Assembly (NCBI GenBank): GCA_964478075.1
Contig: CAYZGO010000004.1
Coordinates: forward strand, 60,492 to 124,491
Direction of reading: 5' to 3'
DNA: 64,000 nucleotides
From: an uncultured Anaerolineales bacterium
GTDB taxonomy: Bacteria; Chloroflexota; Anaerolineae; UBA2200
Shown: positions 1 through 64,000 of the stretch, one piece after another
Numbering within the stretch: position 1 is the first letter of the stretch
How the letters are laid out: each line of letters starts with the position of its first letter
Translations under genes and position numbers: made by a program
The notes under the pieces: model-generated
Database searches by the model: none
Seen by the model: only the letters and a program-made list of their open reading frames with translations
What the model was told of the DNA's origin: nothing

Positions 1-295
1 GGATGTTTACTTCGTAGCCGGGGATCCTGACCACATCGGCAAAATCCTCGAACACGGCTATGCTCTCTAGCATCATCCTCACGTTTTCGGGCTCGGCGAA
101 TTGGGCCCTGAAGCACTCTTCTGATGCAGCCGTGGTTAAGGTGGCAAGTCCATCCCTGCGTTCCAGAACTACCGTGTCGAATCCTGCTTCTGTAGTATAG
201 AAGGCAGTGGCGCAGCCAATGATGCCTCCGCCCACGATCACGACATCGGCAGAGCGTGGAAGGCCCCCCACTTGTGGCACAGCGATCCTGCCCAT
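1..295 (-). CDS. FAD-dependent oxidoreductase (DadA / glycine oxidase-like), N-terminal part only; the C-terminus lies beyond the window start
   Basis: Reverse-strand ATG at 293-295 preceded by a GGGGG RBS. Translation MGRIAVPQVGGLPRSADVVIVGGGIIGCATAFYTTEAGFDTVVLER carries the GxGxxG FAD-binding Rossmann motif. Not in the ORF track because it runs off the window edge. Confidence 0.6.
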   Translation of the reverse strand, partial: MGRIAVPQVGGLPRSADVVIVGGGIIGCATAFYTTEAGFDTVVLERRDGLATLTTAASEECFRAQFAEPENVRMMLESIAVFEDFADVVRIPGYEVNI

Positions 296-437
296 CTTAC
301 CCCCTTTGGTAACCATTCACATCCTTGTAGAATGATAGAGGAACCGCTTGACCAGGAAGGCACGCTTTCACGACGCTCTCACCTGGCGAAGGGTTCCCAC
401 TTTTGGTTCCGCAGCGCAAGCTATCCTGTGGCTCAAC

Positions 438-1160
438 TTACTGGTCTGCGATCAGAATCCGCCCGCAGTTGGTGCAGGTAATCAATCCCCGGCCCTGACG
501 CACAAGCTGTGCTTTGCTCGTGGGCAGCGTCACCCGGCAGCCCTGACATACCTGTCCCACCAGCAGAGCAACCGCACGCCCGCCTTTCTTCCGCAGTAGG
601 TCTTCGTACAAAGCCAGTTCACTCGCTTCCAAAAGGGGCACCAGCGCCGCCCGATCCTTGTCAAGAGTTGCGATCCTGGCCTGTAGCTGCGCAATCTCTC
701 TGGTCAGTCCGTCTTGCTCCGCTCGCCACTTGGTCTCAGCCTTCTCCAGCCCTGCAGAGGCATCCGCGACCGTCTTCTCACACTCGTCAAAGCGCGTCAT
801 GGCCAGCAGAACCTCGTCCTCCAGTTTCTCGCGTGAGCGCTTCAGATACTCATGATCTCGCTGCAATGCGCCTAGTTCTTTCGGATTGGTGACTTGACCA
901 CCATAAAGGCGCTGCTCGGTTGTGGCAATCCTATCGTTCAGGCTTTGCAGATCCAATTCCAGGTCCCGCAGACGTGCACGCCAACTGACCAACTCTTTGC
1001 TGGCTTGCTCGTCCGCACGGCGTGCAGCCGCGAGTTCCGAGCTTTCACACAACAAACCTTCAGCCTCACGCAATTTGCTTCGTCGCTCTGACAACTCGGT
1101 ATCCAGCAACTGCAAACGGTATAGCGTCTCCGTTACGTTGGCCATCACTCCCACCGCCAT
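438..1160 (-). CDS. zinc-ribbon domain protein with long coiled coil (COG1579-like)
   Basis: 240 aa ORF. Coiled-coil-rich N-terminal part, then C-terminal CxxC...CxxC (CQGCRV...CTNCGRIL) zinc ribbon. Confidence 0.7.
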   Translation of the reverse strand: MAVGVMANVTETLYRLQLLDTELSERRSKLREAEGLLCESSELAAARRADEQASKELVSWRARLRDLELDLQSLNDRIATTEQRLYGGQVTNPKELGALQRDHEYLKRSREKLEDEVLLAMTRFDECEKTVADASAGLEKAETKWRAEQDGLTREIAQLQARIATLDKDRAALVPLLEASELALYEDLLRKKGGRAVALLVGQVCQGCRVTLPTSKAQLVRQGRGLITCTNCGRILIADQ

Positions 1161-1807
1161 CGTCGCTTGAAGAGGCCAATCAGAACAACACCGACGGCAA
1201 ATCCACCAATATGTGCGAACCAGGCCACACCACCGCTAGCCTCCATGCCCAAGGAAAGCAGCCCACTGAAGAGCTGCAGAATTATCCAGAAGCCCAGAAC
1301 CACCAGCGCCGGCAGTCTGACCAGGCGCATGGAGTATCCCAGCAAGATGAGCGTCTCCACCTCAGCGCCCGGATACAGCAACATGTAGGCCCCAAGGACT
1401 CCCGAGATGGCCCCACTCGCACCGACCATGGGAACGGTGGAGAGCGGAGCCACCAACACCTGCCCCACAGCAGCTCCAAGGCCGCACAACAGGTAGAAAA
1501 AGACGAACCTGAACGAGCCCATAGCTGCCTCGATATTGTCGCCAAAGATCCAAAGGTACAGCATATTGCCGCCCAGGTGCATGAAGCCGCTGTGTACGAA
1601 CATGGAAGTGAACACGGTCAGGATAGCACCCACATCGAGCGCTACCAGCCGGTAGGGAACCAGTCCCAGACTGTGAACCAGGGAATCGAGTGCGCTCTGG
1701 GAAGGCAGCAGCAGCTCGTACACAAAGACAAGGACATTGAGCAGGATGAGTCCAACTGTGGCAATTGGAAAGCGGCGTCTGGGATTGATGTCACGCAGCG
1801 GTATCAT
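1145..1807 (-). CDS. rhomboid family intramembrane serine protease
   Basis: Multi-TM protein with GxSG (GASGAISGVLGAY) and a histidine in the last TMs (AHIGGFAVG). Start set at the internal ATG (MIPLRD) with a GGAGGG RBS; the longer ORF start has none. Confidence 0.8.
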   Translation of the reverse strand: MIPLRDINPRRRFPIATVGLILLNVLVFVYELLLPSQSALDSLVHSLGLVPYRLVALDVGAILTVFTSMFVHSGFMHLGGNMLYLWIFGDNIEAAMGSFRFVFFYLLCGLGAAVGQVLVAPLSTVPMVGASGAISGVLGAYMLLYPGAEVETLILLGYSMRLVRLPALVVLGFWIILQLFSGLLSLGMEASGGVAWFAHIGGFAVGVVLIGLFKRRWRWE

Positions 1808-1883
1808 GGACACCCTCCAGGTGATAATCAGCTCTTCGCCAATTGTACTACAACTGGGCTCAAAACAAAAGTCCTCACACACC

Positions 1884-1960
1884 CTCCCGCAGGATCACAT
1901 TTGATGAAGAACCACCCGCCTCATCTCGTACCCTTATTGCAAGACAAAACCTGCGGGAGG
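1884..1960. repeat. REP-like inverted repeat (CCTCCCGCAGG ... CCTGCGGGAGG) with a loop of about 55 nt
   Basis: Perfect 11-bp inverted repeat. The arm sequence belongs to the CCCTCCCGGAGG family seen at 6205, 6851, 23824, 32852 and 62555. Confidence 0.5.
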
Positions 1961-1983
1961 ATACCCGACGATGTGTTGGGCGT

Positions 1984-2012
1984 TTGACAAAACCACGAGC
2001 TGGGGCTAAATT
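1984..2012 (+). promoter_or_regulatory. putative sigma70-type promoter for miaB (TTGACA - 17 nt - TAAATT)
   Basis: -35 TTGACA at 1984-1989, 17-nt spacer, -10 TAAATT at 2007-2012. The -10 is only 8 nt before the miaB ATG, implying a near-leaderless mRNA. Confidence 0.4.
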
Positions 2013-2020
2013 ACGCTACC

Positions 2021-3298
2021 ATGATGCGTTACTACCTTTGGACAATTGGCTGCCAGATGAACGACGCAGATGCCGCCAGAGTACGCCAGGAGTTAGCGAA
2101 GATGGGCTTCTGGCGCACCTCTGATCCTACAGAAGCGGACCTGGTGGTCTTGATCACCTGCGTCGTTCGTCAAAGCGCAGAGGACAAAGTCCTGGGAAGG
2201 CTGAGTTCCCTGAAGCACCTGAAGCGTAGCAGGCCCCAAGCAGTCATCACGGTCATGGGCTGCTTCATTGACGATGAATCAGCCTTGCACGCCCGTTTTC
2301 CCTACGTGGAAGCTTTCTTCAAGCCCTCGGACGTCTCAGGCCTGCTCGAGTTCGTACGTCAGCGTACCCCAGGCGCACCAAGCCCCTCAAGCCAAGAACC
2401 CATCACCCACCCGACCAGTCAGGCCGTCTGCGCATTTGTTCCCGTCTCCTACGGATGTGACCACCATTGCACGTACTGCATCGTACGCCTGCGGCGTGGA
2501 AGGCAGCAAAGCCGCCCTTTGCCAGACATCCTCGATGAGGTACAAAGCCTGGCGCAGAGCGGAGTTCGTGAAATCACGCTGTTAGGCCAGAATGTCGATG
2601 CCTATGGACAGGATTTGGGCACTGGCGCACCGGATCTGGCTGACGTCTTGATGGCTGTGCAGCAGATAGAAGGGCTGTGGCGCATCCGTTTCCTTACCTC
2701 CCATCCTGGTGACATGAGCCTGAAACTGATCCGGGCTGTAGCGAGTCTGCCGAAAGTATGCCCGCATTTCGAGCTGGCCGTGCAGGCCGGTGACGACAGG
2801 ATCCTGCAACGCATGGGCCGCAACTACACAGTGGCAGGCTACCAGGAGTTGGTAGCCGCGATCCGTGACCAGGTGCCAGGCTGCAGCATTGCCACGGATG
2901 TCATCGTTGGCTTTCCCGGAGAAGACAAGGTTCAGTTTCAGGCCACGTACGATCTGTTGGCTTCAATACGTTTCGACGTCGTGCACATCGCCAGGTTCTC
3001 CCCGCGCCCAGGGACTCCCGCCATGCGACTGCCTGACGACGTACCTCCACAGGAAAAAGAAAGACGCCGCGCCTTGCTCGAAGAGTTGCAGAAGCAAATT
3101 GCAGGCGAGATAAACGCTTCGCTGCTGGGCCAGACTGTGGAGGTGCTGGTGGAAGAGTGCAAACGCGGCAGGTGGAAGGGACGTACGGTGACCAACAAAC
3201 TGGTTTTCTTCGAGGATGCAGCAGACTGGCGTGGCCGGCTTGCGCAAGTACAAATCACGCGGGCCGGGCCGTGGTCACTGCGGGGGCAGCCGGCTTAG
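2021..3298 (+). CDS. miaB: tRNA-i6A37 methylthiotransferase MiaB (radical SAM)
   Basis: N-terminus MMRYYLWTIGCQMN, radical-SAM CxxxCxxC (CDHHCTYC) and TRAM-like C-terminal region. Typical MiaB length of 425 aa. Confidence 0.9.
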   Translation: MMRYYLWTIGCQMNDADAARVRQELAKMGFWRTSDPTEADLVVLITCVVRQSAEDKVLGRLSSLKHLKRSRPQAVITVMGCFIDDESALHARFPYVEAFFKPSDVSGLLEFVRQRTPGAPSPSSQEPITHPTSQAVCAFVPVSYGCDHHCTYCIVRLRRGRQQSRPLPDILDEVQSLAQSGVREITLLGQNVDAYGQDLGTGAPDLADVLMAVQQIEGLWRIRFLTSHPGDMSLKLIRAVASLPKVCPHFELAVQAGDDRILQRMGRNYTVAGYQELVAAIRDQVPGCSIATDVIVGFPGEDKVQFQATYDLLASIRFDVVHIARFSPRPGTPAMRLPDDVPPQEKERRRALLEELQKQIAGEINASLLGQTVEVLVEECKRGRWKGRTVTNKLVFFEDAADWRGRLAQVQITRAGPWSLRGQPA

Positions 3299-3458
3299 AG
3301 CCTATCCGAAAACAGCGGGCCGGGTTCCCACGTTGTTCATCCCGCTTGACGGTGCCCGGCTGTCCAGCAGCGTGCCCACTCCGCTTCGCTCCGTGGGTGC
3401 TACGCGAGGAGCTGCTTCTGCTGACTTTCCGGATAGGCACTTGGTATCGCCTTCGTTG

Positions 3459-3671
3459 TCACATGCTCACAGTTTCAAAAGCGAACCGCAGTTGCTCAGG
3501 TGCCGGCACCGAGAAGTTGAGTTTCTCAAAGCCGATGACCCGCCCAGTGCTGTCTTTCATCAGAATGACTTCATCGCCGGTCTCCTCGCAGATGTATTCA
3601 CTCTGCGGATCACCGAACCAGACCGTCAAGGTATTGCCAGCACGGTCATAGAAGACTTTTACTTGCTCCAT
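3459..3671 (-). CDS. DUF2283 domain protein (antitoxin-like partner)
   Basis: 70 aa. Motif TLTVWFGDP...DEVILMKDSTGRVIGFE is typical of DUF2283. Overlaps the upstream DUF4258 ORF by 13 nt. Confidence 0.55.
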   Translation of the reverse strand: MEQVKVFYDRAGNTLTVWFGDPQSEYICEETGDEVILMKDSTGRVIGFEKLNFSVPAPEQLRFAFETVSM

Positions 3672-3976
3672 ACTCGTTCACCTTCCTTGATCGCATCGGT
3701 CGGATAGGCAGTAATCAGGAAAGCCTCGTCATTAAGCCGCCTCACCACGGCACAAATCCAACGCCCAGGGCGTTCCAACCGATAGAAAAGAAGCACGCCC
3801 ACATCGCTGCGGCTCTGTCGAATCTCATCAGGCGCTTGCAAGACGCCCTGCACATCTGCCTCACGCCCACGCATCACGGGATGCTTGATTGTGACAATAA
3901 GGTCCCAATAGGCACGTGTGATGCGAACACTGAAGCCAAGCGGCGTAACTACTTCCCAGAGTGCATCATCAGCCAT
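3659..3976 (-). CDS. DUF4258 domain protein (toxin-like partner of DUF2283)
   Basis: Start set at ATG (MADDALWEV) with a GAGGGG RBS. 105 aa; the pairing and overlap with the DUF2283 gene fit a two-gene TA-like module. Confidence 0.5.
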   Translation of the reverse strand: MADDALWEVVTPLGFSVRITRAYWDLIVTIKHPVMRGREADVQGVLQAPDEIRQSRSDVGVLLFYRLERPGRWICAVVRRLNDEAFLITAYPTDAIKEGERVWSK

Positions 3977-4185
3977 GCTACCCCTCAACGGAATATGGGT
4001 TAACCCCGCAGAGTCTGCAAGCGCTCTTGGAGTGCTTAACCTTATGGTTGCCTGTGATTCTAGCCGAGAATACGATATTTGCCAAAACGCTCCCGAACCG
4101 AAGACCCGACTTGCGCTCGCTCCCAACGAAGGATATAATCGGGCTGACGTGGACAACAGATTCTGTACCAACAGTTGGGATTAGC

Positions 4186-4677
4186 GTGATCGTGAAGCAC
4201 AAGACCAACTCGATGCGCCTGCTGGAATCGCACCGCATTCCCTATCAGGCCTACGAGTTCTCCACCGACATCCGTTCCGCCGAGGGAGTAGCCGAGGTGC
4301 TTGCCGTTCCTCACAACCAGATCTACAAGACTCTGGTAATCACGCGCGAACGTGGCCAGCCGTTATTGGTCATGATACCTGGTGATAAGACGCTGGACTT
4401 GAAGCTATTGGCCAAGTCCATCGGGGAGAAGAAACTGCGCATGGCCACCCATAAGGAAGCGGAGGCCCTTACTGGCCTGGAGATAGGCGGTATCTCGGCA
4501 CTCAGCCTGGTGCACAAAGGCTTCGATGTCTACGCTGACGAGGCTATCCTGTCCCTGGACGAGGTCTACGTCAGCGCAGGACGCTGCGGCATCAACCTCG
4601 CTTTGCGCCCCAGCGACCTGCTGCGGATCACGAAGGCGCGTACCGTAGGGACGACGAGGCCACACGAAAAGAAGTGA
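4186..4677 (+). CDS. ybaK: Cys-tRNA(Pro)/Cys-tRNA(Cys) deacylase YbaK-like
   Basis: MRLLESHRIPYQAYEF...KTLVI...GGISALS pattern of the YbaK/ProX deacylase family. Start is uncertain: GTG at 4186 or ATG at 4213. Confidence 0.65.
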   Translation: MIVKHKTNSMRLLESHRIPYQAYEFSTDIRSAEGVAEVLAVPHNQIYKTLVITRERGQPLLVMIPGDKTLDLKLLAKSIGEKKLRMATHKEAEALTGLEIGGISALSLVHKGFDVYADEAILSLDEVYVSAGRCGINLALRPSDLLRITKARTVGTTRPHEKK

Positions 4678-4778
4678 GCGGCGTGGTGTGAGATCAAACC
4701 CCTGGTTTCAAATGCCCTGAGGGCCTCCCCATCCTTCGGCCTCAAGCCCTCCAGAGCAAAGGCTTCAGATCCTCAATC

Positions 4779-5960
4779 CTATTCACTGGCTGCGCTCACA
4801 ACCTCACCCGCGCACGCACTGGCCTCGCAGACGTAGATCTCCGGCGTCACGCCCATCTCCTCGCCGTAGCGAGTGGCAACTTGCTGCGCGAATGCCGAAG
4901 CTTCTTCCGAGCGCACCAGGTTGACTGTGCAGCCGCCAAATCCGGCGCCGGTCATGCGTGCCCCCAGGCAGCCTGGGGCACTGCGCGCCAGGTCGACCAT
5001 ACAATCCAACTCTGGGCAACTCACCTCATAGTCATCTCGCAAACTGGCATGCGAGAAGTCCACCAGTCGCCCAAACTCGGCCACATCTCCTGCCCGCATC
5101 GCTGCCACAGCCTGCAGCACACGCTCGTTCTCGCTGACCACGTGCGCGCAGCGCTTGCGCACGACAGGCGGCAAACTGTGACCATGGCGAGCCAGAACCT
5201 TGCTCGTCACATCGCGCAGGGCCCTCACTTGCGGCAGATACCGTCGCAGCAATTCAACGCCCTGCTCACATTCCTGCCGACGCGCATTGTACTCCGAGTC
5301 AATGAGGCCACGGCGCTTCATGGTATCACATACGACCACGGACACACCAGGCGGCAACGGCACAGACTTGCAGCGCAGGCTTCGACAATCAATGAGCAGC
5401 GCATGACCGCGCTGGCCCGACACAGCGATGAACTGATCCATGATGCCACAGCTCATGCCCACAAACTCGTTCTCCGCCCGCTGACAGAGCAGAGCCAAAT
5501 CCAGCGGTGATACTTTCAGCGCGCACAAGGCGCGAAAAGCAACCGCCGTGGCTACTTCAATGGCTGCCGAAGAGGACAGGCCGGACCCGATAGGCACGTT
5601 CCCTGCAATCACCGCGTCCATGCCGTGCAGCGCAAAACCCTGCTGCTGGAACATGAGCGCGACGCCGCGTACATAGTTGCTCCAAGGCGCAGACGGGTCA
5701 GGCGTAACCTGCTCCAGTGAGAACTCGCTGCCTTGCTCAAAGTTGACCGACCATAATCTGACCCAGGCGTCAGGCCGCGCACGTGCCGCAAGCACAACCT
5801 GGCGATCAATGGCCACGGGCAGCACAAAGCCAGCGTTGTAGTCAGTGTGCTCACCGATGAGATTGACGCGGCCTGGAGCCTGAAACAAACGCGGCTGGCC
5901 GCCAGGGAAGCGCTGCGCGAAAACCTCTCTCACCTGCTGGTACAAATCCTTTGCTCCCAT
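4779..5960 (-). CDS. galK: galactokinase
   Basis: GHMP kinase motifs: RVNLIGEHTDYN at the N-terminus and PIGSGLSSSAA. Start at the internal ATG (MGAKDLYQQ) with an AGGAGGG RBS. Confidence 0.9.
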   Translation of the reverse strand: MGAKDLYQQVREVFAQRFPGGQPRLFQAPGRVNLIGEHTDYNAGFVLPVAIDRQVVLAARARPDAWVRLWSVNFEQGSEFSLEQVTPDPSAPWSNYVRGVALMFQQQGFALHGMDAVIAGNVPIGSGLSSSAAIEVATAVAFRALCALKVSPLDLALLCQRAENEFVGMSCGIMDQFIAVSGQRGHALLIDCRSLRCKSVPLPPGVSVVVCDTMKRRGLIDSEYNARRQECEQGVELLRRYLPQVRALRDVTSKVLARHGHSLPPVVRKRCAHVVSENERVLQAVAAMRAGDVAEFGRLVDFSHASLRDDYEVSCPELDCMVDLARSAPGCLGARMTGAGFGGCTVNLVRSEEASAFAQQVATRYGEEMGVTPEIYVCEASACAGEVVSAASE

Positions 5961-6079
5961 GCAGAAACCCTCCTGCGTCGGGTGCTGTGACTGCTGAATG
6001 TTGATAGCCGTGATGGGTCTCGTCTTACCGCCGAGCACGCAGAGCCTTTCGGGTTTCTCTGCAGCCCTTCTGGCCTGAG

Positions 6080-6108
6080 AGTATACTACATGCGTAACAG
6101 AGTTACAA
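6080..6108 (-). promoter_or_regulatory. putative promoter for galK (TTGTAA - 17 - TATACT on minus strand)
   Basis: Read on the minus strand: TTGTAA, 17-nt spacer, TATACT. About 115 nt upstream of the galK start. Confidence 0.3.
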
Positions 6109-6204
6109 TCATGGACTAGGCAGAACCAGGAGCATCCCATAATCCGGAGCCGTCGAGTTATTTGACGGCACACTGTTTCCGGCTAGAATATGGCTACCAA
6201 CCCA

Positions 6205-6235
6205 CCCTCCCGGAGGTTCTCAACCTCCGGGAGGG
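6205..6235. repeat. REP hairpin (CCCTCCCGGAGGTT ctc AACCTCCGGGAGGG) flanking the RAYT gene, 5' side
   Basis: Perfect 14-bp stem with a 3-nt loop, immediately upstream of the IS200-like/RAYT ORF. Confidence 0.7.
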
Positions 6236-6263
6236 TACAGCGGCACAGCAAAGGGGGTAGAGC

Positions 6264-6842
6264 ATGCCCCGCCGGGGCGACGTGTTCGCTGCCGAGAACT
6301 ACTACCACATCTACAATCGAGCGGCGGCAGGCGGCCTGCTATTCTTCAACTCCAGCAACTACGAATACTGCTTGCGCCTAGTCAAGCGGTATCAACAGCA
6401 GTATGGGGCCACCGTGATAGCTTACTGCCTGATGCCCACTCACTACCACTTCCTGCTGAGACAGGAAAGCGATGAGCCCCTGTCCAAGTTCATCGGTGTG
6501 CTCTTCAATGCCTATGTGCAGGCTGTGAACCGGCAACTGGGACGCAGTGGTACCCTATTCGAGGGGCGCTTTCGTCACGTGCGGGTGGACCGGGAAGAGT
6601 ATCTGGTGTATTTGTGCCGATACGTCCATCTGAACCCAGTGGAAGCAGGACTGGTTTCTCGACCTGAAGACTGGCTCTATTCCAACTACCGAGAGTGGAC
6701 TGGACAGCGCGCCGGGACCCTGAAGGACGAGGCATTCATCTTGGAGAGATTCGCAACGCCTGACGCGTATCGACGCTTTGTAGCCGATTGGCAAGGCGCA
6801 GAGCGCTTTGGTGAACAGATACAGAAGTATGTTTGGGACTGA
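6264..6842 (+). CDS. REP-associated tyrosine transposase / IS200-like Y1 (HUH) transposase
   Basis: HUH motif CLMPTHYHFLL and catalytic Tyr region LCRYVHLNPVEAG. Both sides are flanked by the CCCTCCCGGAGGTT hairpin. Confidence 0.8.
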   Translation: MPRRGDVFAAENYYHIYNRAAAGGLLFFNSSNYEYCLRLVKRYQQQYGATVIAYCLMPTHYHFLLRQESDEPLSKFIGVLFNAYVQAVNRQLGRSGTLFEGRFRHVRVDREEYLVYLCRYVHLNPVEAGLVSRPEDWLYSNYREWTGQRAGTLKDEAFILERFATPDAYRRFVADWQGAERFGEQIQKYVWD

Positions 6843-6850
6843 CGCGCCCA

Positions 6851-6880
6851 CCCTCCCGGAGGTTCTGAACCTTCGGGAGG
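6851..6880. repeat. REP hairpin flanking the RAYT gene, 3' side (one mismatch)
   Basis: CCCTCCCGGAGGTT ctg AACCTTCGGGAGG. Sits between the RAYT stop and the RBS of the next gene. Confidence 0.7.
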
Positions 6881-6899
6881 CTTGAGAAGGAGGACAACC

Positions 6900-8687
6900 A
6901 TGAAAAGGCGCCATTTGGTTAGCAGAGGAATCCTGATCGCCATTCTCCTGTACATGCTCTTGTCCATGGGATGCATCAAGCGCGTCACACCCACACCTAC
7001 TCCCGTGCCTAGCCCGTTTGCCACGGCCACTGGCACTTCCGTGCCTGCCGTCATTTCCACCGCCACTCCTACTCCCACGGAGCCACTTCCGACGACGGCG
7101 CCAACTCTGACACCCGAACCGCAGCCCACTGCCACCCCGACGCCATCAACTACTGTCACCCTGCGTATTGGCTGGCTGGGAGCGCCTGACTCGCTGAACC
7201 CCGTTGCTGACGAACCTAGCGAAGCAGACGCCGTCTTGTCCCTCGTGTTCGATCACCTGATCTACGATACGCTGGACAACGCATATGCTCCTGCTTTCGC
7301 CAGGAGCTGGGCCAGCCCGGACGGCGGAAAGACGTGGGTCTTTGACTTGCGGGCCGACGTGGAAACCCACGACGGGCATCCCTTCACCGCCGAGGATGCG
7401 GCCTTCACGCTGCGCCTCTACCAGGGCCATCCCAAGTTCACTTACTACAGCGGCTATACAGCAACCATGCAGAACATCGAGGCCACGAGTCCCAACACCC
7501 TGACCATCACCATGAGCCAGCCAATCGGCAACATTGAAGCATTTGTCCATTGGGTGCCCCTTCTGCCCAAGCACATCTGGGAGACCGTGGAGATCAGCAC
7601 AGTAACAGAATTCGACGATCTGCTGATCGGCAGCGGCCCCTTTATGCTGAAGGAACATCAGTTTGGAGAGCGGATTACCCTCTCGGCCAACAAAGGCTAC
7701 TGGATGACAGCGCCCAGAGTGGACACGGTGACCTTCCAGACCTACCCAGATGCCGATGCCCTGGCACAGGCCCTCAAACAAGGAGACGTTGACCTGATCA
7801 CCGAGTTGTCTGGGCGCTTGATAGCCGATCTGAAGAGTGACCCCCACGTCCAGGTCGTCTCCGGTCCGCACATCCGCCTGCGCACTCTCGCCTTCAACGT
7901 ATCGGACAAGGCGCAGAGCACTGGCCACGCCGCTCTCAAAGATCCGCAAGTGCGCCTGGCCATCGCCCATGCCATTGACAAGCAGCAGATCATTGACCTG
8001 GCGTTGTTGGGTCAGGGTATGCCCGGCCTCAGCATCCTTCCGCCAGCTCTGCGCAGGTGGTTCAACTATGAGATAGAGGACGTGCCGTTTGACCTGCAGG
8101 AGGCACAACGCATTCTGGATAGCGCTGGCTACGTTGACAGCGATGGCGATGGGCTGCGTGACATGCCTGACGGCGCCAGCTCACTGGACTTTCGTCTGTT
8201 CATACCGTCAGATTCGGTCACAGGCAGCCGCGAAGGCGAAATGATCGGAAACTGGCTGCGCCAGATAGGCATAGGAATCAGCGCACAAACGCTGGCTCCA
8301 GACGCGCTGAGCGCTGCTTGCTGTCCTGCCTGTGACTACGATATGGTACTCTGCGAACAGGACGGGGGCCCGGACCCAGATTCTCTCTTAAGCATCGTGA
8401 CAACTGCGCAGATTGAGACTGGGCTAAACGAAACTGGCTACTCCAATCCTGCCTACGACGCGCTTTACGAGCAGCAGATAACCATTATAGACCAGAAGCA
8501 GCGCCGCCAGATCGTCTGGCAGATGCAGGAAACAGCCTTCAACAGCCGACCTTACGTGGTGCTGTACTACGACTTGACGGTGCAGGCCTTCCGCAAGGAC
8601 CGCTTCCAGAACTGGCTGTTCATCCCCAATGGGATTCTGTCGCTGGCAGACGAACGATCGTTGCTACAAGTCGAGCCACTACCATAG
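6900..8687 (+). CDS. ABC transporter substrate-binding lipoprotein, family 5 (peptide/nickel type)
   Basis: Signal peptide plus lipobox LLSMGC, Pro/Thr-rich linker, then an SBP_bac_5-like core (TLRIGW...PDSLNP...). GAAGGAGGA RBS before the ATG at 6900. Confidence 0.85.
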   Translation: MKRRHLVSRGILIAILLYMLLSMGCIKRVTPTPTPVPSPFATATGTSVPAVISTATPTPTEPLPTTAPTLTPEPQPTATPTPSTTVTLRIGWLGAPDSLNPVADEPSEADAVLSLVFDHLIYDTLDNAYAPAFARSWASPDGGKTWVFDLRADVETHDGHPFTAEDAAFTLRLYQGHPKFTYYSGYTATMQNIEATSPNTLTITMSQPIGNIEAFVHWVPLLPKHIWETVEISTVTEFDDLLIGSGPFMLKEHQFGERITLSANKGYWMTAPRVDTVTFQTYPDADALAQALKQGDVDLITELSGRLIADLKSDPHVQVVSGPHIRLRTLAFNVSDKAQSTGHAALKDPQVRLAIAHAIDKQQIIDLALLGQGMPGLSILPPALRRWFNYEIEDVPFDLQEAQRILDSAGYVDSDGDGLRDMPDGASSLDFRLFIPSDSVTGSREGEMIGNWLRQIGIGISAQTLAPDALSAACCPACDYDMVLCEQDGGPDPDSLLSIVTTAQIETGLNETGYSNPAYDALYEQQITIIDQKQRRQIVWQMQETAFNSRPYVVLYYDLTVQAFRKDRFQNWLFIPNGILSLADERSLLQVEPLP

Positions 8688-8940
8688 CTGCGCAGACCAG
8701 AATGACAGCACTCAAGTCTGCAGCGTCCTGTGTGCTAGCAGTGTGGGATTGCGACGCTTGGCCGGCACTACCTTTGACGCTAACACCAACCTTCACCCCT
8801 CGTGCCAGGATGCTTCTGCCCGTGGTCCTAGAGGTAGCCCATCCACAATAGAGAATGCGCCGCGTAGCGCTGCAGAGCAGGACAGGCCCCGTCCCGCTCA
8901 GCTCAGCCGTTCGTCTTCCCGCTGACTGCTTGGCCCGCAT

Positions 8941-8969
8941 TTGTGCAAAGAATCGCTTTCAGCTACAAT
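8941..8969 (+). promoter_or_regulatory. putative promoter for galU (TTGTGC - 17 - TACAAT)
   Basis: -35 TTGTGC at 8941-8946, 17-nt spacer, -10 TACAAT at 8964-8969, about 40 nt before the galU RBS. Confidence 0.45.
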
Positions 8970-9009
8970 AGCCTGCAGTCCAAGAGCCCCTGAGGAAAGG
9001 AAGATTCAT

Positions 9010-9939
9010 ATGCACAGCGCTCAAGATTTGCACAAGGCAGTGATCCCCGTAGGTGGCTTAGGCACTCGTTTGTTGCCTGTTACCAAAGTACTGCCCAAGG
9101 AACTGCTGCCAGTTGGACGGCGCCCAATTGTACAGTACGTTGTGGAAGAAATGCGCGCAGCCGGTCTGGAGTGTATCTGCTTCGTCACGGGGCGCAAGAA
9201 AACGCTCATCCAGGAGCATTTTGACCATGATCCCGAGCTGGTGCGCCACTTGCAGGATCGTGGACGCGACGAGCTTTTGGCGGAACTGGCCTACCTGGAG
9301 TCCGGTCTGCACCTGACGTACATCCGTCAAAGTGGGCCCCAGGGCCTCGCTGATGCGTTGAGTCTAGCCGAGCACTTTGCCGGCGAGGAACCCTTCGTGG
9401 TGGCCTTGGGAGATTCCATTATCTACGAGCCCGAAATGGGGGCACTGCTGCGCAGGATGATGAAGGAGCACATAGAAAAGGACGCGGGAGCTACGATCGC
9501 AGTGGAAACCGTGCCGCTGGAAAAGGTGCGCCAGTATGGCATCGTGCACCCAGCAAAGGCTACGACGGCCAAGGATGATGTATTTGACGTTGATGACCTG
9601 GTCGAAAAGCCCAGGCCCCAGGACGCTCCCAGCAATCTGGCTATTGCCGCGCGCTTCGTCTTCAGTCCTGCAATCTTTTCTGCTATCCGCCACACGAGGC
9701 CAGGACAGGGAGGAGAGATGCACCTGACCGATGCCATTCGCATTCTACTCCGCCAGGGAGGCAAGGTACAGGCGGTGCGGCTCTCTCCAGGACAACGCCG
9801 ACATGACATTGGCAGTTTTGGCGGCTACTTCCGCGCCTTCCTGGAATTTGCCCTGATGGACCGCTACTTCGGAGACGAGGTGCGCGGCTATCTGGAAGAA
9901 GTGGCCGCACGGAAACATGAATGGGAAGATGACGAGTAG
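9010..9939 (+). CDS. galU: UTP--glucose-1-phosphate uridylyltransferase
   Basis: KAVIPVGGLGTRLLP...KELLPV signature. Start at the ATG (MHSAQD) behind a GAGGAAAGGAAG RBS. Confidence 0.85.
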   Translation: MHSAQDLHKAVIPVGGLGTRLLPVTKVLPKELLPVGRRPIVQYVVEEMRAAGLECICFVTGRKKTLIQEHFDHDPELVRHLQDRGRDELLAELAYLESGLHLTYIRQSGPQGLADALSLAEHFAGEEPFVVALGDSIIYEPEMGALLRRMMKEHIEKDAGATIAVETVPLEKVRQYGIVHPAKATTAKDDVFDVDDLVEKPRPQDAPSNLAIAARFVFSPAIFSAIRHTRPGQGGEMHLTDAIRILLRQGGKVQAVRLSPGQRRHDIGSFGGYFRAFLEFALMDRYFGDEVRGYLEEVAARKHEWEDDE

Positions 9940-9965
9940 CCGCGAGTTACGGGCAGGAGGAAGAT

Positions 9966-11072
9966 TTGACTGAGAAGGGCAACATCTGCGGTACTTCTGC
10001 GGATATCGCACAACAGTTGGCAGCGGCGATTGACGAGGTGTTCACGGTTGACCAAATCACTGCTGGCCTGCGCGATGGGCGAGCGATAAAGCTACAGGGA
10101 CAGCTTCTCACCGACTCGGAGCAGGCGTACGCTTACATAGCTGCGCGCTTCAAGGACTATGGCTACACACCGTTCTTGCGCCAACAAACTGGGCACGTGC
10201 TCGTTACCGCTATCCCTGTCGTCTTCACTGCTAAGCCAGCCGGGAATTATGGCGCCATCCTATTGTTCGCTCTGACTATCCTTTCGGTGCTGTTTGCCGG
10301 CACAGCAGCACAAGCCGCCGATCTGCAGTGGCTGCTCAGTCACCCCCTGGCCGGGTTGCCTTTCGCCGCCAGCCTTCTCGCCATCTTGACTGCACACGAA
10401 CTGGGACACTACTTCATGGCACGGCGGCTTGGCGTAGCGGTCAGCCTGCCCTATTTCATTCCCATGCCGCTGAGCCCCTTGGGCACCATGGGCGCCGTAA
10501 TCCGGATGCGAACTCCGACGCGCAACCGCCGCCAACTCCTGGCCATCGGTGCTGCTGGGCCCATAGCTGGCCTGATCGTTGCCATTCCCGTCCTCATCCT
10601 CGGCCTACTCCTCTCAGAAGTGCGGGTCATCCTCATGCAACCAGGAACCTGGATGGAGGGCAACTCCCTGCTGTATGCAGCGCTGAAATTGCTCGTGTTC
10701 GGGCAGTTTCTGCCCCACAATGGCTACGACGTCTTCCTGCATCCGGTGGCATTCGCAGCGTGGGCTGGGTTGCTGGTTACTGCATTCAATCTGATTCCTG
10801 CCGGACAGCTTGATGGAGGTCATATCGCCTATGCCCTCTTCGGAAAGAGTACGCGCTGGCTGAATCGTCTCGCTGTCCTGGTAGCTATGGCTCTGGGTCT
10901 TGCTTGGTCCGGCTGGTTCCTTTGGGCGGCCATTCTCCTCCTACTGGGCCAGCGCAGTGTACAGCCACTAGATGACGTCACTCCATTGACTGCTGGACAG
11001 AAAGCGCTCAGCGTTTGTATGCTGATCCTATTCGCTTTGCTGTTCACGCCCATACCCATGTCCATACTCTGA
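9966..11072 (+). CDS. site-2 protease family (peptidase M50) membrane metalloprotease
   Basis: HELGH zinc motif and NLIPAGQLDGGH third-ligand motif, multiple TMs. TTG start behind an AGGAGGA RBS. Confidence 0.8.
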   Translation: MTEKGNICGTSADIAQQLAAAIDEVFTVDQITAGLRDGRAIKLQGQLLTDSEQAYAYIAARFKDYGYTPFLRQQTGHVLVTAIPVVFTAKPAGNYGAILLFALTILSVLFAGTAAQAADLQWLLSHPLAGLPFAASLLAILTAHELGHYFMARRLGVAVSLPYFIPMPLSPLGTMGAVIRMRTPTRNRRQLLAIGAAGPIAGLIVAIPVLILGLLLSEVRVILMQPGTWMEGNSLLYAALKLLVFGQFLPHNGYDVFLHPVAFAAWAGLLVTAFNLIPAGQLDGGHIAYALFGKSTRWLNRLAVLVAMALGLAWSGWFLWAAILLLLGQRSVQPLDDVTPLTAGQKALSVCMLILFALLFTPIPMSIL

Positions 11073-11107
11073 CTGGTAACTGCCAACTGACAACTGCTAA
11101 CTGTCAA
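11073..11107 (+). repeat. heptanucleotide tandem repeat CTGGYAA x5 in the 5' leader of the CBM48 gene
   Basis: CTGGTAA CTGCCAA CTGACAA CTGCTAA CTGTCAA starts right after the M50 stop codon and ends 14 nt before the ATG at 11121. Same unit and orientation relative to the downstream gene as the tract at 19312-19427. Confidence 0.7.
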
Positions 11108-11120
11108 CAGGAGCATATGC

Positions 11121-11420
11121 ATGATCACGAAGACGACTTCCAACGACCCTGCTAAAGTCACCGTCAGATTCGAACTGCCATCGGCCATCTGGGCCGATTC
11201 AGTTCACCTGGTAGGAGAATTCAACGACTGGAGCGAAACCTCTCACCCGATGACACGCAACCGCCATAACGATACGTGGCACATCACGCTCGAACTTGAA
11301 CGGGGAAGAGAGTACCAGTTTCGATACCTGGTGAACGCCCATGAATGGCATAATGATTGGAAAGCAGATAAGTACGTGCCCAACCCCTTCGGAGGCACCA
11401 ACTCGGTCATTGTGACGTAA
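11121..11420 (+). CDS. small glycogen-binding (CBM48 / AMPK beta GBD-like, isoamylase N-terminal-like) domain protein
   Basis: 99 aa. Motif HLVGEFNDW...HPM...W...G.EYQFRYLV..W.ND resembles CBM48/E-set glycogen-binding domains. CAGGAG RBS. Confidence 0.55.
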   Translation: MITKTTSNDPAKVTVRFELPSAIWADSVHLVGEFNDWSETSHPMTRNRHNDTWHITLELERGREYQFRYLVNAHEWHNDWKADKYVPNPFGGTNSVIVT

Positions 11421-11538
11421 TGAATAAGGGAACGACCTCCAACCCACACAGAGAGTGTTACTGGGATTTCTTGCGTCGTCAGGAACGAGGAGTTTACTGG
11501 AGCATTGCTGAAACCTTGACTGGCTGGGTAGACACCGG

Positions 11539-13335
11539 ATGAGCACTATAGGCCGCTGGGCGGCACGCATCGCTGAATCCCTGTTCGACATCTTTGCCGC
11601 CATCACAGGCTTCTACTACTCCAAGAAGTATGCCGCCATCGTCAGGCGGCTGGGGCTGCGCCAGCAAGCGACGAGTGATGTAGAGCGCCCGGGACTGATC
11701 ATCATTCAAATAGACGGATTGGCTCACGATCATCTTGTGCAGGCTATGGAGAAGGGGTGCCTGCCGCACATCAAAAGGATGCTCAAGAGGGGCGACGTCG
11801 TCCTCTCTCCCTGGCGCTGCGGCCTCCCCAGCAGCACCCCTGCCTGCCAGGCCGGCATCATGTTCGGTGAAAACGACGACATCCCCGCCTTTCGCTGGTA
11901 TGACAAAGCACAGGGAACATCTGTGGTCTGCAAACTGCCCCGAATAGCAGCCTCTCTGCAAAGTCGCGTATCACGTGGAAAGACGGGCATCCTTACAGGC
12001 GGCTCGAGTTATGTGAATTTGTTCGATGGCGGCGCCACCCGCTCCCTGTTCACTCTCAGCGCCTTGCACCCCCGACGCTTTTTCGAAGGCGTACGAGGGC
12101 TCGGGTTCATAGTCCTCTTCTTGCTCAACCCCTTTCGCACACTGCGGGTTATCTACCTGGCAATGAAGGAATACGTCACTGATGGCCTGCAGAGGCTGTC
12201 CTTACGTGTGAAGGGCCAGTCACACCTGCCTTTCATTGGCATCTTCCCCCTGCTGCGCATATTCAGCAACGTCATCTTCCGCGACATAGAGACGTTCGCC
12301 GTGCTGGTGGACATCTATCTAAGCGTGCCCGCCATCTACGCTACGTACTATGGCTACGACGAGATGGCTCATCACTTTGGCGTAGATTCAATAGCTGCCC
12401 GCCAGGCCCTGCGCGGCATTGATAGTTGTATAGGGCAGATAGATCGCCTGAGGCGTGCCAACCTCAGCCGCGCTTATACGCTCTGTCTCCTCGGCGATCA
12501 CGGCCTCACACCGTCCCAACCCTTCATTGACAGCTACGGGCAGAGCCTCGGGCAGTACATCGCAGAGCAACTCGGTGACAGCGTTTTCCTCGTGGAACAC
12601 GCGGGCGGAGAACAGCAATACCTTTTCCAGACTCGCTTTCTGCTGGACGAATTGAAAGCCATCGAAAACAACCTCCCGCCAGCAGCATCAAAGGTAGCAC
12701 GCCGGATTCGGATACTGGTGCGGCGACGACTGGCGCTCAACAACGAACTGCCCGAATGGAACGTGCACCGGCAGTACGACGTGGTGGTCAAGAATTCCGG
12801 CTCGCTGGCGCACGTTTATTTCAACATCACCACCCGCCGCATGGATTTGAGCGAGATTTCCGCTGCATTCCCTGGGCTGGTCATCAAGCTGCTGGCCCAC
12901 GAAGGCATTTGGCTGGTTGTGGCGCGTGAGGGGCAGCAAACACTGATCATGGCCCGTGACGGCATCCTGACCCTCGACGCTGAGGCTCAGGCCCACGTGG
13001 AAGGTAAGAATCCCCTTCTGAGACTGCCAGAGCCGTGGCAGGCTGCAGAACAGATACGTCGTGTTGCCTCTTTTACCCAGAGCGGCGACCTGATGCTTTT
13101 GGGCACCTACGAGCCAGAGGAGGATACGGTCATCTGCTTTGAAAGGCAGTGGGCCTCGCATGGTGGCCTTGGCGGCCCACAGGATTATCCCTTCATCCTC
13201 TATCCACGTCACCTGAAGTGGGATCTGTCCCACGTGCATAACTCACGCGATCTGTACCCCCTCTTTGTCAGCCAACGGGCCTTCGACCCCAGAGAAGAAG
13301 AACAAACCGGAGAGCAAGCATGCGTATCGAGTTAG
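11539..13335 (+). CDS. alkaline phosphatase superfamily protein (type I phosphodiesterase / nucleotide pyrophosphatase-like)
   Basis: IIQIDGLAHD metal-binding start, TPACQAGIMFG nucleophile region, GDHG later. 598 aa. Confidence 0.65.
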   Translation: MSTIGRWAARIAESLFDIFAAITGFYYSKKYAAIVRRLGLRQQATSDVERPGLIIIQIDGLAHDHLVQAMEKGCLPHIKRMLKRGDVVLSPWRCGLPSSTPACQAGIMFGENDDIPAFRWYDKAQGTSVVCKLPRIAASLQSRVSRGKTGILTGGSSYVNLFDGGATRSLFTLSALHPRRFFEGVRGLGFIVLFLLNPFRTLRVIYLAMKEYVTDGLQRLSLRVKGQSHLPFIGIFPLLRIFSNVIFRDIETFAVLVDIYLSVPAIYATYYGYDEMAHHFGVDSIAARQALRGIDSCIGQIDRLRRANLSRAYTLCLLGDHGLTPSQPFIDSYGQSLGQYIAEQLGDSVFLVEHAGGEQQYLFQTRFLLDELKAIENNLPPAASKVARRIRILVRRRLALNNELPEWNVHRQYDVVVKNSGSLAHVYFNITTRRMDLSEISAAFPGLVIKLLAHEGIWLVVAREGQQTLIMARDGILTLDAEAQAHVEGKNPLLRLPEPWQAAEQIRRVASFTQSGDLMLLGTYEPEEDTVICFERQWASHGGLGGPQDYPFILYPRHLKWDLSHVHNSRDLYPLFVSQRAFDPREEEQTGEQACVSS

Positions 13336-13769
13336 AACCCATAGGCGTGGCGAGAAACGAATTCGAGGAAGCAGTGCCCCACGGCTGGAGAACTGCTCTG
13401 TCTCGCATCATCGTCGCTGAGAAATGGGCACCGGCATTGGATGGCCTGGAGGAGTTCTCACACCTGAGCATTCTCTTCTGGCTGCACCGCATGCGGCGTA
13501 AAGTGTCACTGCACATTCACCCGCAAGGGCGCCATGACCTGCCGCTTGTGGGGCTGTTCGCTACTCGTACACCCGTGCGTCCCAATCCCATCGGGTTGCA
13601 GATCGTAGAGTTCGTATCCAGAGAGAAAAACGTGCTTACCGTACGCGGCCTCGACGCGCTCAACGAGAGCCCCGTTCTGGACATCAAGCCCTATCTTCCG
13701 CGAGGTGAGTGCATTGCCGAGCCTGCCATCCCTGCCTGGCTGAAGAAGCTGTGGTCAGAGGACAAATGA
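13320..13769 (+). CDS. tsaA: tRNA (N6-threonylcarbamoyladenosine37) methyltransferase TsaA/TrmO-like (YaeB family)
   Basis: LEGFSHL..LFW and NPIGL motifs typical of the YaeB/TrmO fold. 16-nt overlap with the upstream gene. Confidence 0.7.
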   Translation: MRIELEPIGVARNEFEEAVPHGWRTALSRIIVAEKWAPALDGLEEFSHLSILFWLHRMRRKVSLHIHPQGRHDLPLVGLFATRTPVRPNPIGLQIVEFVSREKNVLTVRGLDALNESPVLDIKPYLPRGECIAEPAIPAWLKKLWSEDK

Positions 13770-13789
13770 ACGCTGGTAGCCGGGCAGGG

Positions 13790-15244
13790 CTAGGCTGAGC
13801 ACTGGCGCAGGAACTCGAGAGCCTCTTTTGTAGTGCGTACCTGCCCTTCAGCCTGCGCTTCGCGCACCTCCTCCAGAAGCCGCCCCACTTCAGGCCCTGG
13901 CTGCAGGCCTAACAGCGTCATTACGTCGCGGCCGCTCACCAGCGGCGATGGGGCCACTGCCACGTGCGCCTTCCGGAAATAGTTGTCCAGCATCAGGCTG
14001 GTCAGTTCCAGATGCCGCCGCCAGTGGTCCTCAAGAGATGCTGCTCCCTGGGCAGCCCGATAGCCGGCTAGGGAGAGTATGAGCACATCTATGCCCGCGT
14101 CGCCGGTGTCACGAAAGAAGCGATAGATGTGCCTCCCGGTGACTGGCGGCCCTTGAACCAGGAGCCCCGGTCGCGTGTGCTGAGCAACGACTGTGCTTAC
14201 CAGGCGGATCTCCCGCGCGGCGAAACGGAGCCGGGTGAGCACCTGCGTGGCGATTTCTGCGCTGAGTCGCTCATACCCGAGAAAGCGTGCGCCCCCATCG
14301 GCCTCCCCTGTGCTGGTCTCCGACCTACCGGCCCCGTGCAGCATGGCAGCAAACTTGAGTAGAGTGGAGCGCCTGCGCTTTTCGCAAATCGTCTCGCTAA
14401 AATGCGCCGCCAGATCAGCGGCGAATGGCCCCAGCGAGTGTGCCTCATCCGGGCCGAGTTGCGCATCCGGGAATGCGCTCAGCCGCTCAACTTCGGCGAT
14501 TGTGGCCAGTGTGTGCTCGTAGACGTCAGCGGCACGTGAATCAGGCTGAGGAAGGCCTTTGAGAGATGCCAATTCGGGGATGACGCCGCGCATCAGACCC
14601 AGGTCATCCATGCGCCGCAAATGATCTGCCGCTCCTGGTGAAGCCACTATGAGTGCCAGTTCCTGTCTTATCCGCTCTGCTGAAGGCTGCGTGACCAGAG
14701 GCGCATCGCGCCGTATCCACGACTCTGTGTGCGGTTCAATGCTCAGGTTCAGAGTCGCGACAAAACGCAGCGCGCGCAGCAGCCGCACCGGATCTTGCTG
14801 AAAAGCATGCTCGCTCGTAGCCCGCAGAATGCGGGCCTCCAAGTCGCCCCGTCCACGACAGGGGTCAAGTATCTGGGGCTCGGGCTCATACCATTCGCGC
14901 ACATCTACGGCCATAGCGTTGATTGTGAAATCACGCGCTCTCAGGTCAGCAATAACGTCCACGCCCCGCATCGCCGCAAAGTCAACGGTCAAATCATGGG
15001 GCCGAGGATAGACAATTCGGGCCGCGTCCGTTTGTTCATCCAGGACGTAAAACGCCCCTTCAGTGTCGTCGGCGACGCGACGTGCGAGAGGCACAGCAGC
15101 ACCATCAACCGCAAAATCCACGTCCCTGCCTGGCTGCTTCAGGAGGCGCTCGCGCACATAGCCGCCAGCGACGTAGCATGGCTGCGCTTCGCTGCACAGC
15201 AGGCCAATGATGCGCTTCAGCAAATCATTCCCGCTCAGGTCCAT
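13790..15244 (-). CDS. cca: CCA tRNA nucleotidyltransferase (poly(A) polymerase head domain plus HD domain)
   Basis: GGxVRD (AGGYVRERLL) nucleotidyltransferase motif, then a long helical and HD-like C-terminal part. 484 aa. Confidence 0.75.
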   Translation of the reverse strand: MDLSGNDLLKRIIGLLCSEAQPCYVAGGYVRERLLKQPGRDVDFAVDGAAVPLARRVADDTEGAFYVLDEQTDAARIVYPRPHDLTVDFAAMRGVDVIADLRARDFTINAMAVDVREWYEPEPQILDPCRGRGDLEARILRATSEHAFQQDPVRLLRALRFVATLNLSIEPHTESWIRRDAPLVTQPSAERIRQELALIVASPGAADHLRRMDDLGLMRGVIPELASLKGLPQPDSRAADVYEHTLATIAEVERLSAFPDAQLGPDEAHSLGPFAADLAAHFSETICEKRRRSTLLKFAAMLHGAGRSETSTGEADGGARFLGYERLSAEIATQVLTRLRFAAREIRLVSTVVAQHTRPGLLVQGPPVTGRHIYRFFRDTGDAGIDVLILSLAGYRAAQGAASLEDHWRRHLELTSLMLDNYFRKAHVAVAPSPLVSGRDVMTLLGLQPGPEVGRLLEEVREAQAEGQVRTTKEALEFLRQCSA

Positions 15245-15255
15245 GCCACTCGACC

Positions 15256-15852
15256 TCAGTTCCTGTCCTGGCGGAGGGCCAGATGCTGCAAGGCAATAAT
15301 CGTCGTTCCGTTCTTAATCAAACCCTGGCGCACCAGGCGCAATGCTTCGTCAAGCGGCATCTCGACCACGCGGATGTCCTCACTCTCTTGTGAGCTCCCT
15401 CCACCAGCCCCTACCCAGGCTGCAGCAGATACGTATCCAAGATACAGATGTATGCGCTCGGAAGATGCTCCCGGGCTGGGGTAGAACGTGGTCACGTACT
15501 CCAGTTCCTCCAGGGAGTAGCCAGCCTCCTCGACCAACTCGGCCCGAGCGACTGCGTCTGGACTGCGACCCCGGTCCACGATGCCAGCCACGACTTCCAG
15601 CAGCCAGCCATCATCCTCCTCGCGCACATACGCCGGGTAGCGGAACTGTTCCACAAGTATCACCGTGTCCTGGCCCCGATCGTACAGCACGACGCCAACT
15701 GAGTCCCCGCGTTCGAAGACGAGGCGAGTGACTTCATTGCTCATGCGCCCGTCAAACTTTTCATAGCGCAGCACAGCCTTGTCCAGCTTGAAAATGCCGT
15801 CGTACTCGCGATGCCGTCCCTTTACTTCCACGCGCATGACCATTGTCTCCAC
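15256..15852 (-). CDS. NUDIX hydrolase
   Basis: Nudix box GIVDRGRSPDAVARAELVEEAGY (GX5EX7REUXEEXGU pattern). Confidence 0.75.
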   Translation of the reverse strand: METMVMRVEVKGRHREYDGIFKLDKAVLRYEKFDGRMSNEVTRLVFERGDSVGVVLYDRGQDTVILVEQFRYPAYVREEDDGWLLEVVAGIVDRGRSPDAVARAELVEEAGYSLEELEYVTTFYPSPGASSERIHLYLGYVSAAAWVGAGGGSSQESEDIRVVEMPLDEALRLVRQGLIKNGTTIIALQHLALRQDRN

Positions 15853-15878
15853 AGTATCTTGGCGGGTTTGACGTTGCC

Positions 15879-15938
15879 AGAAACCCGTTTTCCCGTGGCA
15901 CTGCCCGCCAGGGCATATGTGACAGAAAACGGGTTTCT
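15879..15938. repeat. hairpin AGAAACCCGTTTTC - 32 nt - GAAAACGGGTTTCT (copy 1 of a two-member family)
   Basis: Perfect 14-bp stem. Lies between the start of the NUDIX gene and the end of the oxidoreductase gamma gene. Related copy at 21228-21311. Confidence 0.6.
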
Positions 15939-15953
15939 AGACTATTGCTCTCG

Positions 15954-16496
15954 TTACACCTTCAGAGTCTCTGCCACTTCCAGCCCAGCACGCAGAGCTT
16001 TCAGATTCAGCTCCTGGGTACCTCTGGGAGCACGCGCTGCCACTGCCGCTTCAATTGCCTGTCGGGAGACCACGCCCGTAAGGCCGACGATCAAGCCCAG
16101 AGCGACCACGTTCGCCGCGATGCGCCTGCCTGTGGCTTCCTCTGCGATTCTGGTAATAGGAATGCGATAAGCGCGTGTGGTCGGCACGCGGTCTACATTG
16201 ACCGCATCCACGATCAGGATGCCGTCCTTCTTCAGATCGCAGAAGTACTTATCGCACGCTTCCTGGCTCATGGCCAACAATAGGTCAGCCTCGATGAGCT
16301 TGGGGTAATCTATCTCCCCGTCGCTGATAACCACTTCCGACTTGCTGGCACCGCCACGCGCCTCAGCCCCGTAGGACTGCGTTTGAGCAGCATTCTTGCC
16401 GTCGTACGTTGCGGCGGCCTCGGCCAGGATCACGCCTGCCAGAATCAAGCCCTGACCTCCCTCACCGGCCAGCCGAATCTCGTACCTTGTGCTCAT
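15954..16496 (-). CDS. 2-oxoacid:ferredoxin oxidoreductase gamma subunit (pyruvate/2-ketoisovalerate Fd-oxidoreductase family)
   Basis: IRLAGEGGQGLILAG...TQSYGAEARGG motif of the gamma subunit. No alpha or beta genes are adjacent. Confidence 0.7.
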   Translation of the reverse strand: MSTRYEIRLAGEGGQGLILAGVILAEAAATYDGKNAAQTQSYGAEARGGASKSEVVISDGEIDYPKLIEADLLLAMSQEACDKYFCDLKKDGILIVDAVNVDRVPTTRAYRIPITRIAEEATGRRIAANVVALGLIVGLTGVVSRQAIEAAVAARAPRGTQELNLKALRAGLEVAETLKV

Positions 16497-16595
16497 CCTT
16501 CCTCAAATGCATTCATAGTGTAGGGGCTTGTCCCCCGTTCCAAACGCCCATCAAGGGCCAAGCCCTACTCGGCTCTTTGCAGATTAGTGAAGAAA

Positions 16596-16668
16596 TGCTC
16601 AAAGGGGACAATAGTCCCCGTCCCTAGTCAGTGCGCTTCGTCGGTCACGTGCGTGGCGTACCACGCGG
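16596..16668 (-). ncRNA. sRNA/terminator-like element copy A (GGGGAC-loop-GTCCCC hairpin plus conserved upstream 50 nt on minus strand), candidate
   Basis: About 85% identical to 37911-37983. On the minus strand it ends in a GGGGACUAUUGUCCCC hairpin followed by UUUGAGCAUUUC, which is intrinsic-terminator-like. Confidence 0.3.
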
Positions 16669-16772
16669 ACTGTCGTCCGCTTAGAGCCCATGCCAGTTGC
16701 TTGGGAGGGGGCAAGACAGTGTTTCACGGCCAGAGTAGCCAGTGTACACCAAGCGTGTATTCGCTCAAAGTC

Positions 16773-17471
16773 CTAGGCGCTGGTTTCCTCAGCGGCTTGG
16801 TAATTCGAAACCGTCCTTAGGCACAATTCCTGCTCCAGGATATGATCTTCCTGACGTGCCAACGCCTCGCTCAGACCAGCCCCCGCTTGCTCGACTGTTT
16901 CTCTGGAGTCGTACAGTTCGCTCTGCGCCTGCTGCTTGACACCCATCCACTGGCGATGAAAACTCCTGGCGACAAAGACCAGCGCAATGGCGATGACGAG
17001 GCCCACATACCATTCCACGTTCTCCAGAACGAAGAACACAAAGAGCCAGGCCACAAGCCCCAGCAGGCCTCCGGCATAAGTCTGGTTTTGCGCAGGTGAG
17101 ATTGCCCTCTGACATTCTCTTTTCAGTTCCTGGTGTGCCGAGATAGCCTCCTCGAGTTGTTCACGCTTTGCCTCCACTTCTTGCTCTACGTCAGCGATAG
17201 CTCTCTCGAGGTAGGTCAGGCGTCTCTCTGCGGCCTCAAACGAAGCGCCGTCCACCTCCATTGCCAGGATTGACTCGAATCCCGTGAGCTGCGGTGCATC
17301 AGGATCTGGCCAATCAATGACAAACTTTGAGCCACAGTGCTCGCAGCGGCAGTGTCCCTGATCGGCGGCTATGGTCATGGGGGCGGAACATTGAGGGCAA
17401 TTCACCGGCTGTAGCGTCACCTTGACGGCCACCTTTCCACTACCTTCAGGGTCTGGAGAAGCTACGACCAT
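16773..17471 (-). CDS. hypothetical protein: N-terminal double CxxC zinc ribbon, coiled coil, one TM helix
   Basis: CPQC...CRCEHC, then a coiled coil and the hydrophobic LLGLVAWLFVFFVL. GGAGGGAGAA RBS. A consensus promoter lies about 110 nt upstream. Confidence 0.5.
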   Translation of the reverse strand: MVVASPDPEGSGKVAVKVTLQPVNCPQCSAPMTIAADQGHCRCEHCGSKFVIDWPDPDAPQLTGFESILAMEVDGASFEAAERRLTYLERAIADVEQEVEAKREQLEEAISAHQELKRECQRAISPAQNQTYAGGLLGLVAWLFVFFVLENVEWYVGLVIAIALVFVARSFHRQWMGVKQQAQSELYDSRETVEQAGAGLSEALARQEDHILEQELCLRTVSNYQAAEETSA

Positions 17472-17581
17472 TTCTCCCTCCTTTTCTCCCTGGCGCTCCT
17501 AAGGGCCTCATTAATCGCAGCGGACTCTGCGCGCGCTCCCATCCCCCTTGGCTCACATAGGTCTACCATCTACCCGACAGT

Positions 17582-17610
17582 ATTGTAGCGTAAACGCCTG
17601 TATATGTCAA
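17582..17610 (-). promoter_or_regulatory. near-consensus sigma70 promoter (TTGACA - 17 - TACAAT) reading on the minus strand toward the 17471 gene
   Basis: Minus-strand read: cTTGACAtatacaggcgtttacgcTACAATa. 6/6 match at -35, 17-nt spacer, 5/6 at -10. Confidence 0.55.
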
Positions 17611-17877
17611 GAACCTGACCTACTGGATCTACCCAAGCTGCCCATGAGTCATTTGGTTCACAACTGGAGATGGAAACCGTATTCGCACCACCATGTAGCC
17701 TAGCCCTTTACGGTTCGTGCCGCCTGATCGTTCATCCTCGCGTACCATCTTCCCCGTCAGGGTGTCTCCTTTGTCTCTCGACACCTTTGTCACGTCTGAC
17801 AAAGACGTGGAAGACGAGAGGTCGCCCCCCTGCGGGGCCCTTCGGCGGCGTCGCTCGCCTCAGTCTCTGTCGTTCCC

Positions 17878-17925
17878 CGTTTACGCCTTCCGTTTACGCC
17901 TCTGGCGTAAACGGAAGGCGTAAAG
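17878..17925. repeat. 21-bp near-perfect palindrome (CGTTTACGCCTTCCGTTTACGCC tctg GCGTAAACGGAAGGCGTAAAG) inside an 825-bp non-coding gap
   Basis: 20/21 complementary arms with a 4-nt loop. Flanking sequence carries further, less perfect inverted repeats. Confidence 0.6.
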
Positions 17926-18295
17926 ACAAAGGTGAGACAGAGGCGACGAACGGCGCTTGACGGGACGGGATGGACGTTTGGAACGGGGACCCCGTCAGGC
18001 GGGGCGAACGGCAAGCCCCTATACTACAAGTTCGTATTATTCGTGCACTGCTTTCCCCACGTGAGATTGGCCAAAACCCAGATCGACGCACACCAAGCAT
18101 GTGGCTTGCCTCTACTTCGCTACATAGATATCCAGCTAGTTGGGGGCAGGACAACGTCCAGCGTTAGTCCCATAGCGTCCTTCCTTGCCCATCACTTGTG
18201 CGCCCAACCTGAACTACGTCGCGTCCAAAGCCAGATTCTGAGTATTATACACTATTGCTCTGTCAGCCCCCAATTGAGGGTCTGTAGTAGCGACG

Positions 18296-19378
18296 TCAGT
18301 GGCCGAGCAAGTGCGGAAAGGCAACTCGCGTTGCCACTACGAGCCTATCAGTCAGCGCTTCTATCACTGCTTCCGTGGATACCGCCTCCAGACACATCCG
18401 CTGGCGGCAGCCGCGCCGCTGCTCAACGCCGCACGGCGCGCAAGGTGTTGTGCCTCGCAGTATGCGCACCAATGCTCCGCGTGGTGCCCACACGTCCGCG
18501 TCGGTTGGCCCGAATATGGCCACTGTAGGCACGCCCACGGCCGCTGCCAGGTGGCTCACCCCTGAGTCGTTGCCCAGATAAGCCTGGCAGCGTGCCAAAA
18601 TCGCCGCTAGCCGGTGCAGAGACAAGTTGTGCAGCATGATGCATTCCTGCCCGTCCAGCGCTTGCCTCACCTTGCCAACAGCGCTGGCATCTGCCGGGCC
18701 GCTGAGCAGCAAGATGCGCGGCCCACGTTCACGCGCCAGGTACTGCGCTACAGCGGCAAAGCGCTCTGCAGGCCAGTTCTTCGCCGTGCTGCCGCTGCCA
18801 GGATGTATGGCCACGACCAGTTGATCTCCCAGGCTGTGCTCTTTCCACCACTGCGCGGCATCCTGCTGATCCGCCGCTGTGAGTGCCAGACATGATGGTT
18901 CAGCCTTCGTTGCCACACCTAGCTCCCGCAGAGGCTGCTGCAGATACTCACTCATGTGCACGCGCAAATACGGCACTGGCCGCGCGTCGAAGCTCAGCAC
19001 CTTGCCACGAGCCGCACGCGCCAGGTTGCGCGCGAAAGCATGCGCTGGCGGCGTGGCATAGGAGACAACGAGGTCAAACTGATCGAGGTAGCGCTGGAGC
19101 CGCACGCTGGGCACTGCATCCGGTTGGAACAGGGCGCTCAGGTCGGCACGGTCAAAAGATGACACAGCGGTGACCACGGTGCGGCCAGCCAGCAACCGCA
19201 GTACCGCCAGGTCGCCCATCACCTCAATAGCAGCTTCCGGGAACCTGGCCCGCAGTCCCTCCAGGGCCGGCAGGGTGAGCAAAACGTCGCCCAGGGCACC
19301 GGGACGCAGAACCAGTATCCAGTATCCAGTTGCCAGTTGCCGGTTGTCAGTTACCAGTTTCCAGTCACCAGTTGCCGG
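18296..19378 (-). CDS. glycosyltransferase family 9 (heptosyltransferase-like); 5' end runs into a heptanucleotide repeat tract and has no canonical start codon
   Basis: Conserved GT9 N-terminal strand WILVLRPGALGDVLLTLPAL lies upstream of the TTG that the ORF track used as start. The open frame continues to a TAA at 19379-19381 with no ATG/GTG/TTG between that stop and the motif. Confidence 0.65.
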   Translation of the reverse strand, partial: PATGDWKLVTDNRQLATGYWILVLRPGALGDVLLTLPALEGLRARFPEAAIEVMGDLAVLRLLAGRTVVTAVSSFDRADLSALFQPDAVPSVRLQRYLDQFDLVVSYATPPAHAFARNLARAARGKVLSFDARPVPYLRVHMSEYLQQPLRELGVATKAEPSCLALTAADQQDAAQWWKEHSLGDQLVVAIHPGSGSTAKNWPAERFAAVAQYLARERGPRILLLSGPADASAVGKVRQALDGQECIMLHNLSLHRLAAILARCQAYLGNDSGVSHLAAAVGVPTVAIFGPTDADVWAPRGALVRILRGTTPCAPCGVEQRRGCRQRMCLEAVSTEAVIEALTDRLVVATRVAFPHLLGH

Positions 19379-19427
19379 TTACCAGTTCTCAGTTGCCAGC
19401 TACCAGTTGCCAATTGCCGGTTGCCGG
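19312..19427 (-). repeat. heptanucleotide tandem repeat (CYGGYAA on the gene strand, 16 units) overlapping the 5' end of the GT9 gene
   Basis: Sixteen contiguous 7-nt units on the minus strand: CCGGCAA CCGGCAA TTGGCAA CTGGTAG CTGGCAA ... CTGGATA CTGGATA. Begins 30 nt after the hutU stop. Confidence 0.8.
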
Positions 19428-19456
19428 TATCGCGGTCCGCGCAGGATGAACCGGAT

Positions 19457-21115
<1,659 letters not shown>

Positions 21116-21227
21116 AGCAACACCTCCTCATTGAGATTAACAGTAGCCTTGTTCTTGCATGGCTCAACCCACGGCTTTGCCGCTGAGTATACGGACAGAT
21201 CCCCAGCGAACTCTACCCTATTTGAAG

Positions 21228-21311
21228 GAAACCCGTTTTCTCCTGTGCTTACCCGGCGAGACTCTCCGCAACACTGACAGACAGAGTTGCAGACACAGGA
21301 AAACGAGTTTC
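21228..21311. repeat. hairpin GAAACCCGTTTTCTCCTGTG - about 45 nt - CACAGGAAAACGAGTTTC (copy 2 of the GAAACCCGTTTTC family)
   Basis: Shares the GAAACCCGTTTTC core with the 15879-15938 element. Lies between the hutU start and the rnc stop. Confidence 0.55.
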
Positions 21312-21344
21312 TCTGTGGTTACCTGCTGGCTTGGCGGATGGCAC

Positions 21345-22064
21345 TCAGTCGTCTCCCTGCGTGCTGTGATCCAATGATGCCGAGATGGCGTCCAGAGCAG
21401 CTCTTGCGGCCTCCTGCTCTGCCACTTGCTTGCTGTGACCCGCACCTCGACCGCGCACCTGGCCCTTGACCAGCACTTCAACTGAGAACTGTTTGGCGTG
21501 GTCTGGCCCGCTCTCCTGTACCGTGACATAGCGGGGCGTCACGTGAAAGATGGCCTGAGCCCATTCTTGCAACCGGCTCTTAGCATCACGCAGCAGCGCC
21601 TCAGCAGAAAAGGCCTCAATCTGGGACTCGATGAAGGGGAGGAAGAACTGCCGCGCCGCCTCCAGGCCGTGATCCACGTAGACAGCACCCAGCAATGCCT
21701 CGAAAGCATCACTCAGCATTGCTGCACGGGTACGGCCACCTCCGAGTTCTTCGCCGTGCCCCAGCAGCAAGTAGCGACCCAGGTCAATCTCAGCAGCAAA
21801 GCGCGCCAGTGTCTCGCTGCATACGAGTTCGGCGCGCAGATTGGTTAACTGACCCTCTTGCCACTCAGGAAAACGGTGGTACAGATACTGCGCAGCTATG
21901 AAACCCCCGATTGCATCGCCAAGGAACTCCAGCCGCTCGTTGTCGCCCCACACACAGTCAGGGTTCTCATTCAGATACGAAGTGTGAGTCAGGGCCCGTT
22001 GCAAGAGCGACTGGTCGCGGAAAATAATGCCTATGGCCTGCTGCACTTCCGTCAGATCTTCCAA
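21345..22064 (-). CDS. rnc: ribonuclease III
   Basis: RNase III signature ERLEFLGDA and a C-terminal dsRBD-like region. 239 aa. Confidence 0.9.
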   Translation of the reverse strand: MEDLTEVQQAIGIIFRDQSLLQRALTHTSYLNENPDCVWGDNERLEFLGDAIGGFIAAQYLYHRFPEWQEGQLTNLRAELVCSETLARFAAEIDLGRYLLLGHGEELGGGRTRAAMLSDAFEALLGAVYVDHGLEAARQFFLPFIESQIEAFSAEALLRDAKSRLQEWAQAIFHVTPRYVTVQESGPDHAKQFSVEVLVKGQVRGRGAGHSKQVAEQEAARAALDAISASLDHSTQGDD

Positions 22065-22243
22065 GCTGGTTCCTTATGTCACCTACGTACGGCCATTCAC
22101 TGCGACTCATGCAAGCTAGTGTTGTGTCAACGTTGAATTGATCGTTTGTGCAACCAAGTGGGAAAAGCGAGTAAAGTCGCCACTCCGAACCCACTGCTTT
22201 GGCATTGACAGAGTACTAGCTTTGTCTGTCCGGCTTGGCAGGG

Positions 22244-23587
22244 CTACGCGGCGCTCTGTCTGTCAAGCCACTCACGCAGCACACTAGCTACATCCGACCG
22301 TGCGACCTGCGTCTGAGACTTGGCACGCAAATCGCGCGCCGTGACCTGAGCAGTGGCCAGTTCATCCGGGCCCACAATGACCACTAAGGGAATGCCCTTC
22401 TTCAAGGCGTAGCGAATTTGGGTTCCCAGGGGGGCCGTGCCATAGTACAACTCACAATACAGGCCCGAACCTCGCAGCTCCGTAAGCAGCTTCAACGACT
22501 CATTGAGCAAGTCTGCGCCAAAGACCGTGACCAGCACTTGGCTCAACGTTTCCCCTACGTCAGGCGGGAACATGTTGAGTTCTTCCATCACGTCAATAAT
22601 GCGCTCTATGCCTATGGTCGTGCCCGTAGCTGGGTAGCTTTGGGTCGAGAACATGCCGACCAGGCCATCGAAACGGCCCCCGCCGGTGATGCTGCCAATG
22701 CGCGGCTTCTCAACCAGAGTCTCAAAGATCGGGCCTGTGTAGTAGCTCAGGCCGCGCACCATAGCCAGATCCACGCGGTAGAAATTCTCCGCTACGCCCA
22801 ATGACGGCAGGTAGCTGACCAGCTCTTCAAGCTCGGCGATGCCTTCCAACGCTAGGGGATAGTCCGCCAACTTACCGCGCAAGTCATCTAGAATCGCCTG
22901 CCCCGCCTCGTCCGCCGCGGGCCTCAGCAGTTCAAGCAGGCGATCCGCAGTAGGCGCATCCAATCCGGCCTTGCGCAGCTCGCCGCGCACACCGTCAACG
23001 CCCAGCTTCTCCAACTTGTCTATGGAGCGGTAGAGCCCTGGCAGTTGCTTCTCGGGCACGCCTGCGTACTGACCAATGCCTGTGAGCGTCTTGCGGTTGT
23101 TGAGGACGATAATGAACTGCTCGAACCCGAGCCTCTTCAGCACAGCATAGGTGAGGGCAACTATCTCAGCGTCAGCCAGCATGCTCGAGCAACCAACAAT
23201 GTCCGCATCACACTGCCAGAATTCCCGATACCGTCCCTTTTGCGGCCGCTCCGCTCGCCACACAGGCGCGATCTGGTAACGTCTGAAGGGCTTGGGCAGA
23301 TTCGGGTATTGGGCGATAACCCGGCTCAGAGACACCGATAGGTCGTAGCGCAGTGCCAGCTTCTCCTTACCACCGGGATGCTCAACCATGTAGATGAGCT
23401 TCTCTGCGTCCGAGCCGTACTTGCCCAACAGAATCTCGCGCAGTTCTACTGACGGCGTTATCAATGGCTCAAAGCAGAACTCGGTGAAAACTTGCTCAAC
23501 GGTGGCCATGACATGCCGGCGCAGAATCATCTTCTCGGGCAATATGTCTCTCATGCCTTTCGGCAGGCGGGGTTTGATGATTTTCAT
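22244..23587 (-). CDS. hisS: histidine--tRNA ligase
   Basis: Class II aaRS motifs (GMRD, FRYE-like) and HisRS-like anticodon-binding C-terminal region. Start at the ATG (MKIIKP) with a GGAGAACGAG RBS. Confidence 0.9.
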   Translation of the reverse strand: MKIIKPRLPKGMRDILPEKMILRRHVMATVEQVFTEFCFEPLITPSVELREILLGKYGSDAEKLIYMVEHPGGKEKLALRYDLSVSLSRVIAQYPNLPKPFRRYQIAPVWRAERPQKGRYREFWQCDADIVGCSSMLADAEIVALTYAVLKRLGFEQFIIVLNNRKTLTGIGQYAGVPEKQLPGLYRSIDKLEKLGVDGVRGELRKAGLDAPTADRLLELLRPAADEAGQAILDDLRGKLADYPLALEGIAELEELVSYLPSLGVAENFYRVDLAMVRGLSYYTGPIFETLVEKPRIGSITGGGRFDGLVGMFSTQSYPATGTTIGIERIIDVMEELNMFPPDVGETLSQVLVTVFGADLLNESLKLLTELRGSGLYCELYYGTAPLGTQIRYALKKGIPLVVIVGPDELATAQVTARDLRAKSQTQVARSDVASVLREWLDRQSAA

Positions 23588-23672
23588 GTCTCGTTCTCCA
23601 CAGGTGTTCACGGCCGTGGCGCAAACAAAGAAGAGCGGGAGCATCCCCGCTCCACGCCCCTCAGCACTGCAA

Positions 23673-23749
23673 TGGGGTGGATGACGGGATTTGAACCCGC
23701 AACAACTGGTTCCACAGACCAGCGCTCTGACCGTTGAGCTACATCCACC
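23673..23749 (-). tRNA. tRNA-His (anticodon GTG) with encoded G-1 and 3' CCA
   Basis: Minus-strand read gGTGGATGTAGCTCAACGGTCAGAGCGCTGGTCTGTGGAACCAGTTGTTGCGGGTTCAAATCCCGTCATCCACCCCA: 7-bp acceptor stem, anticodon loop CTGTGGA, T-loop GTTCAAATC, extra 5' G pairing with discriminator C. Confidence 0.85.
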
Positions 23750-23823
23750 ATGCCGTTCCGACAGCCCAAGTATACATCACTTGGGGCCGAAATGCAAATT
23801 GCTCCTGTGCCAGGGCGCGAGAA

Positions 23824-23865
23824 CCCTCCCGCAGGTTCGATCGCCATAAGTAACGTCCGGGAGGG
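23824..23865. repeat. REP-like hairpin (CCCTCCCGCAGG ... CGTCCGGGAGGG) just upstream of tRNA-His
   Basis: Imperfect member of the CCCTCCCGGAGG family (two swapped positions in one arm), 18-nt loop. Confidence 0.45.
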
Positions 23866-23893
23866 TCTGCTTACTGGACAGCGTACCGCTCAA

Positions 23894-24193
23894 TCACCAG
23901 CCTGGTTGTGTCTGCGGGTAGTCTTCATCCCTGCGCAAGTGCATGCCTCCGAGTTCCCAGCGCTCTTCGTCCTCCGAGTCCTCGGGCACAAGGCGCGTCA
24001 CCATGGTGAGGCAGCCCTCACTGGGGTCGTACTCGATCTCCTCAGCACGGCACTGGCCGTCAACGTTGTAGAGGCAGTCCGTCTGCCAACAGGTGATTCC
24101 GGGCGTCGCTGTTCTCCTCCTCCACCCAGGAATCACGTCTTTGTCGTAATGACATACCACCAAAAGCAACGTTGACTGAGCGCTACGCGCCAC
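23894..24193 (-). CDS. hypothetical small Cys-rich protein (possibly DUF1540-like)
   Basis: 99 aa ORF with CWQTDCLYNVDGQCRAEEIEYD. Weak call; the start is unclear. Confidence 0.25.
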   Translation of the reverse strand: MARSAQSTLLLVVCHYDKDVIPGWRRRTATPGITCWQTDCLYNVDGQCRAEEIEYDPSEGCLTMVTRLVPEDSEDEERWELGGMHLRRDEDYPQTQPGW

Positions 24194-24196
24194 TCA

Positions 24197-26017
24197 CTAC
24201 TCACTGCTCACCACTCGCAGTTCCACGTCGTCCAGGTACACCGCCGTGATGCCATCGTGCCCATCGTTTTTCACACCGAAGCGCAGATTGACGCGCTGCC
24301 CTGCGTAGCCCAGCAGGTCGAAGGTGCGCAGGTTCCAGGCTTGATTGTGGTCTGTCCAGTAGGTGCAGTCTGACTCGCCACCGCCGCTAGTAGGGAGCAC
24401 GCAGAAGTAGATGAGATCCCCATCCACCTGCGCGCTCACTGGAAAGTAGTAGAAGGACAGCTCCGCCTGCGTCACCCCGCTGGGGATATCCACCGTCTGC
24501 TGCACAGAGGAGTAGCTCTCCACGTTGTAGCCAGTGTCAATCCCCAGGCGCATAGAGCGCGAGCCGCTGTGCGCACGGCCCACAGAGTAGCCTGCCGGGT
24601 AGGTGGTCCGCAAGATCTCCCACGCCTCCTCCCTCTCAAAGCTGTGATTGAGAATCAACTGTGTGTATTGTGGAGTGGACGTTGCAGTCGCCGTGGGCGT
24701 AGGCGATGGTCCAGTCGTAGGCGTCTCCGAGACTCCAGGCGTGAGGGAAGGGCTGGGTGAGGGCGTCGCACTTCCCGTGAGCGTGGGCGAAGGACTGGGC
24801 GATGGCAGTGCAGTCGCCGTAACCGTAGGGGAAGGGCTGGGCGAGGGCGTTGGACTCGGCGTGACCGTAGGCGAAGGGCTGGGCATGGGCGTCGGATAGC
24901 CTCGCAGCACGATGGGCAGAAAGGCTCTGGAAACCAGCTCTTCGAAAAGGCCATAGGACAATCCGGCCTGGTACACCGCCTCTGCCACCGTCCGCGGGTC
25001 AGGGGCAATACTGTAAGGTGTGTCGTCAAAGGCATACGCTCCCACAATCCAGACAGAGCCTTGAAAAACCAACGTGCGCTCATTCATGGGCAGCGTAGGC
25101 GAGCCAGGGTTCAGGCTGTGGCTGGCCTCGTAAGCATCAAAGCCGTGGAACAACAGTGCGTCCACGTCCCAACCACCAGCAACCAATGCATCGCGCTGCT
25201 GAATCAGCGTTGCGTATGCTTCCGCTGCCTGGCCAAAACGCTGTATCCAGGCCTCAGCGAAATGGCCTGCCGCGGCTGCATATTGCATCGTGTACAGAGG
25301 GTAGTGCACCACCACCTCCGAAGGCCAGCCAAGCGTGCGCGCAGCGTCCTCCAAGACCATCTGCTCAATGTCCTTGTGGGTGGCCGTAGGTGAAGGCACA
25401 TGCGTAGGAGTAGATGTCGGCGTGGCTGTCGCGGACGTAGGCGAAGGAGAAGCTGTAGGCCCACTGACGGTGATGGAATCACCGATCCACGTGGCCACGA
25501 TCGGTTCCGCGCAGTGGTTCGCCAAGACGCCACGGGTGAAGGTGATGCCACTGGTACCCGGTCTGAGCGCACGGAAAGTAATGCGTGCCAGCACGCCGCT
25601 TCCGCTCGCCGGCTCTCCAGGCGGAATGAGGGTCACTGTGTAAGTGATGGCGCCTGTCTCGTTCACAGCCTCATTCCGCGCCGGATAGAGCCACAACAAA
25701 TCCAGGAAGTCGCCTGGCTCAATCTGCACGCCAGTCCTGGCGGGGTGTGCGTCCTCTACCCACAGCACGTTGGGATCAAAAGAGACGGTCAAGTCCAACC
25801 CATAGAGATTCACGACGTCCCGCACCTGTATCTCGACGATGGCAGTCTCGCCCGCTGCCACCACGCTCGAAGCAGGCACGATGAGCACCTGCGTACTTTG
25901 CGTCTCTTGGCCATCCAAGATGCCAAGAGACTGTGTGCCCCGTGCATCCCCGGCGCCGAGCAGCAGCAAGGTAAGCGCCATAGCGACCAATGACACGAAC
26001 ACAGTCAGCCTGCGCAT
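24197..26017 (-). CDS. secreted cohesin-domain protein with Pro/Ser/Thr-rich linkers and a C-terminal beta-rich domain
   Basis: Signal peptide, then a cohesin-like domain ([27 protein letters not shown]...[10 protein letters not shown]), two PT/PS linkers and a C-terminal domain of about 150 aa. Confidence 0.7.
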
Positions 26018-26299
26018 GCTTTACCACCTTGGCATTTGTGGAGATCAAAACGAGGAACTAGGAAACATGCAGGACTGGAAGCCACGCTTCTCACACACGG
26101 ACGGGCGACAAACCATGTCCATCGCTTGCGCACAGCACACGCTAGCAGTCTGGCTTCTGAACAGTCACCCACGCACCTGAGGCGCACCAATACAAATGAC
26201 ACAAGTCGCCAGCCGGGCCCCTATCGCTCAACATCTCCGCACCGCCGTGAAGCAGGCGGTGCTGGGGTGCCGTCCTGCAGATTCCCCCCCCCAGGCTCC

Positions 26300-26332
26300 A
26301 GGTGACCGGCACCTCTAAGGTGCCGGTCACCT
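26300..26332. terminator. perfect 14-bp hairpin (AGGTGACCGGCACC tctaa GGTGCCGGTCACCT) downstream of the LysM-cohesin gene
   Basis: Lies 25 nt past the stop of the 26357-27442 gene on its 3' side. No U-tract, so it is a GC-hairpin type terminator or RNA-stability element. Confidence 0.4.
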
Positions 26333-26356
26333 GATATGTCCAGGCGTCAAATCAAC

Positions 26357-27442
26357 CTACGGAATCAGCAATAGCTGGCCAACGAAAATCAGGTTAGGGT
26401 TGGGCAGGTTGTTGAGCATGATGATTGACCACGGCGTCACGCGGAACATGGCCGCAATGGCCCACACCGTATCACCCCGCTGCACGATGTACGTGCGACT
26501 AGGCGGCGGCGCCGGCGGGCCGACAGGAATGATCAGTATCTGCCCGGCACGGATGTACCACGGATTGATGATCCGATTGACAGCAATGATGGCCTGCATG
26601 GGCACCTGGAACTTGAGCGAGATGCGATACAGATTGTCGCCAGGCTGTACCACGTAGGTTACCGGCCCTGGAGCCGGAGGGGGCAGCGTGGGGATAATCA
26701 GCACCTGACCCACCCATATAAAATTGGGATTGGCCAGGTTATTGGCCTGGATGATGGCCGCTGCTGAAACGCCAAAACGCCGCGCGATGCCATATACCGT
26801 GTCGCCCCACTGCACCACGTACGGGAACCCAACGCCTCCAGGTGGCACTGGCGTTGGAGATGGCGTCGGCGCCGGGGTGCCACTCGGCGTCGGCGTGGCC
26901 GTTGGAGCGCCTGCTGGCAACACGGTGATGGAGCCATCCATCAGCGTAGCGGAGATGGCCTGCGCCTGGTCACTGGACAGCGTCACAGTGTCGAACGTAA
27001 TCAGCGCATTGCCCTGAGCTTTGGCCTTGAAGGTGATGCTCGCCAGTACGCCAGTGCCGCTGACCGCCGGGTTCGGCGCCATCAGAACAAAGACGTACTG
27101 CACCTGCCCCGTTGTGTTGTCCACCGTGTTCTGAGCCAGGAAGCCTTGCGCTGGGTTGAGAAAGCCCCCAGGCGCAATCTGCACGCCGTTGGCGGGATTG
27201 GCGTCCGCATCCTGGGCCTCCAGCTTGGTCGCATCGAAAGTCAGGCGGATGTCCACCCCATACAGGTTGGTCACCGTGTCCACCTTGATCTCCACAGTGA
27301 CTGTTTGGTTCAGATCCGCTGACTGCGACGGTGGGTTCACCAGCACGATCGTGCCCTGTGCCAGAGCCGGAGACAGGGGCAGCACCAGGAGCATGATGAG
27401 CACCAGTGCCAATACGATACCTCGACTAATTCCTTTCTGCAT
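26357..27442 (-). CDS. secreted cohesin-domain protein with three C-terminal LysM peptidoglycan-binding repeats
   Basis: Signal peptide, cohesin-like domain (VEIKVDTVTNLYGVDIRLTFDATKL...GVLASITFKA), PT linker, then 3x LysM (YVVQWGDTVYGIARRFGVS..., YVVQPGDNLYRISLKFQVP..., YIVQRGDTVWAIAAMFRVT...). Start at the ATG (MQKGI) with an AGGAGGGA RBS. Confidence 0.75.
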   Translation of the reverse strand: MQKGISRGIVLALVLIMLLVLPLSPALAQGTIVLVNPPSQSADLNQTVTVEIKVDTVTNLYGVDIRLTFDATKLEAQDADANPANGVQIAPGGFLNPAQGFLAQNTVDNTTGQVQYVFVLMAPNPAVSGTGVLASITFKAKAQGNALITFDTVTLSSDQAQAISATLMDGSITVLPAGAPTATPTPSGTPAPTPSPTPVPPGGVGFPYVVQWGDTVYGIARRFGVSAAAIIQANNLANPNFIWVGQVLIIPTLPPPAPGPVTYVVQPGDNLYRISLKFQVPMQAIIAVNRIINPWYIRAGQILIIPVGPPAPPPSRTYIVQRGDTVWAIAAMFRVTPWSIIMLNNLPNPNLIFVGQLLLIP

Positions 27443-27584
27443 CTGCGTCCCTCCTATAGAGATATCCCACGTCAAGGATTAGAAACCACGTGCTGAATCA
27501 AAGTCTTGCCACAGGGATTGCTTTGCAATGGCAAGCCCCTGGGCCAGGCAGGAATACCCCGCCCTGCCTCCGCAAATACCCCGG

Positions 27585-30500
27585 CTAGCGATCACCGCCA
27601 GCCTTGCGTATCAACGGCAGGTAAACCCGGTACTTTGGAATGAGAATGGACCCATTCACCGTGATCACGTTGTCAAAGAGCTGTGCCTCCGGATCAGCCA
27701 GGTCTGCCAGGATAATGTCCAGCGCGCTGTAGCCTAGCGCCTTCGCCTGGAAGGTGATAGTGCATAATGTGCCACTGCCCACAGCAGGTGGTGTGTCCTG
27801 AAGCAGCCCTACTGCATATTCCAGCACGCCCATTTCGTTGTCCACCGTATTGGTGAACACCATGCCCAACTTCATGTCAGGCGGTCCCAAATCGGGAAAA
27901 CCACCCGGAGTGATCTGCACAAGGCGTGTATCGGGATCAGCATCCTCTACTTGCAAGATGCTGGGATCGAACGTCAGTTGAACATCTACGCCAAAGAGGT
28001 TGCTCACCTGCTCCAGTTGCAGTGTGACGGTCAGCAACTCTCCCACCTCGCCCACCTGGTGCTCAGGCGAAACACGCACGTACACCGGTCCCGCTGCACG
28101 TGCCCGGAGCGCGCTTGCCGCCTCCGCTTCCCACGGGGCGGGCCAGTCCTTGTGCAGTCCCCTGGCCACGATGACCAGATCCTGGACGTTCACCTCGCCA
28201 TCCTGGTTCAAGTCCACATAGAAATCGCTAGGTGGGACAGAGTGCAGCCTGCGGGCAACCCTGACCAGGTCAAACACGTCCACAACCTCATCGTCGTTAG
28301 TATCGCCGCCCCACATCTTTGCGTCGTCCATCACCGTCGTGACGCCACCTTCCACCGACACACCCACCCTCTGCATGGGTATGTAGCCCTTCAGCTCCGC
28401 CTTCAGGGTGTACGTGCCCTCGGGCATGTGCAAGAGGGCAAAATGGCCGTCGCTGTCGGTAGTCGTGGTGACAGCACCCGTGCCCACCGCTACTCCACTG
28501 TGATCCAGGCGGCCGTGAACTTCTATCGTGCCGATGATGGCTCCTGTGCCGCCAGGCGTGCACTGCCCTCCCAAGTAGGAGAAGCCGTACATTCGCAGGG
28601 TATTGTAGGTATCACCATTGGACTGCCACGTGTTGACGTACACATCGTCGCTGTAGTCAGGGTCCGCAGAGTCGTATAGGAACTTGACCCGCAGGCGCTG
28701 CTCCTCGCTGGCGGAGAAGAACGATCGGCCATCAGGCAACGTGGTATTGGGTGCCGGGATAGCGTCGTGCCAGCGGCTCAAATCACTCTGGCTGTAGTGA
28801 TGCACATTGCACCCATAGTAATAGGCGCGGCTCATCTCCGACTCCCAATTGCTGGTCAGCAGGTACTTTTGCCCGGTAGGCAACTCCAAGTCCGTATACT
28901 CATCAGGCACTGTGTGCCATTGCTCCGTCTGCCACAGCTCTGTTCCAATGGCATAATCTGGTTCGTAGTACAGCTCCTTCAACTCGCCAAAGTACTGCGG
29001 CTCGCTGTCCTCTTCCACGATGCGAATCTGGCACGGCACTACGCCTGGCAGTGGATCGCCACGGCAGTGTCCATCTCTGAAGCGATCGTTAGCAAAGACG
29101 AACTCTTCCGTGGTCCCATTAGTGGGCACATCCCTCTTCTCACGCAGCGCCTGGATGTCCTCCACGCAGGTATGCACAAAGTTGAAGGGCGGCATGACGG
29201 ATATGATGCTTGTATCCACACCAAGCACCTCATCGCCGGTGTAGCCCTCAAGCTTTTGCGAGTCAATGTCGTCAACAAAGTTCTTCTTGAACACCGGCGT
29301 GCGGATGGTGATGTACTTGAACTCGTACAGCTCATCGCCAGGGTTGAGCGTACTGGCTTCCACGGCGCGCACTGCCACTACATTGTACTCATGGCCATCC
29401 ACGTAGAAGCGCTTCAGATACCAGGGGTCACCGGGTTTCATATCGCGTCCGTTGCGGCCATCCCCCATTGCGGTATGCGTATGCCCCAGCGCACGGCCAA
29501 CCGTGAGCGAGGCCTGATCGGTGATGTGGTCCACGGACTTGACAAAGACAAACCAGGCACCGTCCACACGACCCAGGTTGTTGCTGCCTTTGGGAATACG
29601 CCGTGGCATCGCTCTGTTGGCAATGGCCATTTCCTTTTCTAGAAGCGACATCGTGCCGATGTAGTCAGGCTGCAACGAGTACTGCCCTGTTCCCGGATCA
29701 TAGTGCACGCCGCCGCCCGTGTCCCAGAACTTCAGTAGGGCCTGCCCAGGGGAGACGCTCAGCAGCGTGACCATGTGGTCCAGGAACTGTATGCTGTCCC
29801 CCTTATCCAAGGGGACATCTTCCAGGACAAAGACCACCATTTCGTTGCCATTCAGCGCGATCGAGTCCTCGTCGAGCAGATCAAGCTGTCCATCGCCGTC
29901 AAAGTCAGCCTGAATACGGGTGAGCGCGGCCAGCGACTGTTCGCTGTGCACCTGTACAATTTGAGGATTGCCGTCAAAGTTGGCATCAAAAGTCGTCAGG
30001 CCATAGCCAAAGCTGGGCAGCTCGATAGTAGGCAGTTCTCCATCAGAGCCCGGTGCGGGCAACTTCTTCTTCCCAGTGGCCATGGGGAAAGCGAACTGGC
30101 TTGAACCTGGCTGTCCATGTGCTGGCTGGTACTGGGTGTCCAGGTACATGTACGTGAACTCCTGCACCACTGCCGGGTAGGAGTAGACCGACGTTGGTGT
30201 AAAGGGCGGCGCGGAGTCCACCTCATTTATCCTGTGCACATACAGCGGCTCGTACCACATGCGCACGAAGACCTTTTCGCGAGCATTGCCCTCCCGAATG
30301 GTAATCCTGCGATACAACTCGACCAGATCGTCGCCGATGTTCTCCTCACTCATGTAGGCCGGATTGAGGGTCAACGAGTCCTTCGGTGGAGCCTCTGGCA
30401 ATTGCGGGTTAAAGGGCGCCCAGGGATCGGTGTAGGGCCATACTTCAACCGGATAGGTGATCGGAGCATCAATTGTGCCAAGATCTTCGATGTGCCTGTT

Positions 30501-32645
30501 GCCCGGCCCTTCATGGTCAAAGCCATAAACGCGCAAGCCCGTGTCACTCTTGTACTTCTTGCCGCCCTCAGCGGGATCGAACCAGAACTTGACCTGCGGT
30601 TTCCAACCGTCGGGCATGTCGTGCACGGCGTCATCGCGCAACCAGCACTGCGTGTCATAGTCCCAACTCAGGTTATAAGCCCAGGTGGTGTCAGTATGCA
30701 CATTCTGCGTCCACAGCACGTACTCGCTTTGCGGAGCCAGGAAAGAGCTGGTCAGCAGGTAAAGGTCAGTCTGGCCAGTCAGGTCGGGCAGCACAAACTC
30801 GGTGTACTTCCAGGGCAGAGTGTGCCACTGCTCTACGTACCAGAATTCCCCTGCCTCCGGGTGCTCACCGTACTTTTCCTTCAGTTCGCCGAGGAATTGA
30901 TCATTCTTGTCCTCTTCCACGTAGAAGAAGTGCATCTCCCGGACGTCCTCGTAGGTAGGAGGCGTAATGCCTGGCGGCCTGTAGGGTATGTAGTCACCAC
31001 TCTTCTGCTGGATAGGTGGCACAGGTCCCACTAGTGAACCATAGTAGTGCACATCCTCCTCTTTGCAGGTGAAAGCCTCGATGGCCTGCACATCCAAGAT
31101 AACATAGTGCTCATAGTTGTAAGGTGGCATGACGGAGAGATAGTCTTCCGCTCCATAGGCCTGCAGGCGCACCGAGTGCTGCTGGATCAAATACCCGTCA
31201 CCAGGATCCTCGTACTCACTGGCCTTGGGAATGGGCGTTCGAATGGTGATGAACTTGAACTTGCTGAGATCTCGCGGCGGCGGCCAGAACTCTGTGTCAA
31301 TTAGCCCATCCCCGTCCTGGTCAATCGAGCACGTTACGCCGCCGTCACCCAACCGAATATCCGCGCCGTCCTCTGTCTTGATGGCGACGACGTTGTATTC
31401 GTGACCATCCACGTAAAAGCGCTTCAGGAACCACGGATCACCCGGGCACCGGTCTTGCTGGTTGGGCGCGTATTCCATGCCGCTCCAGGCAGCACCAAGT
31501 GCGCGTCCCACCATCAAAAATGCGCTTGGCTCGTCGGGATCAATGTGGTCTAGGTACGCGAAGAAAGGACCTGTGGGAAACTGGCACATGTTGGTGCCTG
31601 GCCCGCCATTGGCCACGGCCACGATTTGCTTAACAGGGCCATCGCTCCCCGCAAGGAGCATGTCGCCGACAGAGATAGTCTTAGCGCCCAGGCTATGTGG
31701 TGTCAAGTCGCCAGTATACCAGACTTTGAGAGACACGCTGTTGCTGTCACCGTACACTTGTTGGAGGACGATCCTATGATCCAGAAACTGCAGGGCCCCG
31801 TCCAGGCCCAGCTCCATGGTATCCAAGCGAAGAATGGCCAGTTCGTTGCCATTCAGTTGCGCACCATCGAGGTCCAGCGGGTCAATATAGCCATTCCCGT
31901 CAAAGTCGGCAGCGATAAGCGTTTTCTCGAACAGCGTCAATTCGCTCTCTACGTGGACGATGTCTGGAACGTCATCAAAGTTGCCGTCCAGGCTGGTCAG
32001 GCCGTAGCCGTAGGGATCAGATAGATCGCCCTGCCGCATACCCACAGGGAAGACAAAACTCGTCTCGCCTACCCGCCCAGCCACGGGGCGCGGCTCATCG
32101 GCCAGCGGATAGGGCTGCAGCAGCATGTAAGTGAACTCTTCCATCACCGCTGGGTACCACTCATCGTGCAGGGTATCCGTGTACGGCACCTGCGCCTGGG
32201 GATGGATGTCCAGCTCACCACTGGCGTTGAGATCCTTGTCCCAGTGCCACGGCTGGTACCACATGCGGAAGCACACCTTTTCGGACGCGTCAACGCCGCC
32301 TGCCTTGATCCGGTGGTAGAGGTCATGATAGTAGTTCTCGTCGAAGGTCCTGTTATAGTGCATCCACAGCGGGTTCCAGGTTACGGAGTCTTTAGGGGCT
32401 TGTTCGAGCTGGGGGTTAAAGATGGGCTCAGAGGCAGTGTATGGCGGATCTTCAGGGCACAACCCAGTGCAAGGATCCACAGCATCTGGGTCCCCCGCTT
32501 GGCCCACGATCCGAGCAGAAATGCGCGCCTCTGCCACCGATCCGGCCAAAGCAAAGGTGTCTGCCTCTGTCGCCAATGCAACTACTGCACCCAACAACAG
32601 TGTGGTGACAATCAACGCAACTATGACTCTGAGTGCCCTGGGCAT
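27585..32645 (-). CDS. giant secreted multidomain protein (about 1,686 aa) carrying two tandem large repeats of about 500 aa, a CarbopepD-regulatory-like beta-sandwich, a dockerin-like double EF-hand and a C-terminal cohesin-like domain
   Basis: Signal peptide MPRALRVIVALIVTTLLLGAVVALA. Duplicated block GDPW[FY]LKRFYVDGHEYNVVA / ADFDG[ND]G..D.LD. Dockerin-like VVDVFDLVRVARRLH...DLNQDGEVNVQDLVIVARGL. Cohesin-like tail VGELLTVTLQLEQVSNLFGVDVQLTFDPSILQV...GTLCTITFQAKA. Start ATG at 32645 with a GGGAGGAG RBS. Confidence 0.75.
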   Translation of the reverse strand: MPRALRVIVALIVTTLLLGAVVALATEADTFALAGSVAEARISARIVGQAGDPDAVDPCTGLCPEDPPYTASEPIFNPQLEQAPKDSVTWNPLWMHYNRTFDENYYHDLYHRIKAGGVDASEKVCFRMWYQPWHWDKDLNASGELDIHPQAQVPYTDTLHDEWYPAVMEEFTYMLLQPYPLADEPRPVAGRVGETSFVFPVGMRQGDLSDPYGYGLTSLDGNFDDVPDIVHVESELTLFEKTLIAADFDGNGYIDPLDLDGAQLNGNELAILRLDTMELGLDGALQFLDHRIVLQQVYGDSNSVSLKVWYTGDLTPHSLGAKTISVGDMLLAGSDGPVKQIVAVANGGPGTNMCQFPTGPFFAYLDHIDPDEPSAFLMVGRALGAAWSGMEYAPNQQDRCPGDPWFLKRFYVDGHEYNVVAIKTEDGADIRLGDGGVTCSIDQDGDGLIDTEFWPPPRDLSKFKFITIRTPIPKASEYEDPGDGYLIQQHSVRLQAYGAEDYLSVMPPYNYEHYVILDVQAIEAFTCKEEDVHYYGSLVGPVPPIQQKSGDYIPYRPPGITPPTYEDVREMHFFYVEEDKNDQFLGELKEKYGEHPEAGEFWYVEQWHTLPWKYTEFVLPDLTGQTDLYLLTSSFLAPQSEYVLWTQNVHTDTTWAYNLSWDYDTQCWLRDDAVHDMPDGWKPQVKFWFDPAEGGKKYKSDTGLRVYGFDHEGPGNRHIEDLGTIDAPITYPVEVWPYTDPWAPFNPQLPEAPPKDSLTLNPAYMSEENIGDDLVELYRRITIREGNAREKVFVRMWYEPLYVHRINEVDSAPPFTPTSVYSYPAVVQEFTYMYLDTQYQPAHGQPGSSQFAFPMATGKKKLPAPGSDGELPTIELPSFGYGLTTFDANFDGNPQIVQVHSEQSLAALTRIQADFDGDGQLDLLDEDSIALNGNEMVVFVLEDVPLDKGDSIQFLDHMVTLLSVSPGQALLKFWDTGGGVHYDPGTGQYSLQPDYIGTMSLLEKEMAIANRAMPRRIPKGSNNLGRVDGAWFVFVKSVDHITDQASLTVGRALGHTHTAMGDGRNGRDMKPGDPWYLKRFYVDGHEYNVVAVRAVEASTLNPGDELYEFKYITIRTPVFKKNFVDDIDSQKLEGYTGDEVLGVDTSIISVMPPFNFVHTCVEDIQALREKRDVPTNGTTEEFVFANDRFRDGHCRGDPLPGVVPCQIRIVEEDSEPQYFGELKELYYEPDYAIGTELWQTEQWHTVPDEYTDLELPTGQKYLLTSNWESEMSRAYYYGCNVHHYSQSDLSRWHDAIPAPNTTLPDGRSFFSASEEQRLRVKFLYDSADPDYSDDVYVNTWQSNGDTYNTLRMYGFSYLGGQCTPGGTGAIIGTIEVHGRLDHSGVAVGTGAVTTTTDSDGHFALLHMPEGTYTLKAELKGYIPMQRVGVSVEGGVTTVMDDAKMWGGDTNDDEVVDVFDLVRVARRLHSVPPSDFYVDLNQDGEVNVQDLVIVARGLHKDWPAPWEAEAASALRARAAGPVYVRVSPEHQVGEVGELLTVTLQLEQVSNLFGVDVQLTFDPSILQVEDADPDTRLVQITPGGFPDLGPPDMKLGMVFTNTVDNEMGVLEYAVGLLQDTPPAVGSGTLCTITFQAKALGYSALDIILADLADPEAQLFDNVITVNGSILIPKYRVYLPLIRKAGGDR

Positions 32646-32851
32646 TTCATCTCCTCCCTTGTGCAAAGCGACGTGATACGTAGCACTGGCTCACAGGTTT
32701 ACTAACATTATCTTACCACGAAAGTGCCAGATTGTCAACGTAAGCTAATCTGAGACTTACCTGCAAGTTTACCAAGGATTCGGTCACCGGCGGTGGCAGA
32801 CACGACGGGGTTTCAACCTAAGCCGGCGCTGTAGGTCAGATTGGGAGCAAA

Positions 32852-32950
32852 CAGACTCTCCCGTAGGTTACCAACAACGGTTTCGCTTTCTTGGGATACC
32901 TCGAGCGTCACGGAAGGGCACTCAACACGTTATCAGAAACTACGGGAGGG
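32852..32950. repeat. long-loop REP-like element (CTCCCGTAGGTTACCAACAACG ... GGGCACTCA ... ATCAGAAACTACGGGAGGG), copy 1
   Basis: Terminal inverted repeats related to the CCCTCCCGGAGG REP family. About 65-70% identical over 100 bp to 62555-62651, with compensatory changes in the stem. Confidence 0.6.
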
Positions 32951-33028
32951 CTCGCTCCAGAAACTTGCCCCCAACCCAGTGTCCAGTTGTCAAGGACGGC
33001 GAATGCACGTATAATCTCACCGTAATTC

Positions 33029-33643
33029 ATGACGCAAGGGGATAGCAGCAGATACGCTTGTCCCCGGGAGGTCAAGAACACATTGAACCCACTTGAAATC
33101 AGGCCCTGGGAAGTTCTCGAATCCTCGATTGTCTTCTCCAACCGCTGGCTGCGCGTGCGCAAGGACGTCTGCCACACCAACCGGGGCAACGTCACTGACT
33201 ATTATCTCGTGGAACGCTCCGACTATGTGCTGATCGTGGCGCTCACGCCAGAATCGGAAGTGCTGGTGACGCGCCAGTACAAGCACGGCGCCAGGCAGGT
33301 GGTGCGCGAGCTACCGGCGGGCTACGTCGAAGACGGTGAGGACCCGCTGCAATGCGCACACCGTGAATTGCGCGAGGAGACCGGCTACGAAGCCGCCAGG
33401 ATGGAGCAACTGGCCGTGCTGTTCGCCTCGCCTAGTGCGTCGCGGCACCGCGGGCACCTGTTCCTGGCTACCGGGCTGCGCCGTGCCGGCGAACAACGTT
33501 TGGACACCAACGAGAAGATCGTGGTAGAGAAGATGGATTTTGCCGCAGCAGTGCAGGCCGCCGCACACAATCAGGTGTTCGAGGGCCTCAGCAGCACCGC
33601 GGCGCTGCTCATGGCCTGGCAGCGGCTGCACGGTGCAGACTGA
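33029..33643 (+). CDS. NUDIX hydrolase (ADP-ribose pyrophosphatase-like)
   Basis: Nudix box GYVEDGEDPLQCAHRELREETGY. N-terminal WEVLESSIVFSNRWLRVRKD is typical of ADPRase-type Nudix proteins. Confidence 0.75.
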   Translation: MTQGDSSRYACPREVKNTLNPLEIRPWEVLESSIVFSNRWLRVRKDVCHTNRGNVTDYYLVERSDYVLIVALTPESEVLVTRQYKHGARQVVRELPAGYVEDGEDPLQCAHRELREETGYEAARMEQLAVLFASPSASRHRGHLFLATGLRRAGEQRLDTNEKIVVEKMDFAAAVQAAAHNQVFEGLSSTAALLMAWQRLHGAD

Positions 33644-33719
33644 CCCGACATCGTAGAGACGTAGCATGCTACGTCTCTACCGCTGCACCGCCGCCAAGAC
33701 CAGGCCTCTAGGAGGAACA

Positions 33720-34346
33720 ATGGCTCGCTCAAGAGAAGAAGCTCACTTACCTGCTCTATACAAGGCTTACCAGGACATGCAGAAGCTCGACCCTTACAAG
33801 GTCGCTTTCACGGCAGCCTGTGACTTTCGTCCGGATGAAGAAGGGGGGCGCTTTCTGATCCGTTTCTTTGGTGTAGACTATGTGGTCACCTTCCCGCGCA
33901 TCTCGGTACGCAGTGCCAGCGGTCAGGAACCGGACGTTGCCACACGCTTGATCATCCTGCACTACCTCATCCATGCTGACGGCACGCCGCCCGCCGACCG
34001 CTGGATCGCCTTCCGCGAGCTGCCAAACGGCCTGGTCTACGACCAGGCTTTTCGGAAGCGTTCCAGCCTGCGCTTGGTACGCGCGTATGGCGCCGATCCG
34101 AAAGGCTTCGCCGCAGCAGCGGAGGCTTTGGGCGGGGAGCGACTCACCTTTGGCGACGCCTCCTACATGTTCCGCTTGCTGCCGCGCATGCCCATGGCCG
34201 TGATCCTGCACCTTGGCGATGAAGAGTTTGGCCCGGCAGTGAACGTGCTCTTTGACGGTGCTGCAGGCCACTATCTGCCCGCCGAAGACCTGGCCGTGCT
34301 CGGCGGCATCTTGACCAGCAGGTTGATCAAAGCAGGGAACGTGTAG
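33720..34346 (+). CDS. DUF3786 domain protein
   Basis: Start at the ATG (MARSREE) behind an AGGAGGA RBS. Overall pattern LYKAYQDMQKLDPYKV...FLIRFFGVDYVVTFP matches DUF3786 family members. Confidence 0.6.
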   Translation: MARSREEAHLPALYKAYQDMQKLDPYKVAFTAACDFRPDEEGGRFLIRFFGVDYVVTFPRISVRSASGQEPDVATRLIILHYLIHADGTPPADRWIAFRELPNGLVYDQAFRKRSSLRLVRAYGADPKGFAAAAEALGGERLTFGDASYMFRLLPRMPMAVILHLGDEEFGPAVNVLFDGAAGHYLPAEDLAVLGGILTSRLIKAGNV

Positions 34347-34570
34347 GTTCATAACAGAGAGACACCCTTAATCCAGAACGTGAATCTTGGTTTCATCTTT
34401 GTCCTGTGCAATTTCCGCGACTCCATGTTTGGACGTGCACTTTGCTCGGGCAACTCTGGTTCAGGTGGAAAGCCATCGCCACCAAGATTAGCAACTTTCA
34501 GGCTCGTATCTTCTTTTCGCTCGTCTGTTTCTTGATAGCGACGCCGTTCGGGCTGGCGGTCCGAACTGCA

Positions 34571-35809
34571 TCACTTCCGCCGCCACAGAGCGCTGACGCG
34601 ACCCAGCAGCGCATTGCCGCAACTAATCACTGCGCCAAGTGCAACCAAGCCAGTGGCCGGCAGCACACGCGCCAGTGCCCCACCAATCATCCCCGAGAAG
34701 GAGCCGCAGCCTGGTGCGATCATGTTCCAGATGCCAAAGACTCGCCCCAGGACTTCCTGCGGCACCCGCTCCTGCATCAACGACGCCCCACAAGTGGGAA
34801 TCAGGTTCCCAATCATGCTGGCGAAAAAGCTCGCTACCAGAGCCGGAGCTAACGCACGAAACAAGGGATAGCCGATCAGCGACAGGCCATAACCGAGCCA
34901 GCCCAATACTATGAGCCGCTCCTTATGCAAGCTGCGACCCAGGCGCCCCAGCCACAATGCCCCCAGCAACATGCCTGCGTAGCCTGCTGTCCGTATGTAG
35001 CCATACACTTCCGGCCCAGCATGCAGAACATCCTTCACGAAAAGCGGCACTCCCACCATCACCATGCCATCAGCCAGGACAAAGTACAAAGCGTCGAGCA
35101 AGAGAATGCTACGTACTACCGGGTCATGCCAGACATAGGACACACCCTCCAGCAAGTCGCGCCAGGACAGGGGCTGCCTCTCCTCCGTCTGAACTGCCTG
35201 GGACGGCAATCTCAACGATGACAGCAACAACGCGGAGAGAATCAGTGTCCCGCCATGGATAGCAAAAGCGTTAGCGAGGCCAAGTGCCTGCACAACAGGC
35301 CCGACGAGAGCGGTACCGGCGATCATGGCCAGGCCAACAAGAACCACGTTGGCTGAATTCGCAGTCACGATCTCTTCTTTGGGCACAATCTGCGGGAGGA
35401 TGGAAGAGCGCGCCAGGTAATACAGCAGGCCCGACGCAGAGAGAAGAAAAGCTATCAGCAGTGCGTGCCATCCGGCCAGGACGCCCACGGCGGAAAGGAT
35501 GGGCACAGCCACAGTGAGCAAGGCCGCCAACATATTGACAGCTATCATCAGGCGGCGCCGGTCGAGTCGGTCCACCAGCGTTCCAGAGGGCACCGCAAGA
35601 AGCAAAAAGGGCAGATACCTGGCTGTCGTCGCCCAACCTACTGCGCTTTTGGATCCCGTGACGTCCAGCATCAGCCATGGCAGGATAGTTATATACAAGC
35701 TTTGGCCGACCCACATCAAGACCGCGCTGCCCAGCAACGTACGGTATGCAGGATTGCATGCCAGTGCACGATATCCACTGGGGGAGACGGCAGGGGATTG
35801 TCCCTCCAT
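34571..35809 (-). CDS. MFS transporter (DHA3/EntS-like)
   Basis: 12 predicted TMs. MFS signature region GTLVDRLDRRRLM between TM2 and TM3. Confidence 0.8.
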   Translation of the reverse strand: MEGQSPAVSPSGYRALACNPAYRTLLGSAVLMWVGQSLYITILPWLMLDVTGSKSAVGWATTARYLPFLLLAVPSGTLVDRLDRRRLMIAVNMLAALLTVAVPILSAVGVLAGWHALLIAFLLSASGLLYYLARSSILPQIVPKEEIVTANSANVVLVGLAMIAGTALVGPVVQALGLANAFAIHGGTLILSALLLSSLRLPSQAVQTEERQPLSWRDLLEGVSYVWHDPVVRSILLLDALYFVLADGMVMVGVPLFVKDVLHAGPEVYGYIRTAGYAGMLLGALWLGRLGRSLHKERLIVLGWLGYGLSLIGYPLFRALAPALVASFFASMIGNLIPTCGASLMQERVPQEVLGRVFGIWNMIAPGCGSFSGMIGGALARVLPATGLVALGAVISCGNALLGRVSALWRRK

Positions 35810-35819
35810 CGCGTGTCAC

Positions 35820-36620
35820 CTACTCCCCAACCAGACGAATGGACCCAGTTGGACAGACTCTGATGCATTCCATGCAGCGGATGCAACGCGTGGAATCAGG
35901 GTTCTCGTAGACACAGATATCCACCGGACACACCCGCCGGCACTCATCACAGCGCGTACAAGTCGCCTCGTCCACGGCCAGACGCAGCGTGCTCAGTCGG
36001 TTGAAAGGTGACCAGATGGCACCCAAAGGACAGACGAAGCGACAGAATGGGCGCTTGCTGCTCATCATCCAGATGACAAAGCCCGAGAGGATTGCCACCT
36101 TGACCACGAACAGCCACCCGGCCTGTGCACGCAAATCTGAATATATCAGAAGCAGCGGTATACCTGCCTCCACGGTGCCCACGGGACAGAGCTTGCAGAA
36201 CCAGGGCTCGAGCGTCAGGAAGGGGACCAGGCCAACCAGTACGATCAGAAACGCATAACGAAGCCAGCCAGCACGCTCCGAGACGTGCCATCTCGGCCAG
36301 CGAAACCTGCGCCCAAGGCCATATACCAGCTCTTGCAGCCACCCAAATGGGCAAAGCCAGCCACAGGCCAGGCGTCCGGCCAGAGCCCCGATAAGGCACA
36401 GCACGCCCAACGTGTAGAAAGGGATTTGGTGTATCGCGGCAAAGTGCTGCAGTGTGCCAATAGGGCAAGCAAAGATAGCTCCGGGACAGGCATAGCAGTT
36501 CATCCCCAGGCAGGGAATTGCCTTCAAAGCCTGCAAGACAAACGAGTTCATCATCAGAAACGAGACTGCCTGTACCCAGCGCCTCTTGGTGTTGAGCAGC
36601 AAAGAGACAAGACGGGACAC
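35820..36620 (-). CDS. membrane polyferredoxin (NapH/MauN/FixG-like 4Fe-4S binding protein)
   Basis: KRRWVQAVSFLMMNSF N-terminal motif, two CxxCP.G membrane motifs (NCYACPGAIFACPIG, LACGWLCPFGWL) and C-terminal 2x CxxCxxCxxxCP ferredoxin motifs. Start is uncertain: GTG 36638, GTG 36620, TTG 36602 or ATG 36554. The ORF-track start at 36752 overlaps another frame. Confidence 0.6.
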   Translation of the reverse strand: MSRLVSLLLNTKRRWVQAVSFLMMNSFVLQALKAIPCLGMNCYACPGAIFACPIGTLQHFAAIHQIPFYTLGVLCLIGALAGRLACGWLCPFGWLQELVYGLGRRFRWPRWHVSERAGWLRYAFLIVLVGLVPFLTLEPWFCKLCPVGTVEAGIPLLLIYSDLRAQAGWLFVVKVAILSGFVIWMMSSKRPFCRFVCPLGAIWSPFNRLSTLRLAVDEATCTRCDECRRVCPVDICVYENPDSTRCIRCMECIRVCPTGSIRLVGE

Positions 36621-36651
36621 GTTCGTTGCTCCAATCACATCCTGGGCATTC

Positions 36652-36837
36652 CTACTGAATGCCGATGCAGGACAGGCAAAGCAGGGTTGCGTTGACCCAG
36701 GTGATGAACGCCTGCCCCAGAACAACGCCCAGCACGATTGCAAGCAGCGCAACCACCATCAGGATGCGGTTCGTAAGCATCCGTGACCTTGAACCTGCTG
36801 CGGTATCTGACCTGGCTGAAGTCTGTTCTGTGGTCAT
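36652..36837 (-). CDS. small single-TM ORF (61 aa) overlapping the 5' end of the polyferredoxin reading frame; either a separate membrane peptide or the frameshifted N-terminus
   Basis: MTTEQTSARSDTAAGSRSRMLTNRILMVVALLAIVLGVVLGQAFITWVNATLLCLSCIGIQ; ATG 33 nt after the upstream gene stop. Confidence 0.25.
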   Translation of the reverse strand: MTTEQTSARSDTAAGSRSRMLTNRILMVVALLAIVLGVVLGQAFITWVNATLLCLSCIGIQ

Positions 36838-36869
36838 GGCACCTCTGTCTGGGCCTTCATTTAGTCTGG

Positions 36870-37655
36870 CTAAGCTCGGCGCAGCACTGCGCGCAGGATT
36901 ATGAACACACCGAGACCGATCAGCGACGCTGCCCAGATGAGATGCAGCGACGCAGCCAATGGACTCACGCCTACGCCAACCACTGCCAGCACTCCCGCTG
37001 GGATCAAGGCCCACCAGTTGCGGCGATTGACAATAAAGACAACGAGGAACGCCAGGGCAATGCTCAACAGGATGAACATCGCTACCCACTCGCCGCCCAC
37101 TAGCTCGCCCAGGCTCAACACCACGCCCATGAGAGCCATAATGCCGCCAGCGATGAGAGCCCACCAGTTGCTCTCGCGATTCATGGCAAAGATAACCAGG
37201 AAAGGGACGGCGCTGCCCACAAAGCCCACAAGAAGGAGCACTGCGTCATGCAAACCCAATTCGGCCAGCACTACGCCGAGCCCCCAGGCACTGATTATGC
37301 AGCCCGGGATAAGAGCCCACGATGCCTCGCGGGTGCCCTGTTTGAAAAAGATGTAGAAGAATGGCAGGGCGCTGCCTGTAAAACCAACCAGCACTACGAG
37401 CCACCCTGGAAGCCCGCAAGCCCCAAGTAGCGAGCCCACTCCCCAAGCGAACATGATGCTGCCGGGGATGAGCGGCCACCATTCCACAGTGTTGCTGAAC
37501 CACAGAGACAGAAAGAAAGCAGAACCGGCAAGCAGCACCAGACCACCCCAAAGCGGTCCGGTGAGCGTGATCTGCCCCAACTGCACGAGGAGCAGGATGA
37601 TGCCTGCAACGACCAAAAACAATCCCGCAGTTACGCGCCACCAGTTCTTCTTCAT
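36870..37655 (-). CDS. integral membrane protein with four internal repeats of about 55 aa (NWWALIPG motif)
   Basis: Repeated blocks ...WWPLIPGSIMFAWGVGSLLG..., ...SWALIPGCIISAWGLGVVLA..., ...NWWALIAGGIMALMGVVLSL..., ...NWWALIPAGVLAVVGVGVSP.... Start at the second ATG (MKKNWW) with a GAAAGGA RBS. Confidence 0.5.
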   Translation of the reverse strand: MKKNWWRVTAGLFLVVAGIILLLVQLGQITLTGPLWGGLVLLAGSAFFLSLWFSNTVEWWPLIPGSIMFAWGVGSLLGACGLPGWLVVLVGFTGSALPFFYIFFKQGTREASWALIPGCIISAWGLGVVLAELGLHDAVLLLVGFVGSAVPFLVIFAMNRESNWWALIAGGIMALMGVVLSLGELVGGEWVAMFILLSIALAFLVVFIVNRRNWWALIPAGVLAVVGVGVSPLAASLHLIWAASLIGLGVFIILRAVLRRA

Positions 37656-37910
37656 TGTCAACATCCTTTCTGTCTGCTGTCTGGTTTGTGCTACAAGCCT
37701 GCAATCGCCGGCTGAGCACGATGCGGCAGCTTTATGCGACCAGACGGGATTATAGCACGTTGCACCCTATCTGGCAATCAGCAGTCTTGGTCGGGGTCTA
37801 TGTCAGATTTGCGGCAAGTTTGTGGTGGATGAGGTCCCGTAGCTCGCTCTACCACCGCCCAGGCAACTCAGCCCACACGAAGAGGATAACCTGAGCACCT
37901 TCGTGACCGT

Positions 37911-37983
37911 GTCAAGGACGCTCAAAGGGGACGATAGTCCCCGTCTCCAGTCAGTACGCTTTGTTGGCCACGTGCCTGGCGTA
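37911..37983 (-). ncRNA. sRNA/terminator-like element copy B (candidate), about 85% identical to 16596-16668
   Basis: Same GCTCAAAGGGGAC-[AG]ATAGTCCCCGTC...CACGTGC.TGGCGTAC.ACGCGGA core. On the minus strand it ends in a GGGGACUAUCGUCCCC hairpin plus UUUGAGC. Confidence 0.3.
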
Positions 37984-38236
37984 CGACGCGGAGTAACATC
38001 CACCTCGATCTGAGCCAAGTAGCCCTCAGACGTGATGAAGTGACTGATAGAGAAAAGATGCGCGAACTAAGTCTTGAGATTATCGAACTGGTAGAACTCG
38101 AGTCTGGCGAGGGCAGCGCGGAGCAAGTGCCGACCGAGATCTTTGAGAGCAACCGGGGCCGTGCTAGTCTCTGCACGACCGATGTCGTCAACCTTGAGGT
38201 CGTCGAGGATAGTCGTTTCGCGTGTGTAGCCGGTGA

Positions 38237-38543
38237 GTCGGAATGTCATTCCGACGTACTATGCTGCGTCGGTCAGAGCTCGCTCCGTAAGTCGGAATGT
38301 CATTCCGACGTAGCACGCTCCGTCCGTCGGAGTTCGCCCCGTTGGTCGGAATGTCATTCCGACATAGCACGCTCCGTCCGTCGCAGCTCGCTCCGTTGGT
38401 CAGAATGTCATTCCGACTTAGCACCCTCCGTCCGTCGGAGTTCGCTCCGTTGGTCGGAATGACATTCCGACATAGCACGCTCCGTCCGTCGGAGTTCGCC
38501 CCGTTGGTCGGAATGTCATTCCGACTTACTACGACGTACTATG
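38237..38543. repeat. tandem array of a palindromic repeat with 54 bp periodicity, six copies of the 19-bp core, last unit partial (GTCGGAATGTCATTCCGAC core plus 35-bp near-identical linker); BIME/REP-array-like, adjacent to the second RAYT gene
   Basis: Six near-perfect 19-bp palindromes at 54-bp periodicity. The linkers are about 85% identical to each other, so they are not CRISPR spacers. All three forward frames stay open only because the unit is 18 codons. Confidence 0.8.
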
Positions 38544-39171
38544 TTGTGATGTATGTCCAGGGCCACGTTTCCCAATCAGAGGTCAGGCCCGCTTTTACCG
38601 GATTGTTGACTATGTACTGTACGATGCGGCCTAGTTCGTTCGCGTCCCGCACCACGTGATCATAACTTTCCGCCTGCCAGAACGTACCTTGCCGACCCAA
38701 GACCTTGTTTGCCTGTCGCGCCGTATGTCGTTTGAGGGATTGGAGGATCCGATGGAGGGCATAATACGTGCCGTCTTGACGTTGCAGCGGTGTACAGACC
38801 AAATGCACGTGATTGGGCATAATGCAAAATGCCAGTAGATCATATACCCGCCCGTGACGATAATGCAGGGCCTGAACAACCACCGTGGCCACTCGTGGGT
38901 CTGCTAGCCAGTGTGGGCCATACTCTGAAAAGTCTACGGCTGCGTCCCATAGCCCAAACGCGCGTCGCTCATCCAGATAGGCTTGCTTCTGGCGCTCTTG
39001 CGTGTCGCCGATGTGTGATAGCGCGCGTTCCTCTTGGTCGCGTTTTTCCTGCAACGCGGCGAGTACTGCACGCGGCAACGAGCCAGCAAGTCGGAAAGTG
39101 ACGAACAATGTTGCTCCGCCTGGCTGCCAATGCGGTAAATGGCGACGATAGAATACGCGATGGTCTGTCAT
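38539..39171 (-). CDS. REP-associated tyrosine transposase (RAYT, IS200-like Y1 HUH transposase), second and distinct family
   Basis: YRRHLPHWQPGGATLFVTFRL N-terminal RAYT motif, HUH motif CIMPNHVHLV, then GTFWQAESYDHVVRD and a catalytic Tyr region (VQYIVNNPVKAGL). Start at the ATG (MTDHR); the ORF track's TTG is 15 nt further up. Confidence 0.75.
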   Translation of the reverse strand: MTDHRVFYRRHLPHWQPGGATLFVTFRLAGSLPRAVLAALQEKRDQEERALSHIGDTQERQKQAYLDERRAFGLWDAAVDFSEYGPHWLADPRVATVVVQALHYRHGRVYDLLAFCIMPNHVHLVCTPLQRQDGTYYALHRILQSLKRHTARQANKVLGRQGTFWQAESYDHVVRDANELGRIVQYIVNNPVKAGLTSDWETWPWTYITT

Positions 39172-39195
39172 AGGCCGGATTGACAATCCGGCCTA
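39171..39195. repeat. perfect 12-bp palindrome TAGGCCGGATTG a CAATCCGGCCTA overlapping the RAYT start
   Basis: Seen directly at the 5' boundary of the second RAYT gene. Possible terminal hairpin or operator. Confidence 0.5.
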
Positions 39196-39983
39196 CCGTA
39201 AGACTGCCGGTTGAGCATTTGTCTTCCTCGCTTACATGGTACTCGGTGTCATCAATCTCGCGCAGGTTGACGTAGAATTGATTCGCATCCGGAATCTCCC
39301 GCACGAAGCGCTTCTGGTCGGCAAGGCTGAACTGGGCAAACTCTCGGTGTGTTCGCCGAACTGGTCGTAGTCCATTCTGCAACTGAGGGAGGCTTGCTCC
39401 TGCATTGTCTCCTAGAAGCGCGTCGGATCGTTCTCGGCTCTGTCCAGCGAGAGAGAGTGCGGTAAAAGTCAAGACCCAATTTGAGTCGAGAAATGAACCT
39501 TAGCAACCGAAAAAGAGACGCATTGAACCATGCCTGCCCACGTTGGTTTTTCGAAGAGTGGGGGCTCGAATGGATGCTTATGGTGGCCGGAGGTATACGG
39601 TTTGCTGGTCAGGAGCGGAACGCGTCCCGTCTGCGGTTCGCTCCGTGGCACGACCGGCCCCGTCGAGCGAAGCGAGCGGCTGAACACTAGCGTGGGCACT
39701 CGACCTTGCCTGGTAGTCACACACGTCAAACCTTCTGCGTGATCCTGACGTCTTTCGCAGGCCAATTCTAGCACATGTTGTCCATTCTCGCAATGCTGTA
39801 GCGTGCGGTAGTCTCTTGTGTTGTGATGGTGCGACTTGTTCCATGCCTTGTCAAGCACATCGGCAGCAGTGACCTGACTATACTGTAATAGCCCCCTACT
39901 GCCCTTTAATCCTGATTTCATCTTCGTGCCGTATCATTCCAGCGAACCCAGACTCCTTGCCAGAGCAAGAGTTGCCTTGTCTT

Positions 39984-40012
39984 TTGTAAGCTCGCAGCAG
40001 TTGTGGTAAGAT
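39984..40012 (+). promoter_or_regulatory. putative promoter for the glycan operon (TTGTAA - 17 - TAAGAT)
   Basis: About 65 nt upstream of the AGGAGG RBS and ATG of the first epimerase gene. Confidence 0.3.
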
Positions 40013-40076
40013 ATGCCGCCGCCCGTTCGACATCTGGGGTCTGCCCCGGCGGGCGGCGCAGGCTTGCTTAGGAGGT

Positions 40077-41207
40077 ATGATGCGTTGTGACGTCCTGGTA
40101 ACCGGCGGTGCGGGCTTTATCGGCTCACATCTGACCGATGCCCTGATCGCCGCCGGCCACAAAGTGCGCGTCTACGACAGTCTCGAAGCTCAGGTTCACG
40201 GTGAAGGCGCGCGTGCACCCTCTTACCTGAACCCTGAGGCAGAGTTCGTGGTCGCCAAGCTGGGAGATCGCCAGGCATTGACCAAAGCCCTGTCTGGTGT
40301 CAAAGTCGTGTTCCACCTCGCTGCCGCAGTCGGTGTGGGTCAGTCCATGTATCAGATTCAGCATTATGTAGAGTACAACACCCTGGGAGGCGCAATCCTG
40401 CTCGACATCCTGGCCACGGAGCGGCACCGCGTGCGAAAGTTGGTAGTAGCCTCCTCAATGTCAATCTATGGTGAGGGAGCTTATCATTGCACGCAATGTG
40501 GCAAAGTATACCCACCCCCACGCCCGCTGAGACAACTGAAGGCACGCGATTGGGAAATGCATTGCCCGACTTGTGGTCGCGTCGCAACGCCCCTCCCCAC
40601 CGCAGAAGACAAGGCACTCCAGCCCACATCCATCTATGCCATAACCAAACGTGACCATGAGGAGATGTTCATCTGCGTGGGCCGGGCGTACCGGCTGCCC
40701 GTGGTAGCTCTGCGCTTTTTCAACGTCTACGGTCCCCGGCAGGCGCTGTCCAATCCCTACACCGGAGTTGCAGCAATCTTCTCCGCACGCTTGCTCAATG
40801 ACCGGCCACCCGTCGTTTACGAGGACGGATTGCAGAGCCGTGACTTTGTGCACGTCAGCGATGCGGTACGTGCTGCCATCCTGGCCATGGAAAGCAAAGA
40901 GGCGGACTACGAGCCAATCAATGTGGGCACAGGGCATGCCACCACCATCCTCGACGTGGCACGGCTGCTGGCCGAGAAACTGCACAAGCAAGACCTCACA
41001 CCACAGATCAGAGGGCAGTTCCGCCAGGGCGACATCCGCCACTGCATCGCGGATACCACCAAGATTCGGGAGCGCCTGGGCTACGCGCCCCGTGTCTCCT
41101 ACGAAGATGGCATTGATGATCTCGTCACCTGGGTCAGCAGCCAGATAGCAGAGGATCGTTTCAGTGACGTGGAGTCGGCACTGAGCGCACGGAAACTCGT
41201 GGTATAG
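40077..41207 (+). CDS. NAD-dependent epimerase/dehydratase (extended SDR) with an inserted C4 zinc-ribbon
   Basis: GGAGFIGSHL Rossmann motif and YxxxK (YAITK) catalytic dyad. An insert of about 40 aa, CTQCGKVYPPP...CPTCGRV, sits between the conserved segments. Confidence 0.8.
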   Translation: MMRCDVLVTGGAGFIGSHLTDALIAAGHKVRVYDSLEAQVHGEGARAPSYLNPEAEFVVAKLGDRQALTKALSGVKVVFHLAAAVGVGQSMYQIQHYVEYNTLGGAILLDILATERHRVRKLVVASSMSIYGEGAYHCTQCGKVYPPPRPLRQLKARDWEMHCPTCGRVATPLPTAEDKALQPTSIYAITKRDHEEMFICVGRAYRLPVVALRFFNVYGPRQALSNPYTGVAAIFSARLLNDRPPVVYEDGLQSRDFVHVSDAVRAAILAMESKEADYEPINVGTGHATTILDVARLLAEKLHKQDLTPQIRGQFRQGDIRHCIADTTKIRERLGYAPRVSYEDGIDDLVTWVSSQIAEDRFSDVESALSARKLVV

Positions 41208-41234
41208 GCAATCCCGGGGAGGACATGGCATACA

Positions 41235-42266
41235 ATGTCGATGCCGCGCATACTGGTCACGGGCGCAGCTGGATTCATGGGCAGTCACCTCGTTGATGCC
41301 CTGGTCAACGAATACAAAGTTCACGGTGTGGATGATTTGTCTGGAGGCTTCTGGCGCAATGTTAACCCTAAGAGCCACTTCACCAGGCTGGATCTGCGCC
41401 AGAAAGAAGCAACTGAACAGTACGTTGCCAGCGTGCGGCCTGAGGTTCTCTTCCACCTTGCTGCTGATGCTACCGAGGGCCGCAGCCAATTCACACCGAT
41501 TACCTGTACCGACTGCAATCTCATGGCTTACCTGCACACCCTGGTCCCGGCAATCCGCAATGGCCTGCACAAGGTCGTGTTGGCCAGTTCAATGAGTGTC
41601 TATGGTGCGCAAACACCACCCTTCGACGAAAACATGTCCATGGAGCCAGAGGACGTGTACGGCGTGTCTAAAACAGCGATGGAACAGATAACCCACATCC
41701 TGAGCGAGGTACATGGGTTTGCCTACACAATTATCCGACCGCACAATGTCTACGGGCCACGCCAGAATATCGCCGATCCGTACCGTAATGTTATCGGCAT
41801 CTTTATTAACTGTCTGCTGAACGACAAGAGCTTTTATATCTATAGCGACGGCGAACAGCGCCGTGCCTTCACCTACATAGACGACTTTACGCCCTACATG
41901 CTGAGAGCCGCTCTTGATGACAGGTGCGATGGCGAAGTGATCAACATTGGGCCGCGTGAGGAGCTGACCATCAACTCGCTCGCGGATTTGGTGCTGTCGC
42001 TTTTCTACGAAGGACAGGACATCCCTGACCACGTTCGTCCTGTCCACCTGCCCCCACGCCCTAAGGAAGTGCGTGATGCCTACTGCACTGATGAGAAGGC
42101 TCGACGCTTGCTGGGTTACCACGTGACCGTGAAACTGGAAGACGGCATCCGGCGCATGATCGCCTGGGCGAAGGAACTCGGGGCACAAGAACCCCGGTAC
42201 ATGGAAAACGGATTGGAAATCACCACATCCGCCACACCAGCTACGTGGACACAGAGGCTGATATAG
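41235..42266 (+). CDS. NAD-dependent epimerase/dehydratase (dTDP-glucose 4,6-dehydratase / UDP-glucuronate decarboxylase-like SDR)
   Basis: GAAGFMGSHL, YGVSK catalytic motif, 343 aa. Confidence 0.8.
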   Translation: MSMPRILVTGAAGFMGSHLVDALVNEYKVHGVDDLSGGFWRNVNPKSHFTRLDLRQKEATEQYVASVRPEVLFHLAADATEGRSQFTPITCTDCNLMAYLHTLVPAIRNGLHKVVLASSMSVYGAQTPPFDENMSMEPEDVYGVSKTAMEQITHILSEVHGFAYTIIRPHNVYGPRQNIADPYRNVIGIFINCLLNDKSFYIYSDGEQRRAFTYIDDFTPYMLRAALDDRCDGEVINIGPREELTINSLADLVLSLFYEGQDIPDHVRPVHLPPRPKEVRDAYCTDEKARRLLGYHVTVKLEDGIRRMIAWAKELGAQEPRYMENGLEITTSATPATWTQRLI

Positions 42267-42282
42267 CAATAGAGCATATGCC

Positions 42283-43539
42283 ATGAAAGTTGTAGTGGCC
42301 ATTTTCGAGCAATTGGTGCCAATCTCGGGCGGCGGCACGCCGCGCACCTCTCACATGGTGCACGCGCTGGTCAGGCGGGGGCATCAAGTTTACGTCGCTG
42401 CCGCCTTCGGGGTACATCCCGCAGAAGCATCCAGAGAGCTTGGGTGTGCAGGCATGCTTTCGCTTCCGCACGTCAGCCGACTGGATCACCGCAAGATGCT
42501 CAAGTACCTGTTCGTCTATCCGTGGAACATGCTGTGCCTTGCTCTCTACATCTGGCGCATACAGCCAGACGTTGTCGTGTCACATAACTCGGTTGCTGGC
42601 TTCGCGGCCCTGCTAGGCAAAACCCTGCACCGTCAGACCGTGACCGTGCTTGACCTGACCGACCTGCTGTTCGAGTACCTCGAAAGCTATCGCGCCCGCT
42701 GGGCATCGCCCGTACTATTGCTTGGACGAGCGCTGGAGCGGCACGCCATCCGCAAGTCGGATCATGTTGTGACGATCAGCAAAGCAATGCGCAGCATCCT
42801 CGTGCAAGACTATGAAGTGAGCGAGTCAAGAGTGGATGTCGTGCACGACGGCGTTGACTGCAACGTGTTCCACCCACAAGAGGCAAGCGCACTGCGACGT
42901 CAGGTCTCTCCCTGGGCGCGGCACATCTGCATCCTGCACGGCGTGATAGATCCACAGGATGGCCCTGAACTGCTCGTGGAGGCGGCTCCGCTGGTCCTAT
43001 CGCGATTCCCAAAGACGGCCTTCTGGTGGGTTGGCGATGGCGCTGCTGTGCCAAGGCTCAAGGCTCGCGCTGAACAATTGGATCTGAGCGACAGATTCTT
43101 CTTCTCCGGCTGGGTCAGACAGCAGGAGGTGACTAACTACATCAATGCCAGTGACCTGGGACTGGTAGTGCTGCCTGACATTCTGTCAGCGCGGGGGCGC
43201 GTCACCCTCAAGGAGTTCGAGTACTGGGCGTGCGGGAAAGCAGCGGTGCTGCCGCGCCTACCGGCGCTTCAGGAGATCATTCCAGAGGGCGAGGCATCAC
43301 TGTTCTACACGGCGGGCAACGCTGGCGACCTGGCCGAGAAGATCTGCGTTCTGCTGGCCGACGATGAGCGCAGAAAGGCTATGGGCCGACGCGGCCGGCA
43401 GATGGTGGCTGACCGCTTCGAATGGCGTGTGCTGACGGATGAACTGGCCCGCCTCTGCGAGAGCTACGCTACGCCCCAAGTCGCCAAGCACGACGCCGAT
43501 CCTGAATCGGGAGGTATCCATGAAAGTGCTAGTCACTAA
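42283..43539 (+). CDS. glycosyltransferase family 1 (GT4-type)
   Basis: GT-B architecture with a C-terminal EX7E-like region (KEFEYWACGKA...). 418 aa. Confidence 0.75.
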   Translation: MKVVVAIFEQLVPISGGGTPRTSHMVHALVRRGHQVYVAAAFGVHPAEASRELGCAGMLSLPHVSRLDHRKMLKYLFVYPWNMLCLALYIWRIQPDVVVSHNSVAGFAALLGKTLHRQTVTVLDLTDLLFEYLESYRARWASPVLLLGRALERHAIRKSDHVVTISKAMRSILVQDYEVSESRVDVVHDGVDCNVFHPQEASALRRQVSPWARHICILHGVIDPQDGPELLVEAAPLVLSRFPKTAFWWVGDGAAVPRLKARAEQLDLSDRFFFSGWVRQQEVTNYINASDLGLVVLPDILSARGRVTLKEFEYWACGKAAVLPRLPALQEIIPEGEASLFYTAGNAGDLAEKICVLLADDERRKAMGRRGRQMVADRFEWRVLTDELARLCESYATPQVAKHDADPESGGIHESASH

Positions 43540-44968
43540 CCCGCCTTGGCCTGGTGAAGGGTACGGGGCACGTTCGGACGTGCGCTGGCCTCACAAGCGG
43601 AAAGACAAGTACCTTGAGTACCCGATTTACCTGTCCTACACCGTGGCCGTGCTGGAAGAGGCGGGATTCGACGTTGCCTTCGTGGACGCAATCATGGAAG
43701 AACTCGACATCCCTGCCTTTGTGCAGAGAGTCAAGGGAATAAACCCCCGCCTGTTGGTAATGGAATGCTCCACGCCCTCGATACGGTACGACCTGCAGTC
43801 TGCAGCGGCTGTCAAGAGCGCCTTGCCCGACACCAGGATTGCGCTGGTGGGCTCACATGTCACCTTTTTCAGCAAAGACGTCCTGGCTGAGAACCCCGCC
43901 GTAGACGCCATCTGCCGGGGCGAGTTTGAGATCACCGTGCGCGAACTGGCACGTGCCATTGCGGAGGGGCGCGACTGGAGCACAGTAGAAGGGCTATCCT
44001 ATCGAGCTGGTGACAAAGTCGCAGCCAATCCCGACCGGCCGTTGATCGAGGACGTCGACAGTTTGCCGTTCCCTGCGCGGCACATAGTGCGCGACGACGG
44101 ATACCGAGCCGCCATCTACTCCGGCAAAAAGTGCACGGGGATGGTAAGTTCGCGTGGCTGTCCATATCACTGCACCTTCTGTGTATGGCCCAGCACTCTC
44201 TACGGTCACAGATTCCGTGCCCGCAGCGCCAACAACGTCGTTGATGAAATTGAGCAAGCGGCAACGCGCTACGGAATAGATGAGATCTACTTTGACGATG
44301 ACACGTTCACCATTGACAGAAAGAGGGTTTTGGAGATCTGCCGATTGATCAAGGAACGCGGCCTCCAGGTGTCCTGGATTTGCCAGGCACGAGTGGACAC
44401 TGTGGATCGCGAAATGCTGCTGGCTATGAAGGAGGCTGGGTGCCACTACATCCTGTTTGGTGTAGAGTCTGGCTCGCCGGAAATGCTCAAGATCATGAAG
44501 AAGCAAATCACGCTGGCCAAGGCGCGGGAGGCTTTTCGCCTGTGCAGTGAGTTGGGCATCAAGGCCCAGGCATTCTTCCTCTTCGGCATTCCTGGCGAGA
44601 CCCAGGAGACGATCAGACAAACGATCGAGTTTGCAAAGGAACTAGGCGCCTCCAGCACACAGTTCGCAGTGGCTATCCCCCAACCAGGCAGTGCACTTTA
44701 TCAGCAGTGTGTACAGAACAGCTGGTTGATCTTCAATGATTGGGAGGATTTCGCTTCCTGTAACGCTCTCATCGAGACACCGCAGCTATCACGAAAGGAA
44801 GCGGAGGAAGCACGGATACGGGCCTACCGTGAGTATTACTTCCGACCAACGTTTGTCTTGCGCGAAGCGCTGCGCATTCGTCACCCGCGCGACGTGAAAC
44901 GACTGCTGCGGGGAGCAATGTCGGTGCTGACCCGCATATCTTTCTTCCAGTCTGCACGCAGCTCATGA
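43520..44968 (+). CDS. B12-binding-domain radical SAM protein (class B radical SAM)
   Basis: N-terminal cobalamin-binding-like Rossmann region (VLVTNPPW...), then radical-SAM CxxxCxxC (CPYHCTFC) and a TIM-barrel region. Start ATG 43520 with a GGGAGGT RBS, overlapping the upstream gene by 20 nt. Confidence 0.8.
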   Translation: MKVLVTNPPWPGEGYGARSDVRWPHKRKDKYLEYPIYLSYTVAVLEEAGFDVAFVDAIMEELDIPAFVQRVKGINPRLLVMECSTPSIRYDLQSAAAVKSALPDTRIALVGSHVTFFSKDVLAENPAVDAICRGEFEITVRELARAIAEGRDWSTVEGLSYRAGDKVAANPDRPLIEDVDSLPFPARHIVRDDGYRAAIYSGKKCTGMVSSRGCPYHCTFCVWPSTLYGHRFRARSANNVVDEIEQAATRYGIDEIYFDDDTFTIDRKRVLEICRLIKERGLQVSWICQARVDTVDREMLLAMKEAGCHYILFGVESGSPEMLKIMKKQITLAKAREAFRLCSELGIKAQAFFLFGIPGETQETIRQTIEFAKELGASSTQFAVAIPQPGSALYQQCVQNSWLIFNDWEDFASCNALIETPQLSRKEAEEARIRAYREYYFRPTFVLREALRIRHPRDVKRLLRGAMSVLTRISFFQSARSS

Positions 44969-46251
44969 AGATCCTGTTGCTGGCTCCTTTCGATCTCTTC
45001 CCCCCGGTGCACGGGGGAAGCAGCATCGTTTACAACTTAATAAAGCACGCTGCCGCACGGCACAAAGTGAGCGCGCTCATCTCGCACCTTTACTCCCTCG
45101 GGAGACAGGTGGACCCCTCGTGCTCGAGCCCTCCAGGGCGAAGCTTCGAGGCCGAAGGCTTGAGCCCCCGTCGACCAGGGACGAACGGCCCCTTAGGGCG
45201 AAGCCTGGCTGCAGACAACGTCAACGTACATTACTGCCGGCGCTCGCCCTTCGACCGCTTGCGAGTGCTATCTTTCCTCGTCAATCCTTACTACTATCGC
45301 GCAGCCGAGCGCATATGCCGCCAGAGTCAACCCGATGTGATCCACTGCGAGACCCTGTGGCCTATCCTGGCAGGATGGCACTTGCGGCGCAAGTACCACG
45401 TGCCATTGCTTTGGGTCGAAGAGAACATCGAAGCACTCAAATTCGCCACTCTGGGGCGGCCAAGAATCATCACTTCACTGGTAGCAATAGTTGAGCGCTT
45501 TGCCTGCCAGCACGCCGATCACATCATCACGCTCACCGAGATTGACCAGGGGCATCTCAGAGAGCTGTATCACGTGCAAGCCGAGCGCGTGACCGTAATC
45601 ACGCCCAGTCCGGATCTGTCAGACTTTCAGTGGGACAAAACGGCCCGGTCCGCAACACGCAAACGCTATGGCTTGTCCCAGGAGGATGTGCTGCTGACCT
45701 TCGTGGGCAATATGAAGTACGAGCCCAACCAGCACGCTGTGCGTCGCATTGCGGACTGCATCTATCCTGCAGTGATGGACAGATATCCCAGCGCCAGATT
45801 TGTGGTCATCGGACAGGGAGCGGAGCACCTCACTGACTGCCGCCGCGACAACATCATCTTCGCTGGCTACGTAAGCCGCCAAGACCTGGTGGCACACCTG
45901 TCAGCTACCGACATCTTTCTGGTGCCTGTCGAAACCGGCTCTGGCATAAGAGTCAAGATTCTGGAGGCGGCAGCGTGCGGACGGGCAGTCGTGGCTACAA
46001 GAAAGGCTACGGAGGGCCTGGAGTTCTTCAACGACGACGAAATCGTGCGTGTAGAGGCAGTTGATCAGCGCTTCGTTGCCGCCGTTTTACGCCTGATCGA
46101 GGACGGGGCATTGCGCACCGCCATAGGCGCACGTGTCCAACTACGCACGAGGCGCGAGTTAGGATGGGACAAGACGTTAGCAGAGTATGAACAAGCGTGT
46201 GCGAAAGCCATCGCTGCCGCGCGAACACAAGGACGCCACGAGCCGGCATGA
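44965..46251 (+). CDS. glycosyltransferase family 1 (GT4-type) with a low-complexity insertion
   Basis: GT-B GT1 pattern with ETGSGIRVKILEAAACGRAVVAT near the C-terminus. Start overlaps the previous stop (ATGA). Confidence 0.75.
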   Translation: MKILLLAPFDLFPPVHGGSSIVYNLIKHAAARHKVSALISHLYSLGRQVDPSCSSPPGRSFEAEGLSPRRPGTNGPLGRSLAADNVNVHYCRRSPFDRLRVLSFLVNPYYYRAAERICRQSQPDVIHCETLWPILAGWHLRRKYHVPLLWVEENIEALKFATLGRPRIITSLVAIVERFACQHADHIITLTEIDQGHLRELYHVQAERVTVITPSPDLSDFQWDKTARSATRKRYGLSQEDVLLTFVGNMKYEPNQHAVRRIADCIYPAVMDRYPSARFVVIGQGAEHLTDCRRDNIIFAGYVSRQDLVAHLSATDIFLVPVETGSGIRVKILEAAACGRAVVATRKATEGLEFFNDDEIVRVEAVDQRFVAAVLRLIEDGALRTAIGARVQLRTRRELGWDKTLAEYEQACAKAIAAARTQGRHEPA

Positions 46252-47342
46252 ATAGACTGGCGATCGCTCTCAAGAACACGCCACTTCTCTTGCGCGGCGT
46301 CTATGAATACAACATCGCCAGCCGTTTTGGCCCGTTGCCGCCGCGTGAATGGATGTTTCCGGTTACCTACCGCTGTGATGCGCGGTGCGTGATGTGCAAT
46401 ATCTGGCAAAGCAGCAAGGCTGGTGAGCTGAGCATAGCGCAATGGAAGCACATACTCGATGATCGTCTGTTTGCTGGCATCGAGAGCATAAACCTGACTG
46501 GTGGGGAGCCCACCCTGCGTCGTGATCTGCCACAACTGGTGCAATTGCTGATAGACAAGCTGCCAGCCTTGCGGCGGTTGACGCTCACGACCAATGCTTT
46601 GAACAGCAGCCACGTCATCAATCACTGTGAGCAACTCGGTGAGCTCTGCGCAGGTCGTGGCATCAGCTACTTCGTCGGCGTCTCGCTGGACGCCATAGGC
46701 CCTCTGCACGACGAGATGCGGGGCATACCAGATGCCTTCGAAAAGGTGGAGTGCACGCTCGAAAGACTGCAGCGTCTCCGCGAACAAGGCAGGCTGCGGG
46801 TCGGTATCAACTGCACGCTCACCAGCCACAACCTGCACGACGCCAAGAACGTCCGCCAGTGGTGCGCTGAACGGGATTTGGAGGTCAACTTTATTATCGC
46901 TTCGTTCGCCGAAAGCTACTACGCAAACATCGAAGCCGCGAAGGACCTGGAAATCACAGCACAACAGCGCAGGGCGCTGATCGCTTTTCTGACCGAGCTG
47001 GCTGCACAGAAATCACTGGGGAACCTTGCCGCTTACTTTTACGCTGACGCAGCACGCATGATAGAAAGAGGAACGGCACGTACGACCCCTTGTGTATTCC
47101 AGAAAGATGCCTTCATCCTAGATGCTCGGGGAGACCTGCAGTACTGTATGTACAGCCGCAAGCTCGGCAACGTGCGCAAAGAGAGCGCAGCAGCTCTGTA
47201 CTATGCACCGCAGAACCTGGCCCACCGCCAAGAGATCATTGCGAGCAAATGCCAGAATTGCACAATCACCTGCTTCCTGGAACTCTGCCTGGCCAAGGAT
47301 GCGCTCAAGTACTTGAGATTCCTGCTCGGAAGGCGAACATGA
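46248..47342 (+). CDS. radical SAM protein with C-terminal Cys-rich (SPASM/twitch-like) region
   Basis: CDARCVMC (CxxxCxxC) near the N-terminus and a C-terminal CQNCTITC cluster. ATGA start/stop overlap with the upstream gene. Confidence 0.7.
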
Positions 47343-48109
47343 GTCAAGATCCTGTGCCTAACAACCTTGAACAACCGCGTGACGAATACCGTACCATACC
47401 CGAAGGAGGCTTGGCGGCCAATTTCTGGAACTATGTGCAGCGAGTGACAGGCGAGCGCTCGCTTGGTCGCTTTGTGTGGCAGGGCACTGTCCTGACGCTG
47501 CTGTACCGCCTGCCGACCATCTGGACATCTATTCTGCGTGGCATCATCTACCGCACCGTGCTTGGTGAGGTCGGCTCGTCTTGCCTGATCGAAGAAGACG
47601 TCCGCTTCCGTGTCCCACGACGCGTTTTCCTCGGCAGCCGGGTCTTCATAGGCCAGTACAGCCTTCTCAATGCAACCTGCAAGGACAGTTTCATCCGCCT
47701 GGGCAATGACGTGCACCTGGCCCGCTTCTGCACGCTCCGGGCGGGCAAGCGCGGCATCACTTTACACGATGGCGTGGGGATCAACCAATACACCTTCCTG
47801 GACGGCAATGGCGGGGTCGAAATCGGGCCAGATACACTCCTTTCGCCAGGGGTGCAATGTATCAGTGGCAACCACATCTTCGACAATCCTGACGTGCCCA
47901 TCAAGTACCAGGGCACTGAGTATGGTAAGATTACCATCGGTGAGGATTGCTGGCTGGGCACCAACGTGATTGTGCTACCAGGAGTCACCCTTGGGAGGGG
48001 CGCAGTCATTGGAGCAGGAGCCGTGGTAACAAAGGACATCCCTGCATACGGCATCGCGCTGGGCATCCCGGCCAAAGTGATTGGATTTCGAGGCGAGAAT
48101 GGCAAGTGA
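47339..48109 (+). CDS. hexapeptide-repeat (LbH) acyl/acetyltransferase
   Basis: Left-handed beta-helix hexapeptide repeats in the C-terminal half ([31 protein letters not shown]). ATGA overlap with the upstream gene. Confidence 0.75.
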
Positions 48110-49626
48110 GTACGGACTTGAGTGACGGCAACGGGACCCCTGATCTTGCCAGGCCCGCAGGCCAGTTGGCGCCAGGCATAGCCTTGGTGCTCGCTGGTCA
48201 GGCGTCTTTTGTGCTTTGCGGGTACCTGCTCCACTTTTACCTGAGCCGCGCCATTGGCCCAGTCGTTTTCGGCACGTATGGCGTGATCATAAACGTGTTA
48301 ACCTGGACGGAGAGCGTACTTGAGAGCGGCGTCCCCTGGGCAGTGCGCAGGTTTCTACCGGCGGATCCCAAAGCTTCCACCTCCATCCTGCGCGCTGGCC
48401 TTACGTGGCAAATGATCGTCACGACGGTACTCTATGCGATAACCATGCTTGCAGCGCCCTGGTTTGCGGGCGTCATTGGGGATAGCGGCCTGACCTTCCA
48501 CCTGCGCCTTGCGCTCACAGACCTGCTGCTGATGGCCCTGTATACTTTCTATCGCGCTGCACTCAACGGGTTCCGATTGTTCGCCGCACAGGGTGCATCC
48601 ATGGCCTCCTACGCTGTAGGTAAGCTGGCATTCAGCGCGCTGTTGGTGAAATTGGGCTACTCGCTGACAGGCGCACTCGTCGGCAACATTCTGGGAAGTC
48701 TGATAGGATGGCTGGCCACTTTCTTGCTGCTGAAACGTAGGATTGGATCGGAGCTGAGCCGCACTGCCGCAACAACTGCGCGTGCTTCCCGGCAGTACAA
48801 TGGGCGAACCATTCTGGGTTTCGCCCTCCCTACCGTGCTGTTCACACTTGCCAGCACATTCCTCACCAGCGTGGGCCTAGTCGCAGTAAAGGCGTTGGTA
48901 GCCGACGGCTCGCAGCTCGGTCATTACACTGCCGCCAACTATCTGGGCACCGCACCAACACTGCTGCTCGCAGCATTCTCACTGACGCTCTTCCCTCACC
49001 TAGCCAGCTCCATCGCTGCCAAGAATTGGAATCTGACGAGGACGTACATCCGTTCTGCCGTCCGCTATCTTGCTCTGGTGCTGATCCCTGGCACCTTCCT
49101 AGTGCTAGGCACCTCTCCACACCTCATATCCGTTGTCTATCCGAGACAGTATGCGGTGGCTGCCCCTCTGTTGAACCTGCTGATCATCAGCACAGGGCTC
49201 TACGCCCTGTACATGATCTTTGCCAATGTGATTCTCGCAGAAGGTCGGGTGTTCCTGGCACTGAGTATCCCCAGTGCACTGTTACCTGTGAGCCTGATGG
49301 CTACCTGGTATCTGACCAGGCAGCTCGGCCCGTCGGGCGCTGCGTATGCCGCCGTGCTGACCAAGGGACTGGCCGCACTAGCAACAGCCGTTTACGTGCT
49401 GCGGCATTATACAGTGCATCTGGACTGGACATCCCTGCTGCGGGTAAGCATAGCGTCATTGGGCATGTATGGCCTGACACGGCTCTACGTGGCACAGGGA
49501 GCACTGTTCTTGCCCTACTGTCTGGTTCTCGGCGCCATGTATCTGGCGCTGCTGTGCCTGCTAGGAGAGGTCAGTGTTAAGGATCTGCAGAAATGGCGCG
49601 CCGCCATATCAAGCGTGCTTCAATAA
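48106..49626 (+). CDS. polysaccharide biosynthesis protein / oligosaccharide flippase (MOP superfamily, Wzx-like)
   Basis: About 12-14 TM helices across the whole length. GTG start overlapping the upstream stop (GTGA). Confidence 0.7.
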
Positions 49627-49724
49627 AGGGTTGTTATGAAGTACCGCTTCGAGGACTGTTTTTCAGACGAGGATTGCAGCACAGTTCGGCAAGGTGAGGA
49701 GAATCGCATCAATAAGGACAGACT

Positions 49725-50666
49725 ATGAACAAAGAGCATGTGTATCTTTCCATTGTCATCCCAGTTTTCGACGAGGAAGCAAGCGTGCAGCCACTGCTGG
49801 AGGAGCTGGAGCCAGTACTGCAGTCACTGCATCGCCCCTATGAAGTCATCTTCGTGGACGACGGCAGCACTGACGGCTCGTTCGCAGCGCTGCAGCGATT
49901 GCACGACGCAAGCCCGGCCAACATCCGCGTTATTCGCTTCCGTCGCAACTTTGGCAAGACAGCAGCGCTGTCAGCGGGCTTCAAGCGTGCTCGAGGCGAA
50001 GTAGTGGTGACCATGGACGCCGATTTGCAGGACGACCCGCACGAGCTGCCAAAGCTGCTGCACAAGCTGGATGAAGGCTACGACCTAGTCACGGCCTGGA
50101 GAGAGCAGCGTCGGGATTCGCCATGGAAAACGCTCCTCTCGCGCATCTTCAACAGTACCGTTGCCCGGCTCACGGGTATCAAGCTGCACGATTTCAACTG
50201 CGGCTTCAAAGCCTACCGGCTGCAGGTGGCGCATGAACTCAAACTGTATGGTGACCTGCACCGCTTCATCCCGGTGCTGGCCTACTGGAAAGGCTTCACT
50301 GTCACCGAAGTTCCCGTTCTGCATCGCCCCAGGAGTTTTGGTCACTCCAAGTATGGGTGGCAGCGTATGGCGCGGGGCTTCTTCGACTTCCTGGTGGTAC
50401 TGTTCGTGACGCACTACCTGCGGCGGCCGCTCCAGTTGTTCGGCACGCTGGGCACCATCAGCTTGATCGTTGGCATCGTTCTCGGTCTCCACCTGACGTA
50501 CCTGTGGCTGTTCGGTCCTGGCATCGGCTGGCGTCCGGCGCTGTTCGTGGATATCCTGGCGGTTGTGGTTGGCGTGCAGCTAATAGCCATCGGTCTGCTC
50601 GGTGAAATGCTGCGCAACTTTGCCTACCGCAGCGAGGACGAATATTCAGTGCGCACCGAGCTCTGA
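49725..50666 (+). CDS. glycosyltransferase family 2, polyprenyl-phosphate sugar transferase type (DPM1/ArnC-like) with C-terminal TM helices
   Basis: SIVIPVFDEE...VIFVDDGSTDGS and DADLQD (DxD) motifs, two C-terminal TMs. Confidence 0.85.
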   Translation: MNKEHVYLSIVIPVFDEEASVQPLLEELEPVLQSLHRPYEVIFVDDGSTDGSFAALQRLHDASPANIRVIRFRRNFGKTAALSAGFKRARGEVVVTMDADLQDDPHELPKLLHKLDEGYDLVTAWREQRRDSPWKTLLSRIFNSTVARLTGIKLHDFNCGFKAYRLQVAHELKLYGDLHRFIPVLAYWKGFTVTEVPVLHRPRSFGHSKYGWQRMARGFFDFLVVLFVTHYLRRPLQLFGTLGTISLIVGIVLGLHLTYLWLFGPGIGWRPALFVDILAVVVGVQLIAIGLLGEMLRNFAYRSEDEYSVRTEL

Positions 50667-50824
50667 TTGTGAGCCAGGTCTCCACCTCTCGCTCCCTTGG
50701 GAGTGATGCATCCTAGTCCCCAGCCAGCCGTCCGTGCGTGAGTTGTAGTGCCGGACGGGCAATTGCGTACAGCGTCCTCTCGCAGGCTGACTCCTCAGCT
50801 CGAACTATTGCTTTGACTGCCAGC

Positions 50825-51646
50825 TCAGTGCCGTACCATCATGCCAGGCTGACACGTACGACAAAAGTTGGTCAATCGCCGCCGGGCCGTTATCTCCGAA
50901 ATCGGGTTGCCACAGCATGGGCAAGGCTCTCCCCCATGGCCATGCACCTGCAAGAAATCGCGGATTTCCACGTGGATGTCGGCCCCTACGCGTTCGCTCA
51001 AGGTTTCGATCGCCTCTCGCAACACAGTGTGCATAGCTTCGTATACTCGCCGCACCTCATTATCGCTCAACGAGCGCTTCTTGCGGAAGGGGTACACGCC
51101 AGCACGGAACAGGATCTCGTCGGCATAGGCATTGCCGATGCCAGCCACAAAACTCTGATTGGTGAGGATACCCTTGATCTCGCCACGGCGGCGGCGCAAG
51201 CGCGCGGTGAAGACCTCGAATGTCAACTGCGGATCAAGGGCCTCTGGTCCCTGTGAAGCAAAGGCCGGCACCAACTCCGGGGCCGGCGTCAGATAAATCT
51301 TGCCCATTGTCACAGCATCGCTGTAGCGCAGACTCATGCCACCTGCAAAACGCAGCACCACAAAGGGCTTGCCTGGGACCTTTTTGCCAGAGGTGTGGTA
51401 GCGCAAGCGGCCTGCCAGCATGGGGTTGAGGACCAGCCAGTCGCCAGACGAGAGTCTGAAAAGCAAGAACTTGCCTCGTCTGGATACGGACTCGACACAC
51501 TGTCCCACGAGACGCGAAGCAAAGTCATGCTCTGTCAGGTTTCGCACCACGATAGGCTTCAGAACGCTGGCCTGTTCGATCCTGGCACCTGTCAACTGAC
51601 GTTGTAGGAACTCGGCGATGACCTCAAGATCAGGCAGTTCTGGCAC
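50825..51646 (-). CDS. mutM: formamidopyrimidine-DNA glycosylase
   Basis: PELPDLEV N-terminus and C-terminal zinc finger CPCCGNPI...CRTC. Start moved to the in-frame GTG at 51646 so the mature protein begins with the catalytic Pro2 (GGAGGG RBS 4 nt upstream). The ORF-track TTG start would add 4 residues. Confidence 0.8.
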   Translation of the reverse strand: MPELPDLEVIAEFLQRQLTGARIEQASVLKPIVVRNLTEHDFASRLVGQCVESVSRRGKFLLFRLSSGDWLVLNPMLAGRLRYHTSGKKVPGKPFVVLRFAGGMSLRYSDAVTMGKIYLTPAPELVPAFASQGPEALDPQLTFEVFTARLRRRRGEIKGILTNQSFVAGIGNAYADEILFRAGVYPFRKKRSLSDNEVRRVYEAMHTVLREAIETLSERVGADIHVEIRDFLQVHGHGGEPCPCCGNPISEITARRRLTNFCRTCQPGMMVRH

Positions 51647-51658
51647 AGCACCCTCCAA

Positions 51659-52816
51659 TCACCCCAATCTGCCGTGCCTGCGCAGCAGCGTCAGTAGTGC
51701 TGCGATGGGCAGCGCCTCACTCACGTGCCCATCGCGTCCCTCCATTGTGTCTGCCCTCAGCAGCGCGTTGAGCACTGCTTCCTCTGTGGACTCCGCCACA
51801 GCGTGAAACAGGCCATCGAGCACTGGTGCATTGTCTTCCACCAGTTCCAGACGTCGCGTCAGAGAGGAAGGCGCATGTGCAATCCGGTTGCTCGTGGAAA
51901 AGGCCAGCACAAAGTCCCCGCTGCTATGGCTGGCGATGGCTCCTGTGCGCGCCAGACCGTGGACGGCGCGGCGTGCTATTCTGGCCAGTTGGTGTGGGGC
52001 GAGTGGCGCATCAGTGGCAATGACTACCATCACTGAGCCCCCTGCAGAGGCCGCCTCGCTGGCAGCCACTGGCAGTTCGCCTCCGACGGGCACACCCATC
52101 ACCAACAGGTCACGCCGCCGTCCGAAATTGGCAACAAGCAGTACCCCGACGGTGAAAGCACCCAGGGACGCAGGCAGCCGCCGGGAAGCTGTACCAACGC
52201 CCGCTTTGAAGCCAAAGGCTGACATACCTGTCCCGGCACCTACTGCCCCCTCTTCGACGGGGCCACTTACCGCCGAGTTCAAAGCGGTGAAGACGTGTTC
52301 GGCGCGTAGGTGGCGGCCCTGCATGTCGTTGAGGTAGCCATCGCTGCACTCACCGACAACTGGATTGACCGTTGACGTCGTGATGCCGATGTCTGGGTTC
52401 CGTTCTATGCACCACTGCACCAATGCGTCGACAACGAGCCCGACACTGAGCGTGTTAGTGAGCACGATAGGCGTTTCCAGAGTGCCCAGCTCTAGTATCT
52501 GAGGCAAACCGGTGCATTTGCCAAACCCGTTGATAACGTGCACAGACGCCGCCACTTTGTCACGAAAAAGGTTACCGCCGTGGGGCAATACCGCTGTCAC
52601 ACCGGTGCGTACCGGTCCCTTGCCAGGAACGAGGGCACCCTGTCCAGCGATCAACGTGCAGTGCCCCACCAGCACGCCTTCCACATCGGTGATCGTATTC
52701 GAGCGCCCCGTTGGCATTTCGCCCACAGTGATGCCCACTTCACGCGCACGAGCCCGCTGATGAGCTCCCTCTGGCAATGTCTTACGGCTCAAACCACACC
52801 TCCCTTCTTCAGCCAC
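51659..52816 (-). CDS. P1-family (DmpA/OAT-type) aminopeptidase
   Basis: N-terminal RARAREVGITVGEMPTGRSNTITDVEGVLVGH and an internal autoprocessing-type G/S-T region, typical of the DmpA (S58) fold. Confidence 0.7.
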   Translation of the reverse strand: MAEEGRCGLSRKTLPEGAHQRARAREVGITVGEMPTGRSNTITDVEGVLVGHCTLIAGQGALVPGKGPVRTGVTAVLPHGGNLFRDKVAASVHVINGFGKCTGLPQILELGTLETPIVLTNTLSVGLVVDALVQWCIERNPDIGITTSTVNPVVGECSDGYLNDMQGRHLRAEHVFTALNSAVSGPVEEGAVGAGTGMSAFGFKAGVGTASRRLPASLGAFTVGVLLVANFGRRRDLLVMGVPVGGELPVAASEAASAGGSVMVVIATDAPLAPHQLARIARRAVHGLARTGAIASHSSGDFVLAFSTSNRIAHAPSSLTRRLELVEDNAPVLDGLFHAVAESTEEAVLNALLRADTMEGRDGHVSEALPIAALLTLLRRHGRLG

Positions 52817-53727
52817 TTTCTAGCCTTGGCAGAATCCAAACTGGCTCTCCCCACTTTTATCTGCTGTCGTCTGCGTGCTAACTCGGTGAGAACCTGCTGT
52901 TCGGCAGCAATGGCGCGGTAAGCAAAGGCAGGCAGCGACATAGCAGCAGCCACAGAGGCGAAGGCCAGACTCTCGGCAGGCCCAACGCCGGCCAGGAAGC
53001 GATGGACGAAAGAGGCCGCAAAAGCATCGCCCGCGCCCGTCGCATTAACCATAGGCTGTGGACAAGCATTGACGCGATAGAGGTTTTCTCCCCACGCCAG
53101 AAACGCACCGCGTTCGCCACAGGTGATCACACATAAGAGATGTGGCCCGCCCTCACACAATCGCGCCACGGCCTGTTCGAGTGTGTCCCCGCAAAGCTCC
53201 CGCGCCTCGCGCTGGTTCAGGAATATCCCGGACAAATAGGGCAAGAGACGGGAGAATGCGCCGAACTCTCCCTTATAGTCTCCCTGTGGCGAAAGATAGA
53301 CCGCCTGTCCATGAGTGACTGCCTTGCGTGCCACTGCTAGTTGGTAGTCAGGGGGTGCAGTGCCCAACCACACGCACGTGGAAACCCAAAAGCCTTCGCC
53401 CAGGGCATCCACGTGCAGCAAGCGTCCTACACCAAGCTCATAGTGAAAGCGCGAGATGTGCCCCGCAGAATCGTAGACCAGATGTATCTTTGCGTTGGGG
53501 CCCTGCGCGACCTTGAGCCTCCACAGAATGTCATCACGTTGCAGTTCGTCTAATAGTGAGCGATCAAAGTCGGTGCCCACCTGACTCCAGAACTGCACTG
53601 CATGGCCAAGCCTGGTCAGAGCAATGGCGCTATAGACTGCCGATCCCCCCAGGCAGTATGTTTTCACATTGGATTGCTCCAGACGATCCATGGAGAGAAC
53701 GCCTGTCACGCTGAAAGTGTACACCAC
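52789..53727 (-). CDS. PfkB-family carbohydrate kinase (ribokinase-like)
   Basis: GGSAVYSAIALTRLG glycine-rich sugar-binding motif and C-terminal NATGAGDAF anion-hole motif. Confidence 0.7.
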   Translation of the reverse strand: MVYTFSVTGVLSMDRLEQSNVKTYCLGGSAVYSAIALTRLGHAVQFWSQVGTDFDRSLLDELQRDDILWRLKVAQGPNAKIHLVYDSAGHISRFHYELGVGRLLHVDALGEGFWVSTCVWLGTAPPDYQLAVARKAVTHGQAVYLSPQGDYKGEFGAFSRLLPYLSGIFLNQREARELCGDTLEQAVARLCEGGPHLLCVITCGERGAFLAWGENLYRVNACPQPMVNATGAGDAFAASFVHRFLAGVGPAESLAFASVAAAMSLPAFAYRAIAAEQQVLTELARRRQQIKVGRASLDSAKARKWLKKGGVV

Positions 53728-53787
53728 GCAACTAACGCCCCTGCTGTGTGTTTGCTTAGGCAGATACTCGTATCAGGAGAGAAAACC

Positions 53788-54639
53788 ATGCCCAAGATTG
53801 CCATAGTGACCGATAGCGCGTGCGACCTGCCCGAAGGCCTGCAAAACAGACACGGCATCAAAGTTGTACCGCTGGTAGTACGCTTTGGCACAGAGGTCTA
53901 TTTGGATGGCCAATTGACTCTGGGCGAGTTCTGGAATAAGGCACGGCAAGGACCGCCGCACCCCGAAACATCACAGCCGTCTGCCGGGATGTTTGAGGAG
54001 GCCTTCGCGCCACTGGTAGAACAAGGTTATCACATCATCTGCCTGGTCATTACCAGCAAACACAGTGGAACGTTTAACTCTGCCTACGCCGCCTCACAGA
54101 GCTTTCCCGGGCAGGTCACAGTGTTTGACACACTTTCTCTTTCGTTGGCTCAGGGGTAGCAGGCCATCGCCGCAGCCCAGGCAGCAGTAGACGGACGCAG
54201 CGTGGAAGAGATCATAGCCCTGCTGGAAAGAATCCGCGCCCGCACACACCTGCTCATCGGTTTGGACACCATCGAGTACCTGCGACGCGGTGGACGCGCT
54301 GACCAAATCATTCCCGTGCTGGAGCGCGTGGTTCGCGTCCTGAACATCAAACCCATTTTGCAAGTAGTAGATGGCCAACTCAAGCTCCTGGGAGCCGCTC
54401 GCTCGCGTGAAAAGAGCATGCAGCGGATTCAACAGGGAATCGCCGGGTATGGGCATGCCGAGATGCTGATTGTTGCTCACACGCAGCGAGGCGACGAGGC
54501 GCCCGACTTTGGCCGCGCACTCGCTGAGCGTCTCGACTTTCCCTTCGAGGAAGTCATGATTGCTGAAGCAGGGCCTGTCCTGTCAAGCCACGCGGGGCCA
54601 GGAGTCATGGCTGCGGCCATCGTGCAGCATGTCGCCTAG
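53788..54639 (+). pseudogene. degV: DegV-family fatty-acid-binding protein interrupted by an in-frame TAG at 54157-54159
   Basis: N-terminal half (MPKIAIVTDSACDLP...) and C-terminal half (...EEIIALLERIRARTHLLIGLDTIEYLRRGGR...) are in the same frame, separated only by one amber codon. AGGAGAGAAAACC RBS before the ATG. Confidence 0.6.
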
Positions 54640-54861
54640 TACTACAACCTCATTTGCTTTGGAAACCCGTATTTCTCGCGCCTGCAACCTCAATCCGCCA
54701 GCGTTGCAGAACAGCTTCGCCAGGCAGGCAGAGGAGAAGAAGCGTTTCTTTCCCCGCCTCTCTCGCCCTGCGGCGGCATCTGTGTGGTTGCCCGGGGCAG
54801 GACGGGCAAGCCGCTATCCCAAAGCTGCAGTACTAGCGATGCGCTTCCTATCTGGCCCCTC

Positions 54862-56400
54862 TCAGTCGTACTTGACTTTGTCGGTCACGTCAACGAGTTG
54901 ATAGGGATGTCTATAACTCGAGTAGTAGCTTTGGTCGTCCAACAAGCCATAATCTGTGTGAAGATAATAGTCAAAGATCAGTCTGAAGGTATTGACAGGG
55001 GTTATGGAATCATACAGAAGATCGCTGCCTCCTTGGGGTAGATAGTATGCATTAAAGATCCTCATCCTCTCCTTGAGCATAATCTCCGTTGGTTGTTCCC
55101 ACCCGGGACCTTTGGGGTGGCTAAAGGTTGAGGCGCCACCATGATCTGCTTGCAATACCACAATCGGCGGGACTTCTGAATTCGACAGTATCTCATCAAC
55201 GAGCATTTCCACTTTTTTGTTGACGAAAATGAGCTGATTCACATAGTTCTCTGTCTGCGTCCAGACCCATCCGCTCATCTTGAGTACTGTGTCTGCAACC
55301 GGTTCCCCATTCGCCCCAAACAAATAGGGCGGATGGGGAACAGTGATATGCGCAAGAACAAAACGCGGCCCTTCGATTCTATGCGTTACTTCAGCCAGTT
55401 TCGAGAAAGTGCCCTGCACCCTCTCTCTGGCGACGTCTCTAAGATATAGTCCGAAGGGATCTAGCATAGTCGTTTGAACCAACACTGTAAGGAATTCGTT
55501 TCCTATACCACACGCGATATCCAAATCGGCATACTGATTGCGATCCGTTGGCCCCCAGCCGGACCTGAAATTGACGAACTTGTACCCTCTCTCTTTCAGC
55601 AAACGCATTGCTTTGCTGTTTCTGATCATCTGATAAGGCACGCTCCGGTCTTGCGACCCTACTCCCAGTGTGTCACTCAGGTAGTTAACGTATTCCATGT
55701 TCAAGGATGATGACAGCGAAAGGAAAGTCGACGCGTAATTGCTCACGCTCTCGGAAGCTACATAGAAGCCTGCGTCTTCCAAATAGCTAGTGAATTCGCA
55801 GTTATCATAACCATAGATCTCCTGCAGCGTGCTCGAACTGGCATAGCCATCCAAGATGATGTAGTAAATGTCCGGAAGCGTTTGTGCTTCCCCTGCATTT
55901 GTCGTGGCAGCTTCTCCGCTCTCCGCGCTTCTGTCGTCCTGCCAGACAACCCTCGTTTTGAGCTTGTAGGCGCCAATGCTAATCAGAGACATCACAACCA
56001 GGGAAGCTGCCACAATGTTCACAAAGCGCGTGAGATTGTGCAAATCCCTGCGCGTCTTCAAGCAAAAGCCAGCGCCAAGAACAAAGACAATAGCTGAGCT
56101 TAGCAGAAGATACCTGGGCCTGCCAAGATCAAATGGGCCTATGACCAAACCGTCTATCACACTATGAATATGCCCGTACGAGAAGAAGAGTAGCAAGAAA
56201 AGGGAGACGATTAACCCCGCCTTTCGCGTGTTCCTCAAAACAAGACTCAATAACGAGAACAAGAGGAGAGCAACGCCGAGAGCGACTGCTATCGGGACGA
56301 GAGCCTCACTCAATAAGGCGGAACCTATGTTATTGGCATAGAGGGACAAGACGGGGTATACTGCAAAGAGCAGAGGGTGAATAACAACTGATTTATTCAT
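54862..56400 (-). CDS. LTA-synthase/sulfatase-like membrane protein (5 N-terminal TMs plus extracytoplasmic alkaline-phosphatase-superfamily domain)
   Basis: N-terminal polytopic region then DIYYIILDGYASS, the metal-binding start of a PF00884-type domain. Noticeably lower GC than the window average. Confidence 0.65.
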   Translation of the reverse strand: MNKSVVIHPLLFAVYPVLSLYANNIGSALLSEALVPIAVALGVALLLFSLLSLVLRNTRKAGLIVSLFLLLFFSYGHIHSVIDGLVIGPFDLGRPRYLLLSSAIVFVLGAGFCLKTRRDLHNLTRFVNIVAASLVVMSLISIGAYKLKTRVVWQDDRSAESGEAATTNAGEAQTLPDIYYIILDGYASSSTLQEIYGYDNCEFTSYLEDAGFYVASESVSNYASTFLSLSSSLNMEYVNYLSDTLGVGSQDRSVPYQMIRNSKAMRLLKERGYKFVNFRSGWGPTDRNQYADLDIACGIGNEFLTVLVQTTMLDPFGLYLRDVARERVQGTFSKLAEVTHRIEGPRFVLAHITVPHPPYLFGANGEPVADTVLKMSGWVWTQTENYVNQLIFVNKKVEMLVDEILSNSEVPPIVVLQADHGGASTFSHPKGPGWEQPTEIMLKERMRIFNAYYLPQGGSDLLYDSITPVNTFRLIFDYYLHTDYGLLDDQSYYSSYRHPYQLVDVTDKVKYD

Positions 56401-56548
56401 GATCTATCCAAGCTGGCTCCCTTGTCATCAGATACAAGGTTCCTTTGGAATTTCCGATCTTGACAAGGCTTCCTGAAAACTGCCGCGTCACCGTCACCGG
56501 CTTTCAACGCTCCACATCCATCGCGAGTATGTCTCTTCCTTCCGTGTC

Positions 56549-57754
56549 TCATTGAGTGGAACCGCATATCCGGCCGCCGTAGATATCCATTATGTAATCA
56601 GCGCCGATGTCGGACGATTTGCCAAAATTGTAAGCATACCTCCCCCGCGCGCTGACGATCTTGTCCCTGTACAATTCCCTATGCGCCAACAAATCAGAGA
56701 CTATTACGCCGGCGTTGGAAACGTCATCAACGCCAATGACCTGGCCGATCTGGTCCCTAAGCAACACCTCTAGCGGCTCAATTCCGAGTCTTCCGTACTC
56801 TGGATTGCGAACCTTCCTTGGCAGATCGATGAAGAGGACCGGCCGCTCCGTGCCAAAGGCATACTCCAGCGCCACGCCCGACCAGTCGGAGACAAGCACA
56901 TCTGCCTCGTGAATGAACCTTTCCGACACGGTCTCGGTATCCAGACGAAAGTTCTTGTGGAATCCAAATTCTTGCTCAAGCGCGAGAAGTTGCTCCGGCT
57001 TCTTGGCGATTGTCATTGGATGTGGCCGGAACACTACGTCATAACCCGCGTCGAGCAGTGTGCCGATCAATTCACCAGCGCAGGTCTCGATGATACTGCA
57101 AGGCTGCCAGCTCGGTGCAATGAGCACGCATTCCCTCGGCTTCACTTCTGAAGCGGATTCCCGAAGGTAGTCTTCGTGATCGGCAAAGATCTTCTCGACT
57201 CTGTAATAGCCGACCTCGAGAAGGCACTTTGGTTCCAGACCGTAGACCTCTTCGCTACGTCGCACCTCCCGGAAGTGGTGAGGGCCAGCACAGAAGATTG
57301 TGTCGTAGTAATCAAAGGCCCCCTGCCGATAGACCATGTGAGTGCTCAGCAAGGAATGGAAGACATACACGTGATTCGTGTCGTAGACCGATCTCCTGAT
57401 GTGATACTGATTGAGGTCCGGCATGGTCATGACGACCACCTTCGCGTCCAGGAAAGCCAGGACAAAGGGAAAGAGGACATTGAAGTAAAAGGTCGTGATG
57501 TTCGGTGAGTTCCCACGCAGCATGGGGTCACTGGAGTCAGAGGTAATGTAGCACAGCTTAGCGCCATGGTTACTAATCAAGGCGTTCATCAAGCCTTCGA
57601 AAAAGGATATGTACTGCGCTTGCGATGAATAGAAGACGATGTCCTTCAAATGCCTATCAGTTCGCTTGAAGAACCTGTAGAACGATGAGCATTCTTGCAG
57701 TAGCAAGGAGAGCTTGTTCACAAATACCTCTGCTGGGGCGGCTTGTGACGCCAT
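56549..57754 (-). CDS. CDP-glycerol glycerophosphotransferase family protein (TagB/TagF-like)
   Basis: C-terminal GT-B half with ...DVLVSDWSGVALEYAFGTERPVLFID... typical of the TagF family. Start tentatively at ATG 57754 (MASQAAP); the longer ORF overlaps the upstream MFS gene. Confidence 0.65.
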   Translation of the reverse strand: MASQAAPAEVFVNKLSLLLQECSSFYRFFKRTDRHLKDIVFYSSQAQYISFFEGLMNALISNHGAKLCYITSDSSDPMLRGNSPNITTFYFNVLFPFVLAFLDAKVVVMTMPDLNQYHIRRSVYDTNHVYVFHSLLSTHMVYRQGAFDYYDTIFCAGPHHFREVRRSEEVYGLEPKCLLEVGYYRVEKIFADHEDYLRESASEVKPRECVLIAPSWQPCSIIETCAGELIGTLLDAGYDVVFRPHPMTIAKKPEQLLALEQEFGFHKNFRLDTETVSERFIHEADVLVSDWSGVALEYAFGTERPVLFIDLPRKVRNPEYGRLGIEPLEVLLRDQIGQVIGVDDVSNAGVIVSDLLAHRELYRDKIVSARGRYAYNFGKSSDIGADYIMDIYGGRICGSTQ

Positions 57755-59043
57755 AGCGGGATCATCACCGCCGCTCCCAGGAACGCGCAGGCAATCCAGA
57801 AAGCAAAGCCCGCGTTCCATCCCCAGCGGTCGACCAGCAAACCGGTACCAACCGCTTGCAAGCCCGCGCCCAGATAGCCCCAACCATCAATGAACCCCGT
57901 GGCCGACGCTGCAGCCTTGCGCGTCCCAAAGTCCATCGGCGCCGCAGCTATGATCATGACGTGCGCTCCAAACACGGCGAACCCAACCGTCGCCAGCATG
58001 ATCAGCCCCAGAAGCCACTGATTCACCGGCACGGCAAAACACCACGCGCAGGCCAAAATGCCAGCCAGCACCAGACTGATGACGGCCACCGGCGACCGAC
58101 GGGACTGAAAACAACGATCGCTTGCCCACCCGGCAAACACCGCCCCCAGGGCGCCTGCAATGGGGAAGATCACCGCCGAGTAAGCCGCTTTGTCAATGCC
58201 TGCTTTCTGGGTCTCAAAGAGATAGGTCGGCGCCCACGTCAGGAAACCGTAGCGCATAATATTCACGAAGAACAACCCAAAGCCCATCAGCCAGACTCGA
58301 CTATTGCCAATACTATGCTTCAGAGTGTAGCGCAGGCCTAGGTATTTGTCCTCAGACCTGCCCTCTGTCTCTTCCGAAGCCTCTCCACCTCTCTCGAACT
58401 CCTCCAACGTTGGCAAACCAACACTCTCAGGGGAGTTTCTGGCTCTGAGATACCAATGAACGGCCGATAGCAGCAGCAGAGTGCACGGAATGAAGAACGT
58501 CGCCCGCCAACCAAACCGGGCGGCGATGAACCCGGCAAGGGCCACGGAAATAGCGCCGCCCAGAATGTAACTGGTGCCCAGCCGGCCGGACATCTTTCCC
58601 CGCATAGAGGGTGGGAACCAATTGGCTAATGTCTTGACAGTCGGCGCCCAGCCCATGGACTGCGCGTAGCCGTTGATCGCCCAGATAATGATCATCACTA
58701 CCATCGCCTGGCTGAAGCCAAACAACAGGTTCGCCAGCGCCGAGACAGCGAGACCAACGGTGATCAACACACGAGCGCCCAGCCGATCAGCCAGTTGACC
58801 GTTGATAAACTGTCCGATAGCGTAGGCCCAGAAAAGTGCCGTTCCGATGGCCCCCACATCCGCCCGCGTCCACCCAAAGTCGGCCATGATGCCCGGCAAA
58901 GCCACAGAAAAGTTGACACGTCCCAGGTAGTAGGATGCATAAGTGATCCAGAGGATTAAGAAAACACGTCGGCGCCAACCTTCGAGCACGCTTACCTGTT
59001 GTGCCCGCCTGCGCCTAGCCGCAGAAACAGCAGAATCAGCCAT
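57718..59043 (-). CDS. MFS transporter, organophosphate:phosphate antiporter family (GlpT/UhpC-like)
   Basis: RRRVFLILWITYASYYLGRVNFSVALPGIMADFGW N-terminal signature of the OPA family, 12 TMs. Start at the ATG (MADSAV) with a GAGGGAG RBS. Confidence 0.75.
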   Translation of the reverse strand: MADSAVSAARRRRAQQVSVLEGWRRRVFLILWITYASYYLGRVNFSVALPGIMADFGWTRADVGAIGTALFWAYAIGQFINGQLADRLGARVLITVGLAVSALANLLFGFSQAMVVMIIIWAINGYAQSMGWAPTVKTLANWFPPSMRGKMSGRLGTSYILGGAISVALAGFIAARFGWRATFFIPCTLLLLSAVHWYLRARNSPESVGLPTLEEFERGGEASEETEGRSEDKYLGLRYTLKHSIGNSRVWLMGFGLFFVNIMRYGFLTWAPTYLFETQKAGIDKAAYSAVIFPIAGALGAVFAGWASDRCFQSRRSPVAVISLVLAGILACAWCFAVPVNQWLLGLIMLATVGFAVFGAHVMIIAAAPMDFGTRKAAASATGFIDGWGYLGAGLQAVGTGLLVDRWGWNAGFAFWIACAFLGAAVMIPLWRHKPPQQRYL

Positions 59044-59089
59044 TATCACATCTCCCTCGTCACTAGGAACGCTTCTTCTCGTGACTGTA

Positions 59090-60664
59090 CTATCGCTTGC
59101 GCCCCAGCAGGATAACGTACCTAAAGTCACACAGCACGTCGTCGCCAGCGAGTGTCATGTTGTAGTACTGCTTGCCTGTCTCGTCCAGGTTCAAGTGCAT
59201 TTGCATGATCCTGTCCTGTTGCTCCTGGGGCAGCCCGCTGTTCTGCAGCCAGTTGCCGATGCTGACCTGTGGCGACGTATGCTTCAGCACCTGCTCGACC
59301 TGAAAACCCCCGCCTGTCATCAGCGCCACGAGGTCCTCTTCAAAAAACGTTAGTCGCTCCTCCTTCAGCGCGAACATGCGCGTGTACCAGTCCCCTAGCG
59401 AGCGGTCGGGCGGCACACCTTCCGAAAGCACCATCACGCCTCCTGGCTTCAGCACCCGGTAGCACTCCCTAATCGCTTGATCGCCACCCTCGATCAGGTG
59501 ATGGAAGATCATGCGCGCCATCACCTTGTCGAACCGCTTGTCGGGAAACCGCAGCTTGCGAACGTCTCCCTCTTCAAAGACCTCGTTCGCCACCCGTGAC
59601 GCCCAGGCAAGCGCCAGCATTTGCGGCGAGGTGTCAACACCCACCACCTCAGCCACGAACGGCGATACGGCATGCGCTACAGTGCCTGCGCCGGTGCCCA
59701 CGTCCAGTACCCGGTCCGTGGGTTGGAAATCCCCTGCTGCCACGAGAGCCTGCAAATATCCTTCCCGCCGGGCCCACTCAAGCTGTTCGTACCTCCTGGC
59801 TCTCACCGCCCAGAACTCCCGCTCCAGACCTCGCTCACCCGAAGTGTCCAACCACCGCCGGGCCCGCGCCAAGTCCTGGGGCGTGTCCAGTTCGGCCCAG
59901 TCCCCCCAGATATCTACCGGCTCCACGCACACGCCCAGGTCAATCAGCTCCTGAATCATGTCAGTCAGATAGGCCACCCGGATGTTCGGTGCCTTGTGGA
60001 ACGGGCGCGCCAGGTACTCGTCGCGGATCTCGTTGTAGCGGTCGCGCATTAGGCGCGCCGCCCCCTGGCTGAACTTGGCCAGGCCGATGAATTCCCCGTA
60101 GGCCTGTTCAGACGGCAGGTGTTTGCCGATCTCCACCACTCGTCCGTTGTCCACCACAACTTTCTCGGCCTGAGACTCTGGATGAAGAGTGCGGCCCATG
60201 TATGCCTTCCGCCAGTCCCGGTCCACCACCAGTGCAATCTCGGCGTCGCTGGCTGTCAGTCGCTGTGCCGCACTGCGCCGGTACACAATGTCAGAGTAGG
60301 ACACCACGACCGCCGTGTCCATCTCCGGCGCGGCGTACATGAGCGACTCCAGAATGTTATTGTCCGCCCACTCCGTATTATTGTAGAACCGCAGATGCGG
60401 GTAGGTCTGTACGACTTTCTCCACGTGGTACCCACCGATGAAGACGACGTCATCAATCCCGGCGTGCGCGAGCGAATCCAGAATCCAATCCAGCACACGC
60501 TGCGCCCCCACCCCATCCATCATACACTTCGGTATGCTTGCCGTCTCTGGCATCAGGCGGATGCCCCGTCCGGCTCCTATTATGATTGCTTTCATACCAC
60601 TATGAGCAGGACGAGACCCACTTGCATCCCGAAACGAGCTCGGGGTATTCCCGCTAGTCATCAT
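59090..60664 (-). CDS. bifunctional protein: N-terminal LicC-type nucleotidyltransferase (NTP_transf_3) fused to C-terminal class I SAM-dependent methyltransferase
   Basis: KAIIIGAGRGIRLMPETASIPKCMM (nucleotidyltransferase G-loop) then VLDVGTGAGTVAHAV...VLKPGGVMVL (methyltransferase motifs I and post-I). Alternative start ATG 60595 (MKAIIIG). Confidence 0.7.
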   Translation of the reverse strand: MMTSGNTPSSFRDASGSRPAHSGMKAIIIGAGRGIRLMPETASIPKCMMDGVGAQRVLDWILDSLAHAGIDDVVFIGGYHVEKVVQTYPHLRFYNNTEWADNNILESLMYAAPEMDTAVVVSYSDIVYRRSAAQRLTASDAEIALVVDRDWRKAYMGRTLHPESQAEKVVVDNGRVVEIGKHLPSEQAYGEFIGLAKFSQGAARLMRDRYNEIRDEYLARPFHKAPNIRVAYLTDMIQELIDLGVCVEPVDIWGDWAELDTPQDLARARRWLDTSGERGLEREFWAVRARRYEQLEWARREGYLQALVAAGDFQPTDRVLDVGTGAGTVAHAVSPFVAEVVGVDTSPQMLALAWASRVANEVFEEGDVRKLRFPDKRFDKVMARMIFHHLIEGGDQAIRECYRVLKPGGVMVLSEGVPPDRSLGDWYTRMFALKEERLTFFEEDLVALMTGGGFQVEQVLKHTSPQVSIGNWLQNSGLPQEQQDRIMQMHLNLDETGKQYYNMTLAGDDVLCDFRYVILLGRKR

Positions 60665-60890
60665 CCTTTTCCTGTTCTTGCCCTCTGGAGAATAGATTCT
60701 TGAAGAAGACCTTGATCTTATTCCAGTATGCCTTTACCATAAAGAATCCACCGACCAAGACAGCCATAAGCATCTGAACCGCGAGGTTGCCAGTTGATGG
60801 GTCAATGTAGGCACAAGCTTTCTGAGGCAAGATCAGACAGAACAGAGAAAGGACAGCAAGTGCCCTGATTAACCGTGTTAGGTATTCCAT
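60654..60890 (-). CDS. small membrane protein (78 aa), hypothetical
   Basis: Two hydrophobic segments. AT-rich. Overlaps the downstream gene start by 11 nt. Confidence 0.3.
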   Translation of the reverse strand: MEYLTRLIRALAVLSLFCLILPQKACAYIDPSTGNLAVQMLMAVLVGGFFMVKAYWNKIKVFFKNLFSRGQEQEKDDD

Positions 60891-61393
60891 CGTGATTCCC
60901 TTCGCCTAGATTGAGGCAAGTCTGATTATGAGCACTACGCATGGTATTCCAGGTACCCAACTGCGTAGCGCCGGAAATATAACACAGGCTCTCTCAAAAG
61001 GCAAAACTCCCTCCCGCTCACACCTGAGCAGGCCATGAAATGTCCCACTTTGCCGCGCGCTCGCTGAGCGCCCTAAACTCTAGGTGTGAGTTCCGCACAA
61101 TTTGAGAACAAGGCGGGCCTGAGAAGGTCCCAAGCCTGCCAAGTAGCGACAGGATGAACGACACCAAGATAAGTTGGGAGGCCATCCACCTGTCTTGCGA
61201 CGGCAAGGCGAATCCTCCACGAATACTCTACAACGCCATTCGTGTATTCGCCGCTCGTGCTCTGCATGCCCTCGCTTTGCATGCCCTACGGGCGACGGGC
61301 GACGGGCGACCGCCATGACGGGGTGTGCTCATTCGTGGAGGGCAATCATGGCTGTAATCGTTGTCCAGAGTCCCAATCCCTCATCCCTGATCT

Positions 61394-62398
61394 TTAGTAG
61401 TAAATCGTCTCCACCATCGGCTCGAATAGGGCCCGATAGCCATCGTCTGTGGACCCTATACACGCTCCACTGAGCGGGCAGCGGCCAGGACAATCGTATC
61501 GAAAAGACAAACGTACGCTGCATTGCGTAAAGTCGCACTGCTCACAGCGGGCTCGGCGCGCATAGTGACAACAACTCCGCCCAATAGTCCAGAAGAGTTC
61601 GTCCAGAGTAAAGACCTCGATACCAGACAACTCTTCTACGCGCTTGTAGGCCCATTTGACCGCTGAGCGGATTTCATCCTCTTCGGCACAAGTCGCAGGC
61701 ACCTTTCCCCTCAGGCGCTGCAGCAGTTGTTCGTCGGACACCTGCACTATACCGCTGCGCAGAGCCACACGCAACAGGTGATAGTCCACTGGGATAAACA
61801 GGTGCTGCTTATCCTTCGCCTCCCACAGGCCAAGCCGCTGCCAGATCTTCAAGAGGACAAAAGCCTTCTTCAGGTGCGGATCGTAGTATCCGGCGAGTTC
61901 CGACAGCACGTCAAGGAGCCCCTTTCCATCGTCTCGCCTCAGATAGCCACCGCTTTCAGTCAGCAACTGCCCCAGTGCCCCACCATACCTTCGCAGCAGG
62001 GCCATTGCTGTCTCCTGTAACAGCTTTGCACGCTCCTCCCCTCGGTTGATCAGCGGGCGGGCAGGATCGCCCTTCGCCGAGAAGATGGCCTTGAAGCGCT
62101 CTGGCGTGATGGTAGCCAGACGCTGTGCAGAAAAGGCCTCCGCATCCCGCTGGACTTGGCGCCGTGCCAGGGCGAAGAACAGGTCCGAGCCATGATAGGA
62201 CTGGCCATCCAGAGTGGCGCTCATGCCCTTGAAATCGAACAGCAAAGTGCAGAGAAAGAAGTAGCACTCGCGCAGCTGCAGCGGCGTGAGATCAGGCAAG
62301 GAGCTTTCAATCGTAGCATACACAGCGGCCTGTAGATTCAGCTCCCTCAGGCGGTTCGCAATGAGCGCACAGCGTGCTTCATCAACTGTCACTGGCAT
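61394..62398 (-). CDS. hypothetical protein, possibly DUF2419/queuosine-salvage (Qng1-like) fold, with a C-terminal Cys-rich extension
   Basis: Helical protein with PVDYHLLRVALRSGIV. C-terminal CCHYARRARCEQCDFTQC...CPGRCPLSGAC cysteine cluster. Family assignment from memory only. Confidence 0.35.
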   Translation of the reverse strand: MPVTVDEARCALIANRLRELNLQAAVYATIESSLPDLTPLQLRECYFFLCTLLFDFKGMSATLDGQSYHGSDLFFALARRQVQRDAEAFSAQRLATITPERFKAIFSAKGDPARPLINRGEERAKLLQETAMALLRRYGGALGQLLTESGGYLRRDDGKGLLDVLSELAGYYDPHLKKAFVLLKIWQRLGLWEAKDKQHLFIPVDYHLLRVALRSGIVQVSDEQLLQRLRGKVPATCAEEDEIRSAVKWAYKRVEELSGIEVFTLDELFWTIGRSCCHYARRARCEQCDFTQCSVRLSFRYDCPGRCPLSGACIGSTDDGYRALFEPMVETIYY

Positions 62399-62554
62399 AA
62401 GGACAACCTCGTACTTTCAAGTAGCGATACCAGGGCTGGCAAACTGAGCCAAGCCCACAACAGTAGGTATCACATCACCTGTTTCCCGGAAAACAGTATA
62501 CGATGAATTGGCCTCCTGTGCAAGCCACTCTCTTCGTGGGCTTGGGCATAAGCA

Positions 62555-62651
62555 GACCCTCCCGGAGGTTACCAACAACGCCTTGCACTTTGTGCGATCT
62601 GTCAAGCGTCCCGGCGGGGCACTCACCATGCCATCAGAACCTCCGGGAGGG
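62555..62651. repeat. long-loop REP-like element, copy 2 (CTCCCGGAGGTTACCAACAACG ... GGGCACTCA ... ATCAGAACCTCCGGGAGGG)
   Basis: Homologous to 32852-32950. Its stem uses the canonical CCCTCCCGGAGG arm. Confidence 0.6.
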
Positions 62652-62783
62652 TTCGCCTGGTGCAACAAACTGTTGCCCACTGAGGGAACTTGTGCTATAC
62701 TGCGTCAGGGTTGGCAGTACGCAGCCAAGGGTCTTTTTCACTCCCCTTCGAAAAGGTGTTGGGCAAAGAATCGGAGCATAGGA

Positions 62784-63518
62784 ATGGAAGCCACAAATCG
62801 CGGGCGATATAACAAGGTTTGGAAACACGCTTCTGCGCAAGAACCGCACATCTGGCCTAGTTGGGAGATCGTCAAGGACTCTCAGGGCAAAAGATGCCTG
62901 GAGATAGGTTGTGGAAACTATCCCAAACTTCCGCTTGAGGACGGTTTCTTCCTGGATTTGAGTGAGGTCGCCGCATCCAATTTGAGAGCCAGAGGGCTCA
63001 CTGCCTGTGTAGGTTCTGCCGAGAACCTTCCTTTTGCAGACAATCGCTTCGATTTGACAGTTGCGTGGGAAGTTCTGGAGCACATTGATGATCACGAAAA
63101 AGCCTTTTCGGAGATTGCAAGGGTCTTGAAAAAGAGGGGGGCCTTGCTTCTCTCCGTTCCCCTGGACCAAGACAGATTCAGTCAGCTTGATGCCGTTGCC
63201 GGTCACAAGCGCCGCTACGAACCGCAAGAGCTGGCAAGAATCCTGAAGAAGAGCAGTCTCAGTGTTGTCAAGTTCCGCTGTCCGCAGCTTCTCAAGCGTC
63301 TTAGCAAGATACCGGGTTTCACGTCCCTGCTGAACAAACTCTACAGTTGTCCGGCCCACACGCGCTATTTTGGCCTTCCGAGACCTCTTCTCGGCCTCCT
63401 CACCAGAGTTACCAGTTTCCTAATCAGGATCTCTTCTGGCCCCTGGAAGACCGGGGCGCTCGAAGAGCTCAGGGACGAGGCTGAAATCAACGTTCTCTGC
63501 CGGAAGACTGTGAACTGA
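62784..63518 (+). CDS. class I SAM-dependent methyltransferase (Methyltransf_11-like)
   Basis: LEIGCGNYPKL (motif I), then FDLTVAWEVLEHIDD and LKKRGALLLSVP. Start at the ATG (MEATNRG). Confidence 0.7.
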   Translation: MEATNRGRYNKVWKHASAQEPHIWPSWEIVKDSQGKRCLEIGCGNYPKLPLEDGFFLDLSEVAASNLRARGLTACVGSAENLPFADNRFDLTVAWEVLEHIDDHEKAFSEIARVLKKRGALLLSVPLDQDRFSQLDAVAGHKRRYEPQELARILKKSSLSVVKFRCPQLLKRLSKIPGFTSLLNKLYSCPAHTRYFGLPRPLLGLLTRVTSFLIRISSGPWKTGALEELRDEAEINVLCRKTVN

Positions 63519-63739
63519 CCAGAGTGCTTCATCTCTGTTTAACCGATTTTCCTCACAGCAAAGCCTTCGGCTCGGGATTGGTTCGGACTATGACAATTGC
63601 CGAAGGCGCCGAGAGGTGCGACTTTCGGTTCAAAAGAGGGCGGGAAACAAAACAAGGGTGGCCCCCACCGTTTCTCAAACGGGATGAATCCTGATGGTTC
63701 GGGCCAAAAAGGTATGTCCATTATAGTTGGTGCTCTCAT

Positions 63740-64000
63740 CTACTTGGAGGCGGAGGTTGTAACATGCGGCGGAGATACCCCATATTGGAGTTCGATTCCA
63801 CGCCAGGCGCGGTAATCGACCCCAGGCACCTCGTCGAAGGCATTGACGCGCCTAAGCATTGTGTCATCTGCTTCTTCCAGGATGTTATCAATAGCCTGTG
63901 TCAGGACGGCAAAGCCAGGGTAATCGCACGCCTGAGGAGCGAAATTGGAGCACACCCAGTGCACGAGCTGGAGCTCGAAGGAAAGCGTCTGGCCGTTCTT
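63740..64000 (-). CDS. partial ORF (C-terminal end only; continues beyond window end), function unknown
   Basis: Open minus-strand frame from the window edge to a stop at 63740 (…LQLVHWVCSNFAPQACDYPGFAVLTQAIDNILEE…). Confidence 0.25.
   Translation of the reverse strand, partial: KNGQTLSFELQLVHWVCSNFAPQACDYPGFAVLTQAIDNILEEADDTMLRRVNAFDEVPGVDYRAWRGIELQYGVSPPHVTTSASK

Follow-up and report, generated by a model that had tools for sequence, protein, structure and literature searches.

The segment at positions 6202–6881 of the window, by which we mean the whole 64-kb stretch of DNA analyzed here, is quite probably a REPtron-type cassette of about 680 bp on the forward strand, in which a gene for a class-2 (Y...NP) Y1 HUH single-stranded DNA endonuclease of the RAYT/TnpA_REP kind is bounded by its cognate hairpins. 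The gene and its hairpins came together as one insertion, a point that had been missed in an earlier reading of the letters and open reading frames (hereafter the sequence-only reading). The host, which that reading had taken for a high-GC, probably non-proteobacterial organism, is indeed a Chloroflexota MAG, with a GC content of 57.8% across the window.

The open reading frame at 6264–6842 (forward strand), preceded by a Shine–Dalgarno-like GGGGG at 6253–6257, encodes a 192-aa protein, and its assignment to the RAYT (TnpA_REP) class of Y1 HUH/Tyr proteins, not to the IS200 class, is supported by profiles, motifs and fold. The Pfam Y1_Tnp model matches with 29.7 bits, above the cut-off of 23, and is the only domain that Pfam finds in the protein. 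The HuH motif is read as H60-Y-H62, with T59 just before it, and the tyrosine motif as Y120-VHL-N124-P125, so the sequence-only reading was right that this is a real gene for a HUH/Tyr protein. In the NCBIfam search, the IS200 transposase models gave no match, and the sole match was NF047646 (REP_Tyr_transpos, the RAYT equivalog), which covers 143 of 146 positions with 70.1 bits (E 1.7e-19) and stays below its 80-bit cut-off. The AF2 model of the protein (pLDDT 89.3) finds its best PDB fold match in 4ER8_A, TnpA_REP bound to a REP hairpin (E 7.5e-9, TM 0.61/0.70), ahead of the TnpA proteins of ISDra2, IS200 and IS608. In a family alignment of 35 relatives, H62, Y120, N124 and P125 are invariant and H60 is nearly so; the ratio dN/dS is about 0.06–0.16, with synonymous sites saturated. 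The family consensus motifs are NHYH, LFEGRF (F-E) and YIHLNP, while the window copy reads THYH; since T59 stands in the place of an asparagine that at least 90% of the family have directly before the HuH motif, the window copy might be impaired.

The upstream hairpin, ACCCTCCCGGAGGTT-CTC-AACCTCCGGGAGGGT, lies at 6204–6236 on the forward strand. A perfect 14-bp stem at 6205–6235 had been recognized before and is borne out by direct reading (CCCTCCCGGAGGTT-CTC-AACCTCCGGGAGGG); with A6204 and T6236 added, it becomes a perfect 15-bp stem closed by a 3-nt loop. The downstream hairpin at 6851–6881, CCCTCCCGGAGGTT-CTG-AACCTTCGGGAGGC, has a left arm identical to that of the upstream copy. It had been described as carrying one mismatch, and a degraded copy does exist there, but it is slightly worse than that, with 13 pairs including one G.T wobble and with a terminal C.C mismatch. 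When folded as single-stranded DNA, the upstream hairpin reaches −19.0 kcal/mol (z −8.2) and the downstream one −12.5 kcal/mol (z −3.6). Both contain the 20-mer CCCACCCTCCCGGAGGTTCT, which places them in direct orientation. The ORF begins 28 nt past the upstream hairpin and ends 8 nt before the downstream one, and the bracketing noted earlier holds. The 15-nt arms are dyads in their own right, with 5–7 self-complementary pairs out of 7.

With up to two mismatches allowed, the window contains 12 copies of the 14-nt arm, where 0.34 would be expected. GC-rich genomes hold many palindromes, and one of them could in principle stand by chance beside an unrelated transposase-like ORF, but not one of 100 shuffles reaches 12 occurrences and dozens of independent loci have the same arrangement, so that coincidence is hardly credible. 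The 12 arms form six inverted pairs (1882/1948, 6205/6222, 6851/6868, 23824/23852, 32856/32937 and 62557/62638), and all six lie outside called or Pfam-supported coding sequence, in agreement with the intergenic placement claimed before. A hairpin of 31–33 nt, located between genes and present as six pairs in 64 kb, has the size and placement of a canonical REP. The four dispersed copies listed by the sequence-only reading are present, at positions shifted by 0–4 nt, but they are not 3-nt-loop hairpins, their arms being 52, 14, 67 and 67 nt apart. The first of them, none of which is assigned a strand, occupies 1882–1961 between a minus-strand gene (called start ~1807) and a radical-SAM gene (start 2102), and its arms CCCTCCCGCAGGAT and AACCTGCGGGAGGA, 52 nt apart, show a compensatory change from G-C to C-G. 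The second, at 23824–23865 between the tRNA at 23676–23748 and the gene at 24197–26017, has arms 14 nt apart and is degraded, with 87% complementarity. The third is a 95-nt form at 32856–32950, in the divergent intergenic region between 27585–32666 (minus strand) and 33029–33643 (plus strand); its arms CTCTCCCGTAGGTT and AAACTACGGGAGGG, 67 nt apart, show a compensatory change from G-C to T-A, and its interior is related to that of the element at 62557–62651. This fourth member, another 95-nt form, has perfect 15-nt arms 67 nt apart when read from 62556 to 62652, and it lies upstream of the likely start of a methyltransferase gene at 62784.

A known RNA family was also sought. At gathering thresholds, Rfam yields only a tRNA in the whole window, and permissive scans of 6100–6950 and of the 95-nt element return only sub-threshold chance matches. 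Single-sequence folds of the interiors of the 95-nt elements are weak or inconsistent, and these interiors are not conserved between lineages. Separately, the array at 38237–38525 was considered as a CRISPR and rejected because its "spacers" are conserved. Two short assembly contigs of the host organism have these repeats close to their ends, and the repeats could be mistaken for regulatory RNA structures.

Contigs of genomes other than that of the host were scanned for the arms at spacings of 3–63 nt. Perfect arms turned up at 39 loci, nearly all of them from Chloroflexota MAGs, and a Y1 gene is nearby in only 2 of these; of the 37 copies that could be classified, 29 lie between long ORFs, and the rest were judged to lie at ORF ends. 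Across about 45 short-loop copies, conservation in the flanks is limited to an A at −1 and a T at +1, whose pairing lengthens the stem to 15 bp, and no conserved 5′ tetranucleotide (GT[AG]G or CGTC) is found there. Homologs of the protein at 61–78% identity, in four unrelated neighborhoods, have the same hairpin on both sides, with arms that are nearly identical despite saturated synonymous sites. Of 72 loci with homologs of 38–78% identity, 41 have perfect hairpins of 12 bp or more on each side of the gene at a distance of up to 200 nt, and 24 have one on a single side, whereas 2.4% of 200-nt background windows contain one; a 10-mer is common to both sides in 32 of the 72. The arm sequences differ between protein lineages (CCCTCCCGGAGGTT versus, for example, AGGTGCGACGCACCT), while one architecture is kept. 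Because the arm changes with the protein lineage, protein and hairpin are cognate, and the data support the flanking hairpins as the cognate repeat of the Y1 protein, dispersed also in intergenic DNA. Thousands of proteins match; the hosts that are named are Chloroflexota lineages, and the loci with distant homologs are from untyped metagenomes.

The longer form of the repeat is a distinct class by arm spacing: 42 of 361 pairs have arms 62–68 nt apart, versus 6 at 57–61 nt and 2 at 69–75 nt. This form recurs across lineages, with interiors that are repeated within loci and lineage-specific, while the collapsed 3-nt-loop form is the commonest. As a multi-copy element of about 95 nt with two inverted arms and an interior conserved within a genome, it resembles the REP doublets that form a long hairpin, known as REPINs (Bertels and Rainey 2011, PMC3116915). 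REPINs, however, are associated with group 2 and 3 RAYTs of Proteobacteria, and what corresponds to a "REP" in the present family would be a 15-nt dyad, with the 3-nt-loop form prevailing.

Another comparison comes from the site of the cassette itself, the junction between galK and the gene of an ABC substrate-binding protein (SBP_bac_5). In three related genomes (L130, L133/L134 and L132), this junction exists without any Y1 gene, so that the ~680-bp unit of hairpin, gene and hairpin is a discrete insertion. The alignment puts the insert between a conserved promoter and the SBP ribosome-binding site, and it ends at the outer feet of both hairpins within ~5 nt. There is no obvious short target duplication at the insert, and long flanking host duplications were found in L004 and L006 only, with none in the window. 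In the closest relative, a degenerate lone hairpin stands at the position of the downstream hairpin. The 64 kb of the window hold one copy of the gene.

An indel that ends at its hairpins is also what would be expected of an autonomous IS200/IS605-like insertion sequence, a ~680-bp unit that copies itself and is no single-copy "domesticated" RAYT, with the short hairpins and 95-nt elements as its deletion derivatives or footprints. The direct orientation of the flanking hairpins, as in IS608, and a size like that of IS200 agree with this, as does the fact that conserved synteny, which a vertically fixed gene should show, is lacking, with homologs in different neighborhoods in every genome examined. 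Among the RAYT groups, group 1 has also been reported to be the most IS-like, with 6.3% duplicates and some members on plasmids (PMC5581495). We nevertheless consider such an element unlikely, since the tyrosine motif is Y...NP (class 2) and not the Y...Q of IS200 transposases (PMC6006769 Table 1), NCBIfam returns no IS200 match, and most hairpin loci have no gene nearby. Moreover, each exact protein that was looked up is in a single genomic context, and orthologs differ by 22–39%, with no near-identical copies seen among the sequences available. The composition is also that of the host, with a cassette GC of 57.9% against 57.8% for the window and a matching GC3. We prefer the REPtron-type reading.

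Upstream of the cassette, at 6162–6189 on the forward strand, lies a host promoter-like TTGACG-16-TAGAAT with a 10/12 consensus match. The element is conserved directly ahead of the SBP gene in L130, L132 and L133, and in the window it probably drives both the RAYT gene and the SBP gene; because it is the SBP gene's own promoter, read-through of both hairpins is probably required. The downstream hairpin had been proposed as a possible terminator, a role that finds no support given this position of the promoter; in addition, no T tract follows either hairpin, which rules out an intrinsic terminator.

Other regulatory roles have been weighed, in which the hairpins would mainly serve the host or the cassette gene as RNA stabilizers, attenuators or double-stranded DNA operators of a dimeric protein (possibly in Y1 self-repression) and would be dispersed independently of the enzyme. 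The dyad within each arm is operator-like, the upstream hairpin comes directly after the promoter-like site, the sole stem mismatch of the downstream copy reads as G.T in the sense strand, and 5 of the 6 window pairs either follow a promoter-like site or fall in regions with gene 5′ ends. A primarily regulatory role is nonetheless very improbable, because the arm sequence tracks one flanking protein lineage under a constant architecture, an element that only regulates would not mark the ends of an indel, and the multi-copy 95-nt elements with their lineage-specific interiors, like the absence of T tracts and of any Rfam family match, do not fit it.

REP/RAYT systems outside Proteobacteria have already been published, including those of Chloroflexi, such as GTAG-23 of Thermomicrobium roseum (PMC3733652) and the REPtron CaurA01/ABY36092.1 in Table S1 of PMC6006769, which we read as that of Chloroflexus aurantiacus. 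These share with the window cassette the phylum and the arrangement of REP and Y1 gene, but their REPs are GT[AG]G- or GTG-footed with 7-bp stems (e.g., GGCGTGCGGCAGCCATGCTGCCG) and were assigned to subclass 2.2. A search of the literature for the arm sequence returned only unrelated eukaryotic matches, and the CCCTCCCGGAGGTT stem is absent from Table S1 of PMC6006769.

The E. coli REPtron (TnpA_REP, group 2/subclass 2.2, PDB 4ER8) has the same Y1 HUH fold with HuH and Y...NP motifs, its gene is bordered by palindromes that are also dispersed extragenically, and its protein and palindrome co-vary. In this sense, the arrangement known from gammaproteobacteria, as the sequence-only reading had named it, is present, with a RAYT-class gene and cognate dispersed hairpins. 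The details differ: the REP/BIME sequences of E. coli combine a 5′ GTAG guide with a bulged stem and stand as inverted pairs at the gene, whereas the window hairpins have no tag, a perfect 15-bp stem with dyad arms and direct copies at the gene. The protein has ~15% identity to E. coli TnpA_REP and scores below the RAYT cut-off, and F99/E100 take the place of W94/Q95, the two best-conserved residues of the E. coli guide region. Given this replacement and the missing GT[AG]G guide, the E. coli rules of recognition and cleavage are not transferable.

By its motifs, and not by a tree, the window protein appears closest to subclass 2.1 (Quentin et al. 2018, PMC6006769), which corresponds to RAYT group 1 (Bertels et al. 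2017, PMC5581495) and to most TIRYT/TIRtrons (Di Nocera et al. 2013, PMC3733652). The family motifs NHYH, F-E and YIHLNP fit the second 2.1 motif set, NH[YF]H / FQ / Y[IV]HLNP (PMC6006769 Table 1), a conserved Ser-containing tail (YSNY) is present, and the contexts vary in an IS-like manner. The report on subclass 2.1 (PMC6006769) gives a median length of 238 aa, an HTH-like domain at the C-terminus and no REPs, while the window family has 192 aa, no HTH-like domain and consistent flanking hairpins. As 2.1-like motifs occur together with hairpins, either the motif assignment is wrong or the report missed a clade. Di Nocera et al. described flanking repeats with partial or full self-complementarity, and "double palindromic" TIRs (PMC3733652), but the TIRYT repeat consensus GGGGWSAS is absent from the window arm. 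Elements of the IS200/IS605 family (IS200, IS608, ISDra2) are similarly units of ~0.7 kb with one small Y1 gene between two same-strand subterminal hairpins, and the ends of IS200 are perfect palindromes (PMC8266576). Their transposases, however, have the Y...Q motif and occur in multiple near-identical copies, unlike the YVHLNP protein of the window, for which no duplicates were seen; in the window cassette, moreover, both end hairpins have the same sequence, which is also dispersed on its own.

According to the mechanism that we propose, the cassette would have inserted in one piece, separating the promoter of the substrate-binding-protein gene from the ribosome-binding site, and the cassette gene would probably be transcribed from the host promoter. 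The enzyme would recognize the hairpins in their folded single-stranded form and, by analogy with E. coli TnpA_REP and with IS608/ISDra2 TnpA, would cut and rejoin them via the HuH-bound metal and Tyr120. The short hairpins and the ~95-nt elements would then be non-autonomous copies, mobilized in trans by an enzyme that may be active at present. The host genome would then be expected to hold one copy of the cassette together with a second paralog with AGGTGCCGGTCACCT-type arms. More generally, it may be, and we suggest this tentatively, that these ~192-aa RAYT-like genes form a very large, apparently undescribed clade in or next to the REP-less subclass, in which each lineage has a GTAG-less "tandem-dyad" hairpin (two 15-bp palindromes 3 nt apart) and tends also to have a length-constrained ~95-nt derivative, and in which gene and hairpins travel together as a cassette.

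REP/RAYT systems rank with the most common repeats of bacteria, and their mode of spread is still debated. To our knowledge, nearly all experimental work concerns two proteobacterial groups with GTAG-tagged REPs. The basic picture of these systems is unchanged by the window cassette, and the locus adds to it a well-populated clade, found in Chloroflexota wherever the sources name a host. Whereas evidence for the mobility of tnpA_REP is absent according to PMC8266576, the empty-site comparison shows gene and hairpins arriving together at a defined site, and movement as a cassette, if true, would be direct comparative evidence for tnpA_REP mobility. With a perfect stem and no guide tetranucleotide, recognition must rest on features of the stem or loop. 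Dozens of protein lineages with distinct arm sequences and a fixed architecture provide a ready-made specificity data set, and this natural covariation of protein and hairpin would, if the clade is as proposed, let the recognition code for perfect-stem REPs be read.

The segment at about 6202–6881 is a REP/RAYT-type system with atypical features. Its 192-aa ORF (6264–6842, + strand) lies 28 nt from an upstream hairpin and ends 8 nt before a downstream one, and direct reading of the sequence bears out the claim of the sequence-only reading that two hairpins of one family bracket it. The upstream hairpin (6205–6235, + strand) reads CCCTCCCGGAGGTT-CTC-AACCTCCGGGAGGG, with a perfect stem of 15 bp once the A6204/T6236 pair is counted, and folds as single-stranded DNA at −19.0 kcal/mol (z = −8.2). 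The downstream hairpin (6851–6881, + strand) has the same left arm, a CTG loop and the right arm AACCTTCGGGAGGC, comprises 13 pairs including one G·T, plus a terminal mismatch, and folds as single-stranded DNA at −12.5 kcal/mol (z = −3.6). Both copies contain the 20-mer CCCACCCTCCCGGAGGTTCT and are thus direct repeats of one hairpin; no T tract lies 3' of either. The REP/RAYT interpretation was right as to the kind of system but not as to its details, since the GT[AG]G tag is absent, the stem is perfect and the copies are direct.

The identification of the ORF as a Y1 transposase holds, its Pfam Y1_Tnp match being above threshold (29.7 against 23 bits). REP-associated tyrosine transposase is the sole NCBIfam model matched, over 143 of 146 positions, at 70.1 bits and below the 80-bit equivalog cut-off. 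A sequence search finds a single relative of solved structure, E. coli TnpA_REP (4ER8; E 0.034); the AlphaFold model (pLDDT 89.3), computed from an alignment of 35 relatives, has as its top PDB match the same entry, TnpA_REP with a REP hairpin (E 7.5e-9, TM 0.61/0.70), followed by the ISDra2, IS200 and IS608 transposases. H62, Y120, N124 and P125 are invariant in the family alignment, and H60 is nearly so. It has been reported that Y-x3-NP is the class-2 (TnpA_REP) signature, while IS200 transposases have Y-x3-Q (PMC6006769, Table 1); the tyrosine motif of this family is Y-x3-NP. Judged from motifs alone, the family consensus (NHYH / LFEGRF / YIHLNP) appears to fit best with the second motif set of subclass 2.1 (NH[YF]H / FQ / Y[IV]HLNP; PMC6006769), the counterpart of Bertels group 1 and of most Di Nocera TIRYTs; unlike subclass 2.1, the 192-aa family lacks a C-terminal HTH-like domain. 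Residue 59 (codon 6438–6440), immediately preceding HuH, is Thr in the window protein and its 99% relative P0001 and Asn in at least 90% of the family, giving THYH in place of NHYH, and this substitution may affect activity. Against five to seven orthologs, dN/dS is about 0.06–0.16 with saturated synonymous sites, the low ratio indicating strong purifying selection.

The strongest result of the analysis is that the Y1 gene and its flanking hairpin are cognate. Homologs of 61–78% identity on long contigs occur in four unrelated gene neighbourhoods, each flanked by the hairpin family CCCTCCCG[C/G]AGGT[T/C]-loop-AACCT[G/C]CGGGAGGG, and the arms are almost constant despite the saturated synonymous sites of the gene. 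A metagenome scan added 80 loci with homologs of 38–74% identity; of these, the window and four loci found before, 72 had at least 120 nt on both sides. Perfect hairpins with 12 bp or more, no further than 200 nt from the gene, were found on both sides in 41 of these 72 loci, on one side in 24 and on neither in 7, against 31/1293 (2.4%) of control 200-nt windows from the same loci; a 10-mer was common to both flanks in 32/72. The arm sequence varies by protein lineage, for instance ACCCTCCCGCAGGTT, AACGTCCCGAAGGTT, AGGTGCGACGCACCT, AAGTGACAGTCACCT, AACCTTGCGAAGGTT, ACCTTCCAGGAAGCT and AGACCTCGGAGGTCT, and the architecture does not: a 15-nt arm A-N6-n-N6'-T, a 3–4-nt loop, and then the 15-mer again, its centre base complemented. 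Each arm is itself a dyad (5–7 of 7 self-complementary pairs), so that the hairpin can equally be described as a 15-bp palindrome repeated in tandem. That the hairpins, which match no Rfam family, serve regulation alone is very improbable, as this leaves unexplained both their covariation with the protein and their position as cassette ends. At locus L086, a family hairpin precedes by 14 nt the truncation point of a 5'-truncated gene copy (2950–3357, residues 74–192 only), a TaqI_C-like gene ends just upstream, and the whole is likely a decayed cassette. L003, from a related genome, carries a tandem cluster of three hairpins upstream of the gene (9850–9972, spacing 46 nt) and a second three-hairpin cluster 3 kb from the first (13766–13943, spacing 72–75 nt), which resemble BIME-like arrays.

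A contig of MAG GCA_034430235.1 contains the exact Y1 gene, and those relatives of the Y1 protein and of the adjacent galactokinase that carry a name come from Chloroflexota or Anaerolineae MAGs. Galactokinase orthologs of 76–82% identity are found in three related genomes (L130; L133/L134; L132), where galK directly adjoins the divergent substrate-binding protein gene SBP_bac_5 across spacers of 267, 238 and 408 nt, respectively, that contain no Y1 gene. A promoter-like element, TTGACG-16-TAGAAT at 6162–6189 in the window, is common to all four; in L130 and L133 an AAGGAG ribosome-binding site stands about 30 nt further on, with the binding-protein gene starting behind it. Between these two signals the window has the insert at about 6202–6881, whose ends are the outer feet of the two hairpins to within about 5 nt; given the empty sites, the gene and hairpins came as one unit. 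The insertion is in sense orientation within the predicted 5' untranslated region of the host gene and probably placed the Y1 gene under the host promoter; any continuing expression of the binding-protein gene would therefore require transcription across the hairpins. In L132, the closest relative, the Y1 gene is absent, and a single degenerate hairpin, CCCCCCTGTAGGTT-cag-AGCCACAGGGAGAC (~2320–2370, reverse strand), occupies the position of the window downstream hairpin, immediately 5' of the ribosome-binding site, together with about 65 nt of additional sequence. This may be what was left when the gene was lost between two direct hairpins, or a hairpin may have inserted there independently.

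That the cassette is an indel with variable genomic contexts and end hairpins in direct orientation would suit the main rival, a self-copying IS200-like element instead of a single-copy RAYT; this is nevertheless unlikely in view of the class-2 tyrosine motif, the deep divergence of the orthologs, the host-like composition (the cassette matches the window, GC 57.8%, in GC and GC3) and the absence of near-identical copies or second contexts for the proteins looked up. In L004, a related locus, the cassette is flanked by a host direct duplication (396–483 and 1218–1306; 89 nt, 91% identity) derived from the 3' end of the upstream TaqI_C gene; similarly, L006 has a host duplication of 59 nt and 76% identity (~1405–1463 and 2142–2196) from the 5' end of the downstream gene. 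Target duplication is not known for Y1 HUH transposition, and the window cassette has no long flanking host duplication.

The 14-nt arm with up to two mismatches occurs 12 times in the 64-kb window against 0.34 expected, a count reached by 0/100 shuffles. The 12 matches form six inverted pairs, all non-coding according to gene calls on overlapping public contigs and Pfam boundaries, so the intergenic placement claimed earlier stands within the window. The four further arm copies are present as inverted pairs, but not as 3-nt-loop hairpins, their arms being spaced by 52, 14, 67 and 67 nt; compensatory changes are seen in two of them, 1882/1948 (G-C to C-G) and 32856/32937 (G-C to T-A). Three of these four elements (1882–1961, 32856–32950 and 62556–62652) lie in divergent intergenic regions adjoining gene starts, although numbers are small; classical REPs are reported to occur mainly between convergent or co-directional genes. 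Two short public assemblies of the organism (L001, L137) end at window positions 2067 and 6330, one about 100 nt past the 1882–1961 element and the other within the Y1 gene, about 95 nt beyond the upstream hairpin, consistent with repeats fragmenting assemblies.

Among 185,579 species-representative genomes other than the host genome, perfect window-type arms 3–63 nt apart were found at 39 loci, nine in one MAG and almost all in Chloroflexota MAGs (Anaerolineae, Ardenticatenaceae, Thermoflexales, Chloroflexia), with a few outliers in Calditrichaceae, Bacteroidales and Sulfomarinibacteraceae bins; a Y1 gene was near the hairpin in only 2/39. Of the 37 copies that could be classified on a crude gene map, 29 fall in gaps between long ORFs (18 tandem, 7 divergent, 4 convergent), and the remaining 8 are inside maximal ORFs, mostly near their ends as judged from coordinates. 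In about 45 copies with a short loop, conservation of the flanks is limited to A at −1 and T at +1, and neither a GT[AG]G nor a CGTC tag stands beside the hairpin. A second size class of about 95 nt, with the same arms 62–68 nt apart, occurs in many lineages: 42 of 361 perfect inverted pairs have this spacing, against 6 at 57–61 nt and 2 at 69–75 nt. Within a locus the interior recurs (L107 has five copies; L094, L069, L072 and L061 are further cases), and between lineages interiors are unrelated; the window elements 32856–32950 and 62556–62652 have interior sequence in common, some of it shared with L004. In form, these elements resemble REPINs.

The window also holds other palindromes. A lone perfect hairpin with a 16-bp stem at 26299–26333, C-AGGTGACCGGCACCT-cta-AGGTGCCGGTCACCT-G, has the tandem-dyad architecture and the arm type of a different paralog lineage (L066/L092), whose proteins are 49–52% identical to the window protein and have 3569 relatives at E ≤ 1e-40, some of them named as from Thermoflexales and Anaerolineae MAGs; a second cassette probably exists elsewhere in the host genome. 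A tandem array at 38237–38525 has 5.4 copies of a 54-nt unit, each with the 19-nt palindrome GTCGGAATGTCATTCCGAC; a CRISPR is excluded, as the 35-nt stretches between palindromes are conserved. A perfect 21-bp-stem hairpin at 17880–17924 (TTTACGCCTTCCGTTTACGCC, 3-nt loop), within a longer imperfect inverted repeat, and a perfect 28-nt palindrome between two ORFs at 33653–33680 do not belong to the CCCTCCCGGAGGTT family.

Genes bordered by their own REPs (REPtrons) or by other repeats (TIRtrons) are established (PMC3733652, PMC6006769, PMC8266576), some TIRYTs having 'double palindromic' TIRs (PMC3733652); atypical tag-less structures are described as flanking subclasses 2.6 and 3. REP systems have already been reported in Chloroflexi, namely GTAG-23 of T. 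roseum (PMC3733652) and the entry CaurA01/ABY36092.1 (PMC6006769), which we read as Chloroflexus aurantiacus, and group 4 RAYTs are common in Caldilineae (PMC5581495). In the REP/RAYT literature searched, we found no description of the CCCTCCCGGAGGTT hairpin family, of REPs in Anaerolineae, of REPs associated with any clade that has 2.1-like motifs or of cassette insertion demonstrated by an empty site; according to PMC8266576, evidence that tnpA_REP is mobile is lacking. In the GTAG-recognition region of E. coli TnpA_REP, the two best-conserved residues, W94/Q95 (PMC6006769), align with F99/E100 here; with this difference, the perfect stem and no guide tetranucleotide, the E. coli rules are not directly transferable. 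By analogy with E. coli TnpA_REP and the IS608/ISDra2 TnpA (PMC8266576), the protein would bind the folded hairpin on single-stranded DNA, Tyr120 and an HuH-bound metal would cleave the DNA, and rejoining of the cut ends would move or copy hairpin-bounded segments.

Follow-up and report, generated by a model that had tools for sequence, protein, structure and literature searches.

The five tandem heptamers that separate a Peptidase_M50 gene from a CBM48 gene in a 64,000-nt stretch of DNA from an uncultured Anaerolineales bacterium (the whole stretch analysed, called the window below) form, judged by their sequence, an AACTG-core heptamer array of an already described class, whose middle bases are degenerate here and whose host belongs to a new phylum. 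On balance, and with little more than even confidence, we favour the view that this array (array 1) is a DNA-level AACTG-core microsatellite that is transcribed as a weakly structured intercistronic leader. We are led to this view because the array is not conserved at orthologous junctions, motifs that may have seeded it are present in the spacer, the periods of the two arrays in the window point to block duplication, and the second array, which precedes a GT9 glycosyltransferase gene (the GT9 array), has both turned over between species and cost its gene the start codon.

Array 1 consists of five contiguous CTGNNAA units that begin at the first base past the M50 stop codon (TGA, 11070-11072), exactly as the first-pass annotation of this DNA had described (Table 1). 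The junction reads CTC TGA, the five units, CAGGAGCATATGC and ATG, and the distance from the last unit to the CBM48 ATG at 11121 is 13 nt rather than the 14 nt given earlier. A partial sixth unit overlaps the Shine-Dalgarno (SD) sequence AGGAG at 11109-11113, which lies 7 nt ahead of this ATG. We take the ATG as the real start because the N-terminus MI(T/K/R)K is conserved in CBM48 homologs. The longer products of some homologs (113 versus 99 aa) were considered as possible translated repeats, and this was rejected since the extensions are actually C-terminal tails. Three stop codons (TAA 11077-79, TGA 11088-90 and TAA 11098-100) fall within the array and between them block two forward frames out of three. 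Rotated, the unit reads YAACTGN, which is a variant of TAACTGA; in the TAACTGA register the array reads TAACTGC, CAACTGA, CAACTGC and TAACTGT, each 1-2 nt away from TAACTGA, with AACTG invariant. Even the M50 stop, when read on as TGACTGG, has a single mismatch to the repeat unit in the YAACTGN register. The unit CTGGYAA, which had been proposed as common to both arrays, fits only the first unit of array 1, while the CTG..AA frame, and thus the AACTG core, is indeed common to them.

Table 1. Features around the two heptamer arrays (positions counted from the first letter of the window).
Feature	Position	Strand	Basis or remark
Peptidase_M50 gene, 368 aa	9966..11072	+	ORF list; Pfam PF02163, E 2e-24
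Heptamer array 1	11073..11107	+	CTGGTAA CTGCCAA CTGACAA CTGCTAA CTGTCAA
Partial sixth unit CAGGAG	11108..11113	+	overlaps Shine-Dalgarno AGGAG
CBM48 / isoamylase early-set domain protein, 99 aa	11121..11420	+	Pfam PF02922 (CBM_48), E 1e-11; homolog N-termini
GT9 glycosyltransferase gene	18296..19318	-	motif ILVLRPGALGD directly after array
Second (GT9) array, 16-17 units, consensus CTGGCAA	19311..19427	-	same core; 35-nt higher-order period (Tandem Repeats Finder)
Urocanate hydratase hutU	19457..21115	-	Pfam; upstream of GT9 array

Chance does not account for either array. Three consecutive CTGNNAA units were matched five times in the window against 0.00 expected from 100 shuffles, two consecutive units eight times against 0.11 expected from shuffles, and all of these tandem matches lie inside array 1 or the GT9 array. 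When the search was carried about 5 kb beyond the window ends, no further array appeared, so that about 70 kb of this genome holds two. Tandem Repeats Finder reports array 1 with a period of 7 (4.4 copies) and, as the better solution, a period of 14 (2.2 copies, 88% matches). All differences between its units fall in the two middle positions, and those positions differ in all five units. The probability of the five changes being confined to 10 of the 35 sites is about 8e-4 uncorrected and about 0.02 when corrected for the post-hoc choice of positions. This pattern of letters weakly hints at a constraint on CTG..AA and is a point against the microsatellite reading, though unrelated heptamer arrays likewise vary mostly in two positions.

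By the names of its homologs, the organism belongs to Anaerolineae, Chloroflexota. The NTP-transferase, M50, CBM48, phosphodiesterase and TrmO genes lie on one strand with short gaps, and neither a promoter-like nor a terminator-like site was found between M50 and CBM48; array 1 is therefore most likely the intercistronic part of a single mRNA. A promoter or terminator reading of the array itself was rejected for the same lack of a site. The M50-CBM48 spacer measures 48 nt, and the array fills its entire non-conserved part. An Rfam search with E up to 1 returned no family at array 1 or at the GT9 array. Compared with shuffles, the predicted fold of the array 1 region has a z-score of +0.6 over 121 nt and -0.2 over 60 nt, and the 35-nt array alone folds at -6.5 kcal/mol (z -1.7, with 13 of 200 shuffles folding as well).

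We compared the junction within the species and among relatives, which were gathered by a metagenome scan with the CBM48 alignment and by contig look-ups. The 48-nt spacer is letter for letter the same in eight metagenome contigs of different samples, whose identity to the window is 99.37-100%, and the nine assemblies of the species thus show no length polymorphism of array 1, which is weak evidence at this divergence. The array is absent from the M50-CBM48 junction of four syntenic relatives (L132, L133, L212 and L215, with amino acid identities of 77%, 71%, 73% and 74%, respectively), and no array was found at 32 more distant loci. The ordinary spacer of the relatives retains just the end motifs TAACTG and CAACAGGAG. 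In L212 it is 47 nt long and reads CTC TAA CTGCATCCGCCTGCCACTGGCCGTTTACGGTCAACAGGAGCATTGGC ATG, with a non-repetitive middle; its ends, CTCTAACTGC ... GGTCAACAGGAGCAT with TAACTGC at the 5' end, match the ends in the window, and the block GTCAACAGGAGCAT around the SD is kept. L133 has GGTAACTGCAACCAG at the corresponding place. Since the syntenic junctions lack the array, array 1 is younger than the splits from these relatives, and the junction comparison shows it to have arisen within the lineage of this species. From their letters, two similar motifs of the stop-codon and SD contexts look like its seeds. The proposal that array 1 is a conserved cis-regulatory element finds no support, given its absence from the four syntenic junctions; of the marks of a conserved cis-regulatory RNA, neither an Rfam match nor conservation at orthologous positions was found here.

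The GT9 array starts 30 nt past the hutU stop and extends into the N-terminal codons of the GT9 gene. Further copies were collected via the 328-aa GT9 product, and three further assemblies carry 17 units exactly as in the window; an exact-product look-up of hutU for more copies returned nothing. The number of units at this junction differs between relatives, with none in L215, about one in L216, three in L212 and L213 and four in L214, against 16-17 in the window. The GT9 orthologs begin MRILVIRPGALGD, and in the closest of them (L216, 75%) the junction reads CTGGTAA CTGAGG ATG CGT ATT CTG GTT. The corresponding junction in the window reads CTGGATA CTGGATA CTGGTTC TGC GT and translates as (Y)W-I-L-V-L-R-P, so that at 19282-19330 on the minus strand (Y)WILVLRPGALGD lies inside the last repeat units, where the orthologs have their MRILVIRPGALGD start. 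There is no in-frame ATG, GTG or TTG between the last in-array stop and TTG 19282, which sits past the conserved catalytic-loop GD motif of GT9. The GT9 array has replaced the ancestral ATG. The remaining GT9 ORF is intact in four assemblies, and the gene has either become a pseudogene very recently or is translated from a non-canonical start (AUA or CUG, 19312-19317). As read from these junctions, losing the start codon is what an expanding repeat does, and not what a regulator that serves the gene would do. The sense RNA of the GT9 array has a predicted fold with z -3.05, unlike that of array 1, and the array contains one weak promoter-like match (9/12).

The GT9 junctions of the relatives carry some features of their own. 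A GAGG-N6-GTG upstream of the units (L212 10001-10075; L214 210-290) would translate the three or four units in frame, with predicted peptides LATGNWQ and ATGNWE from the upstream GTG in L212 and L214; in L214 the extra 7-nt unit is offset by an upstream 1-nt deletion and the frame stays open. In three relatives an unrelated heptamer family, (GCGTGNN)n, stands directly past the hutU stop and upstream of the CTGGYAA units (L212 9975-10030, L214 about 180-240, L216 about 370-420). In another Chloroflexi MAG (L217 9800-10000), units of about 45 nt, GCGCGCTAAAGCGCGCACTACGAAC..., are repeated in tandem upstream of the GT9 ortholog, in the place of the heptamers.

We suggest that slipped-strand or block duplication could have built array 1 from two short motifs that the spacer already had, TAACTG where it meets the stop and CAACAG at the SD. 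The periods of 14 in array 1 and 35 in the GT9 array indicate block duplication. Slippage in many bacteria would favour units of seven bases; the literature describes an excess of heptamers among bacterial microsatellites, with polymerase slippage suggested as the cause, and in many bacteria heptamers are the most over-represented long microsatellites. The array would then persist because a repeat in this place and orientation is tolerated. As part of the NTP-transferase / M50 / CBM48 / phosphodiesterase / TrmO mRNA, its RNA may do no more than present the SD, as a weakly structured spacer whose stops close two of the three frames; it would be a constitutive leader and neither a switch nor the site of a dedicated regulator. 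The absence of length change in the nine assemblies is a point against the microsatellite, though non-identical units would be expected to slip only rarely.

The closest known counterparts of array 1 are the TAACTGA direct repeats, of which 170 sets were described in one Beggiatoaceae genome (MacGregor 2015, Front Microbiol 6:1397, PMC4679880). In that survey 147 of the 170 sets point at a start codon, mostly only a few nucleotides off, some sets run over the end of the preceding ORF, those interrupted by related 7-mers are counted too, and the repeats occur in Cyanobacteria and five Bacteroidetes as well; the forward strand has stops, neither strand folds, and the positions are strain-specific (PMC4679880). 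Indels in 7-nt steps have been reported between Cyanothece strains, and in the later literature we found no experiment on the TAACTGA unit. Array 1 resembles these repeats in being made of contiguous 7-nt direct repeats with an AACTG core (CTGATAA is a rotation of TAACTGA), and in being intergenic, forward, near a start codon and provided with forward-strand stops. It differs in that TAACTGA is fixed while the two middle bases of the unit vary here (YAACTGN), in that its Anaerolineae host belongs to a phylum outside that survey, and in number, since 64 kb of the window hold two arrays and the Beggiatoaceae genome 170 sets. In addition, array 1 retains a canonical SD, and sets of this 'with RBS' class are a minority of 15 out of 170. 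We also considered that the forward strand might be favoured as the less structured one; this idea was rejected because array 1 folds at -6.9 kcal/mol in reverse against -6.5 kcal/mol forward, and because MacGregor's table has TAACTGA unstructured both ways.

Other heptamer families are more distant. The cyanobacterial STRR repeats are likewise tandem, intergenic and 7 bp in unit length, but their unit sequences (CCCCART, TTKGTCA and CAACAGT) and their taxon differ, and they are usually long and near-perfect. The GGGAATC / GGGGAYT heptamers of Xanthomonas and Nostoc are rich in G and fold into quadruplexes (Rehm et al. 2015, PMC4692102), which the unit in the window cannot do because it holds a single G or GG only.

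When four exact CTGNNAA units were searched for in 185,579 species genomes, at least 120 loci (L009-L128) were obtained. The matches listed include Cyanobacteria, Acidobacteriota, Planctomycetota, Bacteroidota, Chloroflexota, Poribacteria, Ignavibacteria, Beggiatoaceae and others, and AACTG-core arrays are thus far wider than their published distribution in three groups. We then recorded, for 135 arrays in the at least 120 loci listed, whether a gene boundary occurs no more than 30 nt from either array end; genes were called with our own self-trained codon scoring, in which starts are less certain than stops, and the loci are ascertained by the repeat pattern. Classification by longest ORF was dropped, as many arrays of high-GC genomes then fell within antisense shadow ORFs. 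Among the matches listed, the 3' (..AA) end faces same-strand gene starts in 30 arrays and opposite-strand gene stops in 43, while the 5' end does so at six starts and six stops; the asymmetry has p = 7e-5 for starts and p = 6e-8 for stops, and the start comparison weakens to p = 0.02 when eight arrays inside antisense ORFs are taken as possible reverse starts. By phylum, start- and stop-adjacent 3' ends among the matches listed number 4 and 0 in Planctomycetota, 2 and 0 in Chloroflexota, 6 and 23 in Cyanobacteria, and 8 and 11 in Acidobacteriota. Stop-adjacent arrays among the matches listed are most frequent at a distance of 5-6 nt from the complemented stop codon, and a relative of the window organism has one such array (L212 17119-17139). 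In SD-using phyla, arrays halt just before an intact SD (L009 GGAGG, L025 AGGAG, L038 AGGAGG, L053 AGGAG, L084 GAGG).

These counts bear on the condition under which the first-pass annotation would have given up its reading, namely that arrays show no bias of orientation or position relative to genes. A bias is present, but it is a polarity towards both kinds of ORF boundary and not towards the 5' leader alone. As for the shared orientation of the two arrays in the window, both are indeed forward, yet two arrays in 64 kb amount on their own to a coin flip. The forward bias at starts (30 versus 6 among the matches listed, and likewise in Beggiatoaceae) is a further point against the microsatellite, since a neutral process needs an extra assumption for it. 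The idea that arrays grow 3'-ward until a gene blocks them was rejected, because gene-proximal halves are more degenerate than distal ones (33 versus 15, p 0.013, among the matches listed).

The loci also informed us about the variation inside units. Among the matches listed, deviations at C, T, G, N, N, A and A number 14, 37, 32, 86, 94, 34 and 22, respectively. Position-specific variation as evidence of selection on the core was discarded, both because the loci were ascertained with that very pattern and because unrelated heptamer arrays likewise concentrate their variation in two positions (85% versus 65% under the null). In 1.2 Mb of fetched loci, arrays of at least three copies number 28 at period 6, 375 at period 7 and 29 at period 8, which puts period 7 ahead by over ten to one; the period-7 count is inflated because the loci were fetched for period-7 arrays, and 114 of the 375 have unrelated units that were not selected for.

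The strongest competitor of the microsatellite is a functional post-transcriptional leader, in which (CUGNNAA)n RNA 5' of the ribosome-binding site would set the translation rate of the downstream gene. A general protein that binds single-stranded RNA, for instance ribosomal protein S1 or one with a cold-shock domain, might cover the array in register at about 7 nt per footprint, or the array might serve as a ribosome standby site; a cold-shock domain covers roughly 7 nt. A post-transcriptional leader role is also what MacGregor proposed for TAACTGA repeats, with S1, Csp and CsrA-like proteins as candidate binders (PMC4679880). Array 1 runs forward and ends at the SD, both arrays in the window point at the downstream gene, start-adjacent arrays are biased forward both in our sample (as counted among the matches listed) and in Beggiatoaceae, arrays of SD-using phyla stop short of the SD, CTG..AA is invariant while NN varies, and array 1 has no significant RNA structure in its sequence context. 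Against these observations stand the four relatives with the same junction and a conserved SD context; since they lack the array, the CBM48 gene does not need it. Moreover, the genome holds only two arrays in about 70 kb, the GT9 array destroys the start codon of its own gene, its RNA is predicted to be structured, unlike that of array 1, and the literature names no binding protein for any member of the class. A function in the 5' leader also cannot explain the 43 stop-adjacent arrays on the opposite strand among the matches listed. We consider this reading unlikely, though by no means far-fetched.

More doubtful still is a broader proposal, in which a pan-bacterial oriented AACTG-core element, read by a conserved factor with a 7-nt register, marks translation or ORF boundaries. 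Arrays could then stand forward before start codons and reverse just after stop codons, and array 1 would have been newly recruited and would tune CBM48.

A further reading is an element acting in the DNA itself, be it an array bound by a factor, a boundary mark or the trace of an oriented DNA process, with its ..AA end facing an ORF boundary regardless of gene direction. The start- and stop-adjacent classes are united only by a strand-independent view. The reading draws on the 30 and 43 arrays with a facing 3' end, set against six and six with a facing 5' end among the matches listed, and on the stop-adjacent arrays that peak close to the stop complement, the one in L212 included. On the other side, no candidate factor is known, a 7-bp period places successive sites on different faces of the helix, the counts come from our own gene calls (starts less certain than stops) on a pattern-ascertained sample, and array 1 touches a boundary at both ends and is therefore uninformative. 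We regard a DNA-level element as improbable.

A slightly slimmer chance goes to a phase- or length-variable spacer, that is, a contingency locus where gain and loss of 7-nt units would switch or tune expression. Like contingency loci, the arrays are tandem repeats near the 5' end of a gene, and one of these genes encodes a glycosyltransferase; species have different numbers of units at the GT9 junction (0, 1, 3, 4 and 17), and the Cyanothece indels come in steps of 7 nt. However, array 1 has five different and imperfect units without a perfect tract, and the other assemblies are identical to the window, eight at array 1 and three at the GT9 array, so that within-species length polymorphism is lacking. 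Array 1 also lies neither in an ORF nor in a -35/-10 promoter spacer. The related suggestion of a length-variable spacer between promoter and ribosome-binding site thus finds no promoter, a 48-nt intercistronic gap, units that all differ and nine identical assemblies.

The first-pass annotation had also likened array 1 to a TRAP site. TRAP and HutP sites do share with it a short reiterated core with variable spacers in a leader RNA, and unlike it they have another core triplet, another period (TRAP) and another repeat number, are linked to a terminator or antiterminator, and are conserved in orthologous operons. A TRAP site holds 9-11 GAG/UAG triplets placed 2-3 nt apart upstream of a terminator/antiterminator, whereas no GAG or UAG occurs in 11073-11107, the only GAG (11111-11113) belonging to the SD just after it, and array 1 has just five units at a period of 7 rather than 5-6. 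A HutP site has three UAG triplets with 4-nt spacing and a 7-nt period; the period matches array 1, but the array has no UAG. TRAP and HutP are not known to occur outside Firmicutes. A dedicated oligomeric RNA-binding regulator of this kind is highly improbable by such analogy, in spite of the regular period, the conserved core with variable spacer and the chance position of the GT9 array after hutU, as array 1 lacks the triplets and the units, has no terminator or antiterminator to act on and is not conserved in orthologous operons, and core arrays occur in many phyla without TRAP and HutP. The phase-variation and the TRAP- or HutP-like readings fail because the features that define them are missing here.

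Based on these comparisons, we advise against annotating array 1 as a riboswitch-like regulator or as a phase-variation site. The case provides a dated example of an array that arose after the split from relatives with 71-77% protein identity and whose apparent seed motifs can still be recognised, next to a second array of the same genome that expanded over the start codon of a gene. The cross-phylum sample takes the TAACTGA phenomenon well beyond its three described groups, and if the polarity of the ..AA end holds in complete genomes, it would constrain any mechanism and make the question testable.

Two further arrangements were seen among the fetched loci. In an Anaerolineaceae MAG (L009 4270-4335), (TTATCAG)6 is followed at once by (GTGTCAA)3, so that arrays with the same core and opposite polarity stand back to back, just downstream of an apparent structured RNA gene. 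The common cyanobacterial unit CTGTCAA reverse-complements to TTGACAG, which presents a perfect -35 hexamer (TTGACA) every 7 bp, and arrays of this unit (L012, L026, L036, L123 and others) often precede the next gene of that strand by about 100 nt.

The window contains other repeats and hairpins. At 38237-38525, a 54-nt unit is repeated in 5.4 tandem copies with 89% matches, and each copy contains the palindrome GTCGGAATGTCATTCCGAC. A 42-nt, G-rich tandem repeat of 3.7 copies (75% matches) is located at 24740-24894. A long and nearly perfect hairpin, CCGTTTACGCCTTCCGTTTACGCC ... GGCGTAAACGGAAGGCGTAAA, occupies 17862-17945; its weak matches to Rfam microRNA families are artefacts of the hairpin shape, and the best promoter-like site of the region (17610-17582, minus strand, 11/12) is close by.

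Follow-up and report, generated by a model that had tools for sequence, protein, structure and literature searches.

A strain-variable, degenerate heptanucleotide array at the lost start codon of a GT9 glycosyltransferase gene in an Anaerolineae-like Chloroflexota bacterium

Introduction

That repeats switch surface-glycan enzymes on and off is textbook knowledge for pathogens adapted to a host; for free-living uncultured lineages there is, to our knowledge, hardly any documentation of it. The STRR heptamers of Cyanobacteria form a class comparable to the repeat described here. Heptamers are the commonest class of prokaryotic long simple sequence repeats (SSRs), attributed to polymerase slippage, and are mostly non-coding and sporadically distributed (Mrazek 2007, as summarised in PMC4679880). 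In Haemophilus influenzae, (AACAACC)n is found at a TonB-dependent receptor gene, either within it or immediately upstream, and hmw1A contains (AATTTTG)14 (PMC2651432); such SSRs within ORFs give rise to frameshifts, while the (ATCTTTC)n tract in the 5′-UTR of hmw1A and hmw2A, found in 11–63 and commonly in 16–18 copies, is transcribed into the leader and acts as a rheostat (PMC2651432; PMC12721329). A translational role has been proposed for the TAACTGA direct repeats of marine Beggiatoaceae, Cyanobacteria and Bacteroidetes, which run forward, end beside start codons without a Shine-Dalgarno (SD) sequence, contain forward-reading stop codons and are interspersed with related heptamers; TAACTGG and CAACTGA are almost never direct repeats in the Beggiatoa (BOGUAY) genome (MacGregor 2015, PMC4679880). 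Our literature search found no paper tying heptanucleotide repeats or SSR phase variation to Chloroflexi.

The 64-kb stretch of DNA analysed here (the window) belongs to an Anaerolineae-like Chloroflexota bacterium and contains a heptanucleotide array at the 5′ end of a gene for a putative surface-glycan-type enzyme of the GT9 glycosyltransferase family. The locus consists of the following elements, numbered by window position:

19310..19427, minus strand: imperfect heptanucleotide array of 17 units (TRF, unit parsing, pattern statistics)
18296..19318, minus strand: GT9 glycosyltransferase body, from the conserved Ile codon ATA (19318–19316) to the stop, without an in-frame canonical start
19457..21115, minus strand: hutU (urocanase), the upstream co-directional gene (Pfam; shared synteny), with its stop 29 nt before the array

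As in LOS/LPS contingency loci, a tandem unit whose length is not a multiple of 3 lies at the 5′ end of the gene, and the number of units varies between strains and changes the frame of the ORF relative to a start codon. The differences are that the units here are degenerate whereas those of contingency loci are perfect, that start and stop codons lie within variant units and not upstream of a clean tract, that the alleles differ by a compound multi-unit change, and that the organism here is no host-adapted pathogen but an uncultured Chloroflexota bacterium from the environment. The TAACTGA repeats are matched in the 7-nt unit with AACTG, the forward orientation, the position at or next to a start, the stops, the variant units and the little or no SD: both arrays of the window are sense-oriented, and the one beginning at 19427 ends at the gene start without an SD. 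Unlike those repeats, the consensus here is CAACTGG (that is, CTGGCAA), exact TAACTGA occurs once in the 19310–19427 tract (CTGGTAACTGACAA), the phylum is another one, and the array overruns the start codon. TAACTGA-type repeats form many sets per genome; the window, at 64 kb, contains two sets of the present family. The hmw heptamer has a similar, strain-variable copy number and also lies upstream of a coding region, but its repeats are perfect and stop ~100 nt before an intact start, whereas the present array reaches the coding sequence; hmw acts through mRNA level and RNase III processing of a hairpin, while the hutU–GT9 spacer has no Rfam match to a structured RNA and a fold z-score of –1.8. 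Unlike the survey-level heptamer SSR classes, the present case documents, in silico, a specific gene-level effect on frame and start codon.

Results

Anatomy of the heptanucleotide array

On the gene strand the array has the consensus CTGGCAA (CCAGTTG on the plus strand). TRF returned a row at 19326–19425 (period 7, 14.3 copies, 74% matches, score 102) and a second one at 19311–19411 (period 35, 2.9 copies, 78% matches, score 125). The pattern (CTGNNAA)x3, with up to two mismatches, gave 16 matches against 0.11 expected, and 7 was the sole period among 4–13 with self-similar stretches in the window. Read on the minus strand from 19427, the units are as follows:

Units 1–6: CCGGCAA, CCGGCAA, TTGGCAA, CTGGTAG, CTGGCAA, CTGAGAA
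Units 7–12: CTGGTAA, CCGGCAA, CTGGTGA, CTGGAAA, CTGGTAA, CTGACAA
Units 13–17: CCGGCAA, CTGGCAA, CTGGATA, CTGGATA, CTGGTT(C)

The original prediction described a 16-unit CTGGCAA-type tract at 19312–19427. The tract is real, but the repeat is imperfect and consists of 16 full units followed by a 17th that is already GT9 coding sequence; Ile-Leu-Val of the enzyme are encoded by the final units CTGGATA CTGGTT. In all, 22 of the 119 positions deviate from the consensus, and the longest perfect tandem is 19 nt (at most 2.7 identical units in a row), so the array lacks the long run of identical units that marks contingency loci. It shares with them a unit indivisible by 3, placed between candidate start codons (TTG in unit 3, GTG in unit 9) and the conserved GT9 body, which begins at unit 16/17. 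Its sense strand holds 6 stop codons, compared with 2.6 ± 1.5 under random decay of a perfect array (p = 0.04).

The array lies in the hutU–GT9 spacer, in which no terminator-like site was found, and it contains one weak promoter-like match:

19321..19350, minus strand: putative sigma-70-like match within the array, CTGACA-18-GATACT, 9/12

Two further candidates were dropped. A HutP-like NAG-N4-NAG antiterminator (CAG each 7 nt on the plus strand) would be antisense to both genes, with no plus-strand gene downstream, and a Sigma-54 promoter (GG-N10-GC) was judged by inspection to have the wrong spacing for the 7-nt register.

The GT9 gene has lost its canonical start codon

The gene product matches PF01075 with E = 2e-30 (106 bits; gathering cutoff 22) and has the N-terminal strand and G-x-L-G-D loop, which places it in the GT9 family. 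Its scores against the NCBIfam equivalogs for LPS heptosyltransferases I, II and III (96.6, 94.3 and 86.7 bits) fall below their cutoffs of 170, 135 and 185. ORF callers start the gene at the following codon:

19280..19282, minus strand: TTG chosen by ORF callers, 12 codons into the conserved N-terminal strand and G-x-L-G-D loop

The N-terminus ILVLRPGALGD lies upstream of this TTG. That the conserved strand extends beyond the called start had been proposed earlier, and orthologue N-termini, invariant columns and profile alignments all agree with it. Some 70 orthologues from Chloroflexota/Anaerolineae MAGs mostly have the N-terminus MRILVIRPGALGD, most of them with an ancestral-type MR-ILV start; in PDB and NCBIfam profiles Ile(19318) aligns to position 2–3 of WaaC/HepIII, with the alignments beginning at residue 1. 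G7, G10 and D11 are invariant across 23 orthologues, and the GT9 of the window keeps 57 of 57 invariant columns and has 4 singleton changes, which is no excess over the range of 0–6 in the orthologues. Compared with the orthologue L084, the 12 codons before the TTG differ by 7 synonymous substitutions and 1 conservative one. TTG 19282 is unlikely to be the functional start because it stands 12 codons inside the conserved strand and loop. The practical consequence is that gene callers cut GT9 at an internal TTG and lose the strand and the loop with its invariant Asp.

Upstream, the GT9 frame reads TAA(19381–19379)-PATGDWKLVTDNRQLATGYW-ILVLRPGALGDV-L(TTG 19282), and no ATG, GTG or TTG occurs in this frame between the TAA and TTG 19282. 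The frame is thus open back to the TAA without a canonical start, just as had been claimed. There is no good SD match before the ATA at 19318, although GGA stands 6 nt before it.

The 17-unit tract is identical in five assemblies

Assemblies were compared as consensus contigs. Three of them (L001, L003 and L172) match the window base for base (100%) over 1.8–3.1 kb, and L002 (GCA_034430235.1) differs from it at 2 positions; together with the window they represent one clone from several samples. All five, produced in different runs and pipelines, carry the identical 17-unit tract, which at consensus level comes from assemblies of at least four samples. Since the units are individually distinct, the 118-nt tract should be uniquely placeable by 150-nt reads. 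The 17-unit tract is therefore real and stable at consensus level in the window clone.

A sister strain carries a 22-unit allele with an in-frame GTG

The 90% protein cluster of this GT9 has only 3 members, one of which is a 359-aa protein (P0122) from contig L171 (JGI 3300009529). L171 represents the same species as the window at about 98–99% nucleotide identity, and its GT9 gene has 11 differences in 1023 nt (6 synonymous, 5 nonsynonymous). Its array comprises 22 units, that is, 35 nt more than the 17 units of the window: CCGGCAA, CTGGTGA, CTGGAAA, CTGGCAA and CTGGAAA are inserted after unit 11, and the array has 3 further substitutions. The array 3′ end and the gene junction are identical in the two alleles.

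In L171 the second CTGGTGA unit supplies a GTG in the GT9 frame. This GTG lies past the last in-frame stop and has been called as the start of P0122, while no GT9 ORF with a canonical start emerges from the array of the window. The product of the 22-unit allele is predicted to begin with MTGNWQLETDNRQ and to have a 19-residue repeat-derived N-terminal extension (VTGNWQLETDNRQLATGYW). Read from the sequence, this GTG has no good SD. Only 38 nt of the L171 contig precede the tract, and the exact unit count therefore rests on one short-read contig; the insertion is not a mis-traversal of the same reads, because its junction sequence is absent from the 17-unit allele.

The original prediction called for comparison of the locus in related genomes. 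The array lengths indeed differ by multiples of 7 (17 and 22 units), and the variation in unit number moves the ORF in and out of frame between strains, as at contingency loci. The alleles are separated by a compound 5-unit change plus 3 substitutions, not by one reversible step. A search for further alleles with an N-terminal query gave only a 70%-identical fragment, and a scan of genome contigs for the GT9 locus gave few close orthologues.

Start and stop codons inside the array and the effect of unit number

Three codons inside the array of the window bear on the GT9 frame:

19379..19381, minus strand: in-frame TAA in unit 7 (CTGGTAA), 21 codons before Ile 19318, where the GT9 frame closes
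19411..19413, minus strand: TTG in unit 3 (TTGGCAA), out of the GT9 frame, opening a 20-codon ORF to TAA 19353–19351
19366..19368, minus strand: GTG in unit 9 (CTGGTGA), out of frame in the window; L171 has its equivalent in frame, within the duplicated unit

Stop codons occur in all three sense frames of the tract. The out-of-frame TTG at the 5′ end of the tract was expected to read through several units before stopping, and it does so for the 20 codons given above. We simulated unit changes on the window allele. Adding one unit at units 8–10 makes TTG 19413–19411 a GT9 start, as does removing two units at units 6–11, and a few larger deletions restore a start too. The earlier proposal that gain or loss of one unit would fuse this TTG to GT9 thus holds for gain, which works at only 3 of 17 positions, and fails for loss, which never restores the ORF. 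Simple block changes of 1–5 units yielded an ORF with a canonical start in only 20 of 130 cases (15%), and the ON state of L171 could therefore be due to chance. L171 effectively corresponds to one of the simulated solutions, with one extra unit downstream of the GTG unit.

The hutU–GT9 spacer across the clade

The gene order HisRS–RNase III–hutU–GT9 is common to the window, L165 and L170. Downstream of the locus, the window lacks the epimerase, PNPOx and nucleoside hydrolase genes found in L165. Arrays of two types, GCGTGAA after the hutU stop and CTGGCAA before the GT9 start, recur in the spacer at 60–75% protein identity, and arrays of this sort are commonplace between cistrons in the clade.

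In three loci an intact ATG follows the array. The L084/L089 spacer has eight NNCGTGN units followed by CCTGGTAACTGAGG-ATG, with exact TAACTGA as the last unit before the ATG of L084; the L088 spacer has GCGTGNN units; and L169 has a GCGTGAA-type array, then CTGGCAA CTGGACC CTGTTG-ATG CGA ATA CTG G. The L169 layout, with (CTGGCAA)2-3 directly before ATG CGA ATA CTG G, is the probable ancestral one, of which CCTGGTAACTGAGG-ATG in L084 would be a remnant.

The canonical ATG has been lost in L004, L164 and L170, where the start is called within the array or ahead of it, and the called ORF runs through the array in these three as well as in L171. L004 has both array types, with AGG in place of the canonical ATG and, upstream of (CTGGCAA)3, a GTG in frame; L170 has AACTGCC/AACCNNN units containing an ATG, and its canonical codon is ACG. 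L164, at 93% nucleotide identity to L004, has one unit more in each of the two arrays (4 units against 3), and a 1-nt deletion offsets the added units, so that the upstream GTG is still in frame through the array. This compensation provides modest evidence that translation in L004 and L164 runs through the array. Other orthologues lack an array and start plainly at ATG or GTG. Among the orthologues examined, only that of the window clone is without an in-frame ATG or GTG at or upstream of the canonical site. Unit number therefore changes and resets the frame, which is what the original prediction anticipated.

Other heptamer arrays

The second array set of the window provides a control for polymorphism:

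11073..11107, plus strand: same-family array CTGGTAA CTGCCAA CTGACAA CTGCTAA CTGTCAA, sense-oriented

It follows the stop of an M50 peptidase gene (11072) and precedes a CBM48 gene with an RBS and an ATG (11121), ends 13 nt before that ATG with the RBS in between, and contains an exact TAACTGA. No variation was seen in it across 8 assemblies, some of them from strains at 99.5% identity, and an equivalent is absent from the orthologous spacer of L165. In L165, GAGTAAT x7 and an inverted GAGTAGT-type array flank a 23S-rRNA-IVP gene, and an array at 617–668 lies upstream of a normal RBS and ATG.

In the Chloroflexota loci, TRF reports period 7 more often than any other period (19 rows in 142 kb), and most of these rows come from the hutU–GT9 spacer. 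A genome-wide heptamer excess was rejected on the basis of TRF on 169 sequences: without this spacer there are ~6 rows per 100 kb, compared with 6.8 in other phyla. A search with the exact pattern AACTGNNAACTGNNAACTG across all loci gave no matches because the units are too degenerate.

Discussion

We put it at slightly better than even that the length and order of the repeat set the translatability of GT9, a decayed, slippage-prone SSR having replaced the start of the gene. A hypermutable but degenerate SSR in the hutU–GT9 spacer would have grown up to GT9 codon 3, erasing the ancestral ATG-CGN start. The native ATA-CTG-G resembles the unit NNACTGG, and slippage or a microhomology deletion may have put the array in the coding register. 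Canonical starts upstream of the enzyme body would then be available only in variant units (GTG in CTGGTGA, TTG in TTGGCAA), as would the stops TAA, TAG and TGA. With 7 indivisible by 3, whether an in-frame start lies beyond the last stop would depend on how many units there are and how they are ordered. The 17-unit allele, with no in-frame start, should be off or at best leaky via a near-cognate codon; the 22-unit allele should be on via its in-frame GTG. Repeat length thus probably decides whether the enzyme is made, and we infer from the two alleles that the frame state controls GT9 expression. Counted against such gating is the same-family array at 11073–11107, which does not vary across strains.

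Changes in unit number may arise by replication slippage or by unequal recombination between units or between 28–35-nt blocks. Since the array is degenerate, slippage should be far slower than at classical contingency loci, and a fast reversible switch is disfavoured by the degenerate tract, by stops in three frames and by alleles that are more than one simple slip apart. Switching would be slow and occur between strains rather than as fast reversible phase variation. Of the phase variation originally proposed for GT9, unit-number polymorphism and a frame effect between strains are borne out, and rapid switching is not favoured by the anatomy of the tract.

The foremost alternative, which we nevertheless regard as unlikely, is that the array is a neutral or regulatory heptamer leader in the 5′-UTR and that GT9 starts at a fixed near-cognate codon (ATA 19318 or CTG 19315), with unit number only tuning translation or having no gating role. 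Arrays of the same family do precede a normal RBS and ATG (window 11073–11107; L165 617–668), the orthologous spacers of L084, L088 and L169 combine an array with an intact downstream ATG, the GT9 body shows no decay, and the array 3′ end and junction that window and L171 share, like the GGA 6 nt upstream of the ATA, fit a fixed start. Forward heptamer repeats abutting start codons without an SD are known as well (MacGregor 2015, PMC4679880). Yet the compensation of a 7-nt gain by a 1-nt loss between L004 and L164 would be needless if initiation occurred downstream of the array, and all other orthologues examined have an in-frame ATG or GTG at or upstream of the canonical site. In the bacteria tested, initiation at ATA or CTG is, moreover, inefficient, reaching ~1% of the ATG level at most.

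Next in standing, and likewise improbable in our estimate, is the view that GT9 is a young pseudogene in the window clone, its start destroyed by array expansion or by an ACTGG microhomology deletion, with no adaptive switch. This would account for a frame without a canonical start and for stops in every frame of the tract; reversion is improbable given the degenerate array, the downstream epimerase, PNPOx and nucleoside hydrolase genes have been lost relative to L165, and the 5 nonsynonymous and 6 synonymous differences between window and L171 are not strongly purifying. Set against this are the intact gene body with all invariant residues, the predominance of synonymous change before the TTG relative to L084 (7 synonymous, 1 conservative), the presence of the 17-unit allele in assemblies from at least four samples, and ON solutions only 1–2 unit steps away. 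The intact body by itself cannot separate the readings, because the start could have been lost recently.

A broader proposal, to which we give little credence, is that both spacer arrays are conserved cis-elements of post-transcriptional control in Anaerolineae-like Chloroflexota, akin to the proposed TAACTGA network. The units would then be a landing pad for a protein or the ribosome together with movable start and stop codons, and a cell-surface glycosyltransferase of free-living sediment bacteria would have its translation tuned or gated by array length.

An assembly or sequencing artefact, with the repeat collapsed or mis-traversed, is very improbable: repeats can be mishandled by short-read metagenome assembly, and contigs of other assemblies break nearby (window ~17.8–18.1 kb and 19994), but the base-identical tract in five assemblies, four besides the window, excludes the collapse that had been offered as an alternative, and the L171 allele has junctions and SNPs not present in the 17-unit allele.

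An SSR that sets the reading frame at the start of a glycosyltransferase gene, as the gating reading predicts here, is known in kind; the phylum is new for it, and the degenerate-unit architecture is unusual. Public metagenome assemblies alone reveal two natural alleles in one Chloroflexota species that differ in whether the glycosyltransferase has an in-frame start. If expression is affected, the logic of contingency loci would hold for monoderm-type bacteria of the environment too, and phages or grazers acting on surface glycans might be the pressure behind it.

Heptamer arrays and longer tandem repeats

Besides the main tract of 17 imperfect CTGGCAA-type heptamers between hutU and the GT9 gene (window 19310-19427), short and longer tandem repeats were found in the window and in L165, a relative with the common gene order HisRS-RNase III-hutU-GT9:

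Window 11073-11107 (+), heptamer array of five CTGNNAA units in sense orientation
Window 24740-24894, 42-bp tandem repeat, 3.7 copies, 75% matches, inside a 606-aa ORF (24197-26017, -)
Window 38237-38525, tandem array of a 54-bp unit, 5.4 copies, 89% matches
Window 61288-61310, perfect non-coding heptamer repeat, (ACGGGCG)x3.3
L165 617-668, GAGTAAT/GAGTAGT heptamer array, 7.4 copies, 93% matches, upstream of a 23S-rRNA-intervening-sequence gene
L165 1089-1128, related heptamer array in inverted orientation, downstream of the same gene

The array at 11073-11107 belongs to one heptamer family with the main tract. It follows the stop codon of an M50 peptidase gene and precedes a CBM48-domain gene with its RBS and ATG. 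It is unchanged across 8 assemblies, and the orthologous spacer of L165 has no counterpart of it. Given their upstream and downstream positions, the two L165 arrays enclose the small four-helix-bundle gene on both sides; their ACTCACT unit also occurs at window 24192-24216. The (ACGGGCG) repeat falls between ORFs 59090-60664 (-) and 61394-62398 (-).

Among the longer repeats, the 42-bp one would encode 14-residue protein repeats. The 54-bp array lies within a gap of ~800 bp separating ORFs, and the palindrome GTCGGAATGTCATTCCGAC is present in each of its units. A CRISPR-like identity was rejected for this array, since spacers are absent.

Repeat elements and contig ends around hutU and GT9

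About 400 nt downstream of GT9 we found a nested palindrome:

Window 17874-17926, CCGTTTACGCC-TT-CCGTTTACGCC-TCT-GGCGTAAACGG-AA-GGCGTAAAGAC

Contigs of other assemblies terminate close to it (window 17773-17936), which suggests that it is a dispersed repeat element. In the syntenic locus L165, GT9 is followed by genes for an epimerase, a PNPOx-like protein and an inosine-uridine nucleoside hydrolase. All three are missing from the window, where ~820 bp that hold no convincing ORF are left (17472-18295).

In L170, another relative with this gene order, several copies related to the palindrome lie between RNase III and a truncated hutU (~1000-1340). Only the C-terminal part of hutU is left (1501-1760), reading through into GT9 as a single 397-aa ORF (P0016), and repeat elements fill the 600 nt upstream.

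Contigs also end inside the window's hutU: L003 and L172, independent assemblies of the same clone, share an exact end at 19994, while that of L002, a further assembly, is at 19860. Such ends may reflect strain heterogeneity or a graph branch within the gene.

Substrate class and C-terminus of the GT9 protein

Chloroflexota, the host phylum, are probably LPS-less. The GT9 protein scores below the equivalog models for LPS heptosyltransferases I, II and III (HepI, HepII, HepIII). At the C-terminus of the GT9 orthologues (window gene 18296-19318, -) a four-cysteine motif, CAPC...C....C, is near-invariant, which suggests a metal-binding finger.

Follow-up and report, generated by a model that had tools for sequence, protein, structure and literature searches.

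A conserved Chloroflexota gene trio predicted to encode a LysM-anchored surface complex built on X-module-dockerin and cohesin docking

The window, a 64-kb stretch of genomic DNA, contains three minus-strand ORFs (24197-26017, 606 aa; 26357-27475; 27585-32666), which encode a secreted cohesin protein (here the third protein), a cohesin-LysM protein and a giant surface protein, respectively (Table 1). The middle ORF likely starts at the ATG at 27442, giving 361 aa, and the giant ORF at the ATG at 32645, giving 1686 aa, a start that matches the end coordinate of the region in an earlier note on this DNA. The giant is identical to database protein P0001 (1686 aa). A hydrophobic signal-peptide-like segment, as read from sequence, opens all three proteins, and each contains a cohesin (PF00963) above the 24.1-bit Pfam cutoff (29.9, 49.1 and 28.4 bits), in agreement with the earlier description of three minus-strand, signal-peptide cohesin proteins. 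The cohesin motif proposed to be shared by the three also occurs in all of them, with NLFG in the giant in place of the NLYG of the other two. Pfam calls no glycoside hydrolase domain in the three proteins, as the earlier note had said, nor any enzyme domain. The genomic surroundings are of a chromosomal, housekeeping kind, neither intergenic gap of the trio contains a terminator-like site, and neither its own locus nor the related loci have transporter or catabolic genes linked to it.

Table 1. Features of the trio and its surroundings (positions in the window).
Feature	Position	Strand	Remarks
Giant surface protein gene	27585..32645	-	1686 aa from ATG 'MPRAL'; ORF reaches 32666 via upstream TTG
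Signal-peptide-like N-terminus of giant	32571..32645	-	MPRALRVIVALIVTTLLLGAVVALA/TEA; read from translation
Core block A, aa ~75-720	30507..32444	-	Self-alignment; AlphaFold2 model
Core block B, aa ~744-1366	28569..30437	-	Paralogous copy of block A, 34% identity
Ig-like domain (CarboxypepD_reg-like) of giant, aa ~1373-1447	28326..28550	-	Predicted X module of XDoc unit
Dockerin of giant, two Ca-binding loops, aa ~1452-1503	28158..28313	-	PF00404; PDB dockerin sequence matches
Cohesin of giant, aa ~1528-1677	27636..28085	-	PF00963, 28.4 bits; cassette model; Foldseek
YLP-box YRVYLPLIRK, putative ultrashort C-terminal sorting motif	27603..27632	-	5 residues before stop of giant
Sigma-70-like promoter match, TTGACA-17-TAAGAT with TG	32710..32738	-	~65 nt upstream of giant's ATG; consensus scan, weak evidence
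Cohesin-LysM x3 protein gene	26357..27442	-	361 aa; proposed peptidoglycan anchor
Cohesin of LysM protein	26921-27334	-	PF00963
LysM repeats	26690-26821, 26522-26662, 26360-26494	-	PF01476
Third secreted protein gene	24197..26017	-	606 aa; cohesin, middle domain, linker, MAM-like domain
Cohesin of third protein	25463-25879	-	PF00963
Lineage-specific middle domain of third protein	~24923-25381	-	
Internal YLP-like box (11 residues) of third protein	24893-24925	-	Pro/Ser/Thr linker listed after box
MAM-like jelly-roll domain, end of third protein	24200-24673	-	

The giant is a secretory-type protein with a conserved head that arose by tandem duplication long ago; the duplicated module is ~640 aa long and almost all-beta. 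Self-alignment of the two blocks gives E=5e-86 and bears out the internal duplication noticed earlier, but the blocks measure ~650 and ~625 aa rather than the ~500 aa first proposed. Almost the whole of block A is beta structure. It contains DFDGNG, a Ca-loop-like motif, at aa 253-259, as well as PGDPWFLKRFYVDGHEYNVVA at aa 408-428; the motif PGDPW[FY]LKRFYVDGHEYNVVA occurs twice in the giant, at aa 408-428 and 1078-1098. The same invariant motifs are kept in both blocks, the invariant residues of the core include E, D, H, K and R (e.g., in VDGHEYN and NYEH), and core identity across genera is 50-66%, far above that of typical S-layer proteins. The AlphaFold2 model of block A (pLDDT 86.9, pTM 0.88) returned no solved structural relative of the core in structure comparison, and block A has no match in Pfam or among PDB sequences. 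In a profile search of the giant family against solved-structure sequences, the dockerin was the only matching part.

The C-terminus of the giant is a geometrically fixed cassette consisting of an Ig-like X module, a dockerin and a cohesin, with a YLP-box motif after it. The dockerin scores 34.0 bits with Dockerin_1 (PF00404; cutoff 22.9) over aa 1454-1503, its loops GGDTNDDEVVDVFD and DLNQDGEVNVQD both fit D-x-N-x-D-(x3)-N/D-x-x-D, and conservation of the Ca-loop positions extends over 94 distinct family members. With the cohesin and dockerin HMMs above threshold, the modules named in the earlier note stand, as do the paired Ca-binding loops, both intact, and the placement of the dockerin N-terminal to the giant's own cohesin. 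The carboxypeptidase-regulatory-like domain named there is present as an Ig-like domain, but its CarboxypepD_reg score of 32.1 bits is just below the Pfam cutoff of 32.3. The gap between X module and dockerin has a median of 8 aa across the family, the spacing of the cassette is conserved, and the dockerin-cohesin linker contains a nearly invariant Trp. We compared a model of the cassette, a 334-aa, three-domain chain (pLDDT 91.9, pTM 0.85), with solved structures using Foldseek. Cohesin structures were matched with E-values down to 1.5e-10 and TMt (TM-score normalised to target length) up to 0.79, with type II cohesins ranking first, while the whole X-module-dockerin (XDoc) chains 4u3s_B, 4wi0_B and 5k39_B were matched with TMt 0.67-0.73 and 23% identity. 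The Ig-like domain and the dockerin are predicted from this model to form a type-II-like XDoc unit.

The last 15 residues of the giant, when scored alone, exceed the cutoffs of two NCBIfam YLP-box/ultrashort_CTERM models (NF050076, 17.3 bits, cutoff 15; NF053834, 16.6 bits, cutoff 10); within the full-length protein the YLP-box scores 11.5 bits. Most giant homologues end in a similar YLP-like motif, including those without a cohesin, and the box could provide the giant with a separate sorting or anchoring route. Unlike the C-terminal box of the giant, the YLP-like motif of third-protein orthologues is internal, and the two such segments scored (from the window and L004) have no NCBIfam match. 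Our literature search found no paper mentioning the YLP-box/ultrashort_CTERM motif.

The three LysM repeats already noticed in the middle protein are well supported, with a PF01476 score of 156.8 bits across them. Cohesin-LysM proteins form a family of uniform ~360-aa members with 650 matches at E<=1e-10, and the cohesin of the LysM protein is conserved more strongly than the other two, with identity across genomes averaging 49% and reaching 79%. At the domain level the earlier reading of the trio was sound, block size apart, but it missed three features: the YLP-box at the giant's tail, the predicted XDoc nature of its docking unit and the third protein's anchor-like MAM domain.

The named relatives of the giant are all from Chloroflexota, and about 68 of 120 homologues have the Ig-like-dockerin-cohesin cassette as their C-terminal end. 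That the giant docks onto the LysM-anchored cohesin is supported indirectly by the synteny of the trio, which occupies a constant place on the chromosome in related Chloroflexota metagenome-assembled genomes. In GCA_040960625.1 and GCA_002327925.1 the trio is flanked by DUF3786 and hisS, while in GCA_014360825.1 the giant and cohesin-LysM genes are adjacent after DUF3786, the third gene follows ~3.6 kb beyond them, and the locus shows no hisS; the giants of these three genomes are 45-51% identical to that of the window. Such docking is indirectly supported, too, by gene adjacency: of 26 dockerin-bearing relatives, 11 have a cohesin-LysM gene next to them, against none of 10 dockerin-less ones (Fisher p=0.016, in a test that ignores phylogeny), leaving 15 dockerin-bearing relatives with no such neighbour. 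Domain fusions point the same way, with LysM joined directly to the core in paralogues P0091, P0092 and P0095, and the MAM-like domain in many others (E 1e-50 to 1e-74), as does L082, where a minimal Coh-X-Doc gene stands beside a Coh-LysM gene with no giant present. Another cohesin/dockerin cluster, L083, includes a protein with glycoside-hydrolase-like matches.

On balance, we think it probable that the trio encodes a cell-wall-anchored surface complex of Anaerolineae-type Chloroflexota, held together by XDoc-cohesin docking and LysM anchoring. The XDoc of the giant would dock, in a Ca2+-dependent manner, with the LysM protein's cohesin, and the LysM repeats would hold the complex on peptidoglycan. 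The third protein may act through its MAM-like domain as another anchor or adaptor, either in addition or as an alternative. The giant's own cohesin might accept the XDoc of another copy or a paralogue, extending the chain, or be held against its own XDoc; head-to-tail polymerisation of the giant is speculative. The weakest step concerns the double-block head, for which we only tentatively suggest a structural, Ca2+-stabilised envelope or adhesion role (S-layer-like or sheath-like) rather than an enzymatic one. S-layer proteins with separate anchors (SLH-type; tandem-DUF1608, Methanosarcina; the anammox Kustd1514 S-layer glycoprotein) have no significant homology to the giant (the cutoff of NF052345 is 1400 bits), and its sequence is conserved far more strongly than those of S-layer proteins usually are.

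In the cellulosome of Clostridium (Acetivibrio) thermocellum, the X-module-dockerin of CipA binds the cohesins of the SLH-anchored proteins SdbA, OlpB and Orf2p. The proposed arrangement would follow this CipA XDoc-SdbA type II logic with LysM in place of SLH. Similarities include the Ig-like X module directly before a two-Ca-loop dockerin, the best matches of the predicted cassette to XDoc chains and type II cohesins, and a small candidate partner, encoded nearby, with one cohesin and a cell-wall-binding module, here three LysM repeats rather than SLH. The giant differs from CipA in that it is not a multi-cohesin scaffoldin, having a new double-block head and one cohesin, and in its order of X-Doc-Coh rather than Coh-X-Doc. 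The host also belongs to Chloroflexota rather than Bacillota, and docking here is predicted from computational analysis. Three cohesins are detectable in the 64 kb versus one dockerin, and the only paired dockerin-type Ca-loop motif is the giant's own, so the window shows no further cargo with a dockerin, again in contrast to C. thermocellum. The "cellulosome-like scaffold" of the earlier note is therefore right about its modules and overstated as a scaffold, given this sole motif and the lack of a multi-cohesin scaffoldin. If our reading is true, the trio would act like the wall-attaching part of a cellulosome, LysM standing in for SLH, and known docking parts would be serving surface display; nothing points to cellulose breakdown.

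The high pTM of the cassette model argues against the anchored complex, as the dockerin may already be occupied by its own cohesin. The XDoc would then be permanently bound to the following cohesin as a rigid stalk, with the giant sorted or anchored via its YLP-box and the other two proteins binding dockerin proteins encoded elsewhere in the genome. The predicted fixed arrangement of the three domains, the constant pairing of dockerin and cohesin at conserved spacing with the linker Trp, the YLP-box that passes its cutoffs in isolation and recurs in homologues lacking a cohesin, the sheer size of the cohesin-LysM family and the many dockerin-bearing giants with no cohesin-LysM neighbour would all fit. 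We nonetheless regard self-docking as unlikely, since it leaves unexplained why cohesin-LysM genes adjoin only dockerin-bearing members, why the minimal Coh-X-Doc and Coh-LysM pair exists and why paralogues have LysM fused to the core. Less probable still is a true enzyme complex, a minimal non-cellulolytic analogue of the cellulosome in which the duplicated blocks are a new enzyme degrading or modifying a polymer (e.g., polysaccharide, peptidoglycan or protein). The unusually conserved core with its invariant residues, the role of enzymes as the classical display cargo of cohesin-dockerin systems and the L083 protein are in its favour, but the core matches no Pfam or NCBIfam enzyme family, transporter and catabolic genes are not linked, and the recurrence of the invariant residues in both halves is more in keeping with pseudo-symmetric structural repeats than with a single active site. 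That the modules are mere structural spacers or Ca2+-binding stabilisers in unrelated neighbouring secreted proteins, as the modest Pfam scores of two cohesins (28-30 bits) and the reportedly wide occurrence of such modules might suggest, is very improbable given the gene order conserved between giants of 45-51% identity, the association of cohesin-LysM genes with dockerin-bearing relatives, the intact canonical Ca-binding loops, the structural matches to real XDoc and cohesin structures, and domain fusions that agree with docking.

The anchored complex also has counterparts outside cellulosomes. Peer and colleagues reportedly found in 2009 that cohesin- and dockerin-like modules outside cellulosomes occur widely, most of them untested. 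Such modules also occur in dockerin/cohesin proteins of ANME archaea (PMC9012536), and these, like the cohesin of Archaeoglobus fulgidus (2xdh), resemble the present case in having no cellulolytic role, often in combining both modules in one protein and in their presumed extracellular assembly. The A. fulgidus cohesin is among the best structural matches of the cassette (TMt 0.79). The trio differs in its fixed cassette on one conserved family with a syntenic LysM-cohesin partner, a pairing that does not appear among the scattered modules in the consulted text of earlier surveys and that provides a specific, testable anchoring model. Engineered cohesin display on lactic acid bacteria (PMC2949795) similarly uses a cohesin on a Gram-positive wall to recruit dockerin-tagged cargo, although with synthetic constructs; if the model is true, the trio is a natural, widespread LysM-anchored equivalent.

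The three genes of the locus all lie on the minus strand and encode cohesin proteins, here called proteins A, B and C, whose translations each open with a basic residue and then a hydrophobic stretch, in the manner of a signal peptide. The Pfam cohesin model PF00963 (gathering score 24.1) scores 29.9 bits in protein A, 49.1 bits in protein B and 28.4 bits in protein C, the giant, with one cohesin in each protein. The cohesins of proteins A and B are 37-42% identical in sequence to that of the giant or to each other, the fold having been modelled for the giant's. Protein B also carries three LysM repeats (PF01476, 156.8 bits over the three, above the gathering score), a region that many LysM-containing NCBIfam models match as well. 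In the giant, Dockerin_1 (PF00404) is called at aa 1454-1503 with 34.0 bits against a cutoff of 22.9, and CarboxypepD_reg scores 32.1 bits, marginally below its cutoff of 32.3. The gene layout, signal-peptide-like starts and cohesin, dockerin and LysM content proposed in the earlier note are thus all borne out, the domains at Pfam thresholds. The end of protein A (aa 547-602) matches the InhA-like MAM model PF20773 at 22.9 bits, below the gathering score of 26.9, and we therefore use "MAM-like" for this jelly-roll domain to mean resemblance and not membership.

Features of the three-gene locus and its surroundings, in window coordinates
Feature	Position	Strand	Remark
Protein C (giant)	ORF 27585-32666	minus	probable ATG 32645
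YLP-box of the giant	27603-27632		C-terminus, motif end 5 residues before stop codon
Protein B (cohesin-LysM)	ORF 26357-27475	minus	probable ATG 27442
Protein A	ORF 24197-26017	minus
Internal motif of protein A	24893-24925
IS200-like Y1 transposase fragment	38539-39186		~6 kb upstream of locus
Cell-envelope glycan gene cluster	40077-50666	plus
512-aa ORF and CDP-glycerol glycerophosphotransferase-like gene	54862-57883		lowest-GC stretch

The core of the giant, or head, is an internal duplication. Self-comparison aligns aa ~75-720 with aa ~744-1366 at 34% identity (E=5e-86), so the two paralogous halves, blocks A and B, measure about 650 and 625 aa, larger than the roughly 500 aa first estimated. 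Both contain a DFDG(N/D)G…D…D motif resembling a Ca-binding loop and the nearly invariant sequence PGDPW(F/Y)LKRF(Y/F)VDGHEYN. The core is confidently predicted as an all-beta double module, for which no structural relative was found among solved structures, and it belongs to no Pfam family. A word-indexed protein search returned 140 matches to the giant at E<=1e-5; among the 120 matches listed, none has a Pfam domain over the core, and every protein named by its source is from Chloroflexota (Anaerolineae, Caldilineae, Ardenticatenales). All 120 match block A in two tandem regions, a few incomplete proteins aside, and are therefore also two-copy proteins, the first copy being 35-66% and the second 28-40% identical to block A. 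An exhaustive HMMER search with a profile of both blocks found only 265 proteins at E<=1e-3 among 1.84 billion cluster representatives. The double-block proteins form a small, lineage-restricted family.

A scan of one genome per species yielded 138 relatives, and the best 80 of these come from Chloroflexota metagenome-assembled genomes with two exceptions, one in an unclassified bin (locus L078) and one on a 6.9-kb contig binned as Sphingomonadaceae (L050, JBDHSK010000031.1) and probably mis-binned. In several genomes there is more than one giant paralogue, some of them in tandem. Tandem pairs of double-block giants are frequent (L006, L008, L011, L012, L017, L047, L064 and L066), and often the MAM-like domain closes one member and a YLP-box or the C-terminal cassette its partner, a hint that paralogues form heteromeric assemblies.

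This cassette, consisting of an Ig-like domain, the dockerin and the cohesin, ends 68 of the 120 listed homologues in the same order when scanned with custom HMMs built from the window domains. Median spacings in the family are 8 aa from the Ig-like domain to the dockerin, 32 aa from dockerin to cohesin and 18 aa from the end of the cohesin to the C-terminus, and the dockerin-cohesin linker carries a nearly invariant Trp. The two dockerin repeats, DTNDDEVVDVFD and DLNQDGEVNVQD, each comprise an EF-hand-like Ca loop (D-x-N-x-D...D) and a helix. Across 94 distinct family members the Ca-ligand positions of both repeats are conserved at 0.63-1.00 (D5 0.95, D16 1.00, D35 1.00, D46 0.99), so the paired Ca-binding loops that had been read from the sequence are present and maintained in the family.

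An AlphaFold2 model of aa 1360-1693 (pLDDT 91.9) predicts for the giant's cohesin a fold like that of solved cohesins, which are nine-stranded beta-sandwich jelly rolls, and places the two dockerin helices at fragment residues 105-113 and 135-143. Its pTM of 0.85 is high for three domains, and the model thus puts them in a fixed mutual arrangement. Foldseek against the PDB gave 87 matches at E<=1e-3, mostly cohesins, with type II cohesins ranked at the top. The giant's cohesin matches type I, type II and archaeal cohesins with E-values of 1.5e-10 to 1e-7 and target-normalised TM-scores of 0.67-0.79, the latter value belonging to the archaeal 2xdh. Whole chains of X-module-dockerin (XDoc) units were also matched (4u3s_B, 4wi0_B and 5k39_B; 23% identity, 152-155 columns, target-normalised TM-score 0.67-0.73). 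The family profile gave weak dockerin matches among PDB sequences, and those to the XDoc chains 2b59_B and 5k39_B reach upstream of the dockerin. The Ig-like domain and dockerin therefore resemble a type II XDoc unit, and they are predicted to form a single structural unit of this kind. Used alone as a query in the word-indexed search, the cassette retrieved 6 matches and missed the giant's own family.

Most giant homologues end in (V/I/L)YLP(L/V/I)(V/I/L)x(K/R) plus 2-6 residues. The isolated 40-aa tail of the window's giant scores 17.3 bits with NF050076 (cutoff 15) and 16.6 bits with NF053834, "ultrashort_CTERM" (cutoff 10), two NCBIfam models that are both described as the YLP-box, a putative sorting motif; within the full-length giant the YLP-box reaches only 11.5 bits. 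A literature search found no paper on the motif. A similar internal motif, xFLPxxLRG[YF]P, occurs in protein A and its orthologues (L002, L003, L004), immediately ahead of the Pro/Thr-rich linker and C-terminal domain; scored alone, the segments from the window and L004 match neither YLP-box model. Should the two motifs be related at all, the YLP-box would not be strictly C-terminal.

Several lines of evidence connect the three genes. In GCA_040960625.1 and GCA_002327925.1, DUF3786 and hisS enclose the same trio, and in GCA_014360825.1 the giant and cohesin-LysM genes are adjacent after DUF3786, with the third gene ~3.6 kb further on and no hisS seen at the locus. The giants of these three syntenic genomes are only 45-51% identical to that of the window. 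Where the flanks of a related locus are complete, 11 of the 26 giants with a dockerin have a cohesin-LysM gene within 3 kb, as against 0 of the 10 without one (Fisher p=0.016, with no correction for common descent), some of the "dockerin-less" entries being split genes. Gene fusions offer a further link. Three homologues (P0091, P0092 and P0095) have LysM fused directly to the double-block core, and many giant paralogues end in the jelly-roll domain of protein A (E 1e-50 to 1e-74 with a custom HMM). LysM and MAM-like domains are therefore attached to the core in the same chain or, in the window locus, carried on separate cohesin proteins, as would be expected if docking between cohesin and dockerin stood in for a covalent link. 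L082 (4500-6587) has a minimal pair and no giant gene in the vicinity: a cohesin-LysM gene is directly preceded by a gene for a secreted protein of 338 aa, in which cohesin, Ig-like domain and dockerin follow one another in this order. Across genomes, the cohesin of protein B is the best conserved, with a mean identity of 49% (up to 79%), compared to 37% for the giant's and 33% for that of protein A. The family of proteins with a cohesin and three LysM repeats has 650 matches at E<=1e-10, of ~360 aa each and many at 65-80% identity, which their sources name only "LysM repeat protein". Synteny, the association with the dockerin, the fusions, the L082 pair and the conservation of the B cohesin together suggest that the products of the three genes work together.

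Other arrangements also occur. At L030 (7701-18006) and L039 (1-9877), a double-block giant lacking dockerin and cohesin ends in SFLPIKVK… and precedes a protein of 770-810 aa that bears three LysM repeats, after which comes a three-cohesin protein. At L083 (226-9410, GCA_964469005.1), cohesin-only proteins and a 779-aa dockerin protein cluster with a cohesin protein bearing faint to weak GH43-, GH130- and GH32-like matches, possibly a distinct cohesin-dockerin system that carries enzymes.

In the mechanism we propose, protein B would bind peptidoglycan through its LysM repeats after Sec export and present its cohesin. The XDoc of the giant would then bind this cohesin in a Ca2+-dependent manner, so that the double-block head is held at the wall. 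In the cellulosome, the XDoc of CipA binds the type II cohesin of SdbA, and the proposed anchoring would follow the same logic, with LysM replacing SLH. The support for this putative binding of the XDoc to a type II cohesin on a wall-anchored protein is gene neighbourhood, and the docking suggested in the earlier note is plausible. The MAM-like domain could allow protein A to serve as a further anchor or adaptor, or as an alternative one. The cohesin of the giant may receive another XDoc, extending the chain, or be occupied by its own XDoc; the "scaffold" and "polymerise" readings in the earlier note are speculative.

By analogy, the trio would work like the anchoring half of a cellulosome, in which a cohesin is joined to a cell-wall-binding anchor, as in protein B. 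A cellulosome further has a multi-cohesin scaffoldin that gathers several dockerin subunits, and dockerin-bearing carbohydrate-active enzymes. By definition the trio is no cellulosome, because it has no multi-cohesin scaffoldin, no CAZyme domain was called, and the sole paired dockerin-loop motif in the 64-kb window is the giant's own. Pfam calls no glycoside hydrolase, polysaccharide lyase, carbohydrate esterase or CBM domain in the three proteins, in agreement with the first reading for glycoside hydrolases, and a cellulolytic role is rejected on this ground. Cohesin and dockerin modules outside cellulosomes were reportedly described in many bacteria and archaea by Peer et al. in 2009. That such modules occur in many bacteria and archaea is also known from PMC9012536. 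A study of Anaerolinea thermophila UNI-1 and five curated genomes of Anaerolineae reported that it found neither cohesin nor dockerin (PMC4877987); the system is therefore not universal in Anaerolineae but lineage-specific there.

The function of the head is the most tentative part of this picture. A structural envelope or adhesion role is the preferred reading, at somewhat less than an even chance, and is favoured by the lack of a match to an enzyme family or fold, the motifs shared by both halves, the presence of Ca-loop-like motifs, and the multiple, sometimes tandem, paralogues. A more specific version, in which the giants are units of an outer proteinaceous layer or sheath of filamentous Anaerolineae, assembled by XDoc-cohesin contacts and fastened to peptidoglycan on a LysM-cohesin base, with giant-to-giant daisy chains through the cohesin that follows the XDoc, is unlikely. 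If true, it would be a new way to anchor and polymerise an S-layer-like envelope, built on a fold that has no solved relative, and the YLP-box would be a new ultrashort sorting signal. The unusually high conservation of the head argues against a classical S-layer, and the giant shows no significant homology to a described S-layer family. The head may instead be a new catalytic fold. Papers on the envelope of Litorilinea aerophila were checked for an identified S-layer or surface protein; the grappling-hook protein that they describe is a DUF11 repeat protein unrelated to the giant family.

Sludge, sediments and digesters harbour abundant Anaerolineae and related Chloroflexota, whose envelope and surface proteins are poorly known. 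The locus gives a concrete picture of how Chloroflexota may display a large surface protein, with docking modules from the cellulosome toolkit but LysM as the anchor. New are the conserved association between an XDoc-cohesin cassette and a cohesin-LysM anchor, a double-block family that is uncharacterised and has no solved structural relative, and the link to the YLP-box. If the docking is true, engineered cohesin display systems would have a counterpart in nature, and the locus would be a clear use of cohesin and dockerin outside polysaccharide degradation and a handle on the YLP-box, a putative sorting signal modelled by NCBI.

The locus is flanked by housekeeping genes, with hisS, tRNA-His, RNase III and urocanase at one end and NUDIX and DUF3786 at the opposite end. 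Because several genomes keep the locus in synteny between such genes, an origin from a mobile element or phage is rejected. A consensus scan places one sigma-70-like site ~65 nt 5′ of the giant and no terminator-like hairpin in either intergenic gap of the trio, a pattern compatible with, and weakly suggestive of, co-transcription. Elsewhere in the window, the transposase fragment matches PF01797 at 27.7 bits. The glycan cluster encodes two NAD-dependent sugar epimerase/dehydratases, GT4 and GT2 glycosyltransferases, a Wzx/MurJ-like flippase and two radical-SAM proteins, one of which bears a B12-binding domain. The 512-aa ORF, which has no Pfam match, adjoins a CDP-glycerol glycerophosphotransferase-like gene of teichoic-acid type in a stretch with a GC content of 0.53, compared to ~0.58 for the window.
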